In this document: one piece after another, positions 1 through 64,000 of the stretch
Layout of the letters: every line of letters starts with the position of its first letter
How positions within the stretch are numbered: the stretch's first letter is position 1
Source of the DNA: Minisyncoccota bacterium
GTDB taxonomy: Bacteria > Patescibacteriota > Minisyncoccia > UBA6257 > JAAZHW01
Assembly (NCBI GenBank): GCA_035402745.1
Contig: DAONDV010000001.1
Location: 19,636 to 83,635 of the forward strand
Direction of reading: 5' to 3'
DNA: 64,000 bases
The notes under the pieces: generated by a model
What the model was told of the DNA's origin: nothing
The model's input: only the letters and a program-made list of their open reading frames with translations
The model's database searches: none
Program-made: the position numbers and the translations under genes

Positions 1-885
1 AATGGTTGTATTCCCCAAAATATTACCATCTTGTCTTGGTATAGCTTTTTGCTACAAGACGGTGTGAGACCATATCAAAAATCAGTAACACAAAAAGGTA
101 GAGTGAATTCGATTATTTTTAAAGATATTCCCATTCAGCTTCAAAGAATCAAAAAGAGTAATATTGATAAATATTTCTTTACGGAAGGAAATGATATTTT
201 TAGAGATAGGGTTTCAGATTTTGTTTGTTATGTGGATGATCGATCTAGTGGAGCAGTGATCAACAGATTGCAAAGGATATATGATTATATTTTTATAGAT
301 GAGGTTCAAGATTTTGCTGGATATGATTTAAATTTTTTAGAGAAATTATTCAATTCGTCTATTAATATCGTTGCCGTTGGAGATCCTCGCCAGGCCACAT
401 TGAGTACAAATAATTCTTTAAAAAATAAAAAATACAAAAAAACTTTCATTTTTGATTGGATAGCCCGAAAACAAACTGAGGGATTGGTTGTTATTGAAGA
501 GCGAAATGAGTGTTATAGGTGTAATCAGCATATTTGTGATTTTGGGGATTCTTTGTTTCCAAGCCTGCCGAAAACTATATCGAAAAACACAGATATAACC
601 GGTCATGATGGTATATTTTATCTTGAGAAAAAAGATGTGATTGCGTACGTTAATCAATATAAACCGACGATTCTTAGGTATAGTAAAAAAACCGATACAA
701 TGAATTTGAAGGCGGTTAATATTGGGCTGTCAAAGGGTAGGACATACGAACGAGTGGTTGTTTTTCCAACAAAACCAATGCTAATATATTTAAATACAAA
801 TGACATCTCAAAAGCTGGTGATATTTCTAAATTATATGTAGCAGTTACGCGCGCAAAATACAGTGTCGCTTTTGTTAAAAAATAA
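1..885 (+). CDS. SF1 (UvrD/Rep-like) DNA helicase, C-terminal portion; 5' end lies outside the window
   Basis: Frame is open back to position 1 with no in-frame stop upstream. Helicase motif II-like IFIDEVQD, motif III-like VGDPRQA and motif VI-like YVAVTRAK are visible in the translation. Confidence 0.55.
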   Translation, partial: NGCIPQNITILSWYSFLLQDGVRPYQKSVTQKGRVNSIIFKDIPIQLQRIKKSNIDKYFFTEGNDIFRDRVSDFVCYVDDRSSGAVINRLQRIYDYIFIDEVQDFAGYDLNFLEKLFNSSINIVAVGDPRQATLSTNNSLKNKKYKKTFIFDWIARKQTEGLVVIEERNECYRCNQHICDFGDSLFPSLPKTISKNTDITGHDGIFYLEKKDVIAYVNQYKPTILRYSKKTDTMNLKAVNIGLSKGRTYERVVVFPTKPMLIYLNTNDISKAGDISKLYVAVTRAKYSVAFVKK

Positions 886-980
886 ATAAAAATTATGTCC
901 GAATACTGTAATTCAAACAGAGACACTTCTTAGAATTATGACGGAAAAACTGGAAATTAGTCTAATTTAAAATCGGTTTT

Positions 981-1019
981 TTGCATTTGACATTAATGAT
1001 AGAAAATACTTAAATGCAA
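981..1019 (+). promoter_or_regulatory. candidate sigma70-type promoter (TTGACA, 17-nt spacer, TTAAAT) nested inside an 8-bp inverted repeat TTGCATTT...AAATGCAA
   Basis: -35 at 987-992, -10 at 1010-1015, inverted-repeat arms at 981-988 and 1012-1019. An AGGAGGTGG ribosome-binding site follows at 1042-1050. Confidence 0.3.
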
Positions 1020-1054
1020 TTAGATATTTTAAAACAAAATTAGGAGGTGGTTAT

Positions 1055-1768
1055 ATGCCATCAACGGGGCAGAAACATTTAATTATTGGCGCTGGGGAAA
1101 TCGGTAAGGCTCTTCAAAGAGTCTTGAAACCGCATGGAATTGTTGATATTCGGGACGTTAAATCTTCTGAGGAAGAGGATCGTTATTATGATGTGTTGCA
1201 TATTTGTTATCCCGCAATAAAGAAATTTGTTCAGGTAACGAAAAAATACATCAAACAATACAAGCCTCAATTGGTGATTATCCATTCTACTGTTGCTGTC
1301 GGCACTACCAGAAAGATAGCGCCTTTTGCTGTGCACAGCCCTGTTCGCGGAGTGCATCCGCATTTGGAAGAGGGAATCGGAACTTTCGTAAAATATTTTG
1401 GTGGTGAAAAATCCAAAGAAGCGGCAAAAATTTTTTCTGTTTTGGGTATCCTCGTGCAGGTTTTTCCGGAACCGGAAACTTGCGAGTTGTTGAAAATTTT
1501 GGATACCACTTATTACGGCTGGAATATTGTTTTTGCCAAGGAAGCGGAAAGAATCTGTCAGAAATTAAATTTGAAATTTGAAGATGTCTATGTTGATCCC
1601 AATATTTCATACAATGAAGGGTATAGGAAGTTGGGGAAGCCTAATGTTGTTCGTCCGGTTTTGGTCCCAATGGCGGGAAAAATCGGCGGGCATTGTGTCA
1701 TCCCGAATTGCAAACTTTTTCCTACTTGGTTGACGAGAATCATCAAGCGAAGGAACGAGCAGTATTGA
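1055..1768 (+). CDS. UDP-glucose/GDP-mannose dehydrogenase family protein, short form (NAD-binding Rossmann fold plus catalytic-Cys segment, no C-terminal UDP-binding domain)
   Basis: N-terminal LIIGAGEIGKAL Rossmann motif. The block ...TYYGWNIVFAKEAERICQKL...GKIGGHCVIPN resembles the UDPGDH central domain with its catalytic Cys (GGSCFPKD-like). Strong ribosome-binding site upstream. Confidence 0.55.
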   Translation: MPSTGQKHLIIGAGEIGKALQRVLKPHGIVDIRDVKSSEEEDRYYDVLHICYPAIKKFVQVTKKYIKQYKPQLVIIHSTVAVGTTRKIAPFAVHSPVRGVHPHLEEGIGTFVKYFGGEKSKEAAKIFSVLGILVQVFPEPETCELLKILDTTYYGWNIVFAKEAERICQKLNLKFEDVYVDPNISYNEGYRKLGKPNVVRPVLVPMAGKIGGHCVIPNCKLFPTWLTRIIKRRNEQY

Positions 1769-1772
1769 TTTA

Positions 1773-1808
1773 TCCGGCGTCTCAGAAAGAGACGCCGGAT
1801 TTTTATTT
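1773..1808 (+). terminator. rho-independent terminator
   Basis: Stem TCCGGCGTCTC / GAGACGCCGGA with an AGAAA loop, followed by TTTTTATTTG. Confidence 0.8.
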
Positions 1809-1885
1809 GTTGTTGCATAAATATTGATTTTGTGTTATAAGAATAGTAGCTGTTTTCATTAAAATATTATTTCAAAGGAGGAATA

Positions 1886-2188
1886 ATGATGAATGAGGAT
1901 TGTGAACTTTGTGGCTTGGTGAGCCGGCTGGATGTTGCGGGGCAAGCCGGCAGTACAATTATCTTTCGTAATGATCGTTTTTTGGTTATTTTCCATCCGG
2001 AAGAAGGGATAACGATTACTTCAAGAGCTCACAAGAATTTAACCATGAAAGATTTCGACGAAAGACGTAAGTTGTTGCAAGCCATAAAAATGGCCAGAGA
2101 ATCTCCGATTCTGGGGACCACGATCGTCCAATGCGACGAAAAAGCAAAACATTATTTTTATAAAATTATTCCTAAAACAAAAAAATGA
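1886..2188 (+). CDS. hypothetical protein (100 aa) with N-terminal CxxC
   Basis: AAAGGAGGAATA ribosome-binding site immediately upstream; bounded by terminators on both sides. Confidence 0.5.
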   Translation: MMNEDCELCGLVSRLDVAGQAGSTIIFRNDRFLVIFHPEEGITITSRAHKNLTMKDFDERRKLLQAIKMARESPILGTTIVQCDEKAKHYFYKIIPKTKK

Positions 2189-2194
2189 ACGCTA

Positions 2195-2232
2195 AAGACC
2201 AACCTTTCGGGGTTGGTCTTTAAATTTTTTTT
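2195..2232 (+). terminator. rho-independent terminator
   Basis: AAGACCAACC / GGTTGGTCTT stem followed by a T-run. Confidence 0.8.
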
Positions 2233-2259
2233 CTAATATGCTAATATATTTTCTGTAAT

Positions 2260-2333
2260 GCGCGCTTAGCTCAGTTGGTTAGAGCGACTCGTTTACACCG
2301 AGTAGGTCCAGGGTTCGAATCCTTGAGCGCGCA
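2260..2333 (+). tRNA. tRNA-Val (anticodon TAC)
   Basis: Cloverleaf readable: acceptor GCGCGCT/AGCGCGC, D-arm GCTCAGTTGGTTAGAGC, anticodon loop TTTACAC, T-loop GGTTCGAATCC. Confidence 0.85.
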
Positions 2334-2377
2334 CTTAGCTTGAAAAACAACGAATAATTACTTACAATAGTTTTATT

Positions 2378-2452
2378 GCCACAGTAGCTCAGTGGTAGAG
2401 CGAAGGTCTGAAGAACCTTGCGTCGGGGGTCCGATTCCCTCCTGTGGCACCA
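2378..2452 (+). tRNA. tRNA-Phe (anticodon GAA), CCA encoded
   Basis: Acceptor GCCACAG/CTGTGGC, anticodon stem AAGGT/ACCTT with loop CTGAAGA, 3' CCA present. Confidence 0.85.
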
Positions 2453-2453
2453 T

Positions 2454-2525
<72 letters not shown>

Positions 2526-2526
2526 C

Positions 2527-3576
2527 ATGAAAAAAAAGATTTTGGCAAGTATCTTTTTAACAGCTGTATTTTTTATTGCTGTTTTTTTATTTGTTAATTG
2601 GGAAAGCAGCAAAAATTCCAATGCGGATATTATTCCCAGCGTTACTCCACAGCCAACTCCTCAATCGGTATCAGTGTTATTTTTGGGTGACGTGATGCCT
2701 TCACGCGGAGTTGCTAATCAAATTGAAAAAAACAATGATTTATATTTTCCTTTTCAATATATTAAAGATGAATTATTGGATAACGACTTTGTTTTTGCCA
2801 ATTTAGAATCTCCGGTTATTGATGGGAAAAAGATTTATGCCGGAGAGATGGCTTTTCGAACTAATGAAAATATGATTTCCGTTTTGAAGGAAATGAATTT
2901 TTCCGTTGTTTCTTTAGCCAATAATCATATGTTAGATATGGGGCAAAAAGGATTGTTGAATACATTGAAAGTTTTGACGGAAAATAAAATACAATATGTC
3001 GGCGCCGGGGAAAATAATGAGAAGGCTCGTGAGCCAAAAATTATAGAAAAAAATGGAATTAAAATAGCCTTTCTTGCTTATAATGACGATGATGTAATTT
3101 TGGCGACAAATGAGGCTACGGAAGATAGGCCTGGCACTGTTTTTATGGATTTGGAGGGATTAAAAAAAGATGTAGCTAAGGCAAAATCTTTAGCTGATTT
3201 CGTTGTCGTGTCTATGCATAGCGGCAATGAATACCAGACAAATCCCAATCAAAGACAAATTAATTTTGCTCATACGGCTATTGATAGTGGAGCCGATTTG
3301 ATTATTGGTCATCACCCGCACATCATTCAGAAATATGAGCGATATGGAGATGGTTATATTTTTTATAGTTTAGGAAATTGTATTTTTGATCAAATGTGGT
3401 CAGAGGATACAAGAGAAGGCGCGATGATAAAAATAGTTTTTTCCAAAGAAAGAATTGAGGAAATGAAGGCAACTCCATTTTTGATTGAAAATTATAGCCA
3501 ACCGCGTATAATAGACAAAGAAGATAATTTGGAGTTATACCAAAAAATCATGAGTAAATTGGGCGAGATATTTTAA
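2527..3576 (+). CDS. CapA/PGA_cap family metallophosphatase (poly-gamma-glutamate capsule biosynthesis-like), membrane anchored
   Basis: N-terminal TM helix. CapA-type blocks LFLGDVMPSRG, FANLESP, SLANNHMLD, GHHPHIIQ. Confidence 0.75.
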   Translation: MKKKILASIFLTAVFFIAVFLFVNWESSKNSNADIIPSVTPQPTPQSVSVLFLGDVMPSRGVANQIEKNNDLYFPFQYIKDELLDNDFVFANLESPVIDGKKIYAGEMAFRTNENMISVLKEMNFSVVSLANNHMLDMGQKGLLNTLKVLTENKIQYVGAGENNEKAREPKIIEKNGIKIAFLAYNDDDVILATNEATEDRPGTVFMDLEGLKKDVAKAKSLADFVVVSMHSGNEYQTNPNQRQINFAHTAIDSGADLIIGHHPHIIQKYERYGDGYIFYSLGNCIFDQMWSEDTREGAMIKIVFSKERIEEMKATPFLIENYSQPRIIDKEDNLELYQKIMSKLGEIF

Positions 3577-3602
3577 GGTCGAGTTAATAAAATTTATAAA
3601 TT

Positions 3603-3848
3603 ATGTTTGATAAATTTAAACAATTGGCGCAAATGAAAAGTTTGCAGGACGAAATAAAAAATTCTCGAGTGGAATATGAGAAGCAGGGTGTTAAGGTTAT
3701 AATGAGAGGGGATTTCTTAGTGGAGGCAATTACTTTAAATCCCGAATTATCCAAAGAAGATCAAGAAAGAACTTTAAAAGAATGTTTGAATGAAGCTAAT
3801 CATAAAGCTCAGGCATTGGCGGCGCAGAAACTTTCCAGCTTGATGTAA
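3603..3848 (+). CDS. ybaB: YbaB/EbfC family nucleoid-associated protein (short)
   Basis: Sequence MFDKFKQLAQMKSLQDEIK...VKV...LNPEL resembles the YbaB N-terminus and core. Confidence 0.6.
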   Translation: MFDKFKQLAQMKSLQDEIKNSRVEYEKQGVKVIMRGDFLVEAITLNPELSKEDQERTLKECLNEANHKAQALAAQKLSSLM

Positions 3849-3920
3849 AATTGCTTTCTTTTTTGTTTTGACTATAATCAGAATTAGAAACTTAATTTTG
3901 ATAGATACGAGGAGGATTCA

Positions 3921-4241
3921 ATGGAGCTATCGGTAATATTGGGAGTTGTGATTTTGAGCATTCTTTTTGGGGTTTTGATAAATCGTTCCGGCAGAAGATT
4001 GATGAAGTATTATGTTTGGGGTAATTGTTTGGCAGTGCCTTGCCACAAAATTAGCATTTATTGTAAATTCTTTTGGTATAGCCTTTGGATCAGAAAGGAT
4101 GAATTTCATAAATCATTGCGTCTTGATTTAGAAACCATACTTTATGGGAGTAAAAAGTTTAAGCAGAAATATATGAAGAGTTTGAATCGCAGAAGGAAGA
4201 TAGCGCACGAAAGAGATACGGAAAGAAGGGCAAAAAAGTAA
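3921..4241 (+). CDS. hypothetical small protein (106 aa), N-terminal hydrophobic helix; coding status uncertain
   Basis: GAGGAGG ribosome-binding site 7 nt upstream. Unusual Cys/Trp/Lys-rich composition. Confidence 0.3.
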   Translation: MELSVILGVVILSILFGVLINRSGRRLMKYYVWGNCLAVPCHKISIYCKFFWYSLWIRKDEFHKSLRLDLETILYGSKKFKQKYMKSLNRRRKIAHERDTERRAKK

Positions 4242-4248
4242 AATATAA

Positions 4249-4274
4249 AGCCGTCCTGATTAGGACGGCTTTTC
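4249..4274 (+). terminator. rho-independent terminator
   Basis: AGCCGTCCT / AGGACGGCT stem with GATT loop, followed by TTTTC. Confidence 0.7.
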
Positions 4275-4315
4275 ACTTGCAAAAGTTTTGTTTTTGTTAT
4301 AATATAGAAATCAAT

Positions 4316-4738
4316 ATGTCAGTGAAACTCAATGAATTTAATAAAAAGCAATTAAAAGCGGAGATTCCCGATATTAAACCGGGAATGCAAATTCGCGTTT
4401 ATGAAAAGATTAAGGAAGGCGATAGAGATAGAATTCAAGCGTTTGAAGGCGTGGTTTTGGCAAGAAAACACGGTAAAGGTATTAATGCTACTATTACTGT
4501 GAGATCAGTAGTGGCTAGCGTAGGTGTAGAAAAGGTTTGGCCAATTCATTCTCCTAAAATATCTAAAATTGAGATTTTAAGAGTTCCAACCGTGCGCCGA
4601 GCCAAGCTTTATTTCTTGCGTGATTTGTCTCCTAAAAAGACTCGTAAGAAACTTTCTGTTTTCAAAAATATTATTGCTCCAAAAGCAGAGCCGGTTACTC
4701 CAGTAGTGGAAGAGGCTGAGAGTGAGGAAAAAGAATAG
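4316..4738 (+). CDS. rplS: 50S ribosomal protein L19 (with C-terminal Lys/Glu-rich extension)
   Basis: Sequence ...PDIKPGMQIRVYEKIKEGDRDRIQAFEGVVLARKHGKGINATITVR...RRAKLYFLRD matches the L19 consensus. Start taken at the internal ATG 4316 rather than the track start 4277. Confidence 0.85.
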   Translation: MSVKLNEFNKKQLKAEIPDIKPGMQIRVYEKIKEGDRDRIQAFEGVVLARKHGKGINATITVRSVVASVGVEKVWPIHSPKISKIEILRVPTVRRAKLYFLRDLSPKKTRKKLSVFKNIIAPKAEPVTPVVEEAESEEKE

Positions 4739-4752
4739 TGTTGATTATTTAG

Positions 4753-4790
4753 CCGCTCCGACATTTCTGTCGGAGCGGATTTAATTTTAC
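4753..4790 (+). terminator. rho-independent terminator
   Basis: CCGCTCCGACA / TGTCGGAGCGG stem followed by ATTTAATTTT. Confidence 0.75.
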
Positions 4791-4827
4791 TTGAAAGAAA
4801 AAAACACTCTGATATAATAAAAATGCT

Positions 4828-4911
4828 CGCCCAGATGGCGAAATTGGTACACGCACTACCTTGAGGTGGTAGCGCCCGCAAGGGCATGGAGGTTCGAATC
4901 CTCTTCTGGGC
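4828..4911 (+). tRNA. tRNA-Leu (anticodon GAG), long variable arm
   Basis: Acceptor GCCCAGA/TCTGGGC, anticodon stem CTACC/GGTAG with loop TTGAGGT, long variable arm, T-loop GGTTCGAATCC. Confidence 0.8.
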
Positions 4912-4932
4912 ACTTATTTTATTAATTTAATA

Positions 4933-6267
4933 ATGAAATCCATCAGCAAAAATATTTTTCGCGCTTATGATATTAGAGGGAAATATCCACAAGAGGTAAG
5001 TTCTGATTTGGCTTATCGTCTGGGGTATTTTTTTAAGAGTTTTTTAAAGCAATCCAAATTATTTAATAAAAATAAAGTGAGAGTTTTGGTAGGAGCGGAT
5101 TTGAGAAGCTCTAGCGAGTGTTTAAAGAGAAAATTAATTCAAGGATTGATTGACAGCGGAGTGGAGGTTTTTGATTTGGGCGTGAGTACTACCCCGATGT
5201 TTTATTTTGGGATTAAGAAAACCAAAGCGGATTTTGGAATTATGATTACCGCCTCGCATCTTTCCAAGGGGCATAATGGGTTTAAGATTTTTAATAAAAA
5301 TATTGAAGCTATCGGTGGAGAAAAATTGGGAAAATTCGTGAAAGTATTTGAGAAAGATATCGACGTCCATCCTTTGTTGGAAATGCGATTGGTTAAAATG
5401 GATCTTTTGGATGAATATGTTGATTTCTTGATTAAGCACTTTAATTTTCAAGCGGAAGAGCGGGATTTTTTGAAAAAAATAAAAATAGCCGTTAATGATC
5501 AATTTGGCATCGCCACCCCGATTTTTAAAAAATTATTTCCAAAATTGGATTTTTCTATAAAAATATTTAATGAAAAATCCAATGCGCAGTTTCACAAAAT
5601 TGTTGTAAAGTCTTTTAATCTGGGAGTTTATTTTGATGCGGATGGCGATAGGATTGTTTTTGTGAATGAAAAAGGATTAGTTGTTTCATCTGATGTAATC
5701 GGCCCAATATTGGCCGGATACTTTGCTCAATTCAATAAAAAGGCTAGAATAGTTATAGATGAAACAACGACTAAATTGGCTTCTGAGGTGATTACGGATG
5801 CTGGAGGGATGGTAGTTTATTCCAAAATTGGTCATAGTTATTTCAAAGTAAAGATGGCTGAAGTGAAAGCGATTTTTGGCTTGGAAAAATCCGGGCATTA
5901 TTATTTTAAAGATTTTTATTTTGCTGATTCCGGTATTTTCGCTTTTTTGGTTTTTTTGAAAGCGTTAGCTTTCTACGGAGCAGATTTTAATAATTTGCAG
6001 AATGATTTTAAAAAATATTTTATAGCTCCGGAGATTAATTTTTCGGCAGAAAATTATAAAGAAATAATAAATGCATTAAAAAAAGAATTTAGACGTTCAG
6101 TTAAAAAGATTTCCAATTTTGATGGTCTGTCTATGAATTTTGAAAATTGGAGATTTAATGTTAGATTATCAAATACGGAATCAATCGCAAGATTGAATTT
6201 AGAGGCGGATAGCGAAGTAGTATTGAAAGAAAAGTTGGCGTTTATAAAGAAATTAATAAAAAAATGA
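4933..6267 (+). CDS. phosphoglucomutase/phosphomannomutase family protein (alpha-D-phosphohexomutase)
   Basis: Ser-containing active-site loop ITASHLSKGHNGFK, metal-binding FDADGDR, sugar-binding GLEKSGHYYF. Confidence 0.75.
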   Translation: MKSISKNIFRAYDIRGKYPQEVSSDLAYRLGYFFKSFLKQSKLFNKNKVRVLVGADLRSSSECLKRKLIQGLIDSGVEVFDLGVSTTPMFYFGIKKTKADFGIMITASHLSKGHNGFKIFNKNIEAIGGEKLGKFVKVFEKDIDVHPLLEMRLVKMDLLDEYVDFLIKHFNFQAEERDFLKKIKIAVNDQFGIATPIFKKLFPKLDFSIKIFNEKSNAQFHKIVVKSFNLGVYFDADGDRIVFVNEKGLVVSSDVIGPILAGYFAQFNKKARIVIDETTTKLASEVITDAGGMVVYSKIGHSYFKVKMAEVKAIFGLEKSGHYYFKDFYFADSGIFAFLVFLKALAFYGADFNNLQNDFKKYFIAPEINFSAENYKEIINALKKEFRRSVKKISNFDGLSMNFENWRFNVRLSNTESIARLNLEADSEVVLKEKLAFIKKLIKK

Positions 6268-6605
6268 GTTTACAAAGAGTGAAACAAATTAATGAATTGA
6301 TTCAAAAGATTCTCGGGGGAATTTTTCAAAAAGAATGTCAGTTTCCCGATAATTCTTTGGTGACTATTTTGGCAGTTGAAACTTCGCCTGATCTTTTGTA
6401 TAGTAAAATTATCGTTAGCGTTTTTCCTTTAACTCAAGAAAAAGACGTCTTGCGATATTTGGAAGATAATGTTTTTCAAATACAGCAATTTTTGAATAAA
6501 AAATTGGCGATGCGTCCGATTCCCAAAATCCGTTTTGAAATAGATAGAACGGAATTCGAAGCGGAAAAGATTGAAAAATTATTAGAAGAAATAAAAGAAA
6601 AATAA
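6264..6605 (+). CDS. rbfA: ribosome-binding factor A
   Basis: ATGA overlap with the upstream stop. RbfA-like N-terminus (RVKQINELIQKIL) and LAMRPIPKIRFEID block. Confidence 0.75.
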   Translation: MSLQRVKQINELIQKILGGIFQKECQFPDNSLVTILAVETSPDLLYSKIIVSVFPLTQEKDVLRYLEDNVFQIQQFLNKKLAMRPIPKIRFEIDRTEFEAEKIEKLLEEIKEK

Positions 6606-6621
6606 AAACTTTTATTTTCGT

Positions 6622-6694
6622 GGCCACGTAGCCAAGCAGTAAGGCAACGGTCTGCAAAACCGTTATACGTGGGTGCAATTCCCGCCGTGGCCTC
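6622..6694 (+). tRNA. tRNA-Cys (anticodon GCA)
   Basis: Acceptor GGCCACG/CGTGGCC, anticodon stem ACGGT/ACCGT with loop CTGCAAA, T-stem GTGGG/CCCGC. Confidence 0.8.
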
Positions 6695-6744
6695 ATATTT
6701 GAAAAATTCTTTAAAATATATTATATTAAATTAAGTTAGTTTAT

Positions 6745-6830
6745 GCCCGGGTGGCGGAATGGCAGACGCGCACGACTCAAAATCGTGTGAGATTTATCTC
6801 ATGAGAGTTCGACTCTCTCCTCGGGCACCA
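6745..6830 (+). tRNA. tRNA-Leu (anticodon CAA), long variable arm, CCA encoded
   Basis: Acceptor GCCCGGG/CTCGGGC, anticodon stem CACGA/TCGTG with loop CTCAAAA, long variable arm, T-loop GTTCGACTC, terminal CCA. Confidence 0.8.
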
Positions 6831-7100
6831 TTTTTTTAAAAAATTAATTTTAGATTTAGTTTTTTTCAAAAAAAATCATATAAAAAATCATTTCATCGGT
6901 TTGGTGGGGTGATTTTTTTATTAAATATTCAAGTAATTACTCGTGTTTTGTGAAAATAGAAATTTTTTATACATTTCTTTGACATTTTTAGCAAAACTTC
7001 TTAAAAAAATTCATTATCCACAATTGAAAAAAGATTCTATTTGGCGTAAGATTACTTCTTAAATTAAAAAGTCTCAAAAAATATATTTTTTTAATTTTTT

Positions 7101-9710
7101 ATGCCAGGAAAAAATAGTTACAATCCATTTCATAAGATAAAAAAAAGAGATGGTCGAGTTGTGCCATTTACAACTGATAAAATAACTAATGCTATTTTTA
7201 AAGCCGCTGAAGAAACTGGCAAAATAGATTACGCTTTCGCTAAAACCATGTCTGAGGAGGTGGTGAAGCGTTTGGCTAGAAAATTAAAAATACAAAAATC
7301 TTACATTCCAACCATTGAAGAGATTCAAGACACGGTGGAACAAGTCTTGCTTGATAAAAATCAGATTAAGATTGCCAAGACTTATATGATGTATCGTCAG
7401 AAACGTTCTGAAATTAGAAAAGAGAAGGCGCAAATTTTAAATAAAGAAATTATTGACGAGGTTGATAAGAAATTTGATGTTAATGCTTTGAGAGTTTTGA
7501 CTTCTCGTTATTTGAGAAAGGACGGTTTTGGAAAAATTATAGAATCACCTAAAGAACTTTTTATTCGCGTAGCGGTGCACACGACTATACCGTCACTTTT
7601 TTACGATGATGCGGTTTATCAGAAAAAAGGAAAGGCAACCGAGCATCATACCGAAGAATTTTCTCCGGAAAAATTTGATGGAAAATATAAAATTGGAAAC
7701 TATGTTCTTAACCGTTATCACTTGGAAGGAATCAAGAGATTGTACGATCGATTTAACAAAGAACAAAAGATAAAAATATCTTGGCAGAATTTCTTGGATA
7801 AATTGAAAGAAGGATACTTTGATAAATATTCTGCGGAGATCGATAGTTTTTATAATTTAATGGCGAGCCGAAGATTTATGCCCAATACTCCGGCTTTGGC
7901 TAATTTTGGAAATGTTTTCGGAATGGGTTCCGCTTGTTTTGTTTTAGATGTTGGAGATTCCATTGATGATATTATGAGTACATTGAAATCCGCTTCTGTG
8001 ATTTTTAAATCCGGCGGAGGAGTGGGATATAATTTTTCTCAATTAAGGCCTGAGGGAGATTTTGTAAAATCAACCGGCGGTTATTCCTCCGGTCCTATTA
8101 GCTTCATGTCCTTGTATGACAGAATGACTGATGTTATTAAACAAGGCGGCATCAGAAGAGGGGCGAATATGGGTATTTTGAATAGCAATCATCCCGATAT
8201 TGAGGCTTTTGTTAAATGTAAAACCGGCAATCAAGCGTTGAAGAATTTCAATATTTCTATTTTGGTTTTGCCTGAATTTTGGGAATGCTTAAAGGACAAT
8301 AAGCCGTATCCGTTAGTAAATCCTCGCAGCAAACAAGTAGTTAAATATATTGATCCGAAATCATTATTGAATCTTATTTCTTATCAGGCGTGGGAGTCAG
8401 CTGAGCCGGGCGTAGTTTTCCATGATCGCATTAATGAATATAATCCGTTATTGAAAGTCTTGGGGCCCATCACTTGCACTAATCCTTGTGGAGAAGTTTT
8501 GCTTTATCCGTTTGAATCTTGTAATTTGGGAAGTTTGAATTTGTGGAGTTTTGTAAAACCGAATGCCAAACACGATCATATGATTTTTGATTGGGTGGAA
8601 TACGGAAAAACTATAGAAGTGGCTACTCGCTTTATGGACAATGTAATCGATATTAATAAATATCCTTTACCGGAAATTGCCGATATGTCTTTGAAAACAA
8701 GAAAGATGGGTTTGGGTGTGATGGGTTTAGCCGACACTTTGTTTGAATTGGCTCTTCCGTATAATTCCAAAGAAGGTTTGAAGTTTATGGAAAAAGCAAT
8801 TGAAGCTTTGAATTATTATTCTAAAGTTATTTCTGTTGAATTGAGTCAGGAACGAGGAAGATTCCCGTTGTTTGATCAATCTTTTTATCAAGATGGAAAA
8901 CTTCCATTTTCCGGATATAAAGATAAAAAATCTTCTAATTTCGATTGGAAATCTTTGATTGAAAAAATAAAGAAATCCGGATTAAGAAATTCTTTCACTA
9001 CAGTTTTAGCTCCTACAGGATCTATTTCTATGATTGCCGGATGTTCTTCCGGTATTGAGCCGAATTACAGTTTGGTTTTTGAAAAAAATGTGGCAGTGGG
9101 CAGTTTCTATTATGTTAATCCGGTTTTTGAAAGAGTGTTATTCAGACATGGATTATTTAACGATCAACTTTTGAGAAAAGTGATTGACAGTAATGGCAGT
9201 GTGCAAAAAATATCACGTATTCCCGAAAAGCTAAAGCAGATTCTTGTAACTTCTATGGATATAGAAGTGGAAGATCATATCAAGGCTTTGGCTGCGATGC
9301 AAAAATGGACAGACTCTTCTATCTCTAAAACTAACAACTTGCCAGCGAGCGCCACGCCGGAAGATATCAAAAAAGTATATCTTTTAGCGTATAAATTGGG
9401 CTGCAAGGATGTGACAGTTTATAGAGATAAGTCCATTCAAAATCAAGTTTTGGTTGCGGGTGGGAATAAAAAAGAAAAAGTCGTTGATGGTAAGAGGAAG
9501 GGCAGGAAAGAAGAGTTCTTAGCCAAAAAAGATGAGAAAGCTGAGGGCTTCTCTGTCTACTATCAACCCAATGTGATAGAAGTTATGCCGACTCAGATGA
9601 ATGGTCAAAATGGCAATGCTAGCAAATTTTGTCCTAGCTGTCACACGGAATTAGTTAATCAAGAGAAGTGTCATTCATGCCCGGTTTGCGGCTGGGGAAT
9701 GTGCAGCTAA
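7101..9710 (+). CDS. nrdJ: class II (adenosylcobalamin-dependent) ribonucleotide reductase with N-terminal ATP-cone and C-terminal Cys4 zinc ribbon
   Basis: ATP-cone-like N-terminus (KRDGRVVPFTTDKITNAIFKA). RNR blocks GGGVGYNFSQLRPEGD, active-site NPCGE, radical-site region. C-terminus CPSCH...CHSCPVCGWG. Confidence 0.8.
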   Translation: MPGKNSYNPFHKIKKRDGRVVPFTTDKITNAIFKAAEETGKIDYAFAKTMSEEVVKRLARKLKIQKSYIPTIEEIQDTVEQVLLDKNQIKIAKTYMMYRQKRSEIRKEKAQILNKEIIDEVDKKFDVNALRVLTSRYLRKDGFGKIIESPKELFIRVAVHTTIPSLFYDDAVYQKKGKATEHHTEEFSPEKFDGKYKIGNYVLNRYHLEGIKRLYDRFNKEQKIKISWQNFLDKLKEGYFDKYSAEIDSFYNLMASRRFMPNTPALANFGNVFGMGSACFVLDVGDSIDDIMSTLKSASVIFKSGGGVGYNFSQLRPEGDFVKSTGGYSSGPISFMSLYDRMTDVIKQGGIRRGANMGILNSNHPDIEAFVKCKTGNQALKNFNISILVLPEFWECLKDNKPYPLVNPRSKQVVKYIDPKSLLNLISYQAWESAEPGVVFHDRINEYNPLLKVLGPITCTNPCGEVLLYPFESCNLGSLNLWSFVKPNAKHDHMIFDWVEYGKTIEVATRFMDNVIDINKYPLPEIADMSLKTRKMGLGVMGLADTLFELALPYNSKEGLKFMEKAIEALNYYSKVISVELSQERGRFPLFDQSFYQDGKLPFSGYKDKKSSNFDWKSLIEKIKKSGLRNSFTTVLAPTGSISMIAGCSSGIEPNYSLVFEKNVAVGSFYYVNPVFERVLFRHGLFNDQLLRKVIDSNGSVQKISRIPEKLKQILVTSMDIEVEDHIKALAAMQKWTDSSISKTNNLPASATPEDIKKVYLLAYKLGCKDVTVYRDKSIQNQVLVAGGNKKEKVVDGKRKGRKEEFLAKKDEKAEGFSVYYQPNVIEVMPTQMNGQNGNASKFCPSCHTELVNQEKCHSCPVCGWGMCS

Positions 9711-9755
9711 CTTTAATCGCGAATACATACGAATTATAAAAGGATTTTAATTTGT

Positions 9756-11231
9756 ATGAATCTACCTGATAAATTTTTGTTGTTTGTTATCCTTTACGGG
9801 GCGGGAGTTTTTACCGCCTCGTTTTTATTTATTTCTTGGATTTGGATTTTATTATTCTTGGTTTTTATTTGCAGTTTTGCTTTGTGGTCTTTTTTGTGTC
9901 ACAAGAAGTTGTTGATTTTTGTGACTGCGGCAACTCTTTTTGCGTTTGGCGTGATTTCTTTTCAAACATCGGACTATTACAATCAAAAAAGTTCTAGCAT
10001 TCGTTGGAATGGTGATTTTGTTAAGGCGTCGGGAGTGGTTTGTGATGAACCAGAATTCAAAGAATCCTCGGTTTGGTTAAGAGTGGAGTTGAAGGATAAT
10101 TATCAAGGAAAGATTTTGATTAAAACGAAACCGTATACTAAAAATTTTCAATATGGAGATGAGATTGTTTTTGAGGGTAAATTGGAAGAACCAGAAAATT
10201 TTTCGGATTTTGATTTTAAGGCTTATCTATCCAAAGAAGGAATTTATTCTATAGCTAATTATCCAAAAGTAGAAATTATAAAAAACCATCAAGGCTCGGC
10301 GATTAAATCTTCTTTATTAAAAGTAAAAAATTTGTTTGAAGAAAAAATTGATACAATTTTACCGGAGCCGGAATCGAGTTTTTTGGGAGGATTGCTTTTG
10401 GGAGAACGTCAAAGTTTGGATGCTGGATTGAAAGAGAAAATGCAAAAAAGCGGGACTAGTCATTTGGTGGCTTTGTCCGGTTATAACATTACTATCATTT
10501 GTACCGCCGTTCTTTCATTATTGTTATTTTTTGGTTTGAAAAGAAACATTGCTTTTTGGTTGTCAGTTTTGTTTATTGTTGTTTTTGTTCTTATGACTGG
10601 GGCTTCTGCTTCGGTGGTGCGCGCTGGCATTATGGGTGGCTTGCTTTTATTAAGCCAAAGAATTGGCAGGTTATATCATCCTAGAAATGCTCTTTTTCTG
10701 GCCGGCATTATTATGGTAATAATCAATCCGAAAATATTAAGATTTGATTTTGCTTTTCAATTATCTTTTGCTGCCACTTTGGGATTGATTTATTTCTATC
10801 CGTTTTTTGAGAAAGTATTAAAGTCGGATCAATCCAGTTTTTTAAATTGGCGTGGTGTTTTAGCCACAACTTTGTCGGCGCAATTCGCAGTCTTGCCATT
10901 AATTGTATTAAGATTTGGATATTTTCCATTGGTTTCTCCTTTGAGTAATATCTTTATTTTGTCTTTGATTCCGATAACAATGTTATTTGGTTTTTTAGCG
11001 GGGGTGTCAGGGTTAATTTTTTCTGGTTTGGCGATGATTTTCGGTCTTCTTTCTTATTTATTGCTTAAGATGGAAATTCTTATTATTGATTTTTTTGGCA
11101 GTCTGAAATTTGCTATAATTTCTTTGGATAAAGTGAGAGAATGGGTTTTCTGGCTAGCGGTGGGAATAGTGATATTAATGTTTGTATACATTCAAAAAAA
11201 GAGATTGAAGTATTTAAAATATACTCGGTAG
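9756..11231 (+). CDS. comEC: ComEC/Rec2 DNA-uptake channel protein, N-terminal (OB/DUF4131 plus polytopic competence domain) part
   Basis: Multi-TM protein with the ComEC competence-domain block SGTSHLVALSGYNITII. Ends with TAG 12 nt before the next ORF, which encodes the remainder of ComEC in a different frame. Confidence 0.7.
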   Translation: MNLPDKFLLFVILYGAGVFTASFLFISWIWILLFLVFICSFALWSFLCHKKLLIFVTAATLFAFGVISFQTSDYYNQKSSSIRWNGDFVKASGVVCDEPEFKESSVWLRVELKDNYQGKILIKTKPYTKNFQYGDEIVFEGKLEEPENFSDFDFKAYLSKEGIYSIANYPKVEIIKNHQGSAIKSSLLKVKNLFEEKIDTILPEPESSFLGGLLLGERQSLDAGLKEKMQKSGTSHLVALSGYNITIICTAVLSLLLFFGLKRNIAFWLSVLFIVVFVLMTGASASVVRAGIMGGLLLLSQRIGRLYHPRNALFLAGIIMVIINPKILRFDFAFQLSFAATLGLIYFYPFFEKVLKSDQSSFLNWRGVLATTLSAQFAVLPLIVLRFGYFPLVSPLSNIFILSLIPITMLFGFLAGVSGLIFSGLAMIFGLLSYLLLKMEILIIDFFGSLKFAIISLDKVREWVFWLAVGIVILMFVYIQKKRLKYLKYTR

Positions 11232-11242
11232 GATAATGCGTA

Positions 11243-12109
11243 TTGTTTGAATTTTTATTATTAGTTATGGAACAATCCGGTAAATCAATAATAATTTTCG
11301 GTCTGTTGATTTTATTGGCCCTTAATTTGGTGGTTTGGTTTTTTATTTTGTCGGAAAGTAATTTGACGAAAATAGATTTTTTGGACGTAGGGCAAGGGGA
11401 TGCGTCTTTAATTAGCTTTCGTAATTCCGGAAAAATAATGGTTGATGCCGGACCGGATCGAAGTGTGCTTAGTAAATTGGGTAGTAGTTTAAATTTTTTT
11501 GATAAGAAGATAGATGTTGTAATTTTATCTCATGCCAATTTAGATCATTATGGAGGTTTTTTTGAAATGATAAAGCGATATCAGCCGCGAGTTTTTGTTT
11601 ATAGCGGCGCAGATAGTACTAGTGAAACTTTTCAAAGTTTAATGTCTTTAATAAAGAATAATGGTGTAGCCGTTGTAGCTTTGGGGGCTGGGGATAAAAT
11701 TAAGATCGGTAATGATGTTTTGGATATTATTTCCCCAGCTCGCAACGAGATCTTTTCCGAGAAGAATCTCAATAACAGTTCTTTAGTGTTTCGAGCGACT
11801 ATTAATGGTTTTAGAACTTTATTTTTAGGAGATGCTGATAGTGGTTTTTTGAAAAAAATAACGACTGATTGGCAAGCGGATATTTTGAAGGTTAGTCATC
11901 ACGGATCAAAAAATGGCACTAGTCCGGAGTTATTGAAATTAATTAATCCACAAATAGCGCTAATTGGAGTAGGAAGAGATAATAAATATAATCATCCTGC
12001 CGATACGGTTATTAATTTATTAAACGATTTGGGTGTTAAAATTTTTCGTACTGATGAAAGCGGTGATATCGGTATTCAGTTCGGTAAAGATCTGATTGTT
12101 GAAAATTAA
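11243..12109 (+). CDS. comEC: ComEC C-terminal metallo-beta-lactamase-fold domain protein (separate ORF, TTG or downstream ATG start)
   Basis: N-terminal TM helix, then MBL motifs FLDVGQGDASLI, VILSHANLDHYGG and KVSHHGS, typical of the ComEC C-terminal domain. Confidence 0.7.
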   Translation: MFEFLLLVMEQSGKSIIIFGLLILLALNLVVWFFILSESNLTKIDFLDVGQGDASLISFRNSGKIMVDAGPDRSVLSKLGSSLNFFDKKIDVVILSHANLDHYGGFFEMIKRYQPRVFVYSGADSTSETFQSLMSLIKNNGVAVVALGAGDKIKIGNDVLDIISPARNEIFSEKNLNNSSLVFRATINGFRTLFLGDADSGFLKKITTDWQADILKVSHHGSKNGTSPELLKLINPQIALIGVGRDNKYNHPADTVINLLNDLGVKIFRTDESGDIGIQFGKDLIVEN

Positions 12110-12142
12110 AAATCCCGACAATGTTGTCGGGATTTTCTTTTA
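12110..12142. terminator. bidirectional rho-independent terminator between convergent comEC and corA
   Basis: AATCCCGACAA / TTGTCGGGATT stem flanked by A-run and T-run. Confidence 0.8.
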
Positions 12143-13048
12143 AAGCCACTTTTTTATTTTAAAAAATATTAAACATGCGATTGAGACTATTAGCATTGCG
12201 CCTGTAATAATCCAAAAGCTGAAAGGATGGCTGACCAGGGGAGTGTTTGCGGTATTCATTCCGAAAATATTTGATAATAAAGAAAGCGGCATGGTAACAA
12301 AAGCGATAATGGTGAGAATTTTCATAATCTCATTCATTTTGCTTTCAAATAGAGTGTTATTGGTGGATTCTAGAGCTTCTACCGTTTCTTTGAGATTATC
12401 CAAGGTGTCCCATACTTTTTCATAATCACCCAACAAGTCATTAAAGTATATTTCTATTTCTTTACCAAAAAATTTCGAGCCTTTTGTTAATAATGATTCT
12501 AAAATGGTCTTTTGAGGTCTAGTAATAAGTCGTTGATCCAAGATGTCTCTTTTTACAAAAGAAATTTCTTGTATCATTTGCTTCTCATGGCCTTTAAAAA
12601 TAGATTCCTCAATGAAAGATATTTTTTCGTTGATATGATTGAGTTGACGCAAGGAAAATTCTTGGCAATCTTCTAAAATTTCATATAAAAGATGTCCGGT
12701 GGTTTTATCCAAATATTTTTCATGGCTGCTGATATCTTTTTCCAATCGATTGAAAAAGATGTTGATAGGTTCTACTTCGCTATAGCGAGAGGTTATTATT
12801 GTGTCTTTGGTGATTAAGAAGTCAACTTCTGTAGCTTTGGATACGCGGGTGGTGGAGTCGTATATCGGTATGTGGTAAACAATGTATATATAATTATTAT
12901 ATGTTTCAACCTTGGAGCGAGATGACGGTTTCATCAATTCGGACATAATAAGAGGATGAAACTTATAATTAGCGCCCAAATAATCTATATCGTTTTGGCT
13001 GGGATTGACGATATCAATCCAAGTGATTTTTGATTGTACTTGTTTCAT
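12140..13048 (-). CDS. corA: CorA family Mg2+/Co2+ transporter
   Basis: C-terminal two TM helices with the signature GMN motif (IFGMNTANTP) and a cytoplasmic N-domain. Confidence 0.85.
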   Translation of the reverse strand: MKQVQSKITWIDIVNPSQNDIDYLGANYKFHPLIMSELMKPSSRSKVETYNNYIYIVYHIPIYDSTTRVSKATEVDFLITKDTIITSRYSEVEPINIFFNRLEKDISSHEKYLDKTTGHLLYEILEDCQEFSLRQLNHINEKISFIEESIFKGHEKQMIQEISFVKRDILDQRLITRPQKTILESLLTKGSKFFGKEIEIYFNDLLGDYEKVWDTLDNLKETVEALESTNNTLFESKMNEIMKILTIIAFVTMPLSLLSNIFGMNTANTPLVSHPFSFWIITGAMLIVSIACLIFFKIKKWL

Positions 13049-13232
13049 TAGAGGAATAATTTAAAAAACTAGACCATTAAATGTTATTTTTATTATTATA
13101 CAAAAATATTAAAAGAGTGGCAATGGCGTTTATGAGTTAATTGGATCATTTTGCATTATTGACCAATTTTATTGATAAAAATTTTAAAAAGTGATTAAAT
13201 CTTCTTTTGAAGCGGAATGTTGCCTAATGGGG

Positions 13233-13261
13233 TTGACTTCCGTTTTATTATTTGCTAAATT
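13233..13261 (+). promoter_or_regulatory. candidate sigma70 promoter of the rpsL-rpsG-fusA (str) operon
   Basis: TTGACT at 13233-13238, 17-nt spacer, TAAATT at 13256-13261. Confidence 0.35.
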
Positions 13262-13288
13262 ATTTGATATCTAAAATAATTGAAATAA

Positions 13289-13699
13289 ATGCCAACTATT
13301 AATCAGTTGATAAATAAAAGAAGAAAATCTATTGTGAAAAAGACCAAGACACCGGCCTTATCTTTTGGTTTTAATGCTTTGAGAAATCGTCCTATTTCTT
13401 ATCCTGCTTCTTTTAAAAGAGGCGTCTGTGTAAAAGTTTTTACAACTACTCCGAAGAAACCAAACTCTGCTTTGCGTAAAGTGGCGCGTGTGCGTCTTTC
13501 TAATGGCATGGAAGTAACCGCTTATATTCCTGGAGAAGGTCATAATTTGCAGGAACATTCCGTGGTTGTAATTCGCGGTGGTAGGGTTAAGGATTTACCG
13601 GGTGTTCGTTATCATATCGTACGTGGAGTTTTGGATACAACTGGTGTGCAGAACCGTAAACAGCAAAGGTCTAAATACGGAGCTAAGACACCTAAATAA
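13289..13699 (+). CDS. rpsL: 30S ribosomal protein S12 (with a ~15-aa internal insertion near the N-terminus)
   Basis: Sequence MPTINQLI...[30 protein letters not shown]...[17 protein letters not shown] matches S12. Confidence 0.95.
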
Positions 13700-13711
13700 T
13701 ACTAAACAGTT

Positions 13712-14179
13712 ATGCGAAGAAATAAAAAATTTAAAAGAAATTTTGAACCGGACATGGTCCATAATAGAATCGAGTTCACTCGGTTTATTAACTATTTAAT
13801 GGAAAGAGGCAAGAAGAGTGTAGCTGAAGGAATTTTTTATAAAACTTTAGATATCATTAAAGAGACTACTAAAAAAGATCCCGCTCTTGTTGTGGAAACA
13901 GCTATGAAAAACGTTTCTCCTGTTGTGGAGGTGCGTTCTAAAAGAGTAGGTGGAGCTAATTATCAAGTGCCTCAAGAAGTAAGACCGGAAAGAAAATTTG
14001 CTTTGACTTGTCGTTGGATTTTAGATGCAGCCAGAAAAAGAACGGGCATGGATATGTCCAAAAAATTGGCTGAGGAATTTTTAGCGGCTGCTAATAATGA
14101 AGGAGCGGCTATTAAGAAAAAATTAGACACTCATCGCATTGCCGAAGCAAACAAGGCCTTCGCGCATTTTGCTAGGTAA
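13712..14179 (+). CDS. rpsG: 30S ribosomal protein S7
   Basis: S7 consensus blocks (KKSVAEGIFY..., NVSPVVEVRSKRVGGANYQVP). Confidence 0.95.
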   Translation: MRRNKKFKRNFEPDMVHNRIEFTRFINYLMERGKKSVAEGIFYKTLDIIKETTKKDPALVVETAMKNVSPVVEVRSKRVGGANYQVPQEVRPERKFALTCRWILDAARKRTGMDMSKKLAEEFLAAANNEGAAIKKKLDTHRIAEANKAFAHFAR

Positions 14180-14243
14180 AGCGGAATTTAAAATAAATTA
14201 GAAAATTAATCCGCCGATAAGGCGGATTAAAAATATAAAAATT

Positions 14244-16358
14244 ATGGCAAGACAATATCCAATTGAAAAAGTAAGAGATATCGGCATTATTGCTCACATT
14301 GACGCCGGAAAAACAACCGTTTCTGAACGCGTTCTTTTTTATACCGGCATTTCTCATAAAATTGGAGAAACTCATGAAGGTGAGGCAATCATGGACTGGA
14401 TGGATCAGGAAAGAGAAAGAGGTATCACTATTACTTCTGCCGCTACTACTTGTTTTTGGACTCAAACTTATAAAAAAGTGGCAGGTGATAAAAAAGGAGG
14501 AGAATATCGTATCAACTTGATTGATACTCCGGGCCACATTGATTTTACCGTTGAGGTGCAAAGATCATTGCGCGTTTTAGATGGCGCCGTGGTTGTTTTT
14601 GATGGAGTTTCCGGTGTAGAACCACAATCCGAAACTGTATGGCATCAGGCTGATAAATATGAAGTGCCTCGTTTATGTTTTGTTAATAAATTGGATAGAA
14701 TGGGAGCAAGTTTTGATTTTTGCTTATCTACCATTAAAGAAAGATTGAGTCCCAATGCTTTACCGATTCAATTAAATATTGGAACAGAAGATCAATTCTC
14801 CGGTGTTATTGATTTGGTTAGAATGAAAGCCTTTGCTTTTAACGGAGAGCATGGAGAAATTATTGAAGAGATTGAAATCCCTGCAGATTTGAAAGAGAAA
14901 GCTGAAACTATGCATCATGAATTGGTTGAAAAAATTGTAGAACAGGATGATGCGTTAATGGCTAAATATTTAGAAGGTCAAGAACCAACCGAAGACGAAT
15001 TAAGAAAAACTTTAAGAAAAGCTGTTATTGCTTATAAGATTGTTCCAGTTTTGTGTGGAACCGCTTTGAGAAATAAAGGTGTGCAATTAATGTTGGATGC
15101 GGTAGTTGATTATTTACCGTCTCCAATTGATTTGCCTCCAACAAAAGGATTTAATCCTAATAAACCGGAAGAAGAAGTTTTGAGACATCCTGATGACAAT
15201 GAGCCTTTGGCTGCTTTGGCTTTTAAGATTGCTGCCGATCCGTTTGTGGGAAGTTTAACTTATTTCCGCGTTTATTCCGGTGTCTTGAAAAGAGGTACTT
15301 ATATTTTAAATAGTATTAAAGGAGAAAGAGAAAGAGTTGGTCGTGTTTTACGTATGCACGCTAATCATCGTGAAGAAGTGGAGGAAGTATACGCTGGAGA
15401 TATTGCCGCTATTGTAGGTTTGAAAAATACTACTACTGGCGATACTTTGTGTGATCCGGAGAATCCTTTAGTTTTGGAAAAAATTGAATTCCCAGAGCCG
15501 GTTATTCATATGCGCATTGAGCCGAAGACTAAAGCTGACCAAGAAAAGATGGGCTTGGCTTTGAGAAAATTATCAGAGGAAGATCCAACCTTTACTGTAA
15601 AGACCGATCAAGAAACAGCGGAAACTTTGATTGGTGGTATGGGAGAATTACACTTAGACGTTTTGGTAGAAAGAATGAAACGAGAATTTAAGGTGGAAGC
15701 TAACACTGGCAGACCTCAAGTTGCTTATAAAGAAACTATTAAGAGTGGAGCCGAGGCTGAAGGAAAATATATTCGTCAATCAGGCGGAAAGGGTCAATAC
15801 GGTCATTGCTGGCTTAAGGTTGAGCCGATGGAAAGAGGTGAGAAATTTGAATTTGTTAACGCCATCAAAGGAGGCGCTATTCCTCAGGAATTTATTTCTC
15901 CAATTGAAAAAGGTGTAAAAGAATCTATGGCCAAGGGTGTTGTTGCCGGTTTCCCTATGGAAGATATTAAAGTCACCTTGTTTGATGGTTCTTTCCATGA
16001 TGTAGACTCTTCAGAATTTGCCTTTAAGATTGCCGCATCTATGGCTTTCCAAGAAGCTTGTAAACGCTCCAATCCGATTATTTTGGAACCGATTATGAAG
16101 GTGCAGGTAATTATTCCGCCAGAATTTTTGGGAGATACTTCCGGAGATTTGAATTCCAAACGCGCTCGCATTGAATCTATGAATGACAGAATGATGACTA
16201 AAGTTATTGATGCGAAAGTGCCGTTATCAGAAATGTTTGGTTATGCAACCAAATTGCGTTCTATGACTCAGGGTAGAGGATTCTTCACAATGGAATTTGA
16301 TCATTATGCAGAAGTTCCGAAGAATGTTGCAGAACAAATTATCGCTGGAAAGAAATAA
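14244..16358 (+). CDS. fusA: elongation factor G
   Basis: N-terminal G-domain with [14 protein letters not shown] and DTPGHIDF. Full 704-aa EF-G. Confidence 0.97.
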
Positions 16359-16401
16359 ATCTTTTATTAAATTTATTTATCAATTATTTAGAATTTTTGA
16401 A

Positions 16402-16439
16402 TCATACGTATAACTTACGATCGTAAGTTATACGTATGA
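16402..16439. repeat. 38-nt perfect palindrome TCATACGTATAACTTACGA|TCGTAAGTTATACGTATGA
   Basis: Exact reverse-complement symmetry about CGATCG, with no T-run. Sits 44 nt after the fusA stop. Confidence 0.9.
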
Positions 16440-16450
16440 AGAGAGGACGA

Positions 16451-16481
16451 CCGCCTCGGCATTATATGCCGAGGCGGTTTG
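16451..16481 (+). terminator. stem-loop (12-bp stem CCGCCTCGGCAT/ATGCCGAGGCGG, 3-nt loop) with a short T-run; probable fusA terminator
   Basis: Perfect 12-bp stem followed by TTTG. Confidence 0.55.
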
Positions 16482-16529
16482 ACTTCTTGGCCAAAACAAC
16501 TATTATAAAGTTAGAATTTTAATAATAAG

Positions 16530-16922
16530 ATGCACCCATCTTGTTGTAAATCTTTGATGGGTAATGGAGGTAAAATGCCTATAAAAGTGGAGACTTGCAT
16601 TCCAGAAAATTATATTGAAATTTCTCTCCCTCATTTAGAAGGAAAATTGTCCGACTCAGGAGAAGAGTATTCAATCATAAGAAATATTTTTATATTTGAT
16701 ATTGGCATAGATAAATGTTTGTGGTTTGATTCTGTACTTCAGCCATTAACGGCTTATGAATTGGCCAAAAAGAAAAAAAGTGGAATTCGCATTCGTTTGG
16801 TTGACGAATCGATGCTTGGTTGCCATTTTTATTCTTTTGAAAATTTGGAAAAATTTGCCGAAGATTTCAAATTGAGGAATCTTTTGAAAAATATTAATAA
16901 GAATGAAGGAGGTGAGGAGTGA
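16530..16922 (+). CDS. hypothetical protein (130 aa; possible alternative start at 16575)
   Basis: Long ORF in the fusA-tuf gap with no recognisable motifs. Confidence 0.45.
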   Translation: MHPSCCKSLMGNGGKMPIKVETCIPENYIEISLPHLEGKLSDSGEEYSIIRNIFIFDIGIDKCLWFDSVLQPLTAYELAKKKKSGIRIRLVDESMLGCHFYSFENLEKFAEDFKLRNLLKNINKNEGGEE

Positions 16923-17086
16923 AGAATGGCACTTTGAAGAGGTCTAGCAATGAGTCGTTGCGGCGCGCGATAAATGATCGTCCGTTTCAACTTGATTTGA
17001 ATAAGAAGCACGGTAAGCTTTGGTTTGTATTGATTATGCTGACGGTTATCGTCCTTGGCATTGCCGCGTCATTTGTCTTCAATTGA
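16919..17086 (+). CDS. candidate small membrane protein (55 aa, GTG start overlapping upstream stop; C-terminal TM helix LWFVLIMLTVIVLGIAASFVF)
   Basis: Absent from the ORF track. In-frame GTG start 4-nt-overlapping the preceding TGA. Ends 14 nt before a strong terminator. Confidence 0.3.
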   Translation: MKNGTLKRSSNESLRRAINDRPFQLDLNKKHGKLWFVLIMLTVIVLGIAASFVFN

Positions 17087-17100
17087 TAAAAAGACTAATA

Positions 17101-17138
17101 AGCCCCTGACTATAAATATAGTCAGGGGCTTTATTGTT
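17101..17138 (+). terminator. rho-independent terminator
   Basis: AGCCCCTGACTA / TAGTCAGGGGCT stem followed by TTATTGTT. Confidence 0.8.
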
Positions 17139-17173
17139 GTTTGATTGTTAAAAATTTGGTAAAATATTCAGGT

Positions 17174-18442
17174 ATGTCCGATACAACAAACCAGGCTATA
17201 GAAAAAATTGCAAAAATTTTAAGAGTTAAACCAGAAGACTTGGCTGCTTTGGAACAGAAAATGAACAAGGCCACTGGCAAGAGTGGTGTGTTGGAAAAAA
17301 TTTATGATCTTAATGATCGAACGGTGAAAGATAGACTTCAATCTTTGGGTTTGAATGATAAGTGCGTCAGCAAAGATGTTTTTTCCGCATTAATTAAAAA
17401 AATCTTTTTAGCTGATAAGGTTTTTGTGGAAAAATTTGGAGGAGTTTCCATATCCAATATCAATGATTGTCAGAAAGTTTTGAATGCCATTAAAGATAAT
17501 CAAGAAAAACTCATCGGCTTTTTTTTGAAGAAAACTAAGGCCGCGGAGTTGTTAAGAAAAGAACCTCCTCAGAATATCGTGCGAGCTTTGGGTTATAAAA
17601 ATATTGAAGAAGCTTTGGTTAAAGAAGATATTTTTGAATTATTTGCCGCTTTAAGATTCATTGAAGACGGGGAATGGTTGAATAATGTCTTTTTCAAACA
17701 ATATGAAAGTTTGACTCCGAATGATTTTGAAGAAAGGGGCGTGGAAATAAAAGTTTTAAGCAGTAAATGGGCGAAAGCTGCGGAGAGTTTTGTAAAAAAG
17801 AAATATCATAATATTAGTCACTTAAAAGAGTTTGGAGTGATTTTTGTCATTCCTGTAACTTTGAATATTCCTGGAGAATTATTGAGAATGGTTTCTTTGG
17901 TATTGCATTATTATCACGAAGTAAAGTTCTATTCTGATATTTTTAGAGATTTTTCCACTAAACCGGATTTTGTTAAAAATTTAATTCAAACCTTAAAAGG
18001 TGAAATGATTGACGGCATTCCTGCTCCAACAGAAAAAGCGCAATGGTTGGTGATTCAACAATATTTGGCGAAAAAAGACGAAAATGATGAGCGTTTATTA
18101 ATGCCTCATATTAATCCTGAAGCTATTCATTGGAAAAAGGCGGAAACGGGAATTGTAAAATTAGGGCAATCTTTGGCCGGATTGGAAGAAGGGGATTTTG
18201 AATTCTGGGAAGATTTGGATTGGGTGGGAGAGTATTTTCTCAGTGGCAATCATGGAACGGAGCTTGTGAGTTTTGATTTGGTGGATGTGGTGATGTCTCT
18301 GGTGAAAGAAAAAGAAATGGTAAAATATCTTTATCATCATCAAGAGGCCCTATGGAATAAAATCTTTACTGAATATTTTGGTGAAGAAAAAATGGAGGAG
18401 ATTATAAAAAATAATCTATTGAGGGGATTCGTGGAAATTTAA
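17174..18442 (+). CDS. hypothetical protein (~423 aa), no recognisable domain
   Basis: Long ORF. Start placed at the ATG 17174 downstream of the terminator (track start 17141 overlaps the terminator). Confidence 0.6.
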   Translation: MSDTTNQAIEKIAKILRVKPEDLAALEQKMNKATGKSGVLEKIYDLNDRTVKDRLQSLGLNDKCVSKDVFSALIKKIFLADKVFVEKFGGVSISNINDCQKVLNAIKDNQEKLIGFFLKKTKAAELLRKEPPQNIVRALGYKNIEEALVKEDIFELFAALRFIEDGEWLNNVFFKQYESLTPNDFEERGVEIKVLSSKWAKAAESFVKKKYHNISHLKEFGVIFVIPVTLNIPGELLRMVSLVLHYYHEVKFYSDIFRDFSTKPDFVKNLIQTLKGEMIDGIPAPTEKAQWLVIQQYLAKKDENDERLLMPHINPEAIHWKKAETGIVKLGQSLAGLEEGDFEFWEDLDWVGEYFLSGNHGTELVSFDLVDVVMSLVKEKEMVKYLYHHQEALWNKIFTEYFGEEKMEEIIKNNLLRGFVEI

Positions 18443-18461
18443 TTTTATTAAAATAAAAAAT

Positions 18462-19229
18462 ATGAAAAATGATTATTTGAAAAAAATAACAACAAGAGGA
18501 AAGGCGATTTATTTAGCTTATGATCATGGAATGGAACATGGGCCGGAAGATTTACCGGGGAAATCTATTGATCCCGCTTATATTTTAGACATCGCCATGC
18601 AGGGCGGATATAACGCTGTGATTTTGGGAAGGGGTGTGGCGGAAAAATATTACAAAGATTCCATTTATGAAATGAAAGTGCCTTTGATTTTAAAATTAAA
18701 TGGTAAGGCTAATATTTGGAAAGGAGGAGATTTATTTTCCAGACAAAATTGTTCTGTGGAATACGCCAAAGAATTGGGCGCTGTAGCTGTTGGTTATACT
18801 ATCTTTTTAGGTTCGGCTCATGATGAGAAAATGTTTGTGGAATTTGGGAGAATTGTAGAAGAAGCTCATCGTAATAAAATGGCTGCTATCGCTTGGGTTT
18901 ATCCAAGAGGTGAGTATGTTAAAGATGTAGAATCTCCGGAAATCACCGCTTACGCGGCGCGTATCGGTTTGGAGTTAGGGGCTGATATGGTGAAAATAAA
19001 ATATTGTGGTTCTACTAATAATTTCAGAAAGGCAGTGGAGGCAGCTGGAAAAACCAAGGTGGTTTTATCAGGCGGTCCAAAATTAGAAAGAGAAGAAGAA
19101 TTTTTGGAAGTAGTAAAAAGCGTGATGAGCGCTGGTGGAATTGGAGCGGCTGTGGGAAGAAATGTTTGGCAACATCCTAGGCCATTAGAAATTACTAAAA
19201 AGATTAAAGATATTATTTTTGAAAATTAA
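18462..19229 (+). CDS. class I fructose-bisphosphate aldolase, DhnA/archaeal type (DeoC/LacD family)
   Basis: Blocks AIYLAYDHGMEHGP, GADMVKIKY (Schiff-base Lys context) and VVLSGGPK, typical of FbaB/DhnA aldolases. Confidence 0.75.
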   Translation: MKNDYLKKITTRGKAIYLAYDHGMEHGPEDLPGKSIDPAYILDIAMQGGYNAVILGRGVAEKYYKDSIYEMKVPLILKLNGKANIWKGGDLFSRQNCSVEYAKELGAVAVGYTIFLGSAHDEKMFVEFGRIVEEAHRNKMAAIAWVYPRGEYVKDVESPEITAYAARIGLELGADMVKIKYCGSTNNFRKAVEAAGKTKVVLSGGPKLEREEEFLEVVKSVMSAGGIGAAVGRNVWQHPRPLEITKKIKDIIFEN

Positions 19230-19242
19230 ATTGATAAAAAAA

Positions 19243-19282
19243 GAACCGGTTCGACAATGTGTCGAACCGGTCTTATTTTTTT
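19243..19282. terminator. bidirectional rho-independent terminator
   Basis: GAACCGGTTCGAC / GTCGAACCGGTC stem with an A-run upstream and a T-run downstream. Confidence 0.8.
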
Positions 19283-19283
19283 G

Positions 19284-19697
19284 TTACGAAAACAATAATT
19301 TGCCGTAGTAGATGATGATGATTTGGATAATGGAAAGAATGACCAATACCCTGAATTTAATACCCTCTAAATCGGCAATAACGATGCAGATTTCTTTTAC
19401 TCCAATGACTGGAACAATGGGCATAAAAAAGTAAATAGTCATAGGAATAATTTTTGCTTTCTTACCCCAACGTCTTAGAATGATATAACACATTCTATAC
19501 CATTTACTTTTTTTCTTTTCTCCTCGAACCATTTCAAGAGTTTTTTCAAACCACTCCGTTCCGTAATAAAAAATTACATTGGTAATATTTGAATACAGAA
19601 AGGTGACCAGAAAAATAAACCAAAAAGTTTTTCCCTTGCTCATTGCTAGCCAGATAAAAGCGGCCTGGTTGATAAATAGGGTAGTCCACAAAAGCAT
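19284..19697 (-). CDS. small polytopic membrane protein (137 aa), function unknown
   Basis: Four predicted hydrophobic helices; the only minus-strand gene in the fusA-tuf gap. Confidence 0.55.
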   Translation of the reverse strand: MLLWTTLFINQAAFIWLAMSKGKTFWFIFLVTFLYSNITNVIFYYGTEWFEKTLEMVRGEKKKSKWYRMCYIILRRWGKKAKIIPMTIYFFMPIVPVIGVKEICIVIADLEGIKFRVLVILSIIQIIIIYYGKLLFS

Positions 19698-19896
19698 TTT
19701 GCCTCCGTTTTTGATTGTTTCAGAACTGATTTAACTATAGCATAAAATTGATAAAAAATCAACCCAATGATCGGTGAATGGAAATTATTAAAAAGCTTTA
19801 TCCCCAGTATTTTACTTGCGTTTTCGTTATGATTTGCTATACTTATTTCAATCGCTCAGATTATATGCAATGAAAAATGAAGCGAGGTCAAAACAC

Positions 19897-19925
19897 TTGA
19901 CTTAATTTTAATTTTGGCATAAAAT
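19897..19925 (+). promoter_or_regulatory. candidate sigma70 promoter for tuf and the S10/spc cluster
   Basis: TTGACT at 19897-19902, 17-nt spacer, TAAAAT at 19920-19925. Confidence 0.4.
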
Positions 19926-20033
19926 CACAAAAAGCGAAATAATTAAAATATAATAAAAAATCGTATTTTTTAGTCGAATAAATAAAATATAATTTTTCCC
20001 GAGATGGCTTAATTCGCGGGATAAAGTAAAAAA

Positions 20034-21233
20034 ATGGCAGAGAAAAAGAAGTTCGAAAGAACAAAAGCACACGTTAATATTGGTACTATTGGTCACGTTG
20101 ATCACGGTAAAACTACTTTGACCGCGGCCATCATGCATGTCCTTAATTTTAAGGGCTATGTTCAAAAACTTGAGGATGTGTCTCAAATCGATAATGCTCC
20201 TGAAGAAAGAGCTCGTGGTATTACCATCTCTCTTCATCACTCAGAATATGAATCAGATACCAGACACTATGCTCACATTGACGCTCCGGGACACGCTGAC
20301 TATATCAAGAACATGATTACTGGTGCCGCTCAAATGGACGGCGCAATTTTGGTTGTTTCAGCTGCTGACGGTCCGATGCCTCAAACTAGAGAGCACATTT
20401 TGTTAGCTAATCAAGTAGGTGTTCCTAAAATCATTGTTTTCTTAAACAAAGTTGATCAGGTTTCTGATCCAGAATTAATTGATTTGGTAGAAAGCGAAGT
20501 TCGCGAACTTTTGACCAAATATCACTTCCCAGGCGATGAAACTCCTATTATTAGAGGTTCTGCCTTGAAAGCTTTGAATTCTAAATCACTTGATGATCCT
20601 GATGCTAAACCTATCTTAGATTTAATCGCTGCCGCTGACAGCTATATTCCAGAACCTTCTCGTGAAATTGATAAGCCTTTCTTAATGCCTATCGAAGATA
20701 TCTTCACTATTGAAGGACGTGGTACCGTTGTTACTGGCCGCGCCAGCAGAGGTATTATTAAAGTAAATGACGAAGTAGAAATCGTAGGATTAAAACCAAC
20801 TCAAAAAACTGTTGTTACCGGTATTGAAATGTTCAATAAAACATTGGACGAAGGAAGAGCCGGAGATAACGTTGGAATTTTGCTCCGTGGTTTGAAGAAA
20901 GAAGATGTAGAAAGAGGTCAGGTTGTTGCTAAACCTGGATCCATTACTCCACACACCGAATTTACAGCAGAACTTTATATTTTGACCAAAGAAGAAGGAG
21001 GTCGTCACACCCCATTCTTTAAAGGATATAAGCCACAATTTTACATCAGAACTACTGATGTAACCGGTGAAGTATTCTTACCAGAAGGGACTGAAATGAT
21101 TATGCCTGGTGATACTGCCAATCTTAGCGTTAAATTGATTGCTCCAGTAGCCTTAGAAGAAAAGCAAAAATTTGCTATTCGCGAAGGCGGAAAGACAGTA
21201 GGAGCTGGTGTAGTCACTAAGATCATTAAATAA
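20034..21233 (+). CDS. tuf: elongation factor Tu
   Basis: Sequence [26 protein letters not shown]; full-length 399 aa. Confidence 0.98.
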
Positions 21234-21255
21234 ATTTTATTAGCTCTTTAAAGCA

Positions 21256-21591
21256 ATGACTAAAGCAAAAGCAAAGAAAGAAGAACCTAAACAGAAGATT
21301 AGGATCAAAATAAAATCTTATGACCACAAGGTCTTAGATAATTCTTGTAAGCAGATTGTTGATACTGCGGCGCGTTATGTTTCAGAAATTATTGGCCCCG
21401 TGCCATTACCGACTGATATTAGACGCTACACTGTCAACCGCTCAACTTTCGTGCACAAGGATTCTCGAGAACAATTTGAACTTAGGGTGCATAAAAGATT
21501 GATTGACATTTTTAGTCCTAATCAAAAAGTCATTGATGCTTTAATGAGTTTAAATCTACCAGCTGGCGTTGATGTTGAGATTAAGATGTAG
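21256..21591 (+). CDS. rpsJ: 30S ribosomal protein S10 (N-terminal Lys-rich extension)
   Basis: Sequence [14 protein letters not shown]...GPVPLPT matches S10. Confidence 0.95.
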
Positions 21592-21654
21592 AAGTTTCGT
21601 TCACATAATCTCGTTTAACTTACCAGAACTAACAACGCTATTCGCTAGCCGATA

Positions 21655-21685
21655 AAATGCCCGGGCTAGGCCCGGCATTTTATTC
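21655..21685 (+). terminator. hairpin plus T-run between rpsJ and rplC (probable attenuator or partial terminator)
   Basis: ATGCCCGGGC-TAG-GCCCGGCAT stem followed by TTTTATT. Confidence 0.5.
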
Positions 21686-21708
21686 AAAAAATATATTAAT
21701 TATAAACT

Positions 21709-22332
21709 ATGTCCAACAAATTTATACTAGCCCAAAAAATAGGAATGACACAGATGTTCCAAGATGAGAAGCTTGTTCCTGTAACCCTTTTAGAAGCGGG
21801 GCCAGTTGTTGTTGTTCAAGTAAAAAATAAAGAAAAAGATGGTTACGAAGCTGTACAGGTTGGCTTTGGAGAAAAGAAAACAAAAAATATTACTAAAGCG
21901 GTAAAAGGACATATGAAAGGTTTGGGTAATTTCCGTTGGTTGAAAGAATTCCGCATCAAGGAAGATGCTGAGAAAAAAGAATTCAATCCTGGCGATAAAA
22001 TCGATCTTTCTATTTTTGTTGAAGGAGATAATGTTAATCTCAAAGGTTATAACAAATCCAAGGGATTCCAAGGCGTTGTAAAACGTCATGGATTTCATGG
22101 AGGTCCTAAAACTCACGGTCAAAAAAATAGACTTCGCGCTCCTGGTTCTATCGGTGCTACTCATCCGCAGCATGTGACCAAAGGAAAGAGAATGGCGGGC
22201 AGAATGGGACATGAAATGATTAATTTGAAGAAATGTAAAATAATGCAAATTGACACAGCCAATAATATTTTAGCTATCAGAGGCGCTGTGCCTGGAAAAA
22301 AGGGCGATTTGATTGAAATTGTAGGAAAATAA
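21709..22332 (+). CDS. rplC: 50S ribosomal protein L3
   Basis: L3 consensus (GMTQMF, KGFQGVVKRHGF); first gene after S10. Confidence 0.95.
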   Translation: MSNKFILAQKIGMTQMFQDEKLVPVTLLEAGPVVVVQVKNKEKDGYEAVQVGFGEKKTKNITKAVKGHMKGLGNFRWLKEFRIKEDAEKKEFNPGDKIDLSIFVEGDNVNLKGYNKSKGFQGVVKRHGFHGGPKTHGQKNRLRAPGSIGATHPQHVTKGKRMAGRMGHEMINLKKCKIMQIDTANNILAIRGAVPGKKGDLIEIVGK

Positions 22333-22333
22333 T

Positions 22334-22966
22334 ATGAACACTAAACTTTACAATCAAGAAGCTAAAGTTGTTGGAGAAGTAGAATTACCAGAAAAGATTT
22401 TTGGAGTGAAATGGAATCCCACTTTAGTTCATCAAATCGTAGTAGGAATAGATGCTAATCGCCGACATGTAATTGCTCATGCTAAAGGCAGGGGCGAAGT
22501 AAGAGGCGGCGGTAAGAAACCTTGGAAACAAAAAGGAACAGGAAGAGCCCGTCATGGATCTATTCGTTCTCCATTGTGGAAAGGGGGTGGCGTAACCTTC
22601 GGCCCGACTAAGGAAAGAAACTTTAGTCAGAAAATGAATAAGAAGGCCAAGCAGCAAGCTTTGTTTAGCGTTTTATCTAAGAAATTGGCAGATCAAGAAA
22701 TAAAAATTGTTGATACTATCAAGATTAAAGACGCGAAAACAAAAGAAGTATCTAAGATTTTAAAGAATTTCTTCCCGGTAAAAAAGAACAGCGGATTGAT
22801 AATCTTGGGAGGAACCAATACAGAATTAATTAGAGCTGTCAGAAATTTAAGTTTTGCTCAAATTAGTTCCGTTAATAACACTAGTGTTAAAGATTTGCTT
22901 CTCTATAAGAATATTTTATTCTTTAAAGATGCAATTGGTAAATTAAGCGAAGTATACAAAGCATAA
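22334..22966 (+). CDS. rplD: 50S ribosomal protein L4
   Basis: Sequence KPWKQKGTGRARHGS matches L4. Confidence 0.95.
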   Translation: MNTKLYNQEAKVVGEVELPEKIFGVKWNPTLVHQIVVGIDANRRHVIAHAKGRGEVRGGGKKPWKQKGTGRARHGSIRSPLWKGGGVTFGPTKERNFSQKMNKKAKQQALFSVLSKKLADQEIKIVDTIKIKDAKTKEVSKILKNFFPVKKNSGLIILGGTNTELIRAVRNLSFAQISSVNNTSVKDLLLYKNILFFKDAIGKLSEVYKA

Positions 22967-22970
22967 AATT

Positions 22971-23366
22971 ATGGGAATATTCGGTGCGACAAAAACAAAT
23001 AAGACTAAATCAACAGCAAAGAAAGAGGTTGTTAAGAAAGAAATTGTAAAGCAGAGTGATTCCAGCGTTAAAAAAACTAACGCAACTTTTGCGCACGATA
23101 TTATTGTTTTTCCTCGTATTACCGAAAAATCTCACAATGTTGCTCATTTAAGACAATACGCTTTTAATGTCAGAAAGGATGCTAATAAAGATACGGTTAG
23201 AAAAGCGGTTGAGCAAATTTATAATGTTAAAATTGAAAAAGTAAGAATTGCTAACATCCCAACCAAAAAAACCAGATCAACTAAGGTTATGGGAAAGAAA
23301 TATGGCTATAAAAAAGCCATAGTTACTTTAAAGGAAGGTTTTACTATTGAAGTTACTCCGCAATAA
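22971..23366 (+). CDS. rplW: 50S ribosomal protein L23 (N-terminal extension)
   Basis: L23 core IIVFPRITEKS...; position in cluster. Confidence 0.9.
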   Translation: MGIFGATKTNKTKSTAKKEVVKKEIVKQSDSSVKKTNATFAHDIIVFPRITEKSHNVAHLRQYAFNVRKDANKDTVRKAVEQIYNVKIEKVRIANIPTKKTRSTKVMGKKYGYKKAIVTLKEGFTIEVTPQ

Positions 23367-23377
23367 TATAGAAATAT

Positions 23378-24205
23378 ATGTCTAAAACATTCAAACCTAC
23401 AACTCCATCATTAAGGCAAAGAACAGCCTTAGAATTCAAAAAAGTTACCACTACCGATAAACCTTTTAAGGCTCTTTTGGGGACCGTGATTGAGAAAGCT
23501 GGCAGAAATAATAAAGGCAGAATTACCGTTCGTCATCAAGGGGGTGGTGTTAAGAAAATGTATCGCATGATTGATTTTAAGCAAAACAAATTTAATGTTC
23601 CTGCTAAAGTAGAAACTATTGAATACGATCCAAATCGTAATGCTTTTATCAGCTTAGTGCTTTACAAAGATGGAGAAAGAAGATATGTTTTAAATGCAGA
23701 AGGAATGAAAGTGGGACAAGAAATTGTTTCCGGAGAAACTGCGCCAATTAAAATTGGTAATCGTTTGCCATTGAAAAATATCCCGGTAGGTACTGCTGTT
23801 CATAATATTGAACTTTTGCCGAATGAAGGTGGTAAAATGATTAAGTCTGCTGGCTCTATGGCGGAAGTAATGGGTTTGGAAGGCAAATATGCTATTCTTA
23901 AACTTTCTTCCGGTGAAACTAGAAAAGTTTTAGCTCAATGTTTTGCTAGCATTGGACAAATATCAAATTCTGAATTTAGAACTGTTAATATCGGAAAAGC
24001 CGGTCGTTCCAGACATTTGGGTGTAAGACCGACAGTGCGTGGTTCAGCTATGAATCCTTGCGACCATCCTTACGGTGGTGGTGAAGGAAAACAACCTAGA
24101 GGTACCAGAAAACCAAAGACTCTTTGGGGTAAGGTTACTGGTGGACACAAGACTAGAAGAAAGAAGAAGTGGTCAAATGTTTTAATTATTAAAAGAAGAA
24201 AATAA
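23378..24205 (+). CDS. rplB: 50S ribosomal protein L2
   Basis: Sequence RHQGGGVKKMYRMIDF, GSAMNPCDHPYGGGEG matches L2. Confidence 0.97.
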   Translation: MSKTFKPTTPSLRQRTALEFKKVTTTDKPFKALLGTVIEKAGRNNKGRITVRHQGGGVKKMYRMIDFKQNKFNVPAKVETIEYDPNRNAFISLVLYKDGERRYVLNAEGMKVGQEIVSGETAPIKIGNRLPLKNIPVGTAVHNIELLPNEGGKMIKSAGSMAEVMGLEGKYAILKLSSGETRKVLAQCFASIGQISNSEFRTVNIGKAGRSRHLGVRPTVRGSAMNPCDHPYGGGEGKQPRGTRKPKTLWGKVTGGHKTRRKKKWSNVLIIKRRK

Positions 24206-24208
24206 ACT

Positions 24209-24538
24209 ATGTCTAGAAGTCTTAAAAAGGGTCCGTTTATTGATCCTAGATTATTGGAAAAAATAGCCAAAGTAAAAGTGGGAAGCAGGGAAGTAATCAA
24301 AACCTGGTCTCGCGATTCTATGATTAGCCCGGAAATGGTGGGATATCTTTTTGGCGTCCATAATGGTAAAGACTTTATTAATGTTTCCGTAACAGAAGAT
24401 ATGGTAGGACATCGTTTGGGAGAATTTTCTCTTACTCGTAAATTTATGAAACACGGAGGGAAAATGCAGAAGGAATTGGAAAAATCAGCTGCTCAATCAG
24501 CTGCTCCTGCCCCTAGCGCCTCAGCTAATAAAAAATAA
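24209..24538 (+). CDS. rpsS: 30S ribosomal protein S19 (C-terminal extension)
   Basis: Sequence SLKKGPFID...GVHNGKDF...MVGHRLGEF matches S19. Confidence 0.95.
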
Positions 24539-24540
24539 TT

Positions 24541-25089
24541 ATGAATAAAACAGATAAAAAACAATCAATCGCTAAATTGAATTATTTGAAAATCGCTCCT
24601 AGAAAGGTGCGCTTGATTGCCAATCTGTTAAAGAAAAAGAATGTAATAGAAGCGGAATCCGAATTGCTTTATCGTCCGCAAAGAGCGGCTAAACCGTTAT
24701 TGAAATTATTGCGTTCTTCTGTTAGCAATGCCGTTAATAAGAATTTTAAAAAAGAAAATCTTTTTGTATCTGAAATTAGAGTAGATCAAGGACCAATGTT
24801 GAAACGTTGGATGCCTAGAGCTATGGGACGAGCTACACCAATTCATAAAAAAATGTCTCACATTACTTTAGTTTTGGAAGAAAAAGAAGGAGAACAGAAA
24901 ACAAGATTTAAAGCTCCATCATTGAAAACCATAAAATCTGATAAAAATGTTGGTCATGAAAAAGGTGAAACTAAAGTAAAAGATGTCAAAAAAGAAATAA
25001 AGGAAGTAAAAGAATTAAAATCACAGAAAACCAGCGAGCCGAAAGTTAAGGCGAAGTCTATTCAACGAAGGTCAATGACTAATGGTTAA
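24541..25089 (+). CDS. rplV: 50S ribosomal protein L22 (long C-terminal Lys-rich extension)
   Basis: L22 core (AKLNYLKIAPRKVRLIANL...); position in cluster. Confidence 0.9.
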   Translation: MNKTDKKQSIAKLNYLKIAPRKVRLIANLLKKKNVIEAESELLYRPQRAAKPLLKLLRSSVSNAVNKNFKKENLFVSEIRVDQGPMLKRWMPRAMGRATPIHKKMSHITLVLEEKEGEQKTRFKAPSLKTIKSDKNVGHEKGETKVKDVKKEIKEVKELKSQKTSEPKVKAKSIQRRSMTNG

Positions 25090-25121
25090 AAAATCGTAAA
25101 TTTAAACAATATTCGCATACT

Positions 25122-25805
25122 ATGGGACAAAAAATAAATCCAAAATCTTTAAGAATAGGAATCATCAAGGACTGGGATTCTAAATGGTTCACTAATAAGA
25201 AATTAACTCCAATAATGTTGGAGGAGGATTTTAAGATCCGTGAATATTTGGATAAGAAATTAAAAGCTGCCAATGTGGAAACAATTAGCGTAGAAAGATT
25301 GGGATCTAATCTTAATGTTAATATTTTTACTGCTCGTCCGGGTATGATTATTGGTAGAGGTGGAGAAGAAGTTGCTAAGATTAAGGTTGATTTGGAAAAA
25401 ATCATTAAAAAACATAGAAAAGAATATAAAGTAGGAGTTATTCCAGCTCTTCATTTGAATATTGAAGAAGTGAAATCTCCTATGGCCAGCGCGACTATTG
25501 TTGGACAAATGATTGCCGAAAGCATTGAAAAAAGAATGCCTTATCGCAGAACCATAAAGAAAATGATTGAACAAGTTTCTCAGAATAAAGAAGTTAAAGG
25601 AGTAAAAATAAAATTATCAGGACGTTTGGATGGCGCTGAAATTTCTCGTTCCGAATGGTTGGATTGGGGTAAAATGCCTTTGCAAACTTTGAGAGCGGAT
25701 GTTGATTATGCGAAGGTAAGAGCACGTTGTACCTATGGTACAATCGGCATTAAAGTTTGGATTTATAAAGGCGAAGTTTTTAATAAAAAGAATCTTCAGA
25801 AATAA
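25122..25805 (+). CDS. rpsC: 30S ribosomal protein S3
   Basis: Sequence MGQKINPKSLRIGIIKDWDSKWF matches the S3 N-terminus. Confidence 0.97.
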   Translation: MGQKINPKSLRIGIIKDWDSKWFTNKKLTPIMLEEDFKIREYLDKKLKAANVETISVERLGSNLNVNIFTARPGMIIGRGGEEVAKIKVDLEKIIKKHRKEYKVGVIPALHLNIEEVKSPMASATIVGQMIAESIEKRMPYRRTIKKMIEQVSQNKEVKGVKIKLSGRLDGAEISRSEWLDWGKMPLQTLRADVDYAKVRARCTYGTIGIKVWIYKGEVFNKKNLQK

Positions 25806-25823
25806 TTCTGATTAAACAAAAAT

Positions 25824-26237
25824 ATGTTAATTCCTAAGAAAGTAAAACATAGAAAGTGGCAAAAAGGCAGATCTAAAAATCGCCAAATTGATACCAGGGG
25901 CATTCGTTTGTCTTTTGGTTCTTATGGTTTGCAAGCCATTTCCAATTCTTGGGTAACCAGCAGACAGATTGAGGCGGCTAGAAGAGCCATTGTTAATTAT
26001 TTGAAAAAAGGAGGAAAGCTTTGGATTCGTATTTTTCCCGATAAGCCGGTAACACAAAGACCGCCGGAAGTAACCATGGGCGGAGGAAAGGGTAACGTAG
26101 AATATTATGTTTTTCCAGTGAGAAGAGGAAGAGTTTTATTTGAATTGGACGGAGTTACCGAAGAAATTGCCAGAGAAGCCTTAAGAAGAGCTAATGATAA
26201 AATGCCGTTGAAGACTAAATTTATAAAAGCAATCTAA
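25824..26237 (+). CDS. rplP: 50S ribosomal protein L16
   Basis: Sequence [16 protein letters not shown]...[11 protein letters not shown] matches L16. Confidence 0.97.
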
Positions 26238-26239
26238 CT

Positions 26240-26434
26240 ATGGACTTAAAAGACCTAAAAAAACAAACAGAAAGTGAATTGCAGTCGTTGTTGGCTCAAA
26301 AGCAAGAACGCTTAAGAGTGTTGCGTTTTGATTTATCTTTTGGTAAAGTTAAAAACGTTCGCGAAATACGCGCTACCAGAAAAATCATCGCGCAGATTCA
26401 AACTATTTTAAAAGAATGGAAAACAAAAAAGTAA
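26240..26434 (+). CDS. rpmC: 50S ribosomal protein L29
   Basis: 64-aa helical protein with an L29-like sequence, sitting between L16 and S17. Confidence 0.9.
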   Translation: MDLKDLKKQTESELQSLLAQKQERLRVLRFDLSFGKVKNVREIRATRKIIAQIQTILKEWKTKK

Positions 26435-26715
26435 ACAATAAAAAATTGAGAGGAACAGTAACTTCCGATAAAATGCAGAAGACTATTGTGGTTGAGATTG
26501 TAAGAACTAAACAACATCCTCGCTATAAAAAGACCTTGAAAATAAAGAGTCATTTTAAGGCCCATGATGAAAACAACGAAGCTAAGAAAGGTGATTATGT
26601 TTTGATAGAAGAATGCCGTCCTTTGTCTAAAGATAAAAAATGGAGATTGTTGTCCGTTATTAAGAAATTTGAAGCTGAAAAAATAGACGAGTCGGTTGAA
26701 GCAGAAAACAAATAA
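26416..26715 (+). CDS. rpsQ: 30S ribosomal protein S17
   Basis: Sequence [18 protein letters not shown]...[23 protein letters not shown] matches S17. Confidence 0.95.
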
Positions 26716-26716
26716 T

Positions 26717-27085
26717 ATGATACAACCTAGATCAATGTTAAAAGTAGCAGATAATAGCGGAGCCAAGATTGTACAATGTTTTAAGGTCTTGGGCGGTTCA
26801 CGCAGGCGTTATGCCGAAGTGGGCGATATTATTGTTGCTTCTGTGAAGGTAGCAGAACCACGCAAGGCGGTTAAGAAAAAAGATGTTGTGAAATGCGTTA
26901 TAGCAAGACAAAGAAAGCAATTGAAGCGCGCAGATGGTTCTTATATAAAATTTGATGAAAATGCCGTAATCTTGATTGATGCTAAAAAGCAACCAAGAGC
27001 AACTCGTATTTTCGGTCCTATTCCAAGAGAATTAAGAGAAAAAGGATATGATGCCATTATTTCTATGGCTAGCGATGTAATTTAA
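26717..27085 (+). CDS. rplN: 50S ribosomal protein L14
   Basis: Sequence [17 protein letters not shown] matches the L14 N-terminus. Start taken at the internal ATG 26717, not the track start 26696. Confidence 0.95.
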
Positions 27086-27098
27086 ATAATATATTTGT

Positions 27099-27419
27099 AT
27101 GACTCAACAGAAAGTTAAAATTAAAAAAGGCGACGAGGTGATGATGTTAGCTGGAAAAGACAAGGGAAAGAAAGGTAAGATTTTAACGGTTATTAGAAAA
27201 AATAATCGCGTGGTTGTTGACGGATTGAATTTGGTAAAAAAGAATCGCAGACCTAAAAAACAAGGAGAAAAAGGAGAGATTATTTCTATGCCGAGAGCAG
27301 TGGATATTTCTAATGTAGCTTTATTTTGCTCACGCTGTAATAAAGGAGTGCGAGTTGGTTATCGCTTGTCGGGCGATAAGAAGATAAGAATTTGCAGAAA
27401 ATGCCAAGAGACTATTTAA
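27099..27419 (+). CDS. rplX: 50S ribosomal protein L24
   Basis: Sequence KIKKGDEVMMLAGKDKGKKGKIL has the L24 KOW motif. Confidence 0.95.
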   Translation: MTQQKVKIKKGDEVMMLAGKDKGKKGKILTVIRKNNRVVVDGLNLVKKNRRPKKQGEKGEIISMPRAVDISNVALFCSRCNKGVRVGYRLSGDKKIRICRKCQETI

Positions 27420-27973
27420 AATTAGAAAAAAAATATAAGACAGAAATCGTTCCAAGTCTTAAAAAAGAATTTCATTTGAAAAATGAAATGGCTGTCCCAA
27501 AAATGGTAAAAGTGGTTGTTAATGCTGGAATTGGCCGTATTTTGATATCTTCCGCTCAGGGTAAAACTCGCGATGAATTATTGGGAGAAATTAAAACAGA
27601 TTTTTCTTCTATTGTCGGACAAATGCCGTTAGAAACTAAAGCTAGGAAATCAATCGCCGCTTTTAAGATTAGAGAAGGTATGACTGTTGGTTTGTCCGCT
27701 ACTTTGCGTGGAAAAAGAATGTATGATTTCTTGGATAGATTGATTAATGTTGCTTTGCCTCGCGTAAGAGATTTTCGCGGATTGAATAAGGATAGTTTTG
27801 ATGAGATGGGCAATCTTAATATTGGTATTAAAGATATGATGGCTTTTCCGGAAGTCCCTCCTACCAGCACTCGTCATATTTTCGGTTTGCAAATTACAGT
27901 TGTTGTTGATTCTAAGAATAAAGAACAGGCAGTCGCTTTGTGTCGGGCAATAGGATTCCCGCTTAAAAAATAA
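27392..27973 (+). CDS. rplE: 50S ribosomal protein L5 (start at 27392 or 27401)
   Basis: L5 consensus (LKKEF..KN.M.VPK..KVV.N.G.G). Confidence 0.95.
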   Translation: MQKMPRDYLKLEKKYKTEIVPSLKKEFHLKNEMAVPKMVKVVVNAGIGRILISSAQGKTRDELLGEIKTDFSSIVGQMPLETKARKSIAAFKIREGMTVGLSATLRGKRMYDFLDRLINVALPRVRDFRGLNKDSFDEMGNLNIGIKDMMAFPEVPPTSTRHIFGLQITVVVDSKNKEQAVALCRAIGFPLKK

Positions 27974-27991
27974 TAACTTTCTAATACAATT

Positions 27992-28177
27992 ATGGCTAAA
28001 ACATCAATGATCGCTAAAGCTAAAAGAAAACCTAAATTTTCAACTCGCGTTGTGAGGAGATGTTTTCGTTGTGGGCGCAAAGGCGGTTATATCGGAGATT
28101 TTGGAATTTGTCGTATTTGTTTTAGAGAAATGGCTAGTCGTGGCGAAATCCCAGGAATAAAGAAAGCGTCTTGGTAA
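27992..28177 (+). CDS. rpsZ: 30S ribosomal protein S14, zinc-ribbon type (type Z)
   Basis: 61 aa with CFRCGRKGG...CRICFRE. Confidence 0.95.
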
Positions 28178-28197
28178 AAAATTAATTAAATAATATT

Positions 28198-28587
28198 ATG
28201 GATCCAATTAGTTCAATGATAACGCAAATAAGGAATGCTTTGGCGGTAAAAAAACCGTTTATTTCGATTCCTGCATCTAATTTTAAATATGACCTAGCGT
28301 CTTTATTGGCTGATTTGGGATATTTAAGAAGTGTTAGCCGCGTGGGCAGAGGAATCAAGAAATATTTGAAAATTGAATTGAAATATAACAATAATGGTGA
28401 ATCTGTCTTGAGACAAATAAAGAAAATCAGTAAACCTGGGCAAAGAATTTATTTACCCAGTCATGAAATCAAAGCAGTAAAATCTGGATTAGGTTGTTTG
28501 ATCGTTTCTACTTCCAGTGGCTTGATGACAAATAAAGAGGCGAGGAAAAAGGGTTTGGGCGGAGAAATAATCTGCGAAGTATTTTAA
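28198..28587 (+). CDS. rpsH: 30S ribosomal protein S8
   Basis: Sequence DPISSMITQIRNA...GLGGEIICEVF matches S8. Confidence 0.95.
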   Translation: MDPISSMITQIRNALAVKKPFISIPASNFKYDLASLLADLGYLRSVSRVGRGIKKYLKIELKYNNNGESVLRQIKKISKPGQRIYLPSHEIKAVKSGLGCLIVSTSSGLMTNKEARKKGLGGEIICEVF

Positions 28588-28596
28588 ATAATATTT

Positions 28597-29145
28597 ATGT
28601 CTAAAATAGGAAAACAAATTATTATATTGCCAGAAAAGATTGAAGCTAAGATTGAAGACTCTAAAATAATTATCAAAGGGCCTAAGGGAGAATTAAGCGT
28701 TGATATTATTTTTGGTTTTAAGGTTGAGATTAATGAAAAAGACATTAAAGTCATTCCGGAAAGCAATTTTAGCAAAAAGAAACCAGCTTTATGGGGTACT
28801 TTGCGCGCTTTGATAAATAATGCCGTTATCGGTGTATCTAAAGGTTTTGAGAAAAAATTAGAAATTGAAGGTATTGGTTTTAAGGCTGCTCTTGATGGCC
28901 AGAATTTGTCTTTGAATGTTGGCTTCTCTCATCCGGTAAAATTTCCTATTCCTGAAGGAATTAAAATTACTATAGAAAAAAATCTTCTTACTATTTCCGG
29001 TATAAGTAAAGATTTGGTTGGTAGAACAGCAGCCGATATTCGCGCCATTAAGAAACCAGAGCCATACAAAGGCAAGGGAATTCATTATGTAGGAGAAGTA
29101 ATCAGACGTAAGTCGGGTAAGAAAGCGGCTGGTACTACAGCTTAA
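28597..29145 (+). CDS. rplF: 50S ribosomal protein L6
   Basis: Duplicated L6 domains; KGPKGEL block. Confidence 0.95.
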   Translation: MSKIGKQIIILPEKIEAKIEDSKIIIKGPKGELSVDIIFGFKVEINEKDIKVIPESNFSKKKPALWGTLRALINNAVIGVSKGFEKKLEIEGIGFKAALDGQNLSLNVGFSHPVKFPIPEGIKITIEKNLLTISGISKDLVGRTAADIRAIKKPEPYKGKGIHYVGEVIRRKSGKKAAGTTA

Positions 29146-29166
29146 TTTTCTTTATAATACTTAAAT

Positions 29167-29526
29167 ATGGCAATTAGCATTACGAAAATAAAAAGAGAAA
29201 AAAGAATCAAAAGACATCGCCGAATAAAAGCGACTATTAGTGGTACCCGTCAAATTCCTCGTTTGTCTGTTTTTCGCTCCAATAAACATATTTACGCTCA
29301 ATTGATTAATGACAGCAAAGGAATAGTTTTGGCTTCTGCTTCGGATAAAGAAATAAAAACTAAAGGAAAGAAAGTTGATATTGCTAAATCCGTGGGAGAA
29401 TTAATTGCCAAAAAAGCTAAAGATTTGAAGATTAATAAAACCGTTTTTGATCGCGGAGGATTCCAATATCATGGTCGTGTTAAGAATTTGGCTGATGGAG
29501 CTCGCGAGGCCGGATTAAAATTTTAA
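29167..29526 (+). CDS. rplR: 50S ribosomal protein L18
   Basis: Sequence [18 protein letters not shown] matches L18. Confidence 0.95.
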
Positions 29527-29535
29527 ACAAAAAAT

Positions 29536-30042
29536 ATGCGTCCACATTTTGGTAGAAGAGAAGAAAAAATATTTGATGAGAAACTTCTTGATTTAAGAAG
29601 GGTTGTTCGTGTCACCGCTGGTGGTAAACGTTTTAGTTTCCGCGCTACTTTGGTAATTGGAGATAAAAAAGGAAGAGTGGCAGTGGGTATTGCTAAAGGT
29701 AAAGATGTTGCTCAAGCTATCGCTAAAGCAAAAGCTTCAGCGGAAAAAAGATTGATCAATGTTCCTATTATTGATGGTACTATTCCTCATGAAATTACCG
29801 CTAAATATTGCGCAGCTCAAGTTCTTTTGAAACCAGCCAAAGAAGGTCATGGATTGGTAGCTGGCGGCCCTGTGCGTATTGTTTGCGATCTCGCCGGAAT
29901 CAGGAATTTAAGTGCTAAAATTTTAGGACGTACCCCTAATAAATTATCTAATGCTCGTGCTACTTTGGAAGCTTTAAAAAATTTAAAACCAGCAACAAGA
30001 AAACAGGCAAAGGCCGAGGTTAAAGAGGTTGAAGAAAAATAA
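29536..30042 (+). CDS. rpsE: 30S ribosomal protein S5
   Basis: Sequence RVVRVTAGGKRFSFRATLVIGDKKGRVAVGIAKGKDV matches S5. Confidence 0.97.
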   Translation: MRPHFGRREEKIFDEKLLDLRRVVRVTAGGKRFSFRATLVIGDKKGRVAVGIAKGKDVAQAIAKAKASAEKRLINVPIIDGTIPHEITAKYCAAQVLLKPAKEGHGLVAGGPVRIVCDLAGIRNLSAKILGRTPNKLSNARATLEALKNLKPATRKQAKAEVKEVEEK

Positions 30043-30046
30043 AAAA

Positions 30047-30463
30047 ATGCAATTACACGATCTTAAAAAAGAATATAAGCAAAAAGATAAAAAGAGGGTA
30101 GGACGAGGAGGAAAACGAGGTACTACTTCCGGTCATGGAACAAAAGGACAGAAATCAAGGGCTGGTCATAAAATTAGGCCGGCTATTAGAGATCTTATCA
30201 TTAAGTTGCCTAAACAACGCGGTTTTAAATTTAAGAGTATTCAGACCAAGCCACAAACTGTTAATATTGGTGTGATTGATAAACATTTTAAGTCCGGAGA
30301 AATAGTATCTCCAAAAACTTTGTTGGTTAAGAAATTAATTAGCAAGGAAAAAGGAAGAATGCCAAAGGTTAAGGTTTTAGGTGGAGGTAAATCTGCCAAG
30401 AAATTTGTTTTTCAAAATTGCGTTTTTTCTAAAGATTTAAAGTATAAATTAAAAATTAAATAA
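30047..30463 (+). CDS. rplO: 50S ribosomal protein L15 (directly after S5; no L30 gene)
   Basis: Sequence MQLHDLKK...KRVGRGGKRGTTSGHGTKGQKSR matches L15. Start taken at ATG 30047; the track ORF begins upstream at 30029 overlapping rpsE. Confidence 0.93.
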   Translation: MQLHDLKKEYKQKDKKRVGRGGKRGTTSGHGTKGQKSRAGHKIRPAIRDLIIKLPKQRGFKFKSIQTKPQTVNIGVIDKHFKSGEIVSPKTLLVKKLISKEKGRMPKVKVLGGGKSAKKFVFQNCVFSKDLKYKLKIK

Positions 30464-30475
30464 ATATTTTTTGTC

Positions 30476-31756
30476 ATGAACAAAATTATTTCTAAAATCG
30501 TTCAAATATTTTCTATTCCCGATTTGAGAAAGAAGATCTTTATTGTCCTAGCGCTATTAGTAGTGTTTAGGCTTTTTGCCGCCGTTCCGGTACCGGGAAT
30601 CGATGTTTCCAGATTAAAATCCATATTCTCTTCCAATCAATTATTGGGTATTTTGAATATTTTTTCTGGCGGAACTATGGATAATCTTTCTATTGTTATG
30701 CTTGGCGTGGGACCTTATATTACCGCCAGTATTATCATGCAGCTTTTAACTATGATTTTCCCGAGGATGAAGGAAATGTACTACGAGGAAGGAGAGGCTG
30801 GCCGAATGAAATTTAATCAAATTTGCAGATATATTACTATTCCTTTGTCATTGGTACAGGCTTACGCTTATTTGAATATCTTGGTTTCGCAGAAGGCGCT
30901 TAGCGCTTTAGCCCTTCCGATAATGATTAAGGATATCATCTTAATTACTGCTGGTACGATGTTGGTCATGTGGATCGGTGAACTTATCTCCGAATATAAA
31001 ATCGGCAATGGCATATCTTTAATTATCTTTGCCGGTATCATTAGCCGTATTCCTAATACTATTCGTACGGCCATTGTATCTTATCAACCGTCTATGCTTT
31101 CTGGTTATATCGCTTTCTTGGTTGTCGCTGTAGTGATTATTGCCGGTGTGGTTATTGTTAATGAAGCAGAGAGAAAAGTGCCCGTTTCTTACGCTAAACG
31201 CGTGAGGGGTAATAAAATGTTTGGTGGCGTCTCCACTTATTTGCCGTTAAAGGTTAATCAGGCTGGCGTTATTCCAATCATTTTCGCTATTTCTATTATG
31301 CTTTTTCCGCAGTTTATTGGTCAGATTATCGCTGCTTTAAAAACTGATTGGGCTTTGAAAGTCTCCAGTTTCTTGATTAATTTGTTTAATAATCAAATAA
31401 TTTATTCTGCTTTATATTTCATTTTAGTTTTGCTTTTCACTTATTTTTACACAATGGTGACTTTTGATCCTAAAGAAATATCTCAAAATCTTCAAAAAAA
31501 TGGAGGATTTGTTCCTGGAATCAGACCGGGACAGCCAACAGCTACTTTTTTGAGTCAGATTTTGAATCGTATTACTTTAGTAGGTGCTTTATTCTTGGGT
31601 TTGATTGCGGTTTTCCCGTCTTTAATGAAACTAGTGAGTGATAATGCCGCTTTAACTATTGGAGGCACATCCGTTTTGATCGTAGTCTCCGTGGCTTTGG
31701 AAACAGCCAAACAAATTAAGTCTCAATTAGTGATGAGAGAATACGAAGGATTCTAA
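30476..31756 (+). CDS. secY: preprotein translocase subunit SecY
   Basis: 10-TM protein with conserved SecY blocks (IFAAVPVPGID, GISLIIFAGII). Confidence 0.97.
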   Translation: MNKIISKIVQIFSIPDLRKKIFIVLALLVVFRLFAAVPVPGIDVSRLKSIFSSNQLLGILNIFSGGTMDNLSIVMLGVGPYITASIIMQLLTMIFPRMKEMYYEEGEAGRMKFNQICRYITIPLSLVQAYAYLNILVSQKALSALALPIMIKDIILITAGTMLVMWIGELISEYKIGNGISLIIFAGIISRIPNTIRTAIVSYQPSMLSGYIAFLVVAVVIIAGVVIVNEAERKVPVSYAKRVRGNKMFGGVSTYLPLKVNQAGVIPIIFAISIMLFPQFIGQIIAALKTDWALKVSSFLINLFNNQIIYSALYFILVLLFTYFYTMVTFDPKEISQNLQKNGGFVPGIRPGQPTATFLSQILNRITLVGALFLGLIAVFPSLMKLVSDNAALTIGGTSVLIVVSVALETAKQIKSQLVMREYEGF

Positions 31757-31774
31757 TTATATTACTTTTTGTAA

Positions 31775-31812
31775 ATGGCCACCCATTGATTTGCGGGTGG
31801 TCATTTTTTATT
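31775..31812 (+). terminator. rho-independent terminator after secY
   Basis: ATGGCCACCCAT / ATGACCACCCGC imperfect stem followed by TTTTTTATT. Confidence 0.7.
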
Positions 31813-31869
31813 GCTTTTTTTGGTAATTTATCTAATATGATAAAAGATATTTAACAAAGGAGGAAAAAT

Positions 31870-32577
31870 ATGATAAAATCCAAGATGTTTATGACTACAC
31901 CAAGAATAGTTATTTTATATGGTTTTCCTGGCGCAGGAAAGGATACTCAAGCTGAAATCATTGAAGAAAGCTTGGATTTTCAGCAAGTTAGTTCTTCTCA
32001 ATTAATAGAAGATCAAATTTTTAATCCAGCGTTACAAAATGATCCGATTATTCAAAGAGAAAGAAAATTGTATGAAGAGGGGAAGTTGTGCACGCCTGAA
32101 TGGGTGACCGATATTATTAATAAGAAAGTTGCGGAAATGCATGCGGAAAAGAGAAGTTTGGTATTTAGTGGTTCTCCGAGAACGCTCTATGAAGCAGAAA
32201 ATGAGATTCCTTATTGGGAATCAATTTATGGAAAAGAAAATATTTTTGTTTTTTTGATTAAAATTGATGAAGCCACTTCTATTTTTCGAAATACGCATAG
32301 AAGAGTTTGCTCTGTTTGTCGTCATCCCATTGTTTATTCTGAGGAGAGTAAAAATCTTACTCTTTGTCCGATGTGTGGCGGAATATTGAAAAAAAGATTA
32401 TTGGATACGGAGGAATTAATGAAAACCAGAGTAAAAGAATATAAAGAGAGAACGGAGCCGATATTTAAGTATTTGCAAGATGGAGGATATAAAGTAGTAG
32501 GGGTTGATGGAGAAGATTCTCCTGATGGAGTCGCGCGTAATATTATTAATCATCTCAATGGTCAAATTGAAGACTGA
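31870..32577 (+). CDS. adk: adenylate kinase family protein with Cys4 zinc LID (atypical P-loop GFPGAGKDTQ)
   Basis: P-loop, SGSPRT (NMP-binding Arg), LID CSVCRHP...CPMCGG. Ribosome-binding site AAAGGAGGAAAAAT. Confidence 0.7.
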   Translation: MIKSKMFMTTPRIVILYGFPGAGKDTQAEIIEESLDFQQVSSSQLIEDQIFNPALQNDPIIQRERKLYEEGKLCTPEWVTDIINKKVAEMHAEKRSLVFSGSPRTLYEAENEIPYWESIYGKENIFVFLIKIDEATSIFRNTHRRVCSVCRHPIVYSEESKNLTLCPMCGGILKKRLLDTEELMKTRVKEYKERTEPIFKYLQDGGYKVVGVDGEDSPDGVARNIINHLNGQIED

Positions 32578-33316
32578 AGAAGAAATAAAAATAATAAAAG
32601 AGGGTGGAAAGATTCTAGGAAGAATTTTAAGAGACTTGGCGAAAAAAGTTAAGCCCGGTGTTTTCACTAAAGAATTGGATTGGTTGGCAGAGAATTCTAT
32701 CAAGCAAGCCGGAGGCAAACCCGCTTTTAAAAATTATAAACCAGATTTTGCAATTCGCGCTTATCCGGCAACTTTGTGTGCTTCCGTCAATAGCGTAGTC
32801 GTTCATGGTATACCCAATAGTCAACCTTTGCAGAACGGAGATATTTTATCTTTAGATTTGGGTATGGAGTATAAGGGATTATTTACGGACTCGGCTATTA
32901 CTGTTGGAGTTGGAGATATTTCTCAGCAAGCCAAAAAATTAATTAATGTCACTAGAAAATCTTTGGACTTAGCCATCAAACAATGCAAAGTAGGATCTAC
33001 TTTGGGTGACATCGGTTATGTTATAGAAAAATATGTAAGGAGTCAGGGAATGAAAGAAGTGAGAATGCTCACCGGTCATGGTGTTGGTTATAAGCCGCAT
33101 GAAGATCCCGATGTTTTAAATTTTGGCGATCCTGGCAGAGGAATGAAATTAAAAGAAGGATTGGTAATTGCCGTTGAGCCAATGGTAAGTCTTGGGTCAG
33201 GAGATGTGGTAGAAAGATTTGATGGAAGTTTTGTAACTAAGGAAGAATGTTTGTCGGCGCATTTTGAACATACCATCGCTATTACTAAAAGAGGACCAAT
33301 AATTTTAACAAAATAA
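32558..33316 (+). CDS. map: methionine aminopeptidase, type I
   Basis: Pita-bread fold metal ligands (FTDSAIT, HGVGY, EPMVS, EHTIAIT). Start taken at ATG 32558, overlapping the adk 3' end by 20 nt. Confidence 0.9.
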   Translation: MVKLKTEEEIKIIKEGGKILGRILRDLAKKVKPGVFTKELDWLAENSIKQAGGKPAFKNYKPDFAIRAYPATLCASVNSVVVHGIPNSQPLQNGDILSLDLGMEYKGLFTDSAITVGVGDISQQAKKLINVTRKSLDLAIKQCKVGSTLGDIGYVIEKYVRSQGMKEVRMLTGHGVGYKPHEDPDVLNFGDPGRGMKLKEGLVIAVEPMVSLGSGDVVERFDGSFVTKEECLSAHFEHTIAITKRGPIILTK

Positions 33317-33317
33317 C

Positions 33318-33740
33318 ATGAGAATTTTAGGAATTGATTTTGGTACAAAAAAAATTGGTTTAGCTTTTGCTGATGTTGATATAAAGATTGCTATGCCCGG
33401 CGACATCGTTTATTTTTCCAGTAAAAAAGAATTGATGGAAAAAATAAAAAAAATTATTCAAGAAAAAGAAATTGTTGGGATAGTTATTGGTTTACCTTTA
33501 TCATTGGATTTTCAAGAAACGGAAATTTCTCAAAAAGCGCGTGAATTTGGAAAGGAGTTAGGAGATGAAACAGGCTTGCCGATATATTTCCAGAATGAAA
33601 TTTTTTCTTCTAAGCAGGCGGAAAGCACTGACTTTGAAGCAAGGAGAAAAATTAAAAGTAGGAAGCCAATAGTAATTCGTGATGTGGATAACCATGCAGC
33701 CGCATTGATTTTAGAAAGTTATTTAGCGGATAAACAATAG
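33318..33740 (+). CDS. ruvX: Holliday-junction resolvase-like protein RuvX/YqgF
   Basis: Sequence MRILGIDFGTKKIGLAFAD matches the YqgF N-terminus; RNase H-like fold spacing. Confidence 0.85.
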   Translation: MRILGIDFGTKKIGLAFADVDIKIAMPGDIVYFSSKKELMEKIKKIIQEKEIVGIVIGLPLSLDFQETEISQKAREFGKELGDETGLPIYFQNEIFSSKQAESTDFEARRKIKSRKPIVIRDVDNHAAALILESYLADKQ

Positions 33741-33773
33741 TCCGAGCAAGTTATTGACTCGGACTATTTTTTT
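33739..33773 (+). terminator. rho-independent terminator ending the tuf-to-ruvX gene string
   Basis: AGTCCGAG / CTCGGACT stem followed by ATTTTTTTC. Confidence 0.75.
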
Positions 33774-33849
33774 CAGGTATAATTAAATCAGCAAGAGTTG
33801 TTAATCAACTTGTTAAAATATTTTGAGGATTTTATAAAAATTCTTACTT

Positions 33850-34048
33850 GTCTTTCGTTTTATTATCATTATTTTTTAGGGGCGTTTTCGAACGCTTTCC
33901 ATTCTGAGTATTTTCTCACATCTGATTGTTTGAGCAATCACTACCATTGAATGGAAAAGAGACACAGTCTCTGCCTGATAGTACAAGTACTATTTATATA
34001 AATTCCTTCAACAGTCTTCGAGCCACTCAACGTAGTGGCTCTTTTTTT
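33850..34048 (+). ncRNA. candidate structured small RNA (~200 nt) with its own promoter-like element and intrinsic terminator
   Basis: No ORF. TTGTTA-17-TATAAA promoter-like element around 33813-33841. UUCG tetraloop hairpin GCGTT-TTCG-AACGC (33882-33895). 8-bp long-range pairing TTCCATTC (33897-33904) with GAATGGAA (33949-33956). Hairpin AGAGAC-ACA-GTCTCT (33958-33972). Terminator GAGCCACT/AGTGGCTC plus T7 (34020-34048). Confidence 0.3.
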
Positions 34049-34108
34049 ACTTTATTTTATTATTTTGTTAGAATTAAAAATAGAGAGTCGTTTTTTATAA
34101 AATAATTT

Positions 34109-34573
34109 ATGTTAAAAATTAATTATATCATTATTCCGTTGATCACAATTTTTGTTTCTGTTTGTGGTAGTTGGGTTGTTGGTGGTGGAATGATTTGGTA
34201 TCGCAATTTACAGTTGCCGTCTATTGTTCCAGAGGGATATATTATTGGAATTATTTGGACTATAATTTTTATCTTATCGGCCATTTCTGCTTTATTGTTT
34301 TATAATAAGTTTCCACGAAATAATATATTCAAATGGGTTGTGTTTGTATTTTTATTGAATGCCTTTTTAAATATTTTTTGGAATTTTTTATTTTTTGGTT
34401 GGCACTTATTAGTATTGAGTTTTATAGAAATGATACTCTTAGAGTTAACGGTAGTCGCGTTAATATTTTTTCTTTGGCGGAAAGTTCTTTGGGCTGGAAT
34501 TTTATTAATTCCTTATGCTTTGTGGGTTCCTTTCGCAACTTATTTAACTTGGTCGGTGATACAACTAAATTGA
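34109..34573 (+). CDS. tspO: TspO/MBR (tryptophan-rich sensory protein / translocator protein) family membrane protein
   Basis: 5-TM, Trp-rich protein. C-terminal IPYALWVPFATYLTWSVIQLN resembles the TSPO C-terminal signature. Confidence 0.7.
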   Translation: MLKINYIIIPLITIFVSVCGSWVVGGGMIWYRNLQLPSIVPEGYIIGIIWTIIFILSAISALLFYNKFPRNNIFKWVVFVFLLNAFLNIFWNFLFFGWHLLVLSFIEMILLELTVVALIFFLWRKVLWAGILLIPYALWVPFATYLTWSVIQLN

Positions 34574-34607
34574 GTTTAGATTTTAGATAAAATATAAAAA
34601 TTTATTT

Positions 34608-35384
34608 ATGGCAAAAAGATTATTTGATGCAAGATCAAGTGAACCGTTTGAAATCAGTCGGACGAAATTAGAATTATTTTTGAATTGTCCGCGTTGTTTT
34701 TATTTGGATAGAAAATTTGGTATTGGTCGTCCTTCTTTCCCGGCTTTTACTTTGAACAGCGCCGTGGATGTTTTATTAAAAAAAGAGTTTGATATTCATC
34801 GTTCTAAAAAAGAAACTCATCCATTGATGAAAAGTTATGGCATTGATTTAATTCCGTTTCAGCATGAAAAGATGGAAGAGTGGAGGCATAATTTTACAGG
34901 TGTGCGTTATTTACATAGAGCCACTAATTTTTTGGTTTTTGGAGCCATAGATGATTTGTGGGTTGATAAAGATGGAACTCTATTCGTTGTTGATTATAAA
35001 TCTACTAGTAGTGATTACGAAGTAAATTTAGACGGTGATTATAAGGCGGCTTATAAAAGGCAGGTGGAAATTTATCAGTGGCTTTTGAGAAAAAATGGTT
35101 TTAAAGTTTCTGATATCGCATATTTTGTTTATGCTAATGGGCGTAAAGATTTGAAAGCTTTTGATGCAAAATTGGAATTTAATATCTCGGTGTTGGCTTA
35201 TAATGGCAATAGTGATTGGGTGGAGCAAGTTATTATTGATGCCAAGCATTGTTTGGAGCAGTCCAATATTCCTGAAGCGGAATATGAATGCGAATATTGT
35301 AATTATAGAAAAGCAGCCGGTTTACAAGAAAATAAAAAAGTTGTTAAAACTTTGAAAAAGACCGGAGACAATAGTTTGTTTTAA
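34608..35384 (+). CDS. PD-(D/E)xK nuclease of RecB/Cas4-like type with probable Fe-S Cys cluster (stand-alone; no cas genes nearby)
   Basis: N-terminal CPRC; nuclease motifs GAIDDL and FVVDYKS (D...D/ExK); QVEIYQW (QxxxY); C-terminal HC...YECEYC. Confidence 0.6.
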   Translation: MAKRLFDARSSEPFEISRTKLELFLNCPRCFYLDRKFGIGRPSFPAFTLNSAVDVLLKKEFDIHRSKKETHPLMKSYGIDLIPFQHEKMEEWRHNFTGVRYLHRATNFLVFGAIDDLWVDKDGTLFVVDYKSTSSDYEVNLDGDYKAAYKRQVEIYQWLLRKNGFKVSDIAYFVYANGRKDLKAFDAKLEFNISVLAYNGNSDWVEQVIIDAKHCLEQSNIPEAEYECEYCNYRKAAGLQENKKVVKTLKKTGDNSLF

Positions 35385-35387
35385 AAA

Positions 35388-36545
35388 ATGAGAACTTTAA
35401 ATTTTTTGCGACAATGGGGGAGGAAAATAACGCCTGATAATGAAAATAGTCATCTTTTGCGTATTGAAATTAACGGCGATAATTTATTGCATAATATCAA
35501 AGAGTTTAGGAGCAAATTTTCCGACAAAAAATTAGCCGCTGTTTTGAAAAGTAATGCATATGGTCATGGTTTGAAAGAAATGGCCTTATTTTTGGATAAA
35601 AACTCCGATATTTCTTTTTTTGTGGTGGATAGTTTTATGGAGGCTAAGTTATTAAGGGATATTGGAGTTAGAAAAGAATTGATTATTCTGGGCCATGTTT
35701 TAGAGCCTCTTTTCGGGCAATTGAAAAGAATGAAAAATAAGATTTTATCCATTAATTCCTTGAAACAAGCGGAGATTTTTAGTCAAAAAATCGATTTTCC
35801 CTTGAGGGTCCATATTAAAATTGATACTGGAATGCATCGACACGGTGTTGCCTTGAACGAATTAAAGAAAACTATTAATGTGTTGCAAAGTAATCAAAAT
35901 ATTAAGATTGAGGGGCTTTTAACGCATTTAGCCGATGCTGATAATGTAAATAGTGATGATTTTACTTTGAAACAATTAGAGGTTTGGCAGGAGGCATTAA
36001 AGATCTATAAAAGCTATTTTCAGGATGGGGTATTTCATTTTTCTGCCACAACCGGAACTAGTTATTTAGATAAAGCAGAAAGTAATTTAATAAGAATGGG
36101 AGCTGCTTTATATGGTTTTGATGTTACTAAGGATAAAAAATTAAATTTAAAACCAATTCTTTCCTGGATGGCTAAAATCGTTAATCTCAAGGAATTAAAA
36201 AGGGGAGAATCAATCAGTTATAATTGTATTTTTAAAGCTGATCATGATATGAAGGTGGCTTTGGTACCCTGCGGATATTTCGAAGGAGTTCCTAAAAATA
36301 GCAGTAATAAAGGTTATATGTATTTTAAAAATGAGCCCTTGAGAATTTTAGGTAAGGTGTGCATGAATTTAACCGCTTTGGATGTTTCAAACGTTAATGT
36401 TGATTTAGAAGATGAAGTTGAGGTATTTTCTAACAATCCCCAACGCTTAAATTCCGTAGAAAATTATGCTAAAATATGTGAAACAAGCATTCATGATATT
36501 TTGGCGCGGTTAGCGCCCACAATAAAAAGAGTCGTTAAACATTAA
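35388..36545 (+). CDS. alr: alanine racemase
   Basis: PLP-lysine motif AVLKSNAYGHG; full two-domain length (385 aa). Confidence 0.85.
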   Translation: MRTLNFLRQWGRKITPDNENSHLLRIEINGDNLLHNIKEFRSKFSDKKLAAVLKSNAYGHGLKEMALFLDKNSDISFFVVDSFMEAKLLRDIGVRKELIILGHVLEPLFGQLKRMKNKILSINSLKQAEIFSQKIDFPLRVHIKIDTGMHRHGVALNELKKTINVLQSNQNIKIEGLLTHLADADNVNSDDFTLKQLEVWQEALKIYKSYFQDGVFHFSATTGTSYLDKAESNLIRMGAALYGFDVTKDKKLNLKPILSWMAKIVNLKELKRGESISYNCIFKADHDMKVALVPCGYFEGVPKNSSNKGYMYFKNEPLRILGKVCMNLTALDVSNVNVDLEDEVEVFSNNPQRLNSVENYAKICETSIHDILARLAPTIKRVVKH

Positions 36546-36660
36546 AACATACCCGGTATAATAATTTTTGATCGATTATTTCTATGGGTGTGGATTAAAA
36601 GGTCTAGTTTAATTATAAAAAAGAATTTTTAAACATATTTTATAAATTCTTTTACTGGGT

Positions 36661-36942
36661 ATGAGTAAAACAAATTTTACGGCTGAAGAGGCCAAGCAAA
36701 TCGGCGATACTTTGGGTGTCGATTGGAAATATTTCGACGTAGAGCAGTTTCGTATGGGCTTAGACGTCGAATTGGAACACGGTACAAAAAATTCCAAAAC
36801 CAATGTCTCTAATGACGATTCCATTACTACTGGAAAAATCGCCTTGGTTCATCTTTTGGAATTTCCTGATTATTATACTCGTCTTAATAAATTAGAGGTT
36901 GAAGCCGAAGAATTTTGGGCTAAACAAGGTTATGTTGGTTAA
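36661..36942 (+). CDS. conserved hypothetical small protein (93 aa)
   Basis: ORF with a GLDVELEHG block; function unknown. Confidence 0.5.
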   Translation: MSKTNFTAEEAKQIGDTLGVDWKYFDVEQFRMGLDVELEHGTKNSKTNVSNDDSITTGKIALVHLLEFPDYYTRLNKLEVEAEEFWAKQGYVG

Positions 36943-37150
36943 AGTTAAGGCTTTTCCTAATTCCAAAAAAAGGGAAATTATTAAAAAATCAGAGGATAGC
37001 TTTGAAGTAAAAGTAAAAGAAAAGCCAAAAAATAATGAAGCTAATTTGGCTATTTTTGAGGTATTAGAAGAATATTTTAATGTTGAGCGCTCTCAAATCC
37101 GTTTAATTAAGGGCGCTAAAGAGAGAAGTAAGATTTTTGATATTGGATAA
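36932..37150 (+). CDS. DUF167/YggU (UPF0235) family protein
   Basis: Sequence MLVKVKAFPNSKKREI...KPKNNEANLAIFEVLEEYFNVERSQIRLIKGAKERSK matches the YggU pattern (VKVKP.AK.N.I...G..N.ALI.FL...L.V.KS...I.G..SR.K). Start taken at the internal ATG. Confidence 0.7.
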   Translation: MLVKVKAFPNSKKREIIKKSEDSFEVKVKEKPKNNEANLAIFEVLEEYFNVERSQIRLIKGAKERSKIFDIG

Positions 37151-37215
37151 TACCTTACCTTTATAAATCGTTACGATGTCGCTGCGATTTTTTTATTTTG
37201 TGTTATAATAATTAT

Positions 37216-37857
37216 ATGTTAAATAAAACCATTATTAATTTAACTATCAGTGTGTTTTTGATATTAGTGATTTTTGTTGTGGCGATTCGTTTTCTTGGCG
37301 GTGATGAGGACGCGTGGATTTGTGTTAATGATCAATGGGTTCGTCATGGTAACCCTTCCAGTCTTATGCCGGAGTCTGGGTGTGGCACGTTCGCGATTGA
37401 AAAGACTAGTTTTTCAGTTTACTTTAGCAATTCGCAGAAAAATGCCAATATTCAGGATTGTTCTCTAGTTTATCCTGTGAGTAGAGAAGTTCCTAAGACT
37501 TTGGCCGTCGGGCAAGTATCTTTAGAGGAGTTGTTTAAAGGCCCCACTCTTGAAGAGCAAAAAAATGGTTATACTTCATTTTTTTCTGATGCTACTAAGA
37601 ATATTTTGAAAAAAATTACTATTGACGAAAAAACGGCTTATGTTGATTTAAAAGATATCCGTTCGTTAATACCCAATGCTAGTTCCAGTTGTGGATCCGC
37701 CCAACTTTTGTCGGAAATGGTCAATACTTTAAAACAATTTGCCAATATAGAGAAGGTGGTTTTTGCCATTGAAGGCGATCCGAGAACTTTTTACGAGTGG
37801 TTACAGTTCAGCTGTGGCACGGAAAATAATAATTGTGATGCCACGCCATTTCAATAA
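37216..37857 (+). CDS. membrane-anchored GerMN domain protein
   Basis: N-terminal TM helix; GerMN-like LEELFKGPTLEEQKNGYTSFFSDATK...YVDL...EGDPRTFYEW. Confidence 0.6.
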   Translation: MLNKTIINLTISVFLILVIFVVAIRFLGGDEDAWICVNDQWVRHGNPSSLMPESGCGTFAIEKTSFSVYFSNSQKNANIQDCSLVYPVSREVPKTLAVGQVSLEELFKGPTLEEQKNGYTSFFSDATKNILKKITIDEKTAYVDLKDIRSLIPNASSSCGSAQLLSEMVNTLKQFANIEKVVFAIEGDPRTFYEWLQFSCGTENNNCDATPFQ

Positions 37858-37865
37858 TTATAAAT

Positions 37866-38258
37866 ATGGTCTCTTTTTTTAACTCCTCAAATCTTTGGAG
37901 GTATTTAGTTTATTTTTGGACATTGGTTTTTTATACGGTGATTATTTGCGATCTTATCAACGGAAACGCTTTAGTTGGATATTTAGGTCCTTTGGCTGCT
38001 ATTTATATTGGTATTTTGGCTGTTTATGCCGGACAAAAAGAATTTGAAAGATGGTGTCATATTCACGATGGTCATCATCCCGGAGAGCTTTTTGTTATCG
38101 GTTGGACGGTGCTTGTTTTTGGTCTTTGGACCTTAGATTTATTTTTAGGTGATTTTTACAAATTTCCGGAAATTTTAATTTATACTTACATTGCGGTTTT
38201 GAGCGTTTTGGCTATAACTATAAAGTCCAAGAAAATTTATCGCACAAAGCATAGATGA
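37866..38258 (+). CDS. hypothetical 4-TM membrane protein
   Basis: Hydrophobic helices; no recognisable motifs. Confidence 0.5.
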   Translation: MVSFFNSSNLWRYLVYFWTLVFYTVIICDLINGNALVGYLGPLAAIYIGILAVYAGQKEFERWCHIHDGHHPGELFVIGWTVLVFGLWTLDLFLGDFYKFPEILIYTYIAVLSVLAITIKSKKIYRTKHR

Positions 38259-38500
38259 TTACTTTGATTATTGGTTTTGTGGGCGCCTCTTTAGTTTTAA
38301 TTGCTTTTATCTTCAATGAGAACAAAAAGTGGGGTGATGGAGACTTTAAGTATGATTTGGCTAATTGTATTGGCGGCTTATTTTTGGTAATTTATGGCGT
38401 TTTGAGTAAAACTTGGCCTTTTGTTGTCTTGAATACGGTTTGGTTTTTGGTTTCCTTGCGTGACGTTATTAAGGGTATAAGGGGCGGGGGAGTTGGTTGA
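38255..38500 (+). CDS. hypothetical 2-TM membrane protein (ATGA-overlapped with upstream gene)
   Basis: Hydrophobic helices; translationally coupled to the upstream gene. Confidence 0.5.
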   Translation: MITLIIGFVGASLVLIAFIFNENKKWGDGDFKYDLANCIGGLFLVIYGVLSKTWPFVVLNTVWFLVSLRDVIKGIRGGGVG

Positions 38501-38591
38501 TTTTAGGCGGGAAGCTTTCATTTTCATGGTTTTTATGCTAAAATAGGGATAGGTGGAAAAAGTCGCATTAAATCCGCCTTTATCAGTGTTT

Positions 38592-39539
38592 ATGAGTAAA
38601 TTTATTGTAGTTTTTTCTTTAATCGTGTCATTGTTGCCGACAATGACTAGTTTTGCCTCAGCTCAGGAAGTATCTGTGACGCCTACCCCTGATTTGACTG
38701 CTTCTGCTTCCCCAAGCATTAGTCCAGCCATGGTGGTAAATCCAGTGGGCCCATTTATTAAAAATATCCCAGAAGCGGATTTGAAACAGTCATTATCTAT
38801 TCAAGAAATTGACGGTTCTAATCTTTGCCGCGAGTCAAATGAATGCTACTTTACTAATAATAAGTTTTATTCTGAGGTGTTAGTAAATTCGGCTAAAGTT
38901 ACCGATATCGGCACAAATGTTATTGGTATTTCTTTATTCGGGTATGATTATTCCGTAAATATAGAAGAAGCTAAATTGGTGCGTCAATATTGGGTAGAGT
39001 CTGGATTGGATGAATTTTCAGTCGGTGATGTTGTCAACGTTTTTGGATATTTGGATCAATCAGATAATCATTTGATTCATGCCAAAACAATTAGAAACAT
39101 TTCTCTCCAGAAAAGAGTCACTGTTTTCAAGGGTCTAATTGGTTCAATTAATAATGTAATGAATACTTTTGTTTTACAGACGCCTCTTAATGGCGATCAA
39201 ACAGTAGTGATTACTAGTGAAACAAAAATAGTAAAATCAGAATCTGTTTTTTGTATTCAAGTCATGGGCGCTCATTGTCCTTACACCACTAGCGCTTTGG
39301 TAACTATTAATGATTTGTCTGTTGGTGATGCTGTTATAGTAAGAGGTGTTTGGAATGCGGATTCCAAGAAAATCGCAGCGGAATCTATTGTTGCCGGATT
39401 TGATGGTAGACCATTGTTTAATAATTTAGGACAATTACAGAGTCAAATTAAAGAACGCGCTCAAACCGAAGCTGTTAAAGAAAATGTGGGAATTTGGCAA
39501 AAAATTGGAAGTTTCTTTGACAAATTGAGGGGTAAGTAA
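38592..39539 (+). CDS. secreted hypothetical protein with signal peptide and two tandem ~100-aa beta-rich repeats
   Basis: Signal peptide MSKFIVVFSLIVSLLPTMTSFASAQE. Repeated blocks FSVGDVVNVFGYLDQSDNHLIHAKTIRNIS and LSVGDAVIVRGVWNADSKKIAAESIVAG. Confidence 0.55.
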   Translation: MSKFIVVFSLIVSLLPTMTSFASAQEVSVTPTPDLTASASPSISPAMVVNPVGPFIKNIPEADLKQSLSIQEIDGSNLCRESNECYFTNNKFYSEVLVNSAKVTDIGTNVIGISLFGYDYSVNIEEAKLVRQYWVESGLDEFSVGDVVNVFGYLDQSDNHLIHAKTIRNISLQKRVTVFKGLIGSINNVMNTFVLQTPLNGDQTVVITSETKIVKSESVFCIQVMGAHCPYTTSALVTINDLSVGDAVIVRGVWNADSKKIAAESIVAGFDGRPLFNNLGQLQSQIKERAQTEAVKENVGIWQKIGSFFDKLRGK

Positions 39540-39576
39540 AAAGATTCGTTGCATGCGTGAAAAACGTTAATTTTTA

Positions 39577-39620
39577 TTCGACCCCCATCTTTACGAAGAC
39601 GGGGGTCGAAATATTTATTT
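39577..39620 (+). terminator. rho-independent terminator
   Basis: TTCGACCCCCATCTT / AAGACGGGGGTCGAA stem with TACG loop, followed by ATATTTATTT. Confidence 0.75.
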
Positions 39621-39641
39621 GATAATTAATTACATAAAAAT

Positions 39642-40535
39642 ATGACAGCATTACTCTCATTTATTCAAAATTTTATTATTAGCTTCAACTTGGCTAATGC
39701 CATTGATGTGTTGATTGTGGCTTGTTTGGTTTACATTGCTTTATTACTTGTAAAGCAAACCAATTCTTCTTTAGTCTTGGGCGGTTTTTTGACCATTATC
39801 TTTTTATATTCTGCGGCAAACTTTTTTGGTTTTAATTTAACCAGCAAAATATTGAGTTTTATTGTTACTTTTTTGGTCATTATTTTTATAGTGGTTTTTC
39901 GACAAGAATTGAGAAGATTTTTTGAAATGTTTGCCGTTTTCGGTAAAAATGTTTTTTCATTCAAACGTAAGAAGCCATTGCTTCCCAGTTTTATTAATGT
40001 TTTAATCCAATCCATTGATTATTTGGTTAATAAAAAGATAGGCGCATTAATTGTTATTCCCGGTAATCAGTCGGTTGATGCTTATCTCTCTGGCGGACAT
40101 TTTTTGGGTGGAGCAATTTCTATGCCCATATTATTGAGTATTTTTGATCCGAGTTCTCCCGGACACGATGGGGCAGTGATTATCGAAAATAATATGATAA
40201 AAAAATTTGCCGTTCACTTGCCATTGGCCGAGGGAATAAAAAAGTTGGGTGATTTGGGTACTCGTCATCGCGCTGGTTTAGGTATTTCTGAAAAGACTGA
40301 CGCTCTGGTCATTATTATTTCCGAAGAAAGAGGCGAAGCTTCTGTGGCTTATGAAGGAAAATTGAAAAAGATTCCAAATTCTTCTTATTTGCAAAATGTT
40401 ATTGATGCTTTTCTTAGGGAAAAATTTCCCGAAAAGAAGGGGGTGTGGCACGGCTTTATTACTAATAATTTTGGATTGAAGGCCCTTTCTTTCGTCTTAT
40501 CTTTAATTTTGTGGTCTGTTTTTGTGGCTAAATAA
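39642..40535 (+). CDS. cdaA: diadenylate cyclase CdaA (c-di-AMP synthase), 3 TM helices plus DAC domain
   Basis: DAC-domain motifs GALIVIPG, HDGAVIIENN, GTRHRAGLGISEKTDALVIIISEERGEAS. Confidence 0.85.
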   Translation: MTALLSFIQNFIISFNLANAIDVLIVACLVYIALLLVKQTNSSLVLGGFLTIIFLYSAANFFGFNLTSKILSFIVTFLVIIFIVVFRQELRRFFEMFAVFGKNVFSFKRKKPLLPSFINVLIQSIDYLVNKKIGALIVIPGNQSVDAYLSGGHFLGGAISMPILLSIFDPSSPGHDGAVIIENNMIKKFAVHLPLAEGIKKLGDLGTRHRAGLGISEKTDALVIIISEERGEASVAYEGKLKKIPNSSYLQNVIDAFLREKFPEKKGVWHGFITNNFGLKALSFVLSLILWSVFVAK

Positions 40536-40669
40536 TATTGTTTTTGTTTTTATTGATATTTTTTGTTATAATAAAAACAAGATAGTCTAATTAACAAACG
40601 AGATTTTTAACCATCTACTTTTTGGATTCGTTATTCATCAAAAAGTAGACTTGTATATTTTTATGGTTA

Positions 40670-41446
40670 TTGATTTTGTTTAAAAAAATGGCCAAACCTT
40701 ATTTATCAGTAATTATTCCCGCATATAATGAAGCAGAACGCATCACCAATACGCTTTTTGATGTGGATAAATTTTTATCACAAGCCGAATACTCTTATGA
40801 GATTATTGTTGTTAATGATGCTTCCAAAGATAATACTGCCGTGGTTGTAGACAAGCTTATGCCGGTAATAAAGAATCTTCATTTGATTGATAATGCGGAG
40901 AATAAGGGCAAAGGAGGAGTGGTAGCGCAAGGAATGTTGAGTGCCAAGGGCAATGTCCGTCTTTTTATGGATGCGGATAATTCTACTAAGATTGAAGATT
41001 TTGCAAAGTTGCAGCCATTTTTTAAAGAGGGTTATAAAGTTGTCATAGGTTCGCGCGCTATTAGTGGCGCCAGCGTAGAATTATATCAACCGCTTTTGAA
41101 ACGTATTCTAGGTAGAGCCGGTAATTTATTTATTAGAATAATGGCGGTGCCTAACGTGAAAGATACACAATGCGGATTTAAAGCTTTCACGGAAGATGCG
41201 GCTGAAAGAATTTTTTCTCGCTTAACTATTACTCGTTGGGGATTTGATGTGGAGGTTTTGGCTATTGCCAAACTTTTGGGTTACAAAATTAAAGAAGTAG
41301 GTATCACTTGGGTTAATGATACACGTTCACATGTTAAAGCTTCAGCTTATTTGAAGGTTCTTTTGGAAGTAATTAAGATTAGACTCAATCTTTGGAGAAA
41401 GATTTATCATCGCGCATCAGATGATTATGGATCACAATCAAATTAA
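40670..41446 (+). CDS. family 2 glycosyltransferase (dolichyl-phosphate mannose synthase-like)
   Basis: Sequence LSVIIPAYNEAERI, VVNDASKDNT, DAD motif region. Confidence 0.8.
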   Translation: MILFKKMAKPYLSVIIPAYNEAERITNTLFDVDKFLSQAEYSYEIIVVNDASKDNTAVVVDKLMPVIKNLHLIDNAENKGKGGVVAQGMLSAKGNVRLFMDADNSTKIEDFAKLQPFFKEGYKVVIGSRAISGASVELYQPLLKRILGRAGNLFIRIMAVPNVKDTQCGFKAFTEDAAERIFSRLTITRWGFDVEVLAIAKLLGYKIKEVGITWVNDTRSHVKASAYLKVLLEVIKIRLNLWRKIYHRASDDYGSQSN

Positions 41447-42449
41447 CTCATCAAAAAATATTTCTGAATTAAGACAAGATCCCGTTTCTGGTGATTGGAT
41501 TGTTATTGCTACGAGTAGAAATAAAAGACCGTCGGAAATGGCTTCCAAAAAATTGGATCGTTTGGTAACTCCTATCGATAAATGCCCCTTTGAGGATTTT
41601 GAGGCTTCTGGCAACGGTCCTGTTTTAATGGAGGGTAGTTTGCCCGAGTCAAAAGATTGGCTTGTGAGATTTATTGAGAATAAATTTCCTGCATTAAGTG
41701 GGGGTATTAAGTCTGTAAAGAAAACGGACGTCGGGCCTTATGAAAAAATAAACGGATATGGTCATCATGAAGTTGTTATTCTTAAAGATCATGCTAGACC
41801 ATTAAGTGATTATTCTGTTGAAGAATTGACTGTTTTGTTGCAATCATTGCAGAAAAGATATCGGGAATTAGCTCAAGATAAAAAAGTTAAACATATTTCT
41901 ATCTATCATAATTGGGGATTTTCAGCCGGAGCTTCTATTTATCATCCACATTTGCAAATGATTGCTTTGCCGGTGGTTTCTTCGTCCGCTCAAAGAGTCT
42001 TTGACGGGGTGAGGCGATATTGGAAGAAAAAACAAAAATGTCCTTATTGTGAGATAGTTAATTTTGAATTACAAGATAGAAAAAGAGTTATTTTTGAAAA
42101 TGAAAAATCAGTGCTCGTTACCCCTTATATTTCTCGCGAGCCGTTTGAATTAAGAATTTATCCTAAAAATCATTCTCCTTTTTTTGAGGATGCGGATTTT
42201 GAAGAAACAAAATCAGTGGCTGAAAATTTAAAAAGGGGATTAATGATTTTAAGGGATAAAGTATCGGATCCGGATTTGAATTTTTTTATTCATACGACCC
42301 CGGTTTGCGATAAAAAGAAATCTCGTGATTTTCATTGGCATATTGAAATTATTCCTAGAGTTTGTATTTCTGCCGGTTTTGAAATAGATACGGGTATAGA
42401 AATTACACCTATGGATCCCGATGAGGGCGCGGCTTTTTTAAAGTCGTAA
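41421..42449 (+). CDS. galactose-1-phosphate uridylyltransferase-like (GalT family, HIT superfamily) protein
   Basis: HIT-like HPHLQ (compare GalT HPHGQ); Cys-containing zinc sites; GalT-like length. Confidence 0.6.
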   Translation: MIMDHNQINSSKNISELRQDPVSGDWIVIATSRNKRPSEMASKKLDRLVTPIDKCPFEDFEASGNGPVLMEGSLPESKDWLVRFIENKFPALSGGIKSVKKTDVGPYEKINGYGHHEVVILKDHARPLSDYSVEELTVLLQSLQKRYRELAQDKKVKHISIYHNWGFSAGASIYHPHLQMIALPVVSSSAQRVFDGVRRYWKKKQKCPYCEIVNFELQDRKRVIFENEKSVLVTPYISREPFELRIYPKNHSPFFEDADFEETKSVAENLKRGLMILRDKVSDPDLNFFIHTTPVCDKKKSRDFHWHIEIIPRVCISAGFEIDTGIEITPMDPDEGAAFLKS

Positions 42450-42473
42450 ATATTAACAAATCAAAAAATCGCT

Positions 42474-43217
42474 TTAAGCGGTTTTTTGATTAGCGTTTTG
42501 TTTATAATAATCAAATATTTGATCTAAATCTCCTTCCATGATTTTTTCTAGATTATGCCAATTCTTTTTATAGCGATGATCGGTAAGTCTGTCTTGTTGG
42601 AAATTATAGGTTTTTATTTTTTCTGAGCGATCTCCAGTCCCGATTTGTTGTCTGCGTTCGTCGGATAATTTTCCCTGACTGGCATTCCAATTGGCTTCAT
42701 ATAATCTGGCTTGCAATATTTCCATAGCTTTTTCGCGATTCTTGAATTGAGATCGTTCGTTCTGGCAAGCAACGATTACGCCGCTGGGTTTGTGTAAAAT
42801 TCTTACGGCCGTTTCTACTTTATTAACATTTTGTCCGCCAGCTCCGGATGATTTGCAAAAGGTGATTTCCAAATCTTGCGGGTTAATTTGTACGTTTACA
42901 TTTTTTGGTTTGGCTAAAATAGCCACAGAAGCGGTTGATGTATGAACTCTTCCTGATTTTTCGGTTTCGGGAACTCTTTGTACACGATGTACTCCGGCTT
43001 CATTTTTTAAGACATCAGCTCCTATTCCAGAAATTTCAAAACTTACTTCTTTAATGCCTCCAATGGAAGTATTATTGGAGTCCAACATGGTCATTTGCCA
43101 ATTTTTTCTAGTGGCGTATTTTTGATACATTCTAAATAGTTCAAAAGCAAAAAGAGCCGATTCTTCACCACCGGCTCCGGCTCTAATTTCAACAATAACA
43201 TTATTGACTTCGTCCAT
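42474..43217 (-). CDS. prfA: peptide chain release factor 1 lacking N-terminal domain 1 (domains 2-4 only; PET tripeptide, GGQ)
   Basis: Aligns from the first residue with E. coli RF1 from about residue 108 ([16 protein letters not shown]...[17 protein letters not shown]...[11 protein letters not shown]...). The rpmE stop lies only 13 nt upstream. Confidence 0.8.
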
Positions 43218-43230
43218 AAAATGATAAAAA

Positions 43231-43464
43231 TTAAGCTTTCTTAGCTTTTTTAGTCAATTCTTGTTTTTTGGCAACGCGTTGTTTGAATTTTTCTACTCTT
43301 CCGGCGGTGTCAATCATTTTTTCTTTGCCGGTATAAAAAGGATGGCAGTGTGAGCAGATTTCTACCTGAATTTCTTCTTGGGTAGATCCTACTTCAAAAG
43401 AATTGCCACAAACGCATTTAACCTTCGCTTTTTCGTGATATTTTGGATGTATATCTTTTTTCAT
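43231..43464 (-). CDS. rpmE: 50S ribosomal protein L31 (Zn-ribbon type)
   Basis: Sequence [11 protein letters not shown]...CVCGN...[10 protein letters not shown] matches L31. Confidence 0.9.
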
Positions 43465-43540
43465 ATATTTTTCATTTTAATACAAAGTTTTGAAAAAAGC
43501 AATATTGTAATATTGTTATGAGTAGTAGGGCCTTGCCTCG

Positions 43541-43640
43541 CACCCTTTGTGAATTTGGCTTATCTCGCTTTCTTGTGCGAGATAAGCCCGGTAAACGTCA
43601 TCCACAAAGGGTGTGGGGCTTGCTTTTTTCCTATTTTTTT
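43541..43640 (+). promoter_or_regulatory. structured 5' leader of rpsB-tsf: nested hairpins followed by a U-run (candidate S2 autoregulatory leader or attenuator)
   Basis: Outer 11-bp stem CACCCTTTGTG (43541-51) / CACAAAGGGTG (43603-13) encloses a perfect 12-bp hairpin GGCTTATCTCGC (43557-68) / GCGAGATAAGCC (43577-88). TTTTTTCCTATTTTTTT follows, 15 nt before the rpsB ATG. Confidence 0.4.
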
Positions 43641-43654
43641 ATAGAATATTAAAT

Positions 43655-44401
43655 ATGTTAAATATAGACAATAATTCAAATACGAATGAGGTATCTCAAG
43701 AAAAAAACCAGATTTTACACGAAATGATTACGGCCCGTGTTTATTTTGGTCATCGCACTTCTAAGACCAATCCACGCATGAAACCGTATATTGCTGGAGC
43801 TAAAAATGGTTTAGAAATCATTGACTTGGAAAAGACCTATGATCAATTAGAAGAGGCTAAGAAGTTTATCGGCGATTTAAGTCAAAAAGGTAAGATGTTA
43901 ATGATTGTTGGAACGAATCCTATGGTAAGAGATTTGGTTCAAATTGCTGCGGAAAAAGCCGGATGTTGGTGCGCAATCAACCATTGGATTGGAGGACTTC
44001 TTACTAATTTTAAAACCGTTTATACTCGTTTAAAATATTTACGTGAATTGAGAGAAAAAGATTCTAAAGGTGAATTGCAAAAATATACTAAAAAAGAAAG
44101 AATTAAATTCCAAAAAGAAATCATTGATTTATCCGAAATGTTTAAGGGATTGGATAAATGCGATAGATTGCCCGATGCCTTGTTGGTTGTTAATACAAAA
44201 TTGCATGAAACAGCAGTAAAGGAAGCAAAGAAAATAAATATTCCAATAATTGGTATCCTTGATACCGATTCCGATCCAAGGATGATTGATTATCCTATTA
44301 TCGCCAGTGATCATACTCGTTCTAGTGTAGAATACATTTTGAATCAGTTAATCTCGGCGCTTAATGATAATAAACAAAAAATTGTCGTGGAAAAGAAATA
44401 A
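43655..44401 (+). CDS. rpsB: 30S ribosomal protein S2
   Basis: Sequence VYFGHRTSKTNPRMKPYIAGAKNGLEIIDLEKT...LMIVGTNP matches S2. Start placed at ATG 43655; the track start 43613 lies inside the leader structure. Confidence 0.93.
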   Translation: MLNIDNNSNTNEVSQEKNQILHEMITARVYFGHRTSKTNPRMKPYIAGAKNGLEIIDLEKTYDQLEEAKKFIGDLSQKGKMLMIVGTNPMVRDLVQIAAEKAGCWCAINHWIGGLLTNFKTVYTRLKYLRELREKDSKGELQKYTKKERIKFQKEIIDLSEMFKGLDKCDRLPDALLVVNTKLHETAVKEAKKINIPIIGILDTDSDPRMIDYPIIASDHTRSSVEYILNQLISALNDNKQKIVVEKK

Positions 44402-44421
44402 ATTTAATATTTGTTAAAAAA

Positions 44422-45003
44422 ATGGACATTAATATAGTTAAACAATTAAGAGAAGAAACTGGCGCCTCAGTAATGGAATGCAATAACGCTTTAGACGAGT
44501 CTAAAGGAGATTTGGAAAAGGCTAAAGAGATTTTAAAGAGAAAGGGGCAGGCTACAGCTTTAAAAAAGAGTGGTAGAGAGACAAAAAGTGGCTTGATTGA
44601 GTCCTATATTCATGCTAGTGGTAAGGTAGGAGTTTTGTTGGATTTGCGTTGTGAAACTGATTTTGTAGCAAAAAATGATTTATTTAAAGAATTATCTCAC
44701 GAAATTTGTTTGCAAATTGCGGCTATGTCTCCGGAATTTGTAAGTGAAGACGATATTTCTGAAGAATTTAAAACTAAAGAGAGGGAGATTTCCAAAGAAG
44801 AAATGAAAGATTCCGGAAAACCGGAAAAAATTGTTGAACAAATCATTGAGGGAAAATTAAAGAAAAGATTCGCCGAACTTTGTTTGTTGAATCAAGCATA
44901 CATAAAAGATCCTAGCCAAACCATTGCAGATTTGATTAAGGGTTATATCTCTAAAACGGGTGAGAATATTAAAGTGTTAAGATTTTCACGTTTTGAAATT
45001 TAG
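44422..45003 (+). CDS. tsf: elongation factor Ts (short form)
   Basis: Sequence VKQLREETGASVMECNNAL, UBA-like N-terminus; directly downstream of rpsB. Confidence 0.9.
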   Translation: MDINIVKQLREETGASVMECNNALDESKGDLEKAKEILKRKGQATALKKSGRETKSGLIESYIHASGKVGVLLDLRCETDFVAKNDLFKELSHEICLQIAAMSPEFVSEDDISEEFKTKEREISKEEMKDSGKPEKIVEQIIEGKLKKRFAELCLLNQAYIKDPSQTIADLIKGYISKTGENIKVLRFSRFEI

Positions 45004-45045
45004 TGGTATAATAAATATGCGCCATTTTTTTGCGCGCAACAAGAT

Positions 45046-45687
45046 ATGTTTTCTTTAATTCCGCAAATTATATTATTGCTTTGTTTCGGCTTGATTATTT
45101 GGCTGATTATTAAGAATTTGCCAAAAATAAAAGATGAAGAAGGAAAAGCTGAGCATAATATTGAAGGTGAATCTTCTTTGAATAAGAAAAGAAAATTTAT
45201 TCATCGAATTCCTATTGAAAAAATTGATGCAAAGGTTAATGGTTTCTTGGAAAAGGCTCTCAGGCGTTCTAGAATAATTTTGATGAGGATAGATACTTAT
45301 CTTCAAAAGCATTTGGATACCCTCAAGAGTCATTCTAAACCAAAATCCATTTTTAAGGGTGACGATAGTTTGATAGTTAAAGAAGAAATAAATATTGATA
45401 ATATTCAGCAAGATGAATTTAAGGATTTAGAGGGGGATGTGGATTTGATCGCCGGAGTTGATAAGTCTATTGATGAATTATTGCCAAAACAAGAAAAAAC
45501 AGTTAATCTTGATGATAAGGTTGATGTTCTAATAGTTGGCAATGAGGATGTTGTTAAGAAATTTGATTTGGAACCGAATGTTATTGAGGTCGTTGTGCAA
45601 AAGAAAAAAGTGACACGACGTCCGCGCAAGGCGAAAGTAACGCCTCAGCCACAAAAAGCATCAGAAGAAAGAAACGAAGAGTTATAA
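45046..45687 (+). CDS. hypothetical protein: N-terminal TM helix, acidic middle, basic C-terminal tail
   Basis: ORF; no recognisable motifs. Confidence 0.5.
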   Translation: MFSLIPQIILLLCFGLIIWLIIKNLPKIKDEEGKAEHNIEGESSLNKKRKFIHRIPIEKIDAKVNGFLEKALRRSRIILMRIDTYLQKHLDTLKSHSKPKSIFKGDDSLIVKEEINIDNIQQDEFKDLEGDVDLIAGVDKSIDELLPKQEKTVNLDDKVDVLIVGNEDVVKKFDLEPNVIEVVVQKKKVTRRPRKAKVTPQPQKASEERNEEL

Positions 45688-45736
45688 ATAATATTTGCTG
45701 AATGTGGGTATCATTATTGTTTGTCTCACCGCCTTT

Positions 45737-45808
45737 GCCATCTTAGCTCAGTGGTAGAGCAACTGTTTTGTAAACAGTAGGTCCCCGGTCCAAATCCGGG
45801 AGATGGCT
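45737..45808 (+). tRNA. tRNA-Thr (anticodon TGT)
   Basis: Acceptor GCCATCT/AGATGGC, anticodon stem ACTGT/ACAGT with loop TTTGTAA, T-stem CCCGG/CCGGG. Confidence 0.8.
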
Positions 45809-45851
45809 CAGATGTAAAGGTGGTGAGGTAAACAAGCTCAGATGTTGTTAT

Positions 45852-45938
45852 GGGTAGGTGGCGGAGTAGTCAAACGCAACAGACTGTAAATCTGTCGGCC
45901 ACTGGCCTACGCAGGTGCAAATCCTGCCCTACCCACCA
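45852..45938 (+). tRNA. tRNA-Tyr (anticodon GTA), long variable arm, CCA encoded
   Basis: Acceptor GGGTAGG/CCTACCC, anticodon stem ACAGA/TCTGT with loop CTGTAAA, long variable arm, 3' CCA. Confidence 0.8.
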
Positions 45939-45944
45939 AAATAT

Positions 45945-46017
45945 GCCAATGTAGCTCAGTTGGTAGAGCAACCCCATGGTAAGGGGTAGGTCACCAGTTC
46001 AAGTCTGGTCATTGGCT
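45945..46017 (+). tRNA. tRNA-Thr (anticodon GGT)
   Basis: Acceptor GCCAATG/CATTGGC, anticodon stem ACCCC/GGGGT with loop ATGGTAA, T-loop TTCAAGT. Confidence 0.8.
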
Positions 46018-46074
46018 CAGGGTTAAAAGTAGTCGTTAATGTCAGTTTTGATTTTTAACTTTTAATTTAAAATT

Positions 46075-46233
46075 ATGTCTCAAGACAGATTAATTAAATT
46101 ACAATGCACTAAATGCAAAAATATCAATTACTATTCCACTAAAAATAAGAAAACAGTGGAAAAGAAAATTGAATTAAAAAAACATTGCGCTAAGTGCAAA
46201 GTCCATACTATTCATAAGGAAATGAAAAAGTAA
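46075..46233 (+). CDS. rpmG: 50S ribosomal protein L33 (Zn-ribbon; 52 aa; not in supplied ORF track)
   Basis: Translation MSQDRLIKLQCTKCKNINYYSTKNKKTVEKKIELKKHCAKCKVHTIHKEMKK matches the L33 consensus (..C..C....Y.T.KNK...EKLELKK.C..C..H..HKE.K). Confidence 0.85.
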   Translation: MSQDRLIKLQCTKCKNINYYSTKNKKTVEKKIELKKHCAKCKVHTIHKEMKK

Positions 46234-46235
46234 AA

Positions 46236-46262
46236 GAAACGGGGGATTGACCCGTTTCTATT
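46236..46262 (+). terminator. hairpin after rpmG (weak T-run)
   Basis: GAAACGGG / CCCGTTTC stem. Confidence 0.4.
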
Positions 46263-46263
46263 G

Positions 46264-46335
46264 GGGTCCATAGTTTCAATGGTAAAATGTCGATCTCCAA
46301 AATCGAAGTTCTCCGTTCGAGTCGGAGTGGGCCCG
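46264..46335 (+). tRNA. tRNA-Trp (anticodon CCA)
   Basis: Acceptor GGGTCCA/TGGGCCC (one G-U pair), anticodon stem TCGAT/ATCGA with loop CTCCAAA, T-loop TTCGAGT. Confidence 0.8.
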
Positions 46336-46401
46336 CATTTAGCTTTCCTTAGTGGAATTTTATTTTATAAAAATAATTTTGTCGCGTTTTATTTTAAAAC
46401 A

Positions 46402-47028
46402 ATGACAATAAAAAAAGATCTAATCTTTGCGGCAATAGTCGGTGAAATGATTGCTTGGTTGATCTGGCCAGTCTGGATGAATTTGGGCATCTTGCAGGAC
46501 TATTGGCAATGGCGTTGGGCGTTATTGGTTCTTTTACCGGTTATTTCTGTTTTGGGTGTGATAATTGCCAATTTAATTGGTAGAAAAATAGCTATATTTC
46601 AACAATTGGCTAAGTATGGTTTAGTTGGCATCTCTAACACCTTATTGGATTTTAGTGTTCTGAATGCGTTGAGTTATGTTTTTCATGTATATTCTGGTTT
46701 TTCTTTGATTTTGATTAATGTCTTTTCTTTTCTGGCAGCCAATATAAATAGTTATTTTTGGAATAAATATTGGACTTTTCAGAGTCAAAATAAAAAAGTG
46801 GCCGGAGAATTTTTGAAATTTCTCATCGTTAGCGCTATCGGCTTTATATTAAATAGTGTTATCTTGTGGTTCTTTACTACTGTTATGGAGCCGGCATTGG
46901 GACTTAGTCCGCAGATTTGGGAAAATATCGCTAAACTAATCGCTACCGGAGCTTATATTATTTGGAATTTTATTGGTTATAAATTGATTGTTTTTAAGGA
47001 TAATACCGGAAATAATATTTCAGCCTAG
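46402..47028 (+). CDS. GtrA family membrane protein (polysaccharide-synthesis-associated)
   Basis: 4-TM protein with GtrA-like LAKYGLVGISNTLLDFSVLNAL and ANINSYFWNKYWTF. Start placed after tRNA-Trp, because the track start 46261 overlaps the tRNA. Confidence 0.65.
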   Translation: MTIKKDLIFAAIVGEMIAWLIWPVWMNLGILQDYWQWRWALLVLLPVISVLGVIIANLIGRKIAIFQQLAKYGLVGISNTLLDFSVLNALSYVFHVYSGFSLILINVFSFLAANINSYFWNKYWTFQSQNKKVAGEFLKFLIVSAIGFILNSVILWFFTTVMEPALGLSPQIWENIAKLIATGAYIIWNFIGYKLIVFKDNTGNNISA

Positions 47029-47065
47029 TTTGCTTTTTTTCTTGATTTTTGGTAATATAAAAATA

Positions 47066-47428
47066 ATGTTTAAGCTTATTTCTAAGTTTATCATCCAAAT
47101 TTTGGTTAATGGCTTGGGCATCTGGATTATTTCAGAAGTTGTTCCAGGTGTTAGTTTTAGTGGAGATTGGTTGGTGCTGGCGGAAGTAGCTGCCGTGCTA
47201 GCGATATTGAATGTATTAGTGAAGCCTGTATTAAAATTTTTCTTCGGTCCTTTGATTATTTTAACTTTTGGTTTGGCGAGTTTGTTACTCAATGCCTTGA
47301 TTTTATGGGCAGTGACACAAATTTTCCCGACTAATTTAGTTATTCCTGTTGGTTGGTCGTTGATTTGGGCGACTTTGATTATTTCATTGATTAATTTTGC
47401 ATTTAATTTGGCAAAAAAGAGCGATTAA
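47066..47428 (+). CDS. phage-holin-4_2/DUF360-like 4-TM membrane protein
   Basis: About 120 aa and four helices with a GxxxxL...NALILWAVT pattern. Start at internal ATG 47066. Confidence 0.5.
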   Translation: MFKLISKFIIQILVNGLGIWIISEVVPGVSFSGDWLVLAEVAAVLAILNVLVKPVLKFFFGPLIILTFGLASLLLNALILWAVTQIFPTNLVIPVGWSLIWATLIISLINFAFNLAKKSD

Positions 47429-47585
47429 ACCCAGCATGAGAATTTCCAATTAGCTTTAGCTATATACTGGTTTTTCTAAAATGGGTAGCGATTATTAGGT
47501 CTAATTCAATTAATATAAAATAAAAGAATTTTCAAAGCTTACAAAAATAATATTTGGAAATTCCTCTACTGGGTAAATAAAAAAT

Positions 47586-47819
47586 ATGAATTTAAAGAGT
47601 ATTGTAGAAATTATTCAAATTATAGTATCCGTGCTTTTAATTGTGTCTGTTTTATTGCAACAGCGTGGTTCCGGATTAGGTGGTCTTTTTGGTGGTGGAG
47701 ATGGACAAGGGGAATTTTATCATAAACGCAGAGGGTTTGAGACTCTTATTTTTAGAAGTACTATTGTTTTGGCTGCGCTATTATTTTTATCCAGCATAGC
47801 CATATTTTTGTTGAGTTAA
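47586..47819 (+). CDS. secG: preprotein translocase subunit SecG
   Basis: 77 aa, two TM helices separated by the Gly-rich loop QQRGSGLGGLFGGGDGQGEF typical of SecG. Confidence 0.8.
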   Translation: MNLKSIVEIIQIIVSVLLIVSVLLQQRGSGLGGLFGGGDGQGEFYHKRRGFETLIFRSTIVLAALLFLSSIAIFLLS

Positions 47820-47873
47820 TTTCTTTAATTAATTATTTTTGATTGATTAAGGGGGTTTTAATTAATAATCCTT

Positions 47874-49586
47874 ATGGATATTAAAAAATTTATTTCTCGT
47901 TCTTATTGGAGAAATTTTTGGAGTGTATTAACGCCAAAAGAAAAAAAGATTTTTCAAATTGCGGCAATTTTTATTATTATTTGCTCTGTTTTTTTGGCGG
48001 CTCGATGGTATTTGGCTAACACCGTCAAAGTAGCTAAGCAAGGAGGCGATTTGAGGGAGGGTCTTGTTGGACAGCCCACCAGTTTAAATCCTATTTTAGC
48101 TCAAAATGATGTGGATAAAGATTTGAGTTCTTTGGTTTTTAATGGTCTGGTAAAAAGCGACGGAAATGGTGGAATTGTTAATGATTTGGCTGAATCAATA
48201 GAAAAGAGTGATGATGGAAAAAAATGGATAGTACATTTGAGACAGGATGTTTTGTGGCACGATGGAGAACGCTTCAGCGCCGATGATGTTGTTTTCACCA
48301 TAAAAGCCATTAAAGATCCGGAGAGCCGAAGTTCTTCCACAGCCTGGCAAGGAGTGGAGGTTCAAAAATTTAATGAGTACACAGTTGTTTTTGAATTAAA
48401 AAATCCTTATTCATTTTTTGAAGAGAATTTAAAACAGAAAATAATTCCGGAACATATTTTTAGCGCTATTCCTTTGGCAAACTTATATTTATCCGATTAT
48501 AATTTTCAACCTATTGGCACGGGCCCGTTTGTTTTTGATAAATTTGAAAAAAGTAAAAACGGTTTTATCAATTATTATAAATTTACAGCTAATGAAAAGT
48601 ATTTTCAGGGTCGTTCTTATATAAATTCTTATACAGTTAAACTTTACCAAAGCGAGCCTGAGGCGGTTAAGGCTTTTAATTCTAGGCAGATTGATTTGTA
48701 TGCTGGAGTTAACAGTAATAATTTAGAAAATATAGACAGGCATTATGGAGAAAAAGATGTTAGTTTGGCTAGATATTATGCTGTATTTTTTAATCAGAGT
48801 ATTTCTAAAGTTTTAGCCGATAAAAATGTGAGATACGCTTTAAATTACGCCACTAATCGCCAGGAATTGATTGAAAGAGTTTTTGACGGCAAATCAAAAG
48901 AGGTTAATGGCCCCATCTTATCGGATATGAATGGATATGAATCCGGTTTAAATTGGGAGTTCTCCTTGGAAAAGGCTAATGATATTTTAAGTAAAAATGG
49001 TTGGAAAGATAGTGACGGTGATGGAATATTAGAAAAGAAATTATCAAAAGATTTAGACGTTTTGTCTTTGCTTTCTTTTAGATTAATTGTTCCGGAATCA
49101 GCGGGATTGATTGAAACGGCTAGTATTTTAAAAGATCAATGGGCTAAGATCGGATGTCGCGTGGAAATTCAAATTGTTTCTGCTAAGGAATTACAATCTA
49201 ATTATTTGGAACCCCGAGTGTACGATGCTTTGATTTTTGGCAATATGTTGAATTATAATCCTGATCCATTTTCTTTCTGGCATTCTTCTCAGAAACTCAG
49301 TCCTGGTTTTAATTTGGCGCTTTATGAAAATTCCGGAGCTGATAAAGTTTTGGAATCATTAAGACAAACTTTTGATGTGGAAGAGCAAGCTAATGATTTG
49401 AAGAAGTTCCAAAGTTTTGTTTATTCCGACGCTCCTGCTGTGTTTCTTTTCAATCCTTATTATATTATGGTTTCTTTAACTAATTTAGATTTGAACAATA
49501 TGGCTAAACTCAATTCTTTATCTGATAGATATTACGACGTCAATCATTGGTTCTTAAAGACTAAGAGAGTTTTTAAGTCAGAATAA
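47874..49586 (+). CDS. ABC transporter substrate-binding protein, family 5 (oligopeptide/nickel-type), membrane anchored; no permease or ATPase genes adjacent
   Basis: N-terminal TM anchor. SBP_bac_5-like blocks (PTSLNPILAQNDVDKDLSSLVFNGLV, WHDGERFSADDVVFT). Confidence 0.75.
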   Translation: MDIKKFISRSYWRNFWSVLTPKEKKIFQIAAIFIIICSVFLAARWYLANTVKVAKQGGDLREGLVGQPTSLNPILAQNDVDKDLSSLVFNGLVKSDGNGGIVNDLAESIEKSDDGKKWIVHLRQDVLWHDGERFSADDVVFTIKAIKDPESRSSSTAWQGVEVQKFNEYTVVFELKNPYSFFEENLKQKIIPEHIFSAIPLANLYLSDYNFQPIGTGPFVFDKFEKSKNGFINYYKFTANEKYFQGRSYINSYTVKLYQSEPEAVKAFNSRQIDLYAGVNSNNLENIDRHYGEKDVSLARYYAVFFNQSISKVLADKNVRYALNYATNRQELIERVFDGKSKEVNGPILSDMNGYESGLNWEFSLEKANDILSKNGWKDSDGDGILEKKLSKDLDVLSLLSFRLIVPESAGLIETASILKDQWAKIGCRVEIQIVSAKELQSNYLEPRVYDALIFGNMLNYNPDPFSFWHSSQKLSPGFNLALYENSGADKVLESLRQTFDVEEQANDLKKFQSFVYSDAPAVFLFNPYYIMVSLTNLDLNNMAKLNSLSDRYYDVNHWFLKTKRVFKSE

Positions 49587-49590
49587 ATAA

Positions 49591-50229
49591 ATGAAACAAG
49601 AAAGTAAAAGGATAAGCGATTTAAAGCCAGTTCTTTATGATGATGGCGTAATCGGAGATGCTGTTGTTTATGATGTGGAAAGAGGCAAGGATGCGCAGAA
49701 TGGATGGCGTCAAGATTTAACTGTTATTTACCCACAAATGCTCGGACGAGAAATTCCGAAGACTTTTGGGCATTATCATAAAAATAACGAGGTAGAAATT
49801 TATGAAATTTTAAGCGGTAAAATAGGATTTTTATGCCAGAAGCATTCTGTTGGTTTACCATTAGAAATAGAACAAGTTTATTTAATAGAAGCGAATAAGG
49901 GAGAAAAGATTGTAATTCCGTCTGAATTCAGTATGACTTCTATTAATTTGGGAGAAACAGAAGCTTCAATGTTCAATTGGGTAAATGATAAAATTGAAAA
50001 CGATTATAGTTTATTTATTCAAAATCACGGCGCTTGTTATTACATAGTAAGAAAAGAAGACGGAGCGTGGGAGGCAATTAAAAATAATCGTTATCAAAAA
50101 GTTCCGGAATTAATTAAATTAAAACCGAGAATCTTGCCCAAGGAATTAGAAAACTTGGAATTTTTAACAAATCAATTAAAATATAAAGATTTTTTAACAG
50201 TCGATAAATTATTTGAAAAAATAAATTAA
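49591..50229 (+). CDS. cupin-type glucose-6-phosphate isomerase-like protein (one canonical metal-ligand His apparently replaced)
   Basis: Cupin PGI signature TFGHYHKNNEVEIYE aligns with archaeal cPGI TKGHFHAKLDRAEVY. The second motif reads IPSEFSMTSINLG where cPGI has PPYWAHRTVNIG. Confidence 0.45.
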   Translation: MKQESKRISDLKPVLYDDGVIGDAVVYDVERGKDAQNGWRQDLTVIYPQMLGREIPKTFGHYHKNNEVEIYEILSGKIGFLCQKHSVGLPLEIEQVYLIEANKGEKIVIPSEFSMTSINLGETEASMFNWVNDKIENDYSLFIQNHGACYYIVRKEDGAWEAIKNNRYQKVPELIKLKPRILPKELENLEFLTNQLKYKDFLTVDKLFEKIN

Positions 50230-50244
50230 AAGCCAATTCTTTTT

Positions 50245-50328
50245 GCCCTCATGGTGGAATTGGTAGACACGCAGGCTTCAGGAGCCTGTCTCTTAACGGA
50301 GATAGAGGTTCAAATCCTCTTGAGGGCA
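50245..50328 (+). tRNA. tRNA-Leu (anticodon CAG), long variable arm
   Basis: Acceptor GCCCTCA/TGAGGGC, anticodon stem CAGGC/GCCTG with loop TTCAGGA, long variable arm, T-loop GGTTCAAATCC. Confidence 0.8.
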
Positions 50329-50347
50329 CGTTAAAGTAAAGAAAAAT

Positions 50348-52075
50348 ATGATGACACCAAGAAAGTTTATAAATAGAAGGCCGCAGCATCGACATTCTGA
50401 TGGAGCGGGCGAACACATTAAAGTGTGTTCTTTAGGAGGCCTCGGAGAAGTAGGCCGTAATTTGAGTTTTATTGAATATAAGAATCAAATTATTGTAATG
50501 GATTGCGGATTGCGTTTTCCGGAAGAAGATATGCCGGGTGTTGATTTTATCATCCCTAATATTGAATATTTAGAAAAAAATAAAAAGAAAATAATTGGAG
50601 TATTTATTACTCATGGACATCTTGATCATATTGGAGCTATTCCTTATATTATCACTAAACTGGGTAATCCTCCGATATACACAGCTCCTTTGACTCGTGC
50701 TCTTATTTTGAAACGTCAGGATGATTTTCCGAATCAACCTCGCTTAAAAATAGAAGTAATTGATCCGACTAAATTGGACAGTATTAATATTGGTTATTTT
50801 AAGATTCATCCATTTAGGGTAAATCATAATATTCCTGATTCGGTTTGTTTTGCTATAGAAACAGAAGTCGGTACTATTTTTTATATGACTGACTTTAAAT
50901 TTGATTATAGTCCAATTATCGATCCTCCGGTTGATTTGGGTAGAATTTCCAGATTGGCTTCACGTGGAGTTTTATTGTTGATGGCTGATTCTACTGGCGC
51001 TGAAGAACCTGGACATTCCATTTCTGAAAAAAATATTTATGAAGATTTGGAGAGAATTTTTGAAAAGTCTCAAGGAAAGATTATTGCAGCAACATTTTCT
51101 TCTTTGGTGGGACGTGTGCAGCAATTGATTTGGTTGTCTGAGAAATATGGTCGTCGAGTGGTCATAGACGGTTTTTCCATGAAAAATGTCGTGGCTATAA
51201 CGAGAGCGTTGGGTTACTTGCAGGTTGGTAAAAATACTATTATTTCCGCGCAAGAAGCGGAGGCTTTGCATAGAAATCAATTGACCATTATTTGTACTGG
51301 ATCGCAGGGTGAAGACCGAGCGGTTTTGATGAGAATAGTTAACCGTGAACATAAATATTTTAAGATTGAAAGGGGAGACTCAATTATATTTTCTTCTTCG
51401 GTTATTCCGGGCAATGAACGAGCTGTGCAAAATTTGAAGGATAATTTTTATCGTCAAGGAGCAAAGGTATTCCATTATAAAATGTTGGATATTCATGCCG
51501 GTGGACATGCGCAACAAGACGATTTGAAGTTAATGCATAATTTAATTAAGCCGAAATTCTTTATGCCTATTCATGGTCAATACTCCATGCTTCAAGTTCA
51601 TGCTGATTTAGCCGAGCAATTGGGATTGCCCAAGAGCAATATTGCTATTGCCGACAATGGTCAGATTTTAGATCTCACGAAGAGCACTATGAAGTTTGAA
51701 GGAGAAGTGCCGGCTAATTATGTTATGGTTGATGGTTTGGGGGTTGGTGACGTGGGAGAGGTGGTTTTGCGCGATAGAACGCAACTGGCGCAAGATGGTA
51801 TGCTTGTCATTGTGGCTATGATTGATGGGGAGTCGGGATTATTGAAAGGAGAGGCGGAGGTCCATTCTCGAGGGTTTGTTTATCTAAAAGAATCCAAGGA
51901 ATTTATTAGGGAAATCAATACTTTGGTTAAAGATATTATTAGCAAGACTTCTTCCAAGGATCGTACGACTAATTGGGCTTATGTAAAGGATAATTTGCGT
52001 GATAAAATCGGTGAATTTATCTTTAAACGTACCGAACGTAGACCCATGATTTTACCGTTTATTGTGGAAATGTAG
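50348..52075 (+). CDS. rnj: ribonuclease J (MBL/beta-CASP RNase)
   Basis: Sequence VFITHGHLDHIGAIPY (HxHxDH); beta-CASP and C-terminal domain lengths consistent with RNase J. Confidence 0.9.
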   Translation: MMTPRKFINRRPQHRHSDGAGEHIKVCSLGGLGEVGRNLSFIEYKNQIIVMDCGLRFPEEDMPGVDFIIPNIEYLEKNKKKIIGVFITHGHLDHIGAIPYIITKLGNPPIYTAPLTRALILKRQDDFPNQPRLKIEVIDPTKLDSINIGYFKIHPFRVNHNIPDSVCFAIETEVGTIFYMTDFKFDYSPIIDPPVDLGRISRLASRGVLLLMADSTGAEEPGHSISEKNIYEDLERIFEKSQGKIIAATFSSLVGRVQQLIWLSEKYGRRVVIDGFSMKNVVAITRALGYLQVGKNTIISAQEAEALHRNQLTIICTGSQGEDRAVLMRIVNREHKYFKIERGDSIIFSSSVIPGNERAVQNLKDNFYRQGAKVFHYKMLDIHAGGHAQQDDLKLMHNLIKPKFFMPIHGQYSMLQVHADLAEQLGLPKSNIAIADNGQILDLTKSTMKFEGEVPANYVMVDGLGVGDVGEVVLRDRTQLAQDGMLVIVAMIDGESGLLKGEAEVHSRGFVYLKESKEFIREINTLVKDIISKTSSKDRTTNWAYVKDNLRDKIGEFIFKRTERRPMILPFIVEM

Positions 52076-52095
52076 AGTGTTTAAAGAAATTAACA

Positions 52096-52137
52096 ACCCG
52101 CCCTGTTCATTAAAATATGAACGGGGCGGGTTTGCTT
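52096..52137 (+). terminator. rho-independent terminator
   Basis: ACCCGCCCTGTTCAT / ATGAACGGGGCGGGT stem followed by TTGCTTT. Confidence 0.8.
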
Positions 52138-52197
52138 TACAATCAAAAAAAACGGCACTATAATTTTTATTAGCACATTCAAAAATGAGAGGTGAAA

Positions 52198-52827
52198 ATG
52201 GAAAAACCGATTCTTTATTATTTTACTCAGTATCAATTGTTGATTTGCTGCGCACTTTTAATTTTTCTGGTTGTCCTTATATTGAAAGTAATTTTTAGAA
52301 CAAAAAAGGTTGTTAAACAAGAAAACTATGATGGGAAAACGATTATTCATATAGAACGCGTTCCTATTTATGAAATTGCGGAATATAATTTACCTTCCTT
52401 TAAATTCATTTCTTGGGTACGTCGCAGGCATCCCGATTTTAATTTTTTAGTTGGGGGTTCCGGAAAAATAATTTCTTTTGAAAAACATCGCAATAATTTT
52501 ATTGCTGTCCTTTATGAGGGAATGAATACTGAATGTTTTTATGATAAAACGCTCAATCAGGATATAAGCAAAAAGATAATCACTAAAAAATTATTTATTT
52601 ATATTTGGGAAAATGGAGAAGTGTTTCAATATTCTCCGGTTGATGTTCAAGAAATCAGTTTTTCTTTGAAGGATGTTTTTACCAGTGATATTTTAAAAAT
52701 ATCAGAAAAGCCAGCGAAGAAAGTGGCGTTTAAGATATTAAAAGTATTTAAAATAAGCGATTGTTCTGTTGGCGTGAGCGTGTGTATTGATGATCACGAA
52801 AGAACTTTTAGATTTTCAGTAGCGTAA
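52198..52827 (+). CDS. hypothetical membrane-anchored protein (monocistronic, terminator on both sides)
   Basis: GAGAGGTGAAA ribosome-binding site; N-terminal TM helix; no recognisable motifs. Confidence 0.55.
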   Translation: MEKPILYYFTQYQLLICCALLIFLVVLILKVIFRTKKVVKQENYDGKTIIHIERVPIYEIAEYNLPSFKFISWVRRRHPDFNFLVGGSGKIISFEKHRNNFIAVLYEGMNTECFYDKTLNQDISKKIITKKLFIYIWENGEVFQYSPVDVQEISFSLKDVFTSDILKISEKPAKKVAFKILKVFKISDCSVGVSVCIDDHERTFRFSVA

Positions 52828-52845
52828 ATGGCAATTAATATAAAA

Positions 52846-52878
52846 AGCCCCTCATTTAAAGTGGGGCTTTTTCTTTTG
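52846..52878 (+). terminator. rho-independent terminator
   Basis: AGCCCC / GGGGCT stem followed by TTTTCTTTT. Confidence 0.65.
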
Positions 52879-52904
52879 TTTATTTTAATGTAAAATGTAG
52901 ATAT

Positions 52905-53960
52905 ATGAAAATAGTAAGTGGAATTCAACCATCCGGAAAATTGCATCTTGGCAATTACCTTGGGGCTATAAAAAATTGGATTAATTTACAGGAAGATAAG
53001 AATAATTCTTGTTTGTTTTTTTTAGCTGATCTTCATTCTTTAACGGAAAGCACTGGTTTGGCTGAGGAAAAGAAGGGACAGATTGAACAGTTGGCCATTG
53101 ATTTGTTGGCCTTGGGTTTAGATCCAAAAAAATGCACTCTTTTTATCCAATCTCATGTATCAGAAGCGACTGAGTTGTCCTGGTTTTTTAATTGCGTGAC
53201 GCCGATTGGAGATTTGGAAAGAATGACTCAATATAAAGATAAATCTAAAAAACAGCCGGAGAATATAAATGCCGGGTTGTTTACTTATCCCATTTTAATG
53301 GCAGCGGATATTTTGCTTTATAAGGCCGAGGGCGTGCCGGTAGGCGATGATCAATTACAACATTTGGAAATAGCTAGAGAAACAGCTAGAAGATTTAATC
53401 GTCGTTTTGGGGATGTGTTTCCAGAACCGAAAGCTTTATTAACTAGGACTGTTCGTTTGATGAGTTTAAAAAATCCTTTGGAAAAAATGTCTAAGAGCTC
53501 AGAAAATTCTTATATTGGAGTTTTTGATGAGCCAAAAATAATTCAGGATAAAATAAAATCTATGGCCACTGCTTCCAATGATTTATTCGCTAAAATTTCT
53601 TTGGGTAAAGACGAATTAATTATTGAGCCGAGTAAAAAAGGAAAGGATGATAAAAATTTCCCGGCTATGTCAGCGGCAGTGGTTAATATGTTTAATTTAA
53701 TGAGAGAGTTTAATCCTTTGCAATATAAGTCTTTGTTTGATGGTATAGAGGTTAATTTGGAAAGATTGAGATATGGAGAATTAAAAGAATCATTGGCTAA
53801 AGCCATTGTTGAATATTTTGCGCCGTTTAAAACTAAAAGAGAAGAATTAATGAAAGATAAAAAAGCAGTAATGAGAGTCTATGAAGAGGGCGCAAAAAAA
53901 GCCCGAGAAATCGCGCAAGTAACAATGAAGGAAGTGAAAGAAAAAGCTGGATTGATTTAA
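52905..53960 (+). CDS. trpS: tryptophanyl-tRNA synthetase
   Basis: Class I HIGH-like GKLHLGNYLGA and KMSKS; about 350 aa. Confidence 0.9.
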   Translation: MKIVSGIQPSGKLHLGNYLGAIKNWINLQEDKNNSCLFFLADLHSLTESTGLAEEKKGQIEQLAIDLLALGLDPKKCTLFIQSHVSEATELSWFFNCVTPIGDLERMTQYKDKSKKQPENINAGLFTYPILMAADILLYKAEGVPVGDDQLQHLEIARETARRFNRRFGDVFPEPKALLTRTVRLMSLKNPLEKMSKSSENSYIGVFDEPKIIQDKIKSMATASNDLFAKISLGKDELIIEPSKKGKDDKNFPAMSAAVVNMFNLMREFNPLQYKSLFDGIEVNLERLRYGELKESLAKAIVEYFAPFKTKREELMKDKKAVMRVYEEGAKKAREIAQVTMKEVKEKAGLI

Positions 53961-53965
53961 TTTAT

Positions 53966-54232
53966 ATGAATGAAAAAATTATTGATAAAATAGGATGGTT
54001 TGCAGCGCTTATGGGAATAGCCATGTTTTTTTCGTACATTGATCAGATTAGATTAAATGTTTCTGGTCAAATTGGCTCTGTAATTTTACCTATTGCGACA
54101 ATGATAAATTGTATTGCTTGGTCTTCATATGGTTTCTTAAAACCTAAAAAAGATTGGCCTATGGTAGTTTCAAATGGTTTTGGGGTGATTCTGGCTGCAC
54201 TGACTGCTATAACGGCTATAATTTTTAGGTAA
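53966..54232 (+). CDS. SemiSWEET/PQ-loop family 3-TM sugar transporter
   Basis: 88 aa, 3 TM. Aligns along its length with bacterial SemiSWEET (IGWFAALMGIAMFFSYIDQI... versus IGFAAATCTTVAYAPQFIKV...). Confidence 0.65.
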   Translation: MNEKIIDKIGWFAALMGIAMFFSYIDQIRLNVSGQIGSVILPIATMINCIAWSSYGFLKPKKDWPMVVSNGFGVILAALTAITAIIFR

Positions 54233-54253
54233 AAAACGGATTGATATAAATTT

Positions 54254-54286
54254 AAAAAAATCCGCCAATTGGCGGATTTTTTTAAA
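54254..54286. terminator. bidirectional terminator (palindrome AAAAAATCCGCCAATTGGCGGATTTTTT)
   Basis: Perfect palindrome with A-run and T-run flanks, between the convergent SemiSWEET and elp3-like genes. Confidence 0.85.
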
Positions 54287-55850
54287 TATCTTTTGTCATA
54301 TACGTGCCTTCTAACTCATAACCAAGATGGCGGTAATAATCACGAACACCAATGCCGGAAATCACGGCTATCTTTTTTAATTTGAATTCTTTTTTGGCTA
54401 TCCTTTCCGCTTCAGCAACAAGTTTTTTGCCTAATCCCATATGTTGGGCGGCAATAGATTTTTTGCCAATGCTTAAAAGTTGTCCGTAAGTGTGAACTTC
54501 ACGAATTAAAGCAGCGCCTTCTAATTCTTGGATAAAAAATGGTTGTTTTTGTAAGGCGTATTCTGGAATGCGTAAACGCAATAAACTGAATAATTTTGTT
54601 CTATCTTTATTTTCCCATGATAAAAATATTTCTTTTCCATCGGATGCGCTATAGTCGATTCTAAATAATTGGATTTTCTCTTTGGGATCATATAAATCCT
54701 TTACTTCTCGTGAACGGATATCTTTGCATTTTTCTCCCTTTTTAATCATTTCTCTGTCAATCATTTCTCGCAAGTTGGATGTTTTGGATCCGGCGACAAT
54801 ACTGGTGGCCGGGATATCTCTGATGACTCTTTGCATGCGGCAATAATAGGGGATTTCCAACATTATTTTTTCCATTAATTGATTTAATGTTTTTTCCGGA
54901 TATGGTTTGTATTCTCCCTTTAAATATGATTTATAAAGTTGAGATTCTTTTAAAACTACGCACGGGTATATTTTTAATAAGTCCGGTTGGAAGTCAGGAT
55001 TTTTAAATATTTCTTTAAACATGGTCAAGTCTTTTTGAGGAGTAGAACCCATTAAATTGGGCATTAAGTGGTAGCAGATTTTAAATCCGGCTTCTTTTAA
55101 AAGTTTAGTGGCTCTAATGGATTTTTCAACGGAATGTCCGCGTTTATTTAATTTTAAAACATTATCATAGATACTTTGTATTCCCATTTCCACTCGGGTA
55201 ACACCCAATTCGCGCATCATAGTGATTTCTTCTTCATTGATAAAATCTGGGCGAGTTTCAACTGTAAGCCCGATAATACGATTATTGGTTTTCTCGTTGA
55301 GTAGTTGCGCTTGTTTTATGGTTTTACTGGTTTTTCCATTAGCGGCGTCAAAAGCGCGTTTAATAAACCATTTTCTGTATTTTGTCGGTAAAAAAGACCA
55401 CGTTCCGCCGATAACAATTAACTCAATTTTATCGGTGGGGTGTCCGCTGATTTTTAAATCTTTTATTCTGTTGGCTGTTTGCTTATAGGGGTCAAATTTA
55501 TTTAAAATGGCGCGCATAATAGCCGGCTCGTTGCTTAAATAACTCTTTGGCATCGCTTTCTCGGTGGGGCAATAAAGGCATTGACCTGGGCAAGGATAGG
55601 GTTTTGTAGAAATAGTAATAACTGCCACCCCTGATAAAGAACGCATTTTTTTTGTTTTTAATAAGGCGTACAGTTTGGCATCTTTCTTATTTTTCTTATT
55701 TTTAGTAAAATCTAAATAAGCCATTGATAGATGACGATTGGACATTGGGGATTCACCGGAGGATTTGGAGATTTCTCTTTTAAAATCATTCAAATCTTTT
55801 TCCGTATGAATCTTGGCTTTTATTAATTTTTTGATTATTTCATCTTTCAT
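54282..55850 (-). CDS. elp3: Elp3-family radical-SAM/GNAT protein (tRNA uridine-34 carboxymethyl-modification enzyme homolog)
   Basis: Radical-SAM Cys cluster KPYPCPGQCLYCP within a TIM-barrel-sized region; C-terminal GNAT-like block (HMGLGKKLVAEAERIAKKE). 522 aa, matching Elp3 size and architecture. Confidence 0.75.
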   Translation of the reverse strand: MKDEIIKKLIKAKIHTEKDLNDFKREISKSSGESPMSNRHLSMAYLDFTKNKKNKKDAKLYALLKTKKMRSLSGVAVITISTKPYPCPGQCLYCPTEKAMPKSYLSNEPAIMRAILNKFDPYKQTANRIKDLKISGHPTDKIELIVIGGTWSFLPTKYRKWFIKRAFDAANGKTSKTIKQAQLLNEKTNNRIIGLTVETRPDFINEEEITMMRELGVTRVEMGIQSIYDNVLKLNKRGHSVEKSIRATKLLKEAGFKICYHLMPNLMGSTPQKDLTMFKEIFKNPDFQPDLLKIYPCVVLKESQLYKSYLKGEYKPYPEKTLNQLMEKIMLEIPYYCRMQRVIRDIPATSIVAGSKTSNLREMIDREMIKKGEKCKDIRSREVKDLYDPKEKIQLFRIDYSASDGKEIFLSWENKDRTKLFSLLRLRIPEYALQKQPFFIQELEGAALIREVHTYGQLLSIGKKSIAAQHMGLGKKLVAEAERIAKKEFKLKKIAVISGIGVRDYYRHLGYELEGTYMTKDI

Positions 55851-55953
55851 TGTTATAAAATAATCTTACGCTGAAAAAATATTAAAGCAAGTATAGCAAT
55901 CATTTTTATAAAATAAAGATTATACGATAAATACTTATTTAAGCATTAAAATT

Positions 55954-56667
55954 ATGAGACAAAAAAGAGCTGAAAAATTATTAAGCGATGTGAAAGCTGA
56001 TTACAATAGAATTGCCGGTCACTTTTCAAAGACTCGAACTTATTTTTGGCCGGATGCCAAATTTTTATTGGATTATATAAAAGAAGATGATTTGGTTTTA
56101 GATTTGGGTTGTGGTAATGGCAGGGCTTTTCGAGAAATTAAAGAAAGGGGGGCTCAATATATTGGAGTGGATTTTTCTGAAGAATTAATCAAAGAGGCTA
56201 AAGATATTCACTCTGAAGCTGATTTTAGAGTGGCCAATGCTTTGCAGCTGCCGTTTGCCGATGACTATTTTGATAAAATTTATTGTTTTGCCGTTTTGCA
56301 TCATATCCCATCAAAGCAATTGCGTCAGGAATTTATGGAAGAAGCGCAAAGAGTTTTAAAACCGGGCGGCCTTTTAATTTTAACAGTTTGGGATTTGTGG
56401 TCAAATTCTCGCGCTAAGAAGATTTTATTTCAAAACAGATTGAAGAAATTATTTTTTGCTTCATCTTTAGGTTGGAATGATGTTTTTTATTTATGGAAAG
56501 ATGCTAATGGAAAAATACTGGTTAAACGTTATGTGCATATGTTTAAAAAAGGGGAGTTATTAAAATTGGCAAAGCGATCGGATCTGGAAATAATAAATTC
56601 CGGAAGGATTAAAAAAATAGGAAATGAAAACGGAAATATTTATTTGGTGGCGAAAAAGTCGCGTTAA
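55954..56667 (+). CDS. Trm9/ALKBH8-like class I SAM-dependent methyltransferase (candidate tRNA U34 mcm5-type methyltransferase)
   Basis: Motif I VLDLGCGNGRA. N-terminal YNRIAGHFSKTRTYFWPDAKFL, FAVLHHIP, VWDLWSN and YVHMFKKGEL line up with Trm9 blocks as recalled (YNEIAPHFSQTR..PWP, IDVGCGNGKYL, IAVVHHW, YYHLYREGEL). Confidence 0.6.
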   Translation: MRQKRAEKLLSDVKADYNRIAGHFSKTRTYFWPDAKFLLDYIKEDDLVLDLGCGNGRAFREIKERGAQYIGVDFSEELIKEAKDIHSEADFRVANALQLPFADDYFDKIYCFAVLHHIPSKQLRQEFMEEAQRVLKPGGLLILTVWDLWSNSRAKKILFQNRLKKLFFASSLGWNDVFYLWKDANGKILVKRYVHMFKKGELLKLAKRSDLEIINSGRIKKIGNENGNIYLVAKKSR

Positions 56668-56678
56668 TAATTTTAATT

Positions 56679-57008
56679 ATGAATTTTAAAGAGTATCAAG
56701 AAAAATCTCGACAAACCGCGATTTATCCCAATTTGGGGAAGAATTTTGTTTATCCATCTTTGGGTTTGGCCGGTGAAACCGGTGAAGTGATGGAAAAAAT
56801 AAAAAAATTGATTCGTGATAAAGATGGAAAAATCGATGATGAATTTAAAAAAGAAATTAGCAAGGAAATGGGCGATGTATTGTGGTATTTGGCGCAATTA
56901 GCTACGGAGTTTTCTTTATCTTTTGAGGAAATAGCAGAAGAAAATATTGAGAAGCTTTTTTCTAGAAAGGATAGGGGAATATTGCATGGAAATGGTGATA
57001 ATAGATAA
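56679..57008 (+). CDS. MazG-like nucleoside-triphosphate pyrophosphohydrolase (small all-alpha NTP-PPase)
   Basis: Sequence LGLAGETGEV...EMGDVLWYLAQLA is the MazG EExxE/D motif context. Confidence 0.7.
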   Translation: MNFKEYQEKSRQTAIYPNLGKNFVYPSLGLAGETGEVMEKIKKLIRDKDGKIDDEFKKEISKEMGDVLWYLAQLATEFSLSFEEIAEENIEKLFSRKDRGILHGNGDNR

Positions 57009-57028
57009 AAATTAGATGTTTTATTAAT

Positions 57029-57060
57029 AAATGCCGTATCGAGGGATACGGCATTTATTG
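57029..57060 (+). terminator. rho-independent terminator
   Basis: AAATGCCGTATC / GATACGGCATTT stem followed by ATTG. Confidence 0.75.
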
Positions 57061-57177
57061 TTTGTGGTGTGCCCTCCTCGTGGGGTTGACTTTTATATTA
57101 AGGTATGATATAATGATATCACTTTTCGTTTGGTACTTGAAAAGTCGAAAAAATAGCGTAAAATCTATAAAAATAAT

Positions 57178-59418
57178 ATGAATATGAAAAAGAGTATCAA
57201 TTTAATAATTAGTTTTGGCTTAATTACTGGAGCTATTTTATTGTCTTTTATTATGGTAAACGGTTTGAATTTCAGGCCGGTTTTTGGTATGGCTGCCGTC
57301 GCTAATGGCGCCGTTTGCCCTCCGATAACCGCTCATCCGACCGCTATCAATTTTAATCCAGAGCCAGCCAATGTGAATCAGTCTGTTAATATTAAAACTG
57401 ACCATATTTATGAATGTGATTCCGCTTCTTGTACTTGGTATTGGTCTGGTAGTGTGAATAATACAAATTCTAATGAGCCAAATGGTTCTTTCAATACAAC
57501 TTTTTCTTCAGCCGGCACAAAGAGTGTTTGTGTTGAAGTTCGTGCTGATTGGGCTGATGGTTGCGGAACCGTAAGAGTTGCTTATGGTTGTGATAATTTA
57601 TTGGTAAATAATATTGTTACTTCTGTTCCTACTGTTGACCTTTTGGTTAATCGATCAAATGGTCCTATTACCATTTCTTCTGGAGAATCTGCTACTTTGT
57701 CCTGGACTTCTACCAATGCGACTTCTTGTTTTGCTTCTGGTGATTGGTCTGGTGCTAAATCAATCTCCGGATCTCAATCAACCGGCAGACTTTCTTATAC
57801 CGAAACATATACTATAACTTGTATTGGTAATGGTGGCTCTGCTTCCGATAAAGTTACCGTCAGGGTATCTGGTTCTTCAACTCCGACTCCTTGGCCATCT
57901 TATACTCCGTATCCAACCCCAACTCCATACCCGACTTACACCCCGTATCCGACTTATACCCCTTGGCCAACTTACACTCCGTGGCCAACTTATGGCCCGA
58001 CCTGTATTCCTCCTGGAATTAATACGGTAACTATTTATCGTGACCCAACTCCGGTTTGTGCTGGACAGCAAAGCTTATTCAAGACTCAAGATATTTTTGA
58101 ATGTTACGGATATTATTGTGAATGGCGTTGGTCTGGAGATACTGGTAATATTACTAGTACAAATAATCCTAATGGAAGTTTTTACACCACTTTTTCTAAT
58201 GGAGGAACTAAAAACATCTATGTTGGCGTTTGGAAGAAGATGTATGTAGCCAATTGTGGCGAACAATATTTCCAAATTGCTACTGGTTATTTAAATTTTA
58301 GCGTTGGAGATTATTGTTCTTACACTCCGACTCCAACTCCGACCCCTACTATTACTCCGACTCCTCCGATTTGTCAGCATAATCTTTTAGCTTTGCCTTT
58401 GGCTCAAACATCTTGTGTGGCCACGGCTAATAATGGCGGAACCTGTAATGTTTCCACTTCTGATGGCTTTAGTGTTAGATATAATGTGTTAGCGGGATCA
58501 GTGAGCGCCAATACTAATATTAGCATTTTCATCTATCGCGCCAGCGATTTATCAGCGCTTAATGTTAAGGTTGGAAACTTGTCTATCATTGGCAATAAAA
58601 TTGTGCAGGTGATTGCCGAGAATGATAATTGTCAAACAGTGACTCTTTCTAAGGATGCGATAATTAATTTTACTTATCCGAATAGTTATACCTCTGGGTA
58701 TATTGAAAGTTCATTTACTAATTATCACACCCCGGTCTATGCTAATAATTGGTTTATGTTGCCGACTGCTAGAAGTACTAGCGCCAATACATTAACTTCA
58801 TTAACAAAGAACTTAGGATATTTCACAATTTATGGTCCAAGATATATTTACATCCCGACTCCGACACCGACAGCAACTGCAACTCCTAGTCCGACTCCTG
58901 AAATTTTAGGCACTACTTGTGTTTATCCGCCGGCCACACCAACCGACAATGATTTCTTGGATTCTTTATTCTTAGCTGCTTTGATTGATCAATTTAAAGG
59001 AATGAAGATCACTTGGTGTCAATTCTTAGGTATATTGAATTTATTGCTTTTAATCTTAATCTTGTGGTTCGCTTTCTATAGAAAGGAAAAACAAGCGATT
59101 AAGCAAGAAACATTAGCCTTCAACGGATCTATGGCTCAATCCAATAAGGGAAAATCCTTTTGGCAATGGTTAGCCATTCCATTCGTTGCTTGCTCCGCTT
59201 ATATTCGCGAAGCTTGGAAAAATCGTCAGGAAAAAAATAAGTTCTGGAAAGAATTTAAGAAAAATAACGTATCTTTAAATTCTCTTTTAGGGGAAATTAA
59301 AGAAACTGACGGTAAAGATATTGGCGCTTCAGTTATTCAAAGTGATTTGTCAGCCGAAACCATCAAAAAAGATGATCAGGATGATATTAAAGGATCACAA
59401 TTCGTAATCATCAAATAA
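57178..59418 (+). CDS. large cell-surface protein: signal/anchor, duplicated Cys-rich domain, Ig/PKD-like domain, Pro-Thr(-Tyr/Trp) linkers, C-terminal TM helix and basic tail
   Basis: Duplicated blocks ECDSASCTWYWSG...NGSFNTTFSSAGTK and ECYGYYCEWRWSG...NGSFYTTFSNGGTK. Ig-like ATLSWTSTNATSCFASGDWSG...YTITCIGNGGSA. PT linkers. TM FLGILNLLLLILILWFAFY. Confidence 0.7.
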   Translation: MNMKKSINLIISFGLITGAILLSFIMVNGLNFRPVFGMAAVANGAVCPPITAHPTAINFNPEPANVNQSVNIKTDHIYECDSASCTWYWSGSVNNTNSNEPNGSFNTTFSSAGTKSVCVEVRADWADGCGTVRVAYGCDNLLVNNIVTSVPTVDLLVNRSNGPITISSGESATLSWTSTNATSCFASGDWSGAKSISGSQSTGRLSYTETYTITCIGNGGSASDKVTVRVSGSSTPTPWPSYTPYPTPTPYPTYTPYPTYTPWPTYTPWPTYGPTCIPPGINTVTIYRDPTPVCAGQQSLFKTQDIFECYGYYCEWRWSGDTGNITSTNNPNGSFYTTFSNGGTKNIYVGVWKKMYVANCGEQYFQIATGYLNFSVGDYCSYTPTPTPTPTITPTPPICQHNLLALPLAQTSCVATANNGGTCNVSTSDGFSVRYNVLAGSVSANTNISIFIYRASDLSALNVKVGNLSIIGNKIVQVIAENDNCQTVTLSKDAIINFTYPNSYTSGYIESSFTNYHTPVYANNWFMLPTARSTSANTLTSLTKNLGYFTIYGPRYIYIPTPTPTATATPSPTPEILGTTCVYPPATPTDNDFLDSLFLAALIDQFKGMKITWCQFLGILNLLLLILILWFAFYRKEKQAIKQETLAFNGSMAQSNKGKSFWQWLAIPFVACSAYIREAWKNRQEKNKFWKEFKKNNVSLNSLLGEIKETDGKDIGASVIQSDLSAETIKKDDQDDIKGSQFVIIK
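57880..58005 (+). repeat. tandem degenerate ~18-nt repeats encoding a (P-T/Y/W-P-T/S-Y-T) linker; shorter PT-coding repeats at ~58321-58365 and ~58855-58905
   Basis: Repeated CCGACTTACACCCCGTAT-like units within the surface-protein gene. Confidence 0.7.
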
Positions 59419-59439
59419 ATCTCGCATTCTTGCAGGTTT

Positions 59440-59476
59440 AACCAACCGCCCCTCATAGGGGCGGTTGGTTTTTTAT
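59440..59476 (+). terminator. rho-independent terminator
   Basis: AACCAACCGCCCC / GGGGCGGTTGGTT stem followed by TTTTATC. Confidence 0.85.
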
Positions 59477-59539
59477 CAATATTACGTGGAATATACGGGG
59501 TTGTTTTTTGTTGTCAAAAATTATATACTATTATTGAAT

Positions 59540-60775
59540 ATGAGTATATTTTTTAAGGAAAAAGTTAAAACTCCCGTAGAAGAGCAATTGAATATTTTAA
59601 AAAAGGGCGTTTTTGAAATTTTGCCGGAAAATTCTTTGAGAGAAAAATTGGAAATCTCTCAAAAAGAAAATAGACCATTGCGTATTAAATTGGGAGTGGA
59701 CCCGACTTCTAAAGATTTGCATCTTGGTCATGCCGTTGTTTTAAGGAAATTAAAGCAGTTTCAAGATTTGGGTCACAAAGTAGTTTTAATTATTGGCGAT
59801 TTTACGGCTCTAATTGGAGATCCTTCCGGTCGTTCTAAGACTCGTCCCGCTCTTTCTGATAAAGAAATTAAAGAAAACGCAAAAACTTATTATATACAAG
59901 CTAAAAAGATTCTTAATCCTTCTCAGACGGAAGTGCGTTACAATAGCGAATGGTTGAAGAAGATTGATTTGAAGGTTATGTTGAAATTAATGTCTACTAT
60001 GACTGCAGCGCAAATGTTGGAACGAGAAGATTTCAAAAATCGTTTTAAATCCGGTAATGAAATTTATCTTCATGAATTTTTATATCCCTTTATGCAGGGG
60101 TTTGATTCGGTGGCGGTTAGAGCTGACATAGAAATAGGGGGCTCCGATCAAAAATTTAATTTATTAGTAGGTAGGGATTTGCAGCATTTTTATGGACAAT
60201 CAGCGCAGGCAACTTTGACCATGCCGATTCTGGAGGGTTTAGACGGAGAAATGAAGATGTCCAAATCTTTGGGTAATTATATTGGCTTAACGGAAAAACC
60301 GGAGATGATGTTTGGGAAGGTTATGTCTTTGAACGATTCTTTAATCTTGAAATATTTTGAATTATGCACTGATTTGAAAAATACGGAGATAAAAAAGATG
60401 GAAAGTGATTTGAAAAACAACGTTAATCCTCGTGATTTGAAATTGCGTTTGGCCTATGAAATCACTAGACTTTATCACGGAGAAGAAGCGGCGCGATCTG
60501 CTAAAAATGGTTTTATTAAGACTTTTAGTCAGAAGGAAGTTCCCACTGACATAGGTGTTGTTACATTGGATTTTCAGAATCAGCCTCTTTTTAAATTATT
60601 GCCTCAAATAGATAAAAGCATTAAAAGTAATTCAGCTAGTCAGAATTTGATTATGGCCGGTGGCGTTGATATTGATGATAAAAAAATTAAGGATCCATTT
60701 ATGATTTTGGAAAAAGGAAAAGAATATATTATAAAAATAGGAAAGAAATATTTTGTAAAAGTGAAGATTAAATAA
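59540..60775 (+). CDS. tyrS: tyrosyl-tRNA synthetase (with C-terminal S4-like domain)
   Basis: HIGH-like DLHLGHAV and KMSKS. Start at ATG 59540 downstream of the terminator. Confidence 0.9.
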   Translation: MSIFFKEKVKTPVEEQLNILKKGVFEILPENSLREKLEISQKENRPLRIKLGVDPTSKDLHLGHAVVLRKLKQFQDLGHKVVLIIGDFTALIGDPSGRSKTRPALSDKEIKENAKTYYIQAKKILNPSQTEVRYNSEWLKKIDLKVMLKLMSTMTAAQMLEREDFKNRFKSGNEIYLHEFLYPFMQGFDSVAVRADIEIGGSDQKFNLLVGRDLQHFYGQSAQATLTMPILEGLDGEMKMSKSLGNYIGLTEKPEMMFGKVMSLNDSLILKYFELCTDLKNTEIKKMESDLKNNVNPRDLKLRLAYEITRLYHGEEAARSAKNGFIKTFSQKEVPTDIGVVTLDFQNQPLFKLLPQIDKSIKSNSASQNLIMAGGVDIDDKKIKDPFMILEKGKEYIIKIGKKYFVKVKIK

Positions 60776-60814
60776 AAACCCCAAACTCCAATAACAAGAA
60801 AATTAAGTTGATTT

Positions 60815-62554
60815 ATGGGCGTAATAGATGATGTTAAAAATCGTTTGGATATTGTGGAAATAATTGGCACTCATGTTAAGCTTTCCAAGGCTGGCGCTAA
60901 TTACAAGGGCTTGTGCCCATTCCATAAAGAAAAAACTCCGTCTTTCATGGTTTCTCCTGAAAGGCAGATTTTTCATTGTTTTGGTTGTGGAGAGGGGGGA
61001 GACATTTTCAAGTTTGTAATGAAGTATGAAAATTTGGAGTTTCCTGAGGCTTTGAGGTTATTGGCGAAACAGGCTGGTGTGGAATTGAGAAAAGAAGATC
61101 CTCGTGTAAAAGATGAAATATCAAAAATTCGTGAAATTACGGAAGCGGCCAATGACTTTTTTGTGAAGTATTTGAAAAGCAGTTCGGCGGCTATTAATTA
61201 TTTGAAAGAGAGGGGATTGAAGGATAAAACTATTGATTTTTGGCAATTGGGTTTTGCGCCCGATGGTCGCGACACCTTGAATCAATATTTAATAAAAAAA
61301 GGATTTAAGCAGGATGATATTTTGAAAACCGGATTAGTCATTAAGTCGGTTAAAAATGCCGGTTTTTATTTTGATCGTTTTCGTTCCAGAATTATTTTCC
61401 CTATTTTTGATAGTCAGGATAATGTAGCCGGATTTACTGGTAGAATTTTTGGTGAGGCTAAATACGAAAATGAACCCAAGTATTTGAATTCTCCGGAGAA
61501 TCCTATTTTTAACAAGGGTAAAATTTTATACGGATTTTCTAAAAATAAAAAAGCCATTAGAGAAAAAAGCGAAGCGGTGTTAGTGGAAGGACAAATGGAT
61601 TTCTTAATGTCTTGGCAAGATGGTTTGGATGATGTTATTGCTACTTCTGGCACGGCTTTGACGGAGGATCAATTGCGTCTTTTGAAGCGTTTGGCTAAAA
61701 CTTTGGTGGTGGCTTACGATATGGATGAGGCTGGTAGAATGGCGACAGAACGCGCCATTGATTTGGCTAAAGCCTTTGATTTCAATGTTTATGTTTTGAG
61801 TTTGCCGGAAAATATTAAAGACCTGGCCGATTATTTGCAAAAATATCCCGGAGAAGTAAAAAAGATTATAGAAACAAAGGAAGAGTCCGGTGATTATTAT
61901 TATCGTTTAGCTTTTAATGATTTGGATAAAGAAGATGTTGGAAAGAAAAAACAGGCTGTTGATTTTATGCTTTCTAAAATTCATTGGCTTTCTAATCCAG
62001 TGGAAAAATCCCATTGGCTTAACAGAATATCTGCCGATTTGGATATTAAAGAATCGTATTTGGAGGAACAGTTGGAAAAGTTGCAATTGGATGCTCGTGA
62101 TTATAGAGAAATGAAACAGGATGTTAAAGAAGCGATTAAAATTTTGAAAACGAGAAAAGAATTGCTTTTTGAAAGAATTTTGGCTTTGGCTGTTAAAAAA
62201 CAGGAGATTAGAGAGAGATTGAGCGAAGTTAAGGAATATTTAGAGGGTGATTATCTAAGTTTGGCCGAAGCATTGATACTTGCCAAAGATTGTGCTATTT
62301 TAACTGATAATGGCGCTTTGTCTGAAAAGATAGGATATTTCAATTTATTGGCTGAATATCAGTTTGAGGAAGACGCGGATTTGTCGGGAGAATTTGATAA
62401 TGCCATTCATGAGTTGCGCAAGGAGACTCTCAAAAGTCTCATTAGTCAAAAAACACAATTAATTAAAGTGGCTGAAAGAAATAATGATATGGAAGCGTTA
62501 AATCGGCACTTGGGTGAATTTAAAGAACTGTTGAAGGATTTTTCTAAGTATTAG
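60815..62554 (+). CDS. dnaG: DNA primase
   Basis: Zinc-binding CPFHKEKTPSF...HCFGCGEGG; TOPRIM-domain blocks. Confidence 0.9.
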   Translation: MGVIDDVKNRLDIVEIIGTHVKLSKAGANYKGLCPFHKEKTPSFMVSPERQIFHCFGCGEGGDIFKFVMKYENLEFPEALRLLAKQAGVELRKEDPRVKDEISKIREITEAANDFFVKYLKSSSAAINYLKERGLKDKTIDFWQLGFAPDGRDTLNQYLIKKGFKQDDILKTGLVIKSVKNAGFYFDRFRSRIIFPIFDSQDNVAGFTGRIFGEAKYENEPKYLNSPENPIFNKGKILYGFSKNKKAIREKSEAVLVEGQMDFLMSWQDGLDDVIATSGTALTEDQLRLLKRLAKTLVVAYDMDEAGRMATERAIDLAKAFDFNVYVLSLPENIKDLADYLQKYPGEVKKIIETKEESGDYYYRLAFNDLDKEDVGKKKQAVDFMLSKIHWLSNPVEKSHWLNRISADLDIKESYLEEQLEKLQLDARDYREMKQDVKEAIKILKTRKELLFERILALAVKKQEIRERLSEVKEYLEGDYLSLAEALILAKDCAILTDNGALSEKIGYFNLLAEYQFEEDADLSGEFDNAIHELRKETLKSLISQKTQLIKVAERNNDMEALNRHLGEFKELLKDFSKY

Positions 62555-62599
62555 TTAAAAGTTTCGTAATAAAGTTTAAATATTTTAATAAATATAACC

Positions 62600-63829
62600 A
62601 TGGCAAAATTAAAATCAAAGACAAAAACACATAAAAAAATTATTGCGAAAAAGAATAAAAAACCAATCAAGAAAAGCGTCTCTAAGATTTCTAAAAAAAT
62701 AATCTTTAAGAAAAAAGCCGTTTCTAAAAAAGGAAAGAAGGCGGAGCTTTGGCAGGAGAAATTTGACGTTCTTTTGAAAAAAGGAAAAGAACGCGGTTTT
62801 ATTACAGAAACAGAAATTTTGACTCAGTTTCCTCAAATAGAAAATGATGTCTCTTTCTTGGAACAAATTTATGATATGTGCGAGAAGGCCGATGTGGAAG
62901 TGATTACTTCTAAAGATTTGATTGAATTGCCGCCCGAAGGAGAGGTGTCTGAAGAAGAATTAAAAAAGGCTACTCGTGTCGAGGATCTTGGTGAAATTTC
63001 TGATGCGGTTCAAAACTATTTAAGAGAAATTGGAAAGATTCCTTTGTTGAATGCGGCTAGAGAAAGGGAGTTGGCAAAACGCGTTCAAGAGGGCGATAGA
63101 GAAGCTAGGCAGATTTTAATTCAAAGCAATTTAAGATTGGTGGTTTCTATTGCTAAAAAATACGTGAATCGTAGTCCGAATTTAACTCTTTTGGATTTGA
63201 TTCAAGAGGGGAATATTGGTTTAGCGCGCGCAGTGGAAAAATTTGATTATACTAAAGGATTTAAGTTTTCTACTTATGCTACCTGGTGGATTAGGCAGGC
63301 CATCACTCGCGCTTTGGCTGATCAGACTAGAATTATCAGAATTCCGGTTCATATGATTGAAACTCTTTCCAAATATTCGCAGGCTCGCAGGAGATTGTCT
63401 CAGGATTTGGGACGCGATCCGTTGCCGGAAGAAATTGCCGCGGAAATGGGTATGGAAGTGGAAAAAGTTCATCATTTGGCTAAAATTGCCCAGGAAACTT
63501 TATCTTTGGAAACTCCTATTGGAGATTCCGATGATGACTCTTTTTTGGGTGAAATTGTTTCTGATGAAAAATCAGTTTCTCCCACTCAAGCCGCCACTCA
63601 TAGTTTATTGCGCGATCAATTAAAACAGATTCTTAATGATTTAGCCGATAGAGAACAAAAAATTATTTCTATGCGTTTTGGTTTAGAAGATGGTGTGGGA
63701 CATACTTTGGAAGAAGTGGGTAAGGAGTTTCAAGTAACTCGTGAGAGAATTAGGCAAATCGAAGCTAAAGCTTTGGATAAATTACGAGAACATCACTCTA
63801 TGAAAGGTTTGGAGGAAGAATATCTTTAA
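62600..63829 (+). CDS. rpoD: RNA polymerase sigma factor RpoD (sigma-70 family, Lys-rich N-terminus)
   Basis: Region 2.x block [13 protein letters not shown]; regions 3 and 4 (helix-turn-helix [12 protein letters not shown]). Confidence 0.92.
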
Positions 63830-64000
63830 AATTAATTTACGTCGTTAATTAAACAAGTAAATGAAATTTAAAAAATTTAGTAAAGTTATTTTATTTATTT
63901 TAGTGATAATCTTTATTTTAAGTTTGCTTCTTTGGAGCGCTCCCTTGGGAAAAAGTTAAGATTAAAACCTTTTAAATAAAAACAGCCTCTCTCTTGAGAG

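Follow-up and report, generated by a model that had tools for sequence, protein, structure and literature searches.

Inheritance of the fusA–tuf interval in a Paceibacteria-type genome and a proposed sugar-phosphate role for its uncharacterised gene X

In many bacteria, fusA adjoins tuf. The canonical str operon has the order rpsL–rpsG–fusA–tufA, and the window analysed here (the whole stretch of 64 kb) agrees with it in a contiguous rpsL–rpsG–fusA in the same order. It also agrees with the canonical str and S10 arrangement in that tuf is directly followed by rpsJ–rplC–rplD and the remaining S10 operon. The window differs in that tuf is apparently not co-transcribed with fusA, as judged from the hairpins and promoter-like sites between them. 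The sister lineages L007 and L008 depart from the canonical operon in another way: gyrB–secE–nusG come after fusA–X, X being an uncharacterised gene that also follows fusA in the window.

The second group of related systems belongs to sugar-phosphate metabolism. In clostridia, transaldolase is replaced by a bypass in which PFK and aldolase act via sedoheptulose-1,7-bisphosphate (PMC7029132). In annotated CPR genomes, PFK is nearly absent; according to the authors, such gaps may be filled by divergent enzymes that escaped detection (PMC7304191).

Layout and conservation of the interval

About 3.7 kb separates the end of fusA (16358) from the start of tuf (20034) in the ORF listing of the window. 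Within it lie five ORFs and three terminator-like hairpins, and tuf has a promoter-like site of its own, which is conserved (Table 1). The boundary proteins are 97% (fusA) and 99% (tuf) identical to those of L005, and EF-G Pfam domains are recorded on the fusA orthologue. All features listed in an initial annotation of this DNA are present where it placed them: a 38-nt perfect palindrome, a second hairpin (given there a 12-bp stem), a 130-aa hypothetical protein with a GTG-started 55-aa membrane peptide, a hypothetical protein of ~423 aa without recognisable domain (422 aa here, lacking a Pfam match), a class I aldolase, a minus-strand membrane protein and a separate tuf promoter. The separation of fusA from tuf, with terminators and an own tuf promoter between them, is likewise borne out by the hairpins and the promoter-like site.

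Table 1. Features of the fusA–tuf interval and its borders (positions in the window)
Feature	Position	Strand	Remarks
fusA	14244–16358	+	Final gene of rpsL–rpsG–fusA unit, left boundary; ORF call
Perfect palindrome, 38 nt	16402–16439		19+19 nt without spacer; matched by 0 of 100 shuffles
GC-rich hairpin	16450–16478	+	13-bp stem, then TTTGACTTCTT; from folding; kept in relatives
Promoter-like TTGACT-16-TATTAT	16479–16506	+	5' of ORF130; consensus match only, 10 of 12 positions
ORF130	16530–16922	+	Fast-evolving, lineage-restricted; ORF call
ORF55	16919–17086	+	GTG start, basic N-terminus, one C-terminal membrane helix
Terminator-like hairpin	17100–17131		14 pairs, terminator on either strand; z = -7.4; ends ORF130–ORF55 unit
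X, 422 aa	17174–18442	+	Member of large uncharacterised Patescibacteria family
Class I (DhnA/FbaB family) fructose-bisphosphate aldolase	18462–19229	+	Archaeal-type; PF01791
Terminator-like hairpin	19245–19271		Either strand; common to convergent aldolase and ORF137; z ~ -6 on both strands
ORF137, 137 aa	19284–19697	-	Small membrane protein; narrow distribution
ORF137–tuf intergenic region	19698–20033	+	Conserved; tuf promoter-like site and ~108-nt leader
tuf	20034–21233	+	Leading gene of tuf–S10 unit, right boundary; ORF call

The initial annotation had taken the whole 3.7 kb for a non-conserved accessory insertion. In this view a single event, possibly a horizontal acquisition, would have divided fusA from an originally adjacent tuf. 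The general contiguity of these genes in many bacteria favours such an event, as do the hairpins bounding the interval and the own promoter of tuf. Pfam and NCBIfam recognise no domain in three of the five ORFs, and the aldolase is of the archaeal type, which Jaffe et al. describe as a minority form in CPR bacteria (PMC7304191). Gene content and order nevertheless recur in relatives. L005 (~90% DNA identity) has rpsL–rpsG–fusA–X–ORF95–ORF215–aldolase–ORF137–tuf–rpsJ, i.e. X, the aldolase and ORF137 in the same order, which largely contradicts the idea of a single accessory insertion. More distant relatives keep either fusA–X or aldolase–ORF137–tuf: the order is CorA–rpsL–rpsG–fusA–X–gyrB in L007 and L008 (X 60–63% identical) and aldolase–ORF137–tuf–S10 in L095 and L097. 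The fusA–X junction, with the same gene order upstream of it, is common to lineages whose X is as little as 60% identical, and the interval consists of separately conserved blocks rather than one unit.

The composition bears no island signature. The GC content of the region matches the genome, and the codon bias B of X (0.199), the aldolase (0.265) and ORF130 (0.353) falls within the range of similar-length host genes; ORF55 is the one clear codon-usage deviant (GC3 0.55 vs a genome mean of 0.29). Pfam, PADLOC and PHROG revealed no genes for mobility (integrase, transposase), phage functions or defence in the interval, and no repeats occur at its outer borders. Together with the presence of X in at least 540 species, these observations speak against a single insertion, which is already largely refuted and is considered very improbable. 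No related genome was seen with fusA directly followed by tuf, and for this reason the ancestral fusA–tuf state of the clade is not fixed.

What these comparisons establish is the gene content of the interval, its conservation, its synteny and its composition. The overall explanation that we consider likely is a mostly vertically inherited composite in a Paceibacteria-type genome, combined with the proposed sugar-phosphate role of X. The interval would join two conserved blocks, CorA–rpsL–rpsG–fusA–X on the left and class I FBP aldolase–ORF137 (minus strand)–tuf–S10 operon on the right. The description as non-conserved accessory DNA holds for the palindrome, ORF130 and ORF55 (~0.8 kb, of variable presence) and fails for the rest of the 3.7 kb. 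The only accessory, strain-variable part is the palindrome plus the ORF130–ORF55 cassette (16379–17197).

Hairpins, transcription units and small ORFs

As RNA, the palindrome forms a 17-bp stem, and its folding jointly with the next hairpin gives z = -11.2; a chance origin of the two is ruled out. The ~65-bp stretch enclosing the palindrome is confined to the species of the window. The palindrome itself was found in L009–L011 only, being absent in L005, L012 and L014, and two metagenome scans gave no match. A counterpart of the GC-rich hairpin lies 3' of fusA in L005, L012 and L014, and this hairpin is probably the fusA terminator. The two hairpins further downstream (17100–17131 and 19245–19271) are missing from the initial annotation.

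Five transcription units may be proposed from the hairpins and promoter-like sites. The first would comprise rpsL–rpsG–fusA and stop at the hairpins of 16402–16478; the second, ORF130–ORF55, would stop at the hairpin of 17100–17131. The third would be X–aldolase, driven by its own extended -10-like element (TGGTAAAAT at 17157–17165, read from the sequence 5' of X), and the fourth the minus-strand ORF137, which would share the bidirectional hairpin of 19245–19271 with the third. The fifth would be tuf with its own conserved promoter. The promoter-like sites of the region equal in total the count in shuffled sequence; the tuf site (TTGACT-17-TAAAAT at 19897–19925) is invariant across three related lineages. 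The ORF137–tuf intergenic region is ~84% identical to those of L095 and L097, where the DNA of ORF137 itself is only 73% identical. The homologues of ORF137 form 11 clusters, each with an identity of 70% or more, and in relatives it is always divergent and upstream of tuf (L005, L095, L096, L097). It shows a dN/dS of 0.075 and a mildly raised GC3, with no significant family match in Pfam, NCBIfam, PADLOC or PHROG.

Judging from the L012 alignment and from a Shine-Dalgarno sequence that is conserved (GGAGGTAAAATG), ORF130 probably starts at 16575, giving 115 aa. Only two homologues occur among 5.8 billion proteins; no match was found in Pfam, NCBIfam, PADLOC or PHROG, and the AlphaFold model is unreliable (pLDDT 46.7). 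The GTG start of ORF55 and the stop codon of ORF130 overlap (GTGA). In L012, the ORF130 homologue (64% protein identity) is followed by a gene for a 57-aa protein built like ORF55 and 31% identical to it. Both genes are present in L012 and in the species of the window and absent in L005, L006 and L014.

A small selfish or addiction-type module inserted 3' of fusA, for example a membrane-peptide toxin with its partner, might be suspected from such differences in presence among close relatives. The cassette couples translationally a small soluble protein with a one-helix membrane peptide, the pair is almost without homologues, and ORF55 deviates in GC3. Furthermore, the L012 cassette lies between imperfect direct repeats (left TTGGCCAAA, right TAGCCAAG), of which the empty sites have one copy. 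However, this origin appears unlikely. PADLOC, PHROG and Pfam gave no match for the cassette, and the pair was seen at one locus only, in two lineages diverged to 64% identity, a pattern that old vertical inheritance with deletion between short repeats fits equally well as insertion. ORF130 has host-like codon usage and is under purifying selection (dN/dS 0.32 against the L012 copy).

Gene X and its proposed function

The most interesting gene of the interval is X. Relatives are encoded in at least 540 of 599 candidate stretches from species-representative genomes, and X is on this basis a core family of Patescibacteria. The search gave 1734 matches, of which the best 120 are all from Patescibacteria and range from 364 to 439 aa, with 119 of them between 414 and 439 aa; identity among the best matches is 49–85%. 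The window copy is full-length and 50–53% identical to those of Wolfebacteria and Jorgensenbacteria. At the 50% identity level the family forms 794 clusters, and the dN/dS of X is 0.077. Pfam has no model for this family, and the solved structures of the PDB include no relative of X. Its predicted model is confident (pLDDT 90, pTM 0.90), with the N-terminal ~110 residues predicted as an all-helical module, and fold-search hints point to hydrolases. X is very strongly conserved, above all at charged and aromatic positions; the residues kept family-wide (K119, E151, E164, D184, E186, R188, E219, E249, H312, E316, D371) consist mainly of carboxylates, together with His, Arg and Lys. Neither HExxH nor any other recognisable catalytic motif was found in X.

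The usual home of X is a pentose-phosphate/glycolysis operon, GAPDH–RpiB–Rpe–Tkt–PfkB–X–FBA (class II). PfkB lies upstream in 62 of 75 loci and class II FBA downstream in 48 of 70, both being present in 46 of 67, with gaps of ~30 nt. In L001, the start and stop codons of X overlap both neighbours by 4 nt, and in L026 the order is fusA–rpsI–membrane gene–PfkB–X–FBA (class II). A homologue of only ~22% identity occupies the same operon context, adjoined by a LOG nucleotide-nucleosidase gene. Transaldolase is absent from every annotated X-operon locus. No PfkB or pentose-phosphate genes were found in the 64 kb of the window; the aldolase begins 19 nt 3' of X without a terminator between them.

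The aldolase belongs to the housekeeping enzymes of glycolysis. It matches PF01791 (E 1e-42, 146.6 bits) and, below their cut-offs, the NCBIfam models of class I FBA and ADH synthase. X–aldolase would be best read as a self-contained sugar-phosphate transcription unit relocated beside the str operon, probably the leftover PfkB–X–FBA end of the operon widespread in Paceibacteria, in which the class II aldolase would have been exchanged for the non-homologous archaeal-type class I enzyme. The linkage is not constant, since L007 and L008 lack an aldolase after X and in L095 a pilin-like gene, not X, is immediately upstream of the aldolase; X and the aldolase may thus have become neighbours only secondarily in the window.

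Most likely, X would be a metal-dependent sugar-phosphate enzyme at the kinase/aldolase node. Our single best guess, drawn from operon logic and the carboxylate-rich conserved set only, is a phosphohydrolase of sugar bisphosphates (fructose-1,6-/sedoheptulose-1,7-bisphosphate). X, the PfkB kinase and the aldolase could then form a reversible bypass for which transaldolase is not needed. The pathway itself is uncertain, because the PfkB partner scores best with ribokinase-type and ribose-1-phosphate kinase models, all far below the cut-offs.

The same kinase matches could also suit a hydrolase of nucleotide or ribose salvage, which would supply ribose or ribose phosphates, to be processed by a ribokinase-like PfkB together with the enzymes of the pentose-phosphate pathway. 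In L094, X carries a fused nucleotide 5'-monophosphate nucleosidase domain of the LOG family, and in L098–L100 a LOG gene lies directly beside X, their operon also containing NUDIX and pyrophosphatase genes; the hydrolase-like fold hints are compatible with this role. Nucleoside monophosphates were used in growing cultured Paceibacteria (PMC10936435). Against this, the LOG association is limited to one syntenic clade (0 of 80 species loci), the dominant 3' neighbour of X is an aldolase and no nucleotide enzyme, and the PfkB matches are all far below family cut-offs. Salvage is accordingly a possible but doubtful role.

GatZ and KbaZ support the class II tagatose-bisphosphate aldolases GatY and KbaY. 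X might similarly be a non-enzymatic accessory or regulatory subunit (scaffold, chaperone, activity modulator) of the kinase or aldolase. Its tight placement beside PfkB and FBA, with the codon overlaps of L001, is typical of stoichiometric partners, and the lack of a recognisable catalytic motif or HExxH and the all-helical N-terminal module would agree. However, X is kept beside a class I aldolase non-homologous to the usual class II partner, and in L007, L008 and others it is kept with no aldolase or kinase nearby; a dedicated physical partner is hard to reconcile with such persistence. The conserved charged and aromatic residues resemble an active site, and the sequence of X is not similar to that of GatZ (no Pfam match). 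The subunit role is thus judged improbable, and an enzymatic role in sugar-phosphate metabolism is preferred.

Comparison with known enzymes and pathways

For the predicted fold of X, the zincin-like (gluzincin) metallohydrolases (DUF885 3U24/3IUK, MATCAP, M13/M30/M32 peptidases) are among the closest known systems. The aldolase aligns end to end with the Thermoproteus tenax class IA FBP aldolase 1OJX (244 bits), and the Schiff-base lysine motif KIKY, AYDHG and W-x-YPRG are kept. Unlike that enzyme, the window copy is bacterial (Patescibacteria) and falls below the NCBIfam equivalog cut-offs, which leave its substrate (FBP, SBP or other ketose phosphates) unassigned.

As in the Paceibacteria operon GAPDH–RpiB–Rpe–TktN–TktC–PfkB–X–FBA (class II), X is directly followed in the window by a fructose-bisphosphate aldolase. 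It differs in being cut off from PfkB and the pentose-phosphate genes and placed after fusA, and the aldolase is the archaeal-type class I instead of the class II enzyme.

The clostridial route via sedoheptulose-1,7-bisphosphate employs a PPi-PFK, whereas the X operon has a PfkB-family kinase without assigned specificity. That route has no counterpart of X; for X, both the route and the phosphatase role are only proposed here. In its combination of transketolase, Rpe, Rpi, a sugar kinase and FBP aldolase, the X operon resembles the SBP route that cellulolytic clostridia use (PMC7029132) as well as the Calvin and RuMP cycles in their SBPase variants.

Gene order between fusA and tuf

The order and strand of rpsL–rpsG–fusA typical for the str operon are kept at 13289–16358 of the window, and likewise in L005, L007 and L008, three loci of relatives. 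Unlike the str operon, the window does not carry tuf directly 3' of fusA: the two genes are separated by 3675 bp with five ORFs. The str operon forms one unit, whereas the gap found here contains three terminator-like hairpins and a promoter-like site ahead of tuf. The window is low in GC (about 35%), and its proteins have best matches that all carry a Patescibacteria, Paceibacterota or Parcubacteria label. ORF calling confirmed the separation and the genes described for this interval in the initial annotation. The palindrome and the second hairpin reported there are also real: shuffling the window never gave this palindrome, and the two elements jointly fold at -55 kcal/mol (z = -11), the stem of the second being 13 bp long. 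For the separate tuf promoter that was proposed, a promoter-like sequence is present at the appropriate place.

Features between rpsL and tuf, and segments of the pairwise comparison with the related contig L005
Feature or segment	Position in window	Position in L005	Remarks
rpsL	13289–13699		
rpsG	13712–14179		
fusA	14244–16358		
Perfect 38-nt palindrome	16402–16439		
Hairpin with 13-bp stem	16450–16478		terminator-like
Promoter-like site	16479–16506		5' of ORF130–ORF55
ORF130	16530–16922		
ORF55	16919–17086		GTG start, overlapping ORF130 stop codon
Terminator-like hairpin	17100–17131		readable on both strands
X (422-aa ORF)	17174–18442		
DeoC/LacD-family aldolase	18462–19229		
Terminator-like hairpin	19245–19271		readable on both strands
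ORF137 (137-aa membrane ORF)	19284–19697		minus strand
Promoter-like TTGACT-17-TAAAAT	19897–19925		ahead of tuf
tuf	from 20034		rpsJ then rplC downstream
Segment through fusA	12002–16378	5468–9844	aligned, 90% identity
Segment with palindrome, ORF130, ORF55	16379–17197	168 bp	replaced in L005
Segment with X	17198–18421	10013–11236	aligned, 82% identity
Segment between X and aldolase	14 bp	about 1 kb	extra genes in L005: two other small ORFs (95 and 215 aa)
Segment with aldolase, ORF137, tuf, rpsJ and following genes	18436–22000	12243–15808	aligned, 92% identity

Pairwise comparison with L005, a contig from a different metagenome with about 90% DNA identity to the window, splits the region into pieces. 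In L007 and L008, where X is 60–63% identical, the order RNR–ComEC–CorA–rpsL–rpsG–fusA–X is followed by gyrB–secE–nusG–rplK. Two other loci with ORF137 identity of 70–72% (L095, L097) keep aldolase–ORF137–tuf together with the S10 operon, and L096 keeps ORF137–tuf with other genes in place of the aldolase. The alignments thus show two blocks, one ending with fusA–X and the other starting with aldolase–ORF137–tuf, each conserved beyond the genus and abutting in the window. The fusA–X and X–aldolase junctions act as slots at which small genes specific to a lineage are gained and lost. In a more distant locus, L026:2090-10058 (X identity 52%), the order is rpsL–rpsG–fusA–rpsI–membrane gene–PfkB–X–FBA (class II), ahead of an S21-like gene. 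Hence X is found beside translation-gene clusters outside the clade of the window as well. The trio of PfkB (sugar kinase family), X and class II FBA (fructose-bisphosphate aldolase) lies in L026 away from the remaining pentose-phosphate operon.

Several further observations concern these junctions. The X–aldolase junction, the second variable slot, measures 19 bp in the window. In L005 (11284-12223) and also in L006 it holds two unrelated small ORFs, of which the 95-aa one has a single membrane helix; the gap at this place in L013 is of a size matching these inserts. Upstream of the aldolase in L095 (10273-11562) lies a 429-aa pilin-like gene (N_methyl and Laminin_G_3). In L096 (8377-10205), an unannotated 237-aa gene and an Abi_C-like gene (weak match) are found upstream of ORF137–tuf, the aldolase not being there, which again suggests turnover of the genes preceding tuf. 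X itself (L005:10001-11257) is more diverged from its L005 counterpart, with protein identity of 83% and dS of 1.29, than the neighbouring fusA (97%, 0.48), aldolase (95%, 0.77) and CorA (94%, 0.83). This could arise from allelic replacement by recombination or from locally relaxed constraint.

The secE–nusG–rplK genes would be expected among the ORFs at about 46.3–47.4 kb of the window, since L007 and L008 carry them directly after X and gyrB. If so, about 27 kb, from the aldolase to the tRNAs, would lie between X and that block. A tRNA-Thr/Tyr/Thr cluster and tRNA-Trp are located at 45737-46336, just 5' of these ORFs.

Island signatures, the ORF130–ORF55 cassette and transcription signals

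The initial annotation had interpreted 16359–20033 as a single non-conserved accessory insertion. For about 80% of the interval this does not hold, as X, the aldolase and ORF137 recur in relatives; the claim stands for the 0.8-kb cassette at 16379–17197, which alone is absent from L005, L006 and L014. No integrase, transposase, recombinase, phage or defence gene was found for any ORF with Pfam, NCBIfam, PADLOC and PHROGs, the latter two giving nothing meaningful for any of them. GC content over the region (0.32–0.40) is the same as that of the flanks. Codon bias, at 0.199 for X, 0.265 for the aldolase and 0.353 for ORF130, falls inside the range of similar-length host genes; the 55-codon ORF55 is the only clear deviant, GC3 of ORF137 being mildly raised. 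The borders at 16359 and 20033 bear no pair of repeats, and the region itself contains no tRNA. With no mobility genes, host-like composition, no border repeats or tRNA and genes kept in relatives, a mobile island comprising the whole region is rejected, and the original claim is to be marked down. The fusA–tuf split is an ordinary gene-order change in a fast-evolving, reduced genome.

A search of 5.8 billion clustered proteins yielded only two homologues of ORF130. The first, an identical protein, is encoded by JGI contigs from the window's own species (L009–L011), with gene order unchanged; the other, 64% identical, is on the 1.3-kb contig L012, which also encodes a 57-aa protein built like ORF55 (basic N-terminus, one C-terminal membrane helix; 31% identity). 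The dN/dS of the ORF130 pair is 0.32, and ORF130 is therefore a real but fast-evolving gene. Its start is probably at 16575, judging by the conserved GGAGG-N5-ATG. The structure predicted for it is unreliable, with pLDDT of only 46.7. ORF55 (16919-17086) has GC of 0.44 and GC3 of 0.55 against the genome mean GC3 of 0.29 (sd 0.036), and a GC-rich run GTTGCGGCGCGCGAT lies within its 55 codons.

Over the X fragment present in L012, identity to X of L005 is 99%, yet L005 has no cassette. In L012, a short imperfect direct repeat (left TTGGCCAAA, right TAGCCAAG) lies on either side of this cassette only, and the empty sites contain one copy of it. Deletion between short repeats and insertion with target duplication would both fit this pattern. 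The palindrome is situated inside a stretch of about 65 bp seen in the window's own species only. As a repeated element it was not recovered: it is single-copy in the window, occurs elsewhere on same-species contigs only, and had 0 matches in two metagenome scans. The GC-rich hairpin 3' of it appears to be the conserved fusA terminator. Rfam searches with the terminator hairpins returned sub-threshold chance matches only.

The signals suggest five transcription units between rpsL and tuf. The first, rpsL–rpsG–fusA, would terminate at the hairpins within 16402–16478. The second, ORF130–ORF55, would run from its own promoter-like site to the hairpin at 17100–17131. The third would comprise X and the aldolase, which are 19 nt apart and have no terminator between them, with TGGTAAAAT at 17157–17165 upstream. 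The minus-strand ORF137 would form the fourth unit and have the hairpin at 19245–19271 in common with the third, and tuf, driven by the conserved TTGACT-17-TAAAAT, would be the fifth. The extended -10-like TGGTAAAAT ends 8 nt 5' of the X ATG at 17174, so that almost no leader would remain; its L005 counterpart is TGTTATAAT, about 40 nt upstream. No Shine-Dalgarno sequence was found upstream of X (window 17157–17176), and the X mRNA may be leaderless or near-leaderless when translated.

The small membrane protein ORF137 has a narrow distribution, with 11 clusters that all show 70% identity or more, and its dN/dS of 0.075 indicates purifying selection. In every context seen, its gene is divergent from tuf and upstream of it. 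The ORF137–tuf spacer (19698-20033) is about 84% identical to that of L095 and L097, compared with 85% for tuf and 73% for ORF137 DNA, and may represent a regulatory leader or tandem promoter. A second possible promoter, TTGCGT-16-TATACT, lies in the spacer at 19816–19843. The tuf leader is nearly invariant and has a small CCCG…CGGG hairpin just 5' of the start codon.

Distribution and genomic context of protein X

The homologue search with X returned 1734 proteins at E <= 0.001. Among the best 120 of them, the length is 364–439 aa (414–439 aa in 119), identity is 49–85% and query coverage is at least 98% in 119; none has a Pfam domain, and all the named ones belong to Patescibacteria. A pattern scan with one genome per species found relatives encoded by at least 540 genomes, and an exhaustive profile search placed the family in 794 clusters at the 50% identity level. 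In an alignment of 39 members, mean column identity is 62% with about 80 invariant positions. The window protein is a full-length member of this family of about 415–425 aa and possesses every invariant column. The family motifs are KKYHNISHLKE, HYxxExxFYS, PHxNPEAxHW and KYLYHHQEALWN.

In Wolfebacteria and Jorgensenbacteria, X is found within the order GAPDH–RpiB–Rpe–TktN–TktC–PfkB–X–FBA (class II), and at the Wolfebacteria locus L001 the X gene overlaps its neighbours at their start and stop codons. Over 80 species loci, PfkB is directly 5' of X in 62 of the 75 whose flank is long enough; directly 3', a class II aldolase is present in 48 of 70, and both occur together in 46 of 67. In a Jorgensenbacteria genome (L003:14255-15238; L004:7481-8464), the PfkB–X–FBA operon is followed at a distance of about 3 kb by a 327-aa reverse-transcriptase (RVT_1) gene, which directly precedes prfB.

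A homologue with only about 22% identity is found in the order NUDIX–PPase–GAPDH–RpiB–Rpe–Tkt–FBA–PfkB–X, where a gene for a LOG-family nucleotide nucleosidase abuts the X 3' end. As this context is kept at such low identity, the link between X and the kinase/aldolase part of the pentose-phosphate operon dates back as far as the family itself. In a genome syntenic with this locus, X and LOG are fused as one 658-aa protein. The fusion of the distant homologue with a LOG-family (PF03641) nucleotide 5'-monophosphate nucleosidase domain (L094:8001-9977) belongs to one clade; in the syntenic relative L098 (9001-10970), a separate LOG gene runs convergently with X, the two overlapping at the X stop codon, and the operon of this clade opens with the NUDIX and inorganic pyrophosphatase genes.

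In the window, X is not placed between PfkB and FBA: fusA is upstream, and a class I aldolase is kept as the other neighbour. Nowhere in the 64-kb window is there a gene for PfkB or for the pentose-phosphate enzymes. The aldolase belongs to the DeoC/LacD TIM-barrel family PF01791 (146.6 bits against the Pfam cut-off of 23.8) and can be aligned over its full length to 1OJX, the class IA FBP aldolase of Thermoproteus tenax (244 bits), the AYDHG, W-x-YPRG and KIKY motifs being conserved. The catalytic Schiff-base lysine of 1OJX lies in the KIKY motif. The best NCBIfam matches, PRK07226 (206.9 bits, cut-off 241) and Fbpase1_Arch (198.3 bits, cut-off 430), are below the equivalog cut-offs; hence the family is secure while the exact substrate range is not. 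Thus, in the window X–aldolase is the surviving part of the operon link, with the aldolase coming from the other, non-homologous class. Most CPR bacteria have a class II aldolase, and some additionally have class I (Jaffe et al., PMC7304191).

Possible role of X

X is among the best-conserved Paceibacteria proteins that lack a family assignment, a solved-structure relative or a proposed function. Searches of Pfam and NCBIfam returned no match to X. For 65 diverse family members there was no consistent match either, even with the threshold at E <= 1, and neither database placed them in the known FBPase/SBPase classes (I–V); a phosphatase role of X would be one by analogy only. PDB sequence searches with two X profiles found no relative. 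The source names of ten distant homologues are all "hypothetical" or blank, and no characterised protein at the operon position of X was found in the literature. The AlphaFold model is confident (pLDDT 90.1, pTM 0.90) and predicts that about 110 residues at the N-terminus form a helical module, after which comes a mixed alpha/beta core; Foldseek comparison with PDB and viral models yielded nothing at E <= 0.001.

The operon holds most of the recognisable carbon metabolism of Paceibacteria, and the X family sits at the centre of Patescibacteria carbon metabolism. X is probably an enzyme of sugar-phosphate or ribose metabolism. Within this range, an analogue of a metal-dependent FBP/SBP phosphohydrolase would be the single best guess, a tentative one. 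It is derived from the following: no transaldolase was found in the annotated X-operon loci; PFK is reported to be nearly absent in CPR bacteria, undetected divergent enzymes being explicitly allowed for (PMC7304191); and in clostridia a kinase and FBP aldolase replace transaldolase via sedoheptulose-1,7-bisphosphate (PMC7029132). Kinase, aldolase and bisphosphatase together would give a reversible transaldolase bypass.

The main rival is participation of X in nucleotide-ribose salvage. The best matches of the PfkB partner are ribokinase and ribose-1-phosphate kinase models, far below the cut-offs, and these together with the X–LOG fusion keep the salvage role alive. Neither the window nor any of the 80 species loci has a LOG gene close to X, and the clue given by the fusion is therefore confined to one clade. 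A non-catalytic partner similar to GatZ is less likely than an enzymatic role, because X persists both beside a non-homologous aldolase and without any aldolase. A GatZ-type homologue as such is ruled out, there being no sequence similarity. Triose-phosphate isomerase is likewise ruled out, TIM being near-universal in CPR bacteria (PMC7304191).

The rearranged str region is itself ordinary, and the worth of the finding is in the pointer to X as a useful lead: a very widespread, strongly conserved and unannotated family with a confident but essentially unmatched model. Being tied to the kinase/aldolase node in hundreds of species, X is a concrete, testable candidate for an undetected divergent enzyme. 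The class II to class I aldolase swap beside X and the X–LOG fusion provide two independent handles on its role.

Positions conserved over the deep family are mostly carboxylates with His, Arg and Lys (K119, E151, E164, D184, E186, R188, E219, E249, H312, E316, D371). They resemble a metal-dependent active site, and the model hints at a weak resemblance to the zincin fold. There is perhaps a modest chance that X is a new enzyme family in which a zincin-like scaffold without HExxH has been re-purposed for an apparently missing step of central carbon metabolism in CPR/Patescibacteria. Such a step might be that of a sixth non-homologous fructose-/sedoheptulose-bisphosphatase class, or of another component of a transaldolase-free pentose-to-triose route with PfkB and FBP aldolase. 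The zincin-like metallopeptidases (gluzincins) carry the zinc-binding HExxH motif on the active-site helix, whereas this motif is absent from X and from the family consensus, and the counterpart of that helix in X, the long one following the sheet, has H245-Y-x-x-E249 instead.

What the first reader, a model, noticed from the sequence alone, without database searches (positions are those of the whole stretch)
42474..43464. Release factor 1 lacking the entire N-terminal domain 1, encoded directly downstream of rpmE
The 247-aa product aligns from its first residues with E. coli RF1 starting near residue 108 (VEIRAG(T/A)GG...). It retains the PxT-type tripeptide region ([17 protein letters not shown]), GGQ and the C-terminal helix. 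The L31 gene ends only 13 nt upstream, so there is no room for domain 1, which is about 105 aa and contacts the L11 stalk and RF3. TGA stop codons are used in this window, so an RF2 must exist elsewhere. A domain-1-less RF1 would fit a genome lacking RF3, but that is inference.
Basis: partly seen in the sequence, partly recalled or inferred. Interest (0 to 1): 0.5.

Follow-up and report, generated by a model that had tools for sequence, protein, structure and literature searches.

The report
Natural release factor 1 without domain 1
This candidate-phyla-radiation bacterium, like most of its relatives, makes a stop-codon release factor (RF1) that lacks its whole first domain but is otherwise intact and under strong selection, so a large group of bacteria appears to end protein synthesis with a naturally minimised factor.

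Summary
ORF 42474-43217 (- strand, 247 aa) is an RF1 that begins at the position of E. coli RF1 residue ~105. It keeps the PxT decoding motif (PET), GGQ, the switch loop and domain 4. rpmE ends 13 nt upstream, and the RF1 frame has a stop 10 codons upstream, so domain 1 cannot be encoded there.

It is not an artefact. The identical protein is found in four or more independent assemblies. dN/dS against close relatives is 0.01-0.04. Among the 120 closest protein clusters (Paceibacteria/Parcubacteria), 83 have 15 or fewer residues before the EIRAG motif; E. coli has 113.

The gene is the ortholog of full-length prfA. The rpsB<- ->rpmE-prfA arrangement is shared with Patescibacteria that still have domain 1. 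Relatives show different partial deletions (80, 61-70, 33-46, 24 and 6-10 residues), which points to repeated erosion.

Most likely it is the housekeeping UAA/UAG release factor, working without L11-stalk docking or RF3. RF2, RF3 and PrmC of this genome were not obtained, so the RF3 link remains inference. I found no published description. I class it as a new variant of a known kind, of moderate interest.

The parts
42474..43217 (-). prfA encoding a 247-aa RF1 made of domains 2, 3 and 4 only. It starts with ATG and ends with TAA.
   Evidence: ORF. Pfam PCRF (profile 99-194 of 194) plus the full RF-1 domain. NCBIfam prfA 352-358 bits aligned from model position 103/110. PDB RF1 matches at 3.6e-80. 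AlphaFold model with pLDDT 84 and TM 0.89-0.90 to ribosome-bound RF1. dN/dS 0.01-0.04.
42963..42971 (-). Codons for P83-E84-T85, the PxT 'tripeptide anticodon' of RF1, within [17 protein letters not shown].
   Evidence: Read from the sequence: the reverse complement is CCC GAA ACC. P83 and T85 are invariant in 52 relatives. The PxTE(K/R) pattern is kept in all 121 sequences compared (120 homologs plus the window protein).
42831..42839 (-). Codons for G127-G128-Q129, the GGQ peptidyl-tRNA hydrolysis motif.
   Evidence: Read from the sequence: the reverse complement is GGC GGA CAA. The motif is invariant in 52 relatives and in all 121 sequences compared (120 homologs plus the window protein).
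43218..43230 (-). 13-nt rpmE-prfA spacer with no obvious Shine-Dalgarno sequence. Together with the in-frame stop inside rpmE, it leaves no room for domain 1.
43231..43464 (-). rpmE (ribosomal protein L31, 77 aa), the first gene of the two-gene rpmE-prfA unit.
   Evidence: Pfam Ribosomal_L31 at 1.6e-31 and NCBIfam L31 equivalog. rpmE lies directly upstream on the same strand in nearly all of the 36 truncated loci, and also upstream of full-length prfA in related Patescibacteria.
42459..42491 (.). 15-bp hairpin between the convergent galT-like gene (ends 42449) and prfA (ends 42474). It is a likely bidirectional terminator and overlaps the prfA stop codon.
   Evidence: Terminator-like hit. This is a consensus match only.

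Best explanation
This is the organism's housekeeping release factor 1, the ortholog of prfA, in a naturally minimised form. The N-terminal helical domain 1 (about 105 aa) has been deleted cleanly at the domain 1/2 linker. Domains 2 and 4 (stop-codon reading through the PET motif and the RVHTS loop), domain 3 (GGQ) and the switch loop remain.

Inferred mechanism: the protein enters the A site at UAA and UAG, opens so that GGQ reaches the peptidyl-transferase centre, and hydrolyses peptidyl-tRNA as canonical RF1 does. It cannot make the domain-1 contact with the L11 stalk (the GTPase-associated centre), and it cannot be a substrate for RF3-stimulated recycling. It must therefore leave the ribosome spontaneously or during RRF/EF-G recycling. 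UGA, which this genome uses as a stop, must be read by a separate RF2.

In evolutionary terms, rpmE-prfA is ancestral in Patescibacteria. Different lineages have deleted different parts of domain 1, and the Paceibacteria lineage of this window has lost all of it.

What is shown: the identity, boundaries, conservation, selection, synteny and fold of the gene. What is inferred: its activity, its independence of L11 and RF3, and the absence of prfC.
For: Identity and boundaries:
- prfA-type scores are far above prfB, prfH and ArfB.
- The alignment to solved RF1 starts at residue ~103-106.

Intact function-bearing parts:
- Invariant columns in 52 relatives include E10/R12/G14/G16/G17, H77-R78-Q80-R81-P83-T85-E86-K87, R90-H92-T93-S94, G125-G127-G128-Q129-N130-V131-N132-K133, and the switch-loop region R197-E199...Y204-N205.
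- The AlphaFold model has pLDDT 84.4 and pTM 0.70. It superposes on ribosome-bound T. thermophilus and E. coli RF1 at TM 0.89-0.90 and 2.4 A over ~247 residues.

The gene is real and selected:
- The identical protein occurs on JGI, ENA and NCBI assemblies from different samples.
- dN/dS is 0.011-0.038 against relatives 93-98% identical.

The truncation is lineage-wide:
- Of the 120 closest clusters, 83 have 15 or fewer residues before EIRAG, 28 have 16-40, 5 have 41-80 and 4 have more than 80.
- In 80 metagenome loci, 36 are truncated, with an in-frame stop usually 9-37 codons upstream of the motif; in four loci the frame stays open for 53-54 codons but runs into rpmE. 8 are intermediate and 32 are full length.

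Orthology:
- The arrangement rpsB/tsf <- -> rpmE-prfA is found for the 247-aa form (window), a 350-aa form (P0074), a 299-aa form (Sungbacteria) and a 262-aa form.

Independent erosion:
- The 80-aa forms keep the helix 3-4 region, while the 61-70-aa forms keep helices 1-2. The 33-46-aa forms carry a different conserved DWK(N)Y peptide.
- A crude neighbour-joining tree needs 10 or more state changes.

Plausibility from published work:
- Domain 1 is dispensable for codon-specific release in vitro.
- N-terminally truncated E. coli RF1 works in vivo.
- Domain 1 is needed for the RF3 interaction.
- These points are from Mora et al. 2003 as summarised in PMC1586002.
- RF3 is missing from 72 of 191 genomes, especially small ones (PMC1780047).
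- A complete Saccharibacteria gene table has RF1, RF2 and PrmC but no RF3.
- A Nealsonbacteria-like MAG expresses an RF2 of 969 bp and has a full-length L11 of 423 bp.
- A PrmC-type methyltransferase sits between rpmE and a short prfA in one relative.
Against: - No biochemical data exist for any of these proteins.
- The rest of this genome was not available. A second, full-length prfA, a free-standing domain 1, prfB and prfC cannot be ruled in or out for this organism.
- RF3 loss alone does not explain the deletion. Bacillus, Mycobacterium, Streptomyces, Mycoplasma and Chlamydia lack RF3 yet keep domain 1 (plus general knowledge of their RF1 lengths).
- In E. coli, RF1 activity depends strongly on L11 (reviewer comment in PMC1586002). 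A domain-1-less RF1 may therefore be slow unless the ribosome or the factor has compensating changes, and none were identified here.
- No PrmC gene was found near the truncated prfA of this window.
- No Shine-Dalgarno sequence precedes the ATG, so the start is assigned by conservation (MxxxxxI[IVL]EIRAG in dozens of relatives), not by a translation signal.
Confidence: 0.8

Rival explanations
1. It is a specialised paralog, a PrfH- or ArfB-like rescue or alternative-signal factor that lacks domain 1 as PrfH does. A canonical full-length prfA would then exist elsewhere in the genome.
For: PrfH also lacks domain 1 (PMC1586002). The protein falls below the curated prfA cut-offs (352.5 < 423.25 and 358.5 < 400). 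The rest of the genome was not seen.
Against: - The PrfH model scores only 83.6 bits (cut-off 166.65) and ArfB 54 bits.
- The decoding loop is the RF1 PxT/RxHTS type and is invariant across relatives.
- The shortfall against the prfA cut-off matches the missing ~105 model positions.
- No RtcB-type partner gene lies nearby.
- The gene occupies the rpmE-prfA slot that holds full-length prfA in other Patescibacteria.
- All of the closest 120 clusters are of this type, with no separate full-length set at similar identity.
Confidence: 0.05
2. It is a split gene. Domain 1 is encoded as a separate small protein elsewhere and joins the factor or the ribosome in trans.
For: Domain 1 is an autonomous, flexibly attached helical bundle, often unmodelled in ribosome complexes. 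For example, PDB chains of 242-259 residues cover E. coli residues 97-356. Weakly conserved helical proteins are hard to detect.
Against: - tblastn with domain 1 of two full-length Patescibacteria RF1s found nothing in the 64-kb window (best hit E = 0.06, inside prfA itself on the wrong frame).
- The operon contains only rpmE and prfA, with no candidate neighbour.
- Relatives show a graded series of partial deletions removing different helices. This pattern fits erosion, not a clean gene split.
Confidence: 0.05
3. It is an artefact or a decaying gene: an assembly error, a frameshift, a mis-called start or a pseudogene remnant.
For: Metagenome-assembled genomes do contain truncated gene calls. 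Some of the 16-40-residue 'extensions' in the databases are probably mis-called starts that overlap rpmE (for example P0004 and L153-L155).
Against: - The identical sequence is found in several independent assemblies.
- An in-frame stop and the intact rpmE lie upstream.
- Dozens of diverged relatives have the same architecture.
- dN/dS is 0.01-0.04.
- All catalytic and decoding motifs are invariant.
Confidence: 0.02
4. It is a single omnipotent release factor. The short RF1 would have widened its specificity to UGA, and the genome would have no RF2.
For: TGA is a rare stop here (8 of 78). No RF2 was found in the ~85 kb examined. A scan of GTDB genomes with the RF2 SPF...RRHTSF motif returned 0 Patescibacteria among 120 hits.
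Against: - The decoding loop is a standard RF1 loop with no RF2-like features.
- Related Patescibacteria have annotated and expressed RF2 genes. S. epibionticum has one of 1083 bp that is essential, and the Nealsonbacteria-like MAG PMX_810_sub has one of 969 bp.
- The motif scan used AT-rich codon choices and a strict motif, so a zero count is weak evidence.
Confidence: 0.03

Closest known systems
Canonical bacterial RF1 (PrfA; NCBIfam TIGR00019 / NF001859; structures include T. maritima 1RQ0 and T. thermophilus and E. coli RF1 on 70S)
   Same: Domains 2, 3 and 4, the PxT motif, the RxHTS loop, GGQ and the switch loop are all present. Identity is 44-49% in structural alignments to solved RF1s, with phmmer E-values down to 3.6e-80. 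The predicted fold superposes on ribosome-bound RF1 at TM ~0.9.
   Different: The whole of domain 1 (residues 1-~104 of E. coli RF1) is missing, so the protein fails the curated equivalog cut-offs. No prmC lies downstream. The gene is paired with rpmE.
Engineered N-terminally truncated E. coli RF1 and RF2 (Mora et al. 2003, as summarised in PMC1586002)
   Same: It has the same architecture as the laboratory deletion. That deletion retained codon-specific peptide release in vitro, supported growth, and lost the functional interaction with RF3.
   Different: The form here is natural, conserved across a large clade and under strong purifying selection. Its kinetics and any compensating changes are unknown. 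In the related MAG examined, RF2 seems to keep most of its N-terminus (969 bp). This matches the reported greater dependence of RF2 on domain 1.
PrfH (RFH), the RtcB-associated release-factor homolog
   Same: It lacks domain 1 and keeps a GGQ domain and a decoding-type domain.
   Different: PrfH has an altered decoding loop, is encoded next to an RtcB-family gene and acts in ribosome repair or rescue. Here the PrfH model scores 83.6 bits against a cut-off of 166.65, the loop is of RF1 type, and there is no RtcB neighbour.
ArfB / ICT1 / mtRF-R (C12orf65): GGQ-domain-only rescue factors
   Same: They share the GGQ domain (matches of 22-54 bits).
   Different: Those factors lack the codon-reading domains 2 and 4 and use a C-terminal tail in the mRNA channel. 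This protein keeps full decoding domains.

Membership tests
Bacterial class-I release factor RF1 (PrfA) | GGQ-containing RF-1 domain (domain 3) | tested here: met
   Pfam PF00472 at 1.3e-40 covers profile 2-116 of 116. GGQ is at residues 127-129 and is invariant in relatives.
Bacterial class-I release factor RF1 (PrfA) | RF1-type decoding elements: the PxT tripeptide and the following G-R-[IV]-H-T-S loop in domain 2 | tested here: met
   The sequence [17 protein letters not shown] is present. The PxTE(K/R) pattern is found in all 121 sequences compared (120 homologs plus the window protein) and the [GN]R[VIL]HTS loop in all 121.
Bacterial class-I release factor RF1 (PrfA) | Domain 4 and the switch loop, which complete the domain 2/4 superdomain | tested here: met
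   The alignment to RF1 models and structures runs to the C-terminus. TM is 0.89-0.90 over ~247 residues.
Bacterial class-I release factor RF1 (PrfA) | N-terminal helical domain 1 (contacts the L11 stalk; needed for the RF3 interaction) | tested here: not met
   Only 9 residues precede EIRAG, against 113 in E. coli. The PCRF profile is matched only from position 99. An upstream in-frame stop and rpmE leave no room.
Bacterial class-I release factor RF1 (PrfA) | Score at or above the curated equivalog cut-off (TIGR00019 423.25 bits; NF001859 400 bits) | tested here: not met
   The scores are 352.5 and 358.5 bits. The shortfall corresponds to the ~105 unmatched N-terminal model positions. NCBI accordingly names the protein 'PCRF domain-containing protein'.
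Bacterial class-I release factor RF1 (PrfA) | Orthologous genomic position relative to full-length prfA of related genomes | tested here: met
   rpmE-prfA next to a divergent rpsB-tsf is seen in the window and in Patescibacteria with 350-aa, 299-aa and 262-aa RF1. rpmE also lies upstream of full-length RF1 in 9 or more metagenome loci.
Bacterial class-I release factor RF1 (PrfA) | UAA/UAG-dependent peptidyl-tRNA hydrolysis on the ribosome | not testable with these tools
   This needs an in vitro release assay or genetic complementation.
RF2 (PrfB) | SPF tripeptide and RF2-type score (TIGR00020 cut-off 370) | tested here: not met
   The score is 231.5 bits. The loop is PET, not SPF.
PrfH (RFH) | PrfH-specific decoding loop, score at or above 166.65 bits, and an adjacent RtcB-family gene | tested here: not met
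   The score is 83.6 bits. The neighbours are rpmE and a convergent galT-like gene, with no RtcB within +-10 kb.
ArfB / ICT1 | GGQ domain alone plus a basic C-terminal tail, with no decoding domains | tested here: not met
   Only residues 108-141 match the ArfB model, at 54 bits against a cut-off of 100. Decoding domains are present.

The most novel reading that the evidence does not exclude
Across a major part of the Patescibacteria (the Paceibacteria/Parcubacteria lineages), the only UAA/UAG release factor is a three-domain 'mini-RF1'. Domain 1 has been eroded repeatedly and in different ways in separate lineages, while RF2 keeps its N-terminus. On this reading, docking on the L11 stalk and RF3-type recycling are not general requirements of bacterial termination. 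These organisms would then be a natural experiment on what domain 1 is for, beyond RF3.
Probability: 0.55. Interest if true: 0.6.

Novelty: new variant of a known kind. Interest (0 to 1): 0.5.

Why it matters
Domain 1 of class-I release factors is present in essentially every characterised bacterial RF1 and RF2, but its role is still debated. Proposed roles include L11-stalk docking, the RF3 interaction and association kinetics. A large, diverse clade that has deleted it from the housekeeping RF1 under strong purifying selection on the rest of the protein shows that the domain is dispensable in nature, not only in the test tube.

The graded series of deletions, and the apparent asymmetry with RF2, give direct handles for experiments. 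One could test release kinetics with and without L11, RF3 independence, and complementation of E. coli prfA mutants.

There is also a practical consequence. These proteins fail the curated RF1 models and are annotated as 'PCRF domain-containing protein'. Genome-completeness or pathway surveys may therefore wrongly score Paceibacteria as lacking prfA.

Tried and rejected
1. A separate domain-1 gene or a second RF in the window. tblastn with full-length Patescibacteria RF1s and with their N-terminal 104-108 aa found only the known gene.

2. Extending the view beyond the window with the look-up of encoding contigs at both ends and in the middle. No prfB, prfC, prmC or rplK was found.

3. Fishing for the lineage's RF2.
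- An RF2-motif DNA scan of IMG/VR gave 21 phage or host RF2 genes and none that was CPR-like.
- tblastn with three RF2s against ~0.9 Mb of Patescibacteria-type loci found no second RF gene.
- RF2 of this genome therefore remains unseen. Only supplement tables from the literature show RF2 in related lineages.

4. E. coli PrmC and L11 as tblastn probes against the same loci. PrmC appeared only next to full-length RF1 in loci that are probably not Patescibacteria, and L11 was not found. A PrmC-like gene was found only in L231.

5. The search of representatives clustered at 50% identity was of limited use. Many representatives are fusions or fragments. It mainly showed that most RF1 representatives start matching at residue ~100-115, with minorities at ~30-50 and ~70-90.

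6. Literature searches for a published description of domain-1-less RF1 in CPR/Patescibacteria found none.

7. Rfam found no family for the flanking RNA structures.

8. The promoter scan was no better than shuffled controls.

Full report
**What is there**

On the minus strand, ORF 43231-43464 encodes a 77-aa L31. After a 13-nt spacer, ORF 42474-43217 encodes a 247-aa protein. In the frame of the second ORF a stop lies 10 codons upstream of the ATG, inside rpmE, so no N-terminal extension is possible.

Pfam finds only the C-terminal half of the PCRF profile (positions 99-194 of 194) and a complete RF-1/GGQ domain. NCBIfam ranks prfA first at 352-358 bits, aligned from model position 103/110 to the end. 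prfB follows at 231 bits, prfH at 84 and ArfB at 54. Solved RF1 structures align from residue ~103-106 onward, with E-values down to 3.6e-80.

I checked my recalled E. coli RF1 sequence against the PDB, and it is identical to 5J30 over residues 1-360. Using it as a ruler, 9 residues precede the E of EIRAG here against 113 in E. coli. Met1 therefore corresponds to about residue 105, in the linker between domains 1 and 2. PET (42963-42971) and GGQ (42831-42839) were read directly from the DNA.

**The gene is real, selected and lineage-wide**

- The exact protein is GenBank HPT40064.1, named 'PCRF domain-containing protein' from a Candidatus Paceibacterota bacterium. It occurs on contigs of several independent JGI, ENA and NCBI assemblies.
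- Against relatives 93-98% identical, dN/dS is 0.011-0.038.
- In an alignment of 52 relatives, the decoding, GGQ and switch-loop residues are invariant.
- Of the 120 closest protein clusters (58-98% identity; named ones are Paceibacterota, Parcubacteria, Yanofskybacteria, Sungbacteria or Patescibacteria), 83 have 15 or fewer residues before EIRAG. 28 have 16-40, 5 have 41-80 and 4 have more than 80.
- At the DNA level, 36 of 80 metagenome loci have the short form. An in-frame stop usually lies 9-37 codons upstream of the motif; in four loci the frame stays open for 53-54 codons but runs into rpmE. 8 loci are intermediate, 32 are full length and 4 are cut by a contig end.

**Orthology and evolution**

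The arrangement rpsB-tsf (divergent), then rpmE-prfA, is shared by four forms. These are the 247-aa form in the window, a 350-aa RF1 of a Patescibacteria MAG, a 299-aa RF1 of a Sungbacteria MAG and a 262-aa RF1 of Parcubacteria GW2011_GWA1_36_12. In at least nine metagenome loci, a full-length RF1 also follows rpmE. The short gene is therefore prfA itself, not a paralog.

The N-termini form a series:
- Forms of ~105-111 aa have a full domain 1.
- Forms of 80 aa keep the helix 3-4 region.
- Forms of 61-70 aa keep helices 1-2.
- Forms of 33-46 aa carry a conserved (F/W)TAEDWKNY or DWKYWAE peptide.
- The shortest forms have 24 aa or 6-10 aa.

Because different lineages removed different parts, the deletions were independent. 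A crude neighbour-joining tree of domains 2-4 needs 10 or more changes between full and non-full states. That tree is only indicative.

**Fold**

An AlphaFold2 model built with the 52-sequence alignment has mean pLDDT 84.4 and pTM 0.70. It matches ribosome-bound RF1 of T. thermophilus and E. coli at TM 0.89-0.90 and 2.4 A over ~247 residues. It matches the closed crystal forms (1RQ0, 1ZBT, 2B3T) at only TM ~0.6. So the model is in the open, A-site conformation. This may be a modelling bias, and I draw no conclusion from it.

**Genetic code and partners**

- Stop-codon use in 78 non-overlapping ORFs is TAA 62, TAG 8 and TGA 8. Two TGA stops sit in ATGA overlaps, and conserved genes (EF-G, EF-Tu, RpoD, DnaG, SecY) are full length. 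The code is therefore standard, and UGA needs an RF2.
- prfB, prfC, prmC and rplK are not in the window or in ~10 kb beyond either end.
- Attempts to obtain the lineage's RF2 by motif scans failed.
- Published supplement tables give indirect information. The complete genome of the Saccharibacterium S. epibionticum lists RF1 (1068 bp, essential), PrmC and RF2 (1083 bp, essential), but no RF3 or K02837 (PMC10633639).
- A Nealsonbacteria-like MAG from a methanogenic reactor has an expressed RF2 of 969 bp and an L11 of 423 bp (PMC10936435).
- The gene table of the cultured Minisyncoccus archaeiphilus lists a PrmC (PMC12281837).
- In the GW2011_GWA1_36_12 relative, a 222-aa PrmC-type methyltransferase lies between rpmE and prfA. 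It scores 194 bits on TIGR03534 against a cut-off of 199, passes the HemK family model, and is aligned from model position 44.

**Mechanism**

Published work summarised in PMC1586002 (citing Mora et al. 2003) makes three points. Domain 1 is not needed for codon-specific peptide release in vitro. An N-terminally truncated E. coli RF1 functions in vivo. The domain is needed to stimulate RF3. A reviewer there adds that domain 1 matters more for RF2 than for RF1.

The simplest reading is that this protein is the working UAA/UAG release factor, acts like the laboratory truncation, and is recycled without RF3.

The RF3 argument alone is not sufficient. RF3 is absent from 72 of 191 genomes, including Bacillus, Mycobacterium, Streptomyces and Mycoplasma (PMC1780047), and these keep domain 1. 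So Paceibacteria have also dispensed with whatever RF3-independent role domain 1 plays, most plausibly docking on the L11 stalk. How they compensate is unknown.

**Comparison with known systems and novelty**

The protein works like RF1 and is the ortholog of prfA. It fails two formal membership criteria, namely presence of domain 1 and the curated HMM cut-offs, which is why databases call it a 'PCRF domain-containing protein'. It is not PrfH, ArfB or RF2.

Seven full-text searches and targeted reading of CPR ribosome papers found no description of this truncation. Subscription-only literature was not covered. I class it as a new variant of a known kind. It is of moderate interest to translation specialists and relevant to annotation pipelines.

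Noticed in passing
window 43528-43625 (+), rpsB 5' leader: A GC-rich long hairpin with a nested 12-bp hairpin lies just upstream of rpsB. For 43500-43625 the MFE is -57.9 kcal/mol, against -31.6 +/- 3.2 for shuffles (z = -8.1). No Rfam family reaches threshold. It may be a lineage-specific S2 autoregulatory leader.
   Followed up: partly
window 42459-42491: A 15-bp hairpin lies between the convergent galT-like gene and prfA and overlaps the prfA stop codon. It is a likely bidirectional terminator.
   Followed up: partly
window 29536-30463 (+): In the spc operon the S5 gene (29536-30042) overlaps the L15 gene (30029-30463), with no L30 gene between them. This missing-L30 hallmark of CPR bacteria fits the Paceibacteria assignment.
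   Followed up: yes
L231:5336-6004 (+), a Parcubacteria GW2011_GWA1_36_12-type contig: A 222-aa PrmC/HemK-type methyltransferase sits between rpmE and a 262-aa prfA, overlapping the prfA start by 4 nt. It aligns to the PrmC model only from position 44, so it lacks the PrmC N-terminal domain, and it carries NLPY in place of NPPY. The RF-modifying enzyme thus seems to be trimmed as well.
   Followed up: partly
L008, L018, L027 (GC 0.57), L013 (GC 0.64) and L024 (GC 0.50), IMG/VR contigs: These contigs carry short RF2-like ORFs that keep the SPF...RRHTSF decoding loop and the domain-4 motif (IRSYVL.PY..VKDHR) but have no GGQ domain at all. They could be a phage-borne 'decoding-only' RF2 derivative.
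   Followed up: no
Genome-contig scan, L029-L148: An AT-biased scan for the RF2 motif H-R-L-[VI]-R-x-S-P-F-D-x3-R-R-H-T-S-F returned 120 species and none was from the Patescibacteria.
   Followed up: no
protein cluster of window:42474-43217: The 90%-identity cluster of this RF1 also lists L31 proteins of 77-92 aa as members. This is an odd clustering, perhaps bridged by a fused L31-RF1 gene call in some assembly.
   Followed up: no
window 6264-6267 and 38255-38258: Two ATGA start/stop overlaps use TGA as the upstream stop. These are clear cases showing that TGA terminates translation in this genome.
   Followed up: yes
L170, L173, L199, L202, L207, L178 (metagenome loci): A subgroup of short RF1s carries a conserved 37-46-aa N-terminal peptide (...FTAEDWKNY...) that is unrelated to domain 1. 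In five of these six loci rpmE lies on the opposite strand; no rpmE was detected near L178. The role of this peptide is unknown.
   Followed up: no

Follow-up and report, generated by a model that had tools for sequence, protein, structure and literature searches.

A head-to-head Elp3 and Trm9-like gene pair predicts an archaeal/eukaryotic-type wobble-uridine modification pathway in a CPR bacterium

The wobble-uridine modification mcm5U34 is regarded as eukaryotic and archaeal. To our knowledge, all Trm9 enzymes characterised so far need Trm112, and we know of no eukaryote in which Trm9 is encoded beside Elp3. In Haloferax volcanii, Trm9 (HVO_1032) acts with Trm112 to make mcm5U from cm5U in a cm5U-dependent manner, while in Sulfolobus solfataricus the genes for Elp3 and Trm9 cluster (PMC6144793). 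Elp3 proteins of bacterial, archaeal and eukaryotic origin respond specifically to tRNA and not to peptides; in archaeal MinElp3, the region corresponding to the basic N-terminal extension drives tRNA binding, and the bacterial model enzyme, DmcElp3 of Dehalococcoides mccartyi, is without this extension and binds tRNA weakly (PMC6367351). The MnmE/MnmG enzymes, which generate cmnm5U/nm5U, likewise modify C5 of the wobble uridine with an xm5-type group (PMC7663514). They are, however, unrelated to Elp3 and Trm9, and use GTPase/FAD chemistry with glycine or ammonium rather than radical-SAM chemistry with acetyl-CoA. According to a 2020 review, xcm5U34 derivatives had not been demonstrated directly in bacteria (PMC7663514), and we found no report of mcm5U34 in bacteria in the literature searched.

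Here, we describe a locus in a Minisyncoccota bacterium (assembly GCA_035402745.1) that encodes homologues of both Elp3 and Trm9. The window, i.e., the whole stretch of DNA analysed, comprises 64,000 nt (contig DAONDV010000001.1, positions 19,636-83,635 of the forward strand). The host is a tiny uncultivated CPR bacterium of the Patescibacteria (Ca. Paceibacterota). A minus-strand gene at 54282-55850 encodes a 522-aa Elp3 with radical-SAM and KAT (GNAT) domains, the predicted tRNA U34 carboxymethylating enzyme. Across an AT-rich divergent spacer of 103 bp between the two start codons (55851-55953) lies a plus-strand gene at 55954-56667 for a 237-aa Trm9-type class I SAM methyltransferase, the predicted tRNA (carboxymethyluridine34-5-O)-methyltransferase, which is followed 11 bp downstream by a plus-strand gene for a 109-aa MazG-like NTP pyrophosphohydrolase (56679-57008). 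The translations confirmed the boundaries of all three reading frames given in an earlier, sequence-only reading of this DNA, and contain each of the peptides that it had singled out, i.e., CPGQCLYCP, YNRIAGHFSKTRTYFWPDAKFL, LDLGCGNGRA, FAVLHHIP and YVHMFKKGEL.

Judged by its sequence, the 522-aa protein is a complete Elp3 enzyme, for which cm5U34 formation is predicted. It matched TIGR01211 with 570.2 bits (cutoff 350), with residues 4-521 covering model positions 1-521 of 522, and both Pfam Radical_SAM and Radical_SAM_C exceeded their cutoffs; the Pfam GNAT model alone was weak (18 bits, under its cutoff). The best solved structures were MinElp3 (6iad; 3e-137, 461 bits) and DmcElp3 (5l7j; 7e-121, 407 bits), the window protein thus being closer in score to the archaeal enzyme. 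Residues were mapped onto the mutagenesis data for MinElp3 (PMC6367351). The Fe-S cysteine triad C87/C91/C94, spaced CX3CX2C where the aligned MinElp3 motif reads CX4CX2C, was invariant in all 61 Elp3s that neighbour the methyltransferase family, as were K141 and K257 (MinElp3 K150 and K266). These two lysines belong to an intact acetyl-CoA site, together with a QHxGxG motif at 469-474 and with E451, H453 and Y505, which correspond to MinElp3 Q461, H463 and Y517 and were kept in at least 59 of the 61 neighbouring Elp3s (Q or E at the Q461 position). The glutamate is also found in DmcElp3 (E386), a bacterial stand-alone enzyme with the same rSAM-KAT architecture. With the radical-SAM triad and the KAT acetyl-CoA residues intact in a full-length TIGR01211 match, the full Elp3 architecture claimed previously holds, and the protein is neither devoid of a KAT/GNAT fold nor one of the unrelated radical-SAM enzymes.

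Residues 1-66 of the window Elp3 form a basic N-terminal extension with 17 Lys and Arg residues. Unlike DmcElp3, the window protein and all 61 methyltransferase-paired Elp3s have, like their archaeal and eukaryotic counterparts, a K/R-rich extension that spans 66-82 aa; most bacterial Trm9-paired Elp3s have a tRNA-binding region that the model enzyme is missing. A further difference from DmcElp3 concerns the linker Zn site, in which two of the three cysteines are lost in the window protein (C375-D377-S380), compared with C-C-C in 59 of 61 relatives. Given that this site is also missing from eukaryotic Elp3s (PMC6367351), it is not family-defining. Among bacteria, Elp3 occurs beyond Dehalococcoides and, contrary to the view that bacterial homologues are uncommon, does not look uncommon in the host's bacterial group.

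The methyltransferase is a class I enzyme (Methyltransf_11, 91.6 bits) from a family of 1,326 representatives (50%-identity clusters, E <= 1e-30) that public databases name generically as "class I SAM-dependent methyltransferase" or "UbiE". Its identification as a Trm9 orthologue is supported by end-to-end alignment and by conservation of residues required for activity. When compared by HHalign with 17 named fungal Trm9 sequences (99.95%, E 1.4e-38), residues 11-236 aligned onto Trm9 residues 23-230 over 205 columns at ~27% identity; these columns cover an N-terminal YNxIAxHFSxTR block and a C-terminal RYxH block, both of which lie outside the Rossmann core. The Trm9-specific N-terminal block, whose absence would have counted against the earlier assignment, was thus recovered by proper alignment. 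A fungal Trm9 HMM matched the protein with 100.9 bits (E 8e-30, HMM positions 17-227), matched no other ORF amongst 2,555 background ORFs, and did not match a second methyltransferase encoded in another locus (L084). A search of the PDB with the family profile placed Trm9 (5cm2_Z) first in a near full-length alignment (3e-23), ahead of PH0226 by just 85.4 versus 82.5 bits, and Foldseek with the AF2 model (pLDDT 94.8) placed Trm9 second (target-normalised TM 0.84). The protein is similar in size to fungal Trm9 (~230 aa) and shares with the Trm9/ALKBH8 domain its class I character, the N-terminal YNxIAxHFSxTR helix, the HH motif, the Trp residues, the RYxH strand and the C-terminal Asn. It differs from YlTrm9 in having an extra helix at 152-166, where the latter has a short loop.

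Alanine mutagenesis of yeast Trm9 identified R29, D72, H116, W145, W168, R241 and N271 as essential; Y243A left ~10% of activity, and alanine was tolerated at H24, K31, Q149 and D270 (PMC4678810). The equivalents of the seven essential residues in the window protein are R28, D73, H117, W146, W181, R192 and N228, positions that are kept in 37-44 of 44 CPR members. Of the eight residues at which mutation inactivates the yeast enzyme, seven are therefore present, the exception being Y243. This position is V194 in the window protein; 24 of the 44 CPR members have Tyr there, and Chloroflexota have V/A/C. The four alanine-tolerant positions are free to vary in the family. At the level of aligned sequences, conservation in the family mirrors the yeast Trm9 mutagenesis. 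The window protein and nearly all CPR members also retain the residues modelled as contacting the cm5U carboxylate or uracil (Y18, R29, H115, H116, R241 and N271 in Trm9); our own alignment did not show N271 to be conserved in the Chloroflexota branch. The key residues of the window protein comprise Y17, R28, D73, H116, H117, W146, W181, R192, Y193, H195 and N228.

The pairing of the two genes recurs well beyond this genome. Of 80 genome loci with the methyltransferase family, 67 had an adjacent Elp3 and three more an Elp3 match cut by a contig end, which makes 70 of 77 evaluable loci from Patescibacteria, Chloroflexota and other groups; all but three of the pairs were divergent. When the search began with Elp3, a head-to-head methyltransferase accompanied 17 of the 19 metagenomic Elp3s with identities of at least 50%. 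The pairing is far beyond chance, and such strong conservation of divergent adjacency backs the proposed functional link. Archaea-labelled family members were also recovered, including one from Crenarchaeota (L062) whose methyltransferase gene precedes Elp3 in tandem. Like the archaeal system, the locus described here combines a prokaryotic stand-alone Elp3 with a Trm9 orthologue; it differs in its bacterial host, in its head-to-head rather than tandem arrangement, and in the possible loss of Trm112 dependence. The shared divergent region of ~100 bp noted earlier does exist (103 bp), but its length is specific to this genome, since relatives often have a spacer of -2 to +30 bp, and many have start codons that abut or overlap. 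The spacer at 55851-55953 presumably holds both promoters; it contained no match to the sigma-70 consensus, and the regional count of such matches was no better than in shuffled sequence (17 versus 13.3 +/- 3.6).

We consider it likely that the locus is an archaeal/eukaryotic-type two-gene module in which Elp3 would form cm5U34 and the Trm9 orthologue would methyl-esterify it to mcm5U34. The two-step wobble-uridine pathway put forward in the sequence-only reading thus gains support from Elp3/Trm9 homology, conserved residues and divergent adjacency. By orthology to characterised Elp3s, the stand-alone Elp3 would make cm5U34 by binding the tRNA anticodon stem-loop, aided by the basic N-terminal extension, hydrolysing acetyl-CoA in the KAT domain, and using a 5'-deoxyadenosyl radical from the C87/C91/C94 [4Fe-4S]-SAM site to install a carboxymethyl group on C5 of U34. 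The conserved catalytic residues and the gene linkage suggest that the cm5U carboxylate would then be methyl-esterified to give mcm5U34. In this second step, SAM would be held via motif I and D73; by analogy with the Trm9 model from yeast/Yarrowia, the carboxylate would be positioned by R28 and H117 together with Y17 and R192, N228 and H116 would read the uracil, and W146 would stack on the base. The head-to-head layout would couple expression of the two steps. Judging from yeast, the expected carriers of mcm5(s2)U are the tRNAs Arg-UCU, Gly-UCC, Glu, Lys and Gln. None of these is encoded within the 64-kb window, where the U34 tRNAs are Val-UAC and Thr-UGU only. It is conceivable, though we put this forward tentatively, that much of the Patescibacteria (CPR) and of the Anaerolineae makes mcm5U34 via a Trm112-free Trm9, possibly replacing MnmE/MnmG.

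Amongst the alternatives, a Trm9 relative that acts in the Elp3 pathway on a different substrate or yields a different product, i.e., another xm5U34 derivative or another tRNA set rather than mcm5U, has some arguments in its favour. Identity to fungal Trm9 is just ~27%, the window protein has Val at the Y243 position, which varies in the family, and the Chloroflexota branch is missing the N271 equivalent. Moreover, cm5U was undetectable in Haloferax and was turned into unidentified derivatives when Trm9 was absent (PMC6144793), which implies that the Elp3/Trm9 pathway has unknown branches. Set against this are the conservation of the modelled carboxylate and uracil contacts in the window protein and nearly all CPR members, and the very tight linkage to the gene for Elp3, the cm5U maker; we therefore regard a different product as unlikely. 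Doubt might also be directed at Elp3 itself, which could be a protein or other acetyltransferase, or a radical-SAM enzyme that does not modify tRNA, with the pair serving another process. The absence of any directly observed bacterial xcm5U34 derivative (PMC7663514) and the two lost Zn-site cysteines would fit such a role. Nonetheless, Elp3s of all three domains respond to tRNA rather than peptides and the Zn site is likewise lacking in eukaryotic Elp3s (PMC6367351), whilst the catalytic residues and the tRNA-binding extension are all conserved and the partner gene encodes a homologue of a tRNA-U34 enzyme, making this explanation very improbable.

The remaining alternatives concern the identity of the methyltransferase. 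Several automatic annotations would make it a generic small-molecule or lipid enzyme of the UbiE/MenG/BioC kind, whose proximity to Elp3 is meaningless, and Pfam Ubie_methyltran (PF01209) did match with 41 bits against a gathering threshold of 20. This match, however, was limited to profile positions 6-150 of 233, i.e., to the N-terminus and the common Rossmann core, and the NCBIfam UbiE/MenG/BioC models all scored far under their cutoffs (for example, 54.1 versus 158.35 for TIGR01934, 53.6 versus 327 and 53.2 versus 185; PRK00216 variants, 38-54 versus 216-327). Together with the Trm9-specific N- and C-terminal blocks, the conserved catalytic residues and an Elp3 adjacency that extends over several phyla, these scores strongly disfavour a UbiE/MenG/BioC identity, which we hold to be highly unlikely; the protein does not belong with UbiE and other small-molecule methyltransferases. 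CmoM, which in the oxyacetic-acid pathway of bacteria converts cmo5U34 to mcmo5U34, is also of the Methyltransf_11 type, and its target is likewise a carboxyl group carried by a modified U34. A CmoM-like enzyme is nevertheless disfavoured, and to our minds barely credible: the conserved neighbour is Elp3 and not CmoA/CmoB, the residue signature fits Trm9, and CmoM was absent both from the best 60 PDB matches, with protein or profile, and from the 25 listed of the 53 NCBIfam families matched.

No match to the Trm112p family (PF03966) was obtained amongst 38 small ORFs in the gaps of the 64-kb window, in agreement with the earlier remark that no Trm112-like partner is evident there, and no small ORF family was recurrent within 6 kb on either side in the 80 loci. 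Furthermore, of the 44 CPR members, 36 have K/R at the position equivalent to V59 of the hydrophobic Trm112-interface core, and 35 have D/E/N/K at that equivalent to F78; the window protein has L47 and Q68 here, neither of which is charged. The mostly charged character of these positions in the CPR family, which sets it apart from eukaryotic Trm9, hints at a stand-alone enzyme. The methyltransferase may thus work without Trm112, a weaker proposition than that of the pathway.

The analysis predicts a specific function for a large family with generic labels, and the presence of mcm5U34 in many uncultivated bacteria. The pathway would be one more translation-related trait common to CPR bacteria, archaea and eukaryotes. 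Should the enzyme truly be independent of Trm112, both catalysis by Trm9 and its recognition of tRNA could be studied in a simpler system, and a soluble Trm9 that needs no partner would be well suited to work on the Trm9-tRNA complex, which is still unsolved.

Several neighbouring genes lie outside the conserved module. MazG (PF03819, 43.3 bits, cutoff 22) does sit immediately downstream, as noted previously, and is probably co-transcribed with the methyltransferase, but it was present in none of the 80 genome loci. It was found 3' of the methyltransferase solely in two metagenome loci (L081 and L083), the two closest relatives, whose Elp3s are 87% and 94% identical to that of the window; MazG is a lineage-specific passenger. 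The genes trpS (TIGR00233, 303 bits) and tyrS (TIGR00234, 362 bits), described as flanking the cluster, are real but are neither immediate neighbours nor part of the module: a plus-strand SemiSWEET gene (53966-54232) separates the Elp3 side from the nearest tRNA-synthetase gene, and a gene for a 746-aa protein (57178-59418) does so on the MazG side. A terminator-like hairpin at 54250-54287, its 17-bp stem containing 5 G-C pairs, overlies the Elp3 stop codon and is T-rich on both sides, and therefore probably terminates both SemiSWEET (plus strand) and Elp3 (minus strand) transcription. A second such hairpin on the plus strand at 57025-57060 (16-bp stem), 17 bp past the MazG stop codon, closes the methyltransferase-MazG transcription unit.

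The methyltransferase gene beside the Elp3 gene (55954-56667, plus strand) was found as the sequence-only reading had described it, encoding 237 aa and divergent from Elp3, and every peptide motif quoted in that reading was present in the translations. The database record with an identical sequence is named [quoted passage not shown], and source annotations of the methyltransferase read either "UbiE" or "class I SAM-dependent methyltransferase", with a single JGI entry, "alkB family protein 8". Pfam returned only generic models (Methyltransf_11 and relatives), while every NCBIfam model fell well short of its cutoff; together with searches of the PDB, these scans led us to reject readings of the protein as CmoM, UbiE or BioC. 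Yarrowia Trm9 (5cm2_Z) was the sole top structure match to span nearly the whole protein (residues 26-235). It moved up to first place when a profile of 28 family members was compared with solved structures (3e-23), leading PH0226 by only 3 bits, with the PH0226 match covering the core alone.

The block-for-block resemblance to Trm9 described in the sequence-only reading was borne out using a reference alignment of 17 named fungal Trm9 proteins. Profile-profile comparison gave a probability of 99.95% (E 1.4e-38, 205 columns), with the alignment spanning the N-terminal YNxIAxHFSxTR helix through to the C-terminal Asn. The proposed HMM searches of both proteins returned TIGR01211 for Elp3, and Methyltransf_11 and the fungal Trm9 HMM for the methyltransferase. 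The latter HMM scored 100.9 bits (E 8e-30, HMM positions 17-227) and had no other match in a background of 2,555 ORFs. Another class I methyltransferase, at locus L084, matched the profile of Patescibacteria (CPR) members weakly and the fungal HMM not at all.

Létoquart et al. mutated conserved residues of yeast Trm9 (ScTrm9), finding R29, D72, H116, W145, W168, R241, Y243 and N271 to be required and H24, K31, Q149 and D270 dispensable (PMC4678810). When fungal Trm9 and 80 family members were aligned together, the required residues corresponded to R28, D73, H117, W146, W181, R192, V194 and N228 of the window methyltransferase. Identity extends to seven of these eight positions, which are kept in 37-44 of the 44 CPR-labelled members; only Y243 differs, being replaced by Val in the window protein and retained as Tyr in 24/44 CPR members. 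All four dispensable positions vary freely in the family. ScTrm9 Y18, modelled at the cm5U carboxylate (PMC4678810), is equivalent to Y17 here and is Tyr in 42/44 CPR members. The strongest evidence for a substrate and chemistry shared with Trm9 is this agreement between conservation and functional importance in yeast. The Chloroflexota branch is more divergent, with Trm9 HMM scores of 25-65 bits and, in the joint alignment, no conservation of the N271 equivalent.

The Elp3 gene (54282-55850, minus strand; 522 aa) likewise lies where it had been placed, and its supposed full Elp3 architecture held up, the protein matching TIGR01211 from end to end (570.2 bits, cutoff 350). Among solved structures, Methanocaldococcus infernus Elp3 (MinElp3, 6iad) was the best match (3e-137, 461 bits), compared with 407 bits for Dehalococcoides mccartyi Elp3 (DmcElp3, 5l7j) and approximately 360 bits for eukaryotic Elp3 structures. 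Mutagenesis of MinElp3 has assigned K150, K266, Q461, H463 and Y517 a role in acetyl-CoA binding or hydrolysis (PMC6367351). Transferred through the alignment from the structure search, these correspond to K141, K257, E451 (also Glu, E386, in DmcElp3), H453 and Y505 of the window Elp3. Across 61 near-full-length Elp3s adjoining members of the methyltransferase family, the Fe-S cysteines (C87, C91 and C94), K141 and K257 are invariant, and the equivalents of E451, H453 and Y505 are each kept in at least 59.

DmcElp3 is a weak tRNA binder without a basic extension at its N-terminus (PMC6367351). The window Elp3, in contrast, carries an extension of 66 residues, 17 of them Lys or Arg, and all paired relatives carry one too (median 72-82 aa), a feature also seen in archaeal and eukaryotic Elp3. 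A Cys triad at the linker Zn site has been reported as strictly conserved among prokaryotic Elp3 (PMC6367351); at residues 375, 377 and 380 the window Elp3 reads C-D-S, whereas 59/61 relatives read C-C-C. This loss of Zn-site cysteines is lineage-specific and resembles the eukaryotic state.

The two genes are linked well beyond this genome. A methyltransferase-first scan, taking one genome per species, yielded 80 loci, of which 67 contain Elp3 and a further three an Elp3 match cut by the contig end. Upstream sequence was too short to judge in three loci, and among the 77 evaluable loci seven had no Elp3 within flanks of approximately 2 to 10 kb per side. All pairs are head-to-head except three, namely the tandem pairs at L028 and the Crenarchaeota-labelled L062, and L049, where both genes lie on the same strand 5.5 kb apart. 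The 80 loci carry record labels of Patescibacteria, Chloroflexota (Anaerolineales), Fermentibacteria, Nitrosomonadaceae, Gammaproteobacteria and a few archaea, although some "uncultured" labels are probably unreliable. In an independent, Elp3-first scan of metagenome contigs, the methyltransferase was found head-to-head upstream in 17/19 loci whose Elp3 shared at least 50% identity with that of the window, but in only 1/9 loci at 46% identity or below. Eight metagenome loci (L098-L105; 26-38% G+C) encode an Elp3 at 38-46% identity whose upstream 4 kb contain no Trm9-like gene, the upstream sequence of L100 being only 293 bases.

When all ORFs of at least 45 aa within 6 kb on each side of the methyltransferase were clustered across the 80 loci, no third conserved partner (Trm112, thiolation enzymes or MazG) recurred; apart from the pair itself, clusters spanning more than 14 loci consisted solely of shadow ORFs antisense to Elp3. 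A protein of approximately 89 aa lies downstream of the methyltransferase in 14/80 loci, for example at L003:6862-7131(+), the copy there matching EF-Tu domain 2 (PF03144, 35 bits) and Peptidase_U32_C.

A shared divergent promoter region of about 100 bp had been proposed for the pair. The spacer is indeed 103 bp and AT-rich in the window, but is usually much shorter in relatives. With start codons assigned from the longest ORF, those of the two genes share 2 nt of a palindromic CATG at eight loci (L002, L003, L007, L012, L013, L015, L031 and L066; e.g., L003:5416-5419), and abut as CATATG in L001 and L014. Such loci have no intergenic promoter region, which implies either promoters inside the partner's coding sequence or leaderless mRNAs. 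A sigma-70 scan of the region gave a match count no better than that for shuffled sequence, and no match in the 103-bp spacer. Chloroflexota spacers can reach 0.6-1.4 kb; three of these were discounted as split or N-masked Elp3 ORFs, and five, all in Anaerolineales, hold a PAPS-reductase-family gene of approximately 250 aa on the Elp3 strand. Two copies (L047:6114-6866(-) and L057:9213-9971(-)) match PF01507 at 152-158 bits, and the others (L048:9126-9968(-), L052:2103-2846(-) and L058:1879-2691(-)) show clear sequence similarity to them. A role for this gene in U34 sulfur chemistry is conceivable.

Trm112 is needed by Trm9 of eukaryotes (PMC4678810) and of Haloferax (PMC6144793). As the sequence-only reading had it, the window offers no such partner, none of the 38 small gap ORFs scanned matching Trm112p; nor did any small ORF family recur near the pair within 6 kb on each side at the 80 loci. 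The possibility that N-terminal extensions of Chloroflexota methyltransferases represent Trm112 fusions was rejected: they are low-complexity ORF-calling artefacts, and in each the extra stretch stops at an internal Met that lines up with profile positions 1-5. In Yarrowia Trm9, six hydrophobic-core residues touch Trm112. The V59 position is I/V/L in 17/17 fungal Trm9s and K/R in 36/44 CPR members, and the F78 position is D/E/N/K in 35/44 CPR members; the window methyltransferase has L47 and Q68, respectively. The V59/F78 pattern of the CPR members is compatible with a solvent-exposed surface and a possible stand-alone enzyme; L47 and Q68 of the window methyltransferase depart from that pattern, and the search for Trm112 in this genome covered the 64-kb window. 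Independence from Trm112 would be a possibly interesting twist.

Taken together, orthology, the conservation of catalytic residues and the linkage of the genes point to both steps of a putative Elp3-Trm9 pathway in this bacterial family. Elp3 would form cm5U34 by the acetyl-CoA/radical-SAM route established for the archaeal and eukaryotic enzymes (PMC6367351), and the Trm9 orthologue would then methyl-esterify it to mcm5U34, as shown in yeast (PMC4678810) and Haloferax (PMC6144793). The pathway is already well established in eukaryotes and demonstrated in one archaeon, and clustering of the Elp3 and Trm9 genes was noted earlier in Sulfolobus (PMC6144793); the pair does not amount to a system of a new type. 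Bacterial Elp3 has been described as rare or Dehalococcoides-restricted (PMC6367351, PMC7663514), with direct evidence for bacterial xcm5U34 derivatives stated to be lacking (PMC7663514), while a 2026 paper refers to Elp3 in "numerous bacteria". We found no description of a bacterial Trm9, or of Elp3 in CPR bacteria, in a literature search that most subscription journals lay outside, and a prior mention is possible. What the comparison provides is a solid prediction of function for a large bacterial methyltransferase family that is mis-annotated and that, at E <= 1e-30, numbers 1,326 representatives of 50%-identity clusters.

In the window (approximately 35% G+C, as fits a CPR host), the MazG-like ORF (56679-57008; 109 aa) lies immediately downstream of the methyltransferase, as had been noted, at a distance of 11 bp. 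MazG is absent at 80/80 genome loci, and only L081 and L083, the two closest metagenome relatives, have the same gene order. Strong terminator-like hairpins overlap the Elp3 stop codon (54250-54287) and lie 17 bp past MazG (57025-57060), which suggests that Elp3 is transcribed alone and the methyltransferase together with MazG. The trpS and tyrS genes said to flank the cluster are both genuine (TIGR00233, 303 bits; TIGR00234, 362 bits), but are separated from the pair by the genes for SemiSWEET and a 746-aa protein. The mechanically called tyrS ORF (59465-60775) begins with TTG and adds approximately 25 hydrophobic residues; translation probably begins instead at the ATG at 59540, since residue 13 of the resulting protein is where the tyrS model starts to align. 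The 746-aa protein (57178-59418) has an N-terminal hydrophobic segment, Pro/Thr/Tyr/Trp-rich repeats (TPTPYPTYTPYPTYTPWPTYTPWPTYGPT, PTPTPTITPTPP) and no Pfam match, and looks like a CPR surface protein. Elsewhere, a cupin-type glucose-6-phosphate isomerase (49591-50229) matches PF06560 (86 bits) with no NCBIfam match, archaea being the best-known source of this family, and a small protein at 36661-36942 matches DUF5661 (PF18905, 86 bits).
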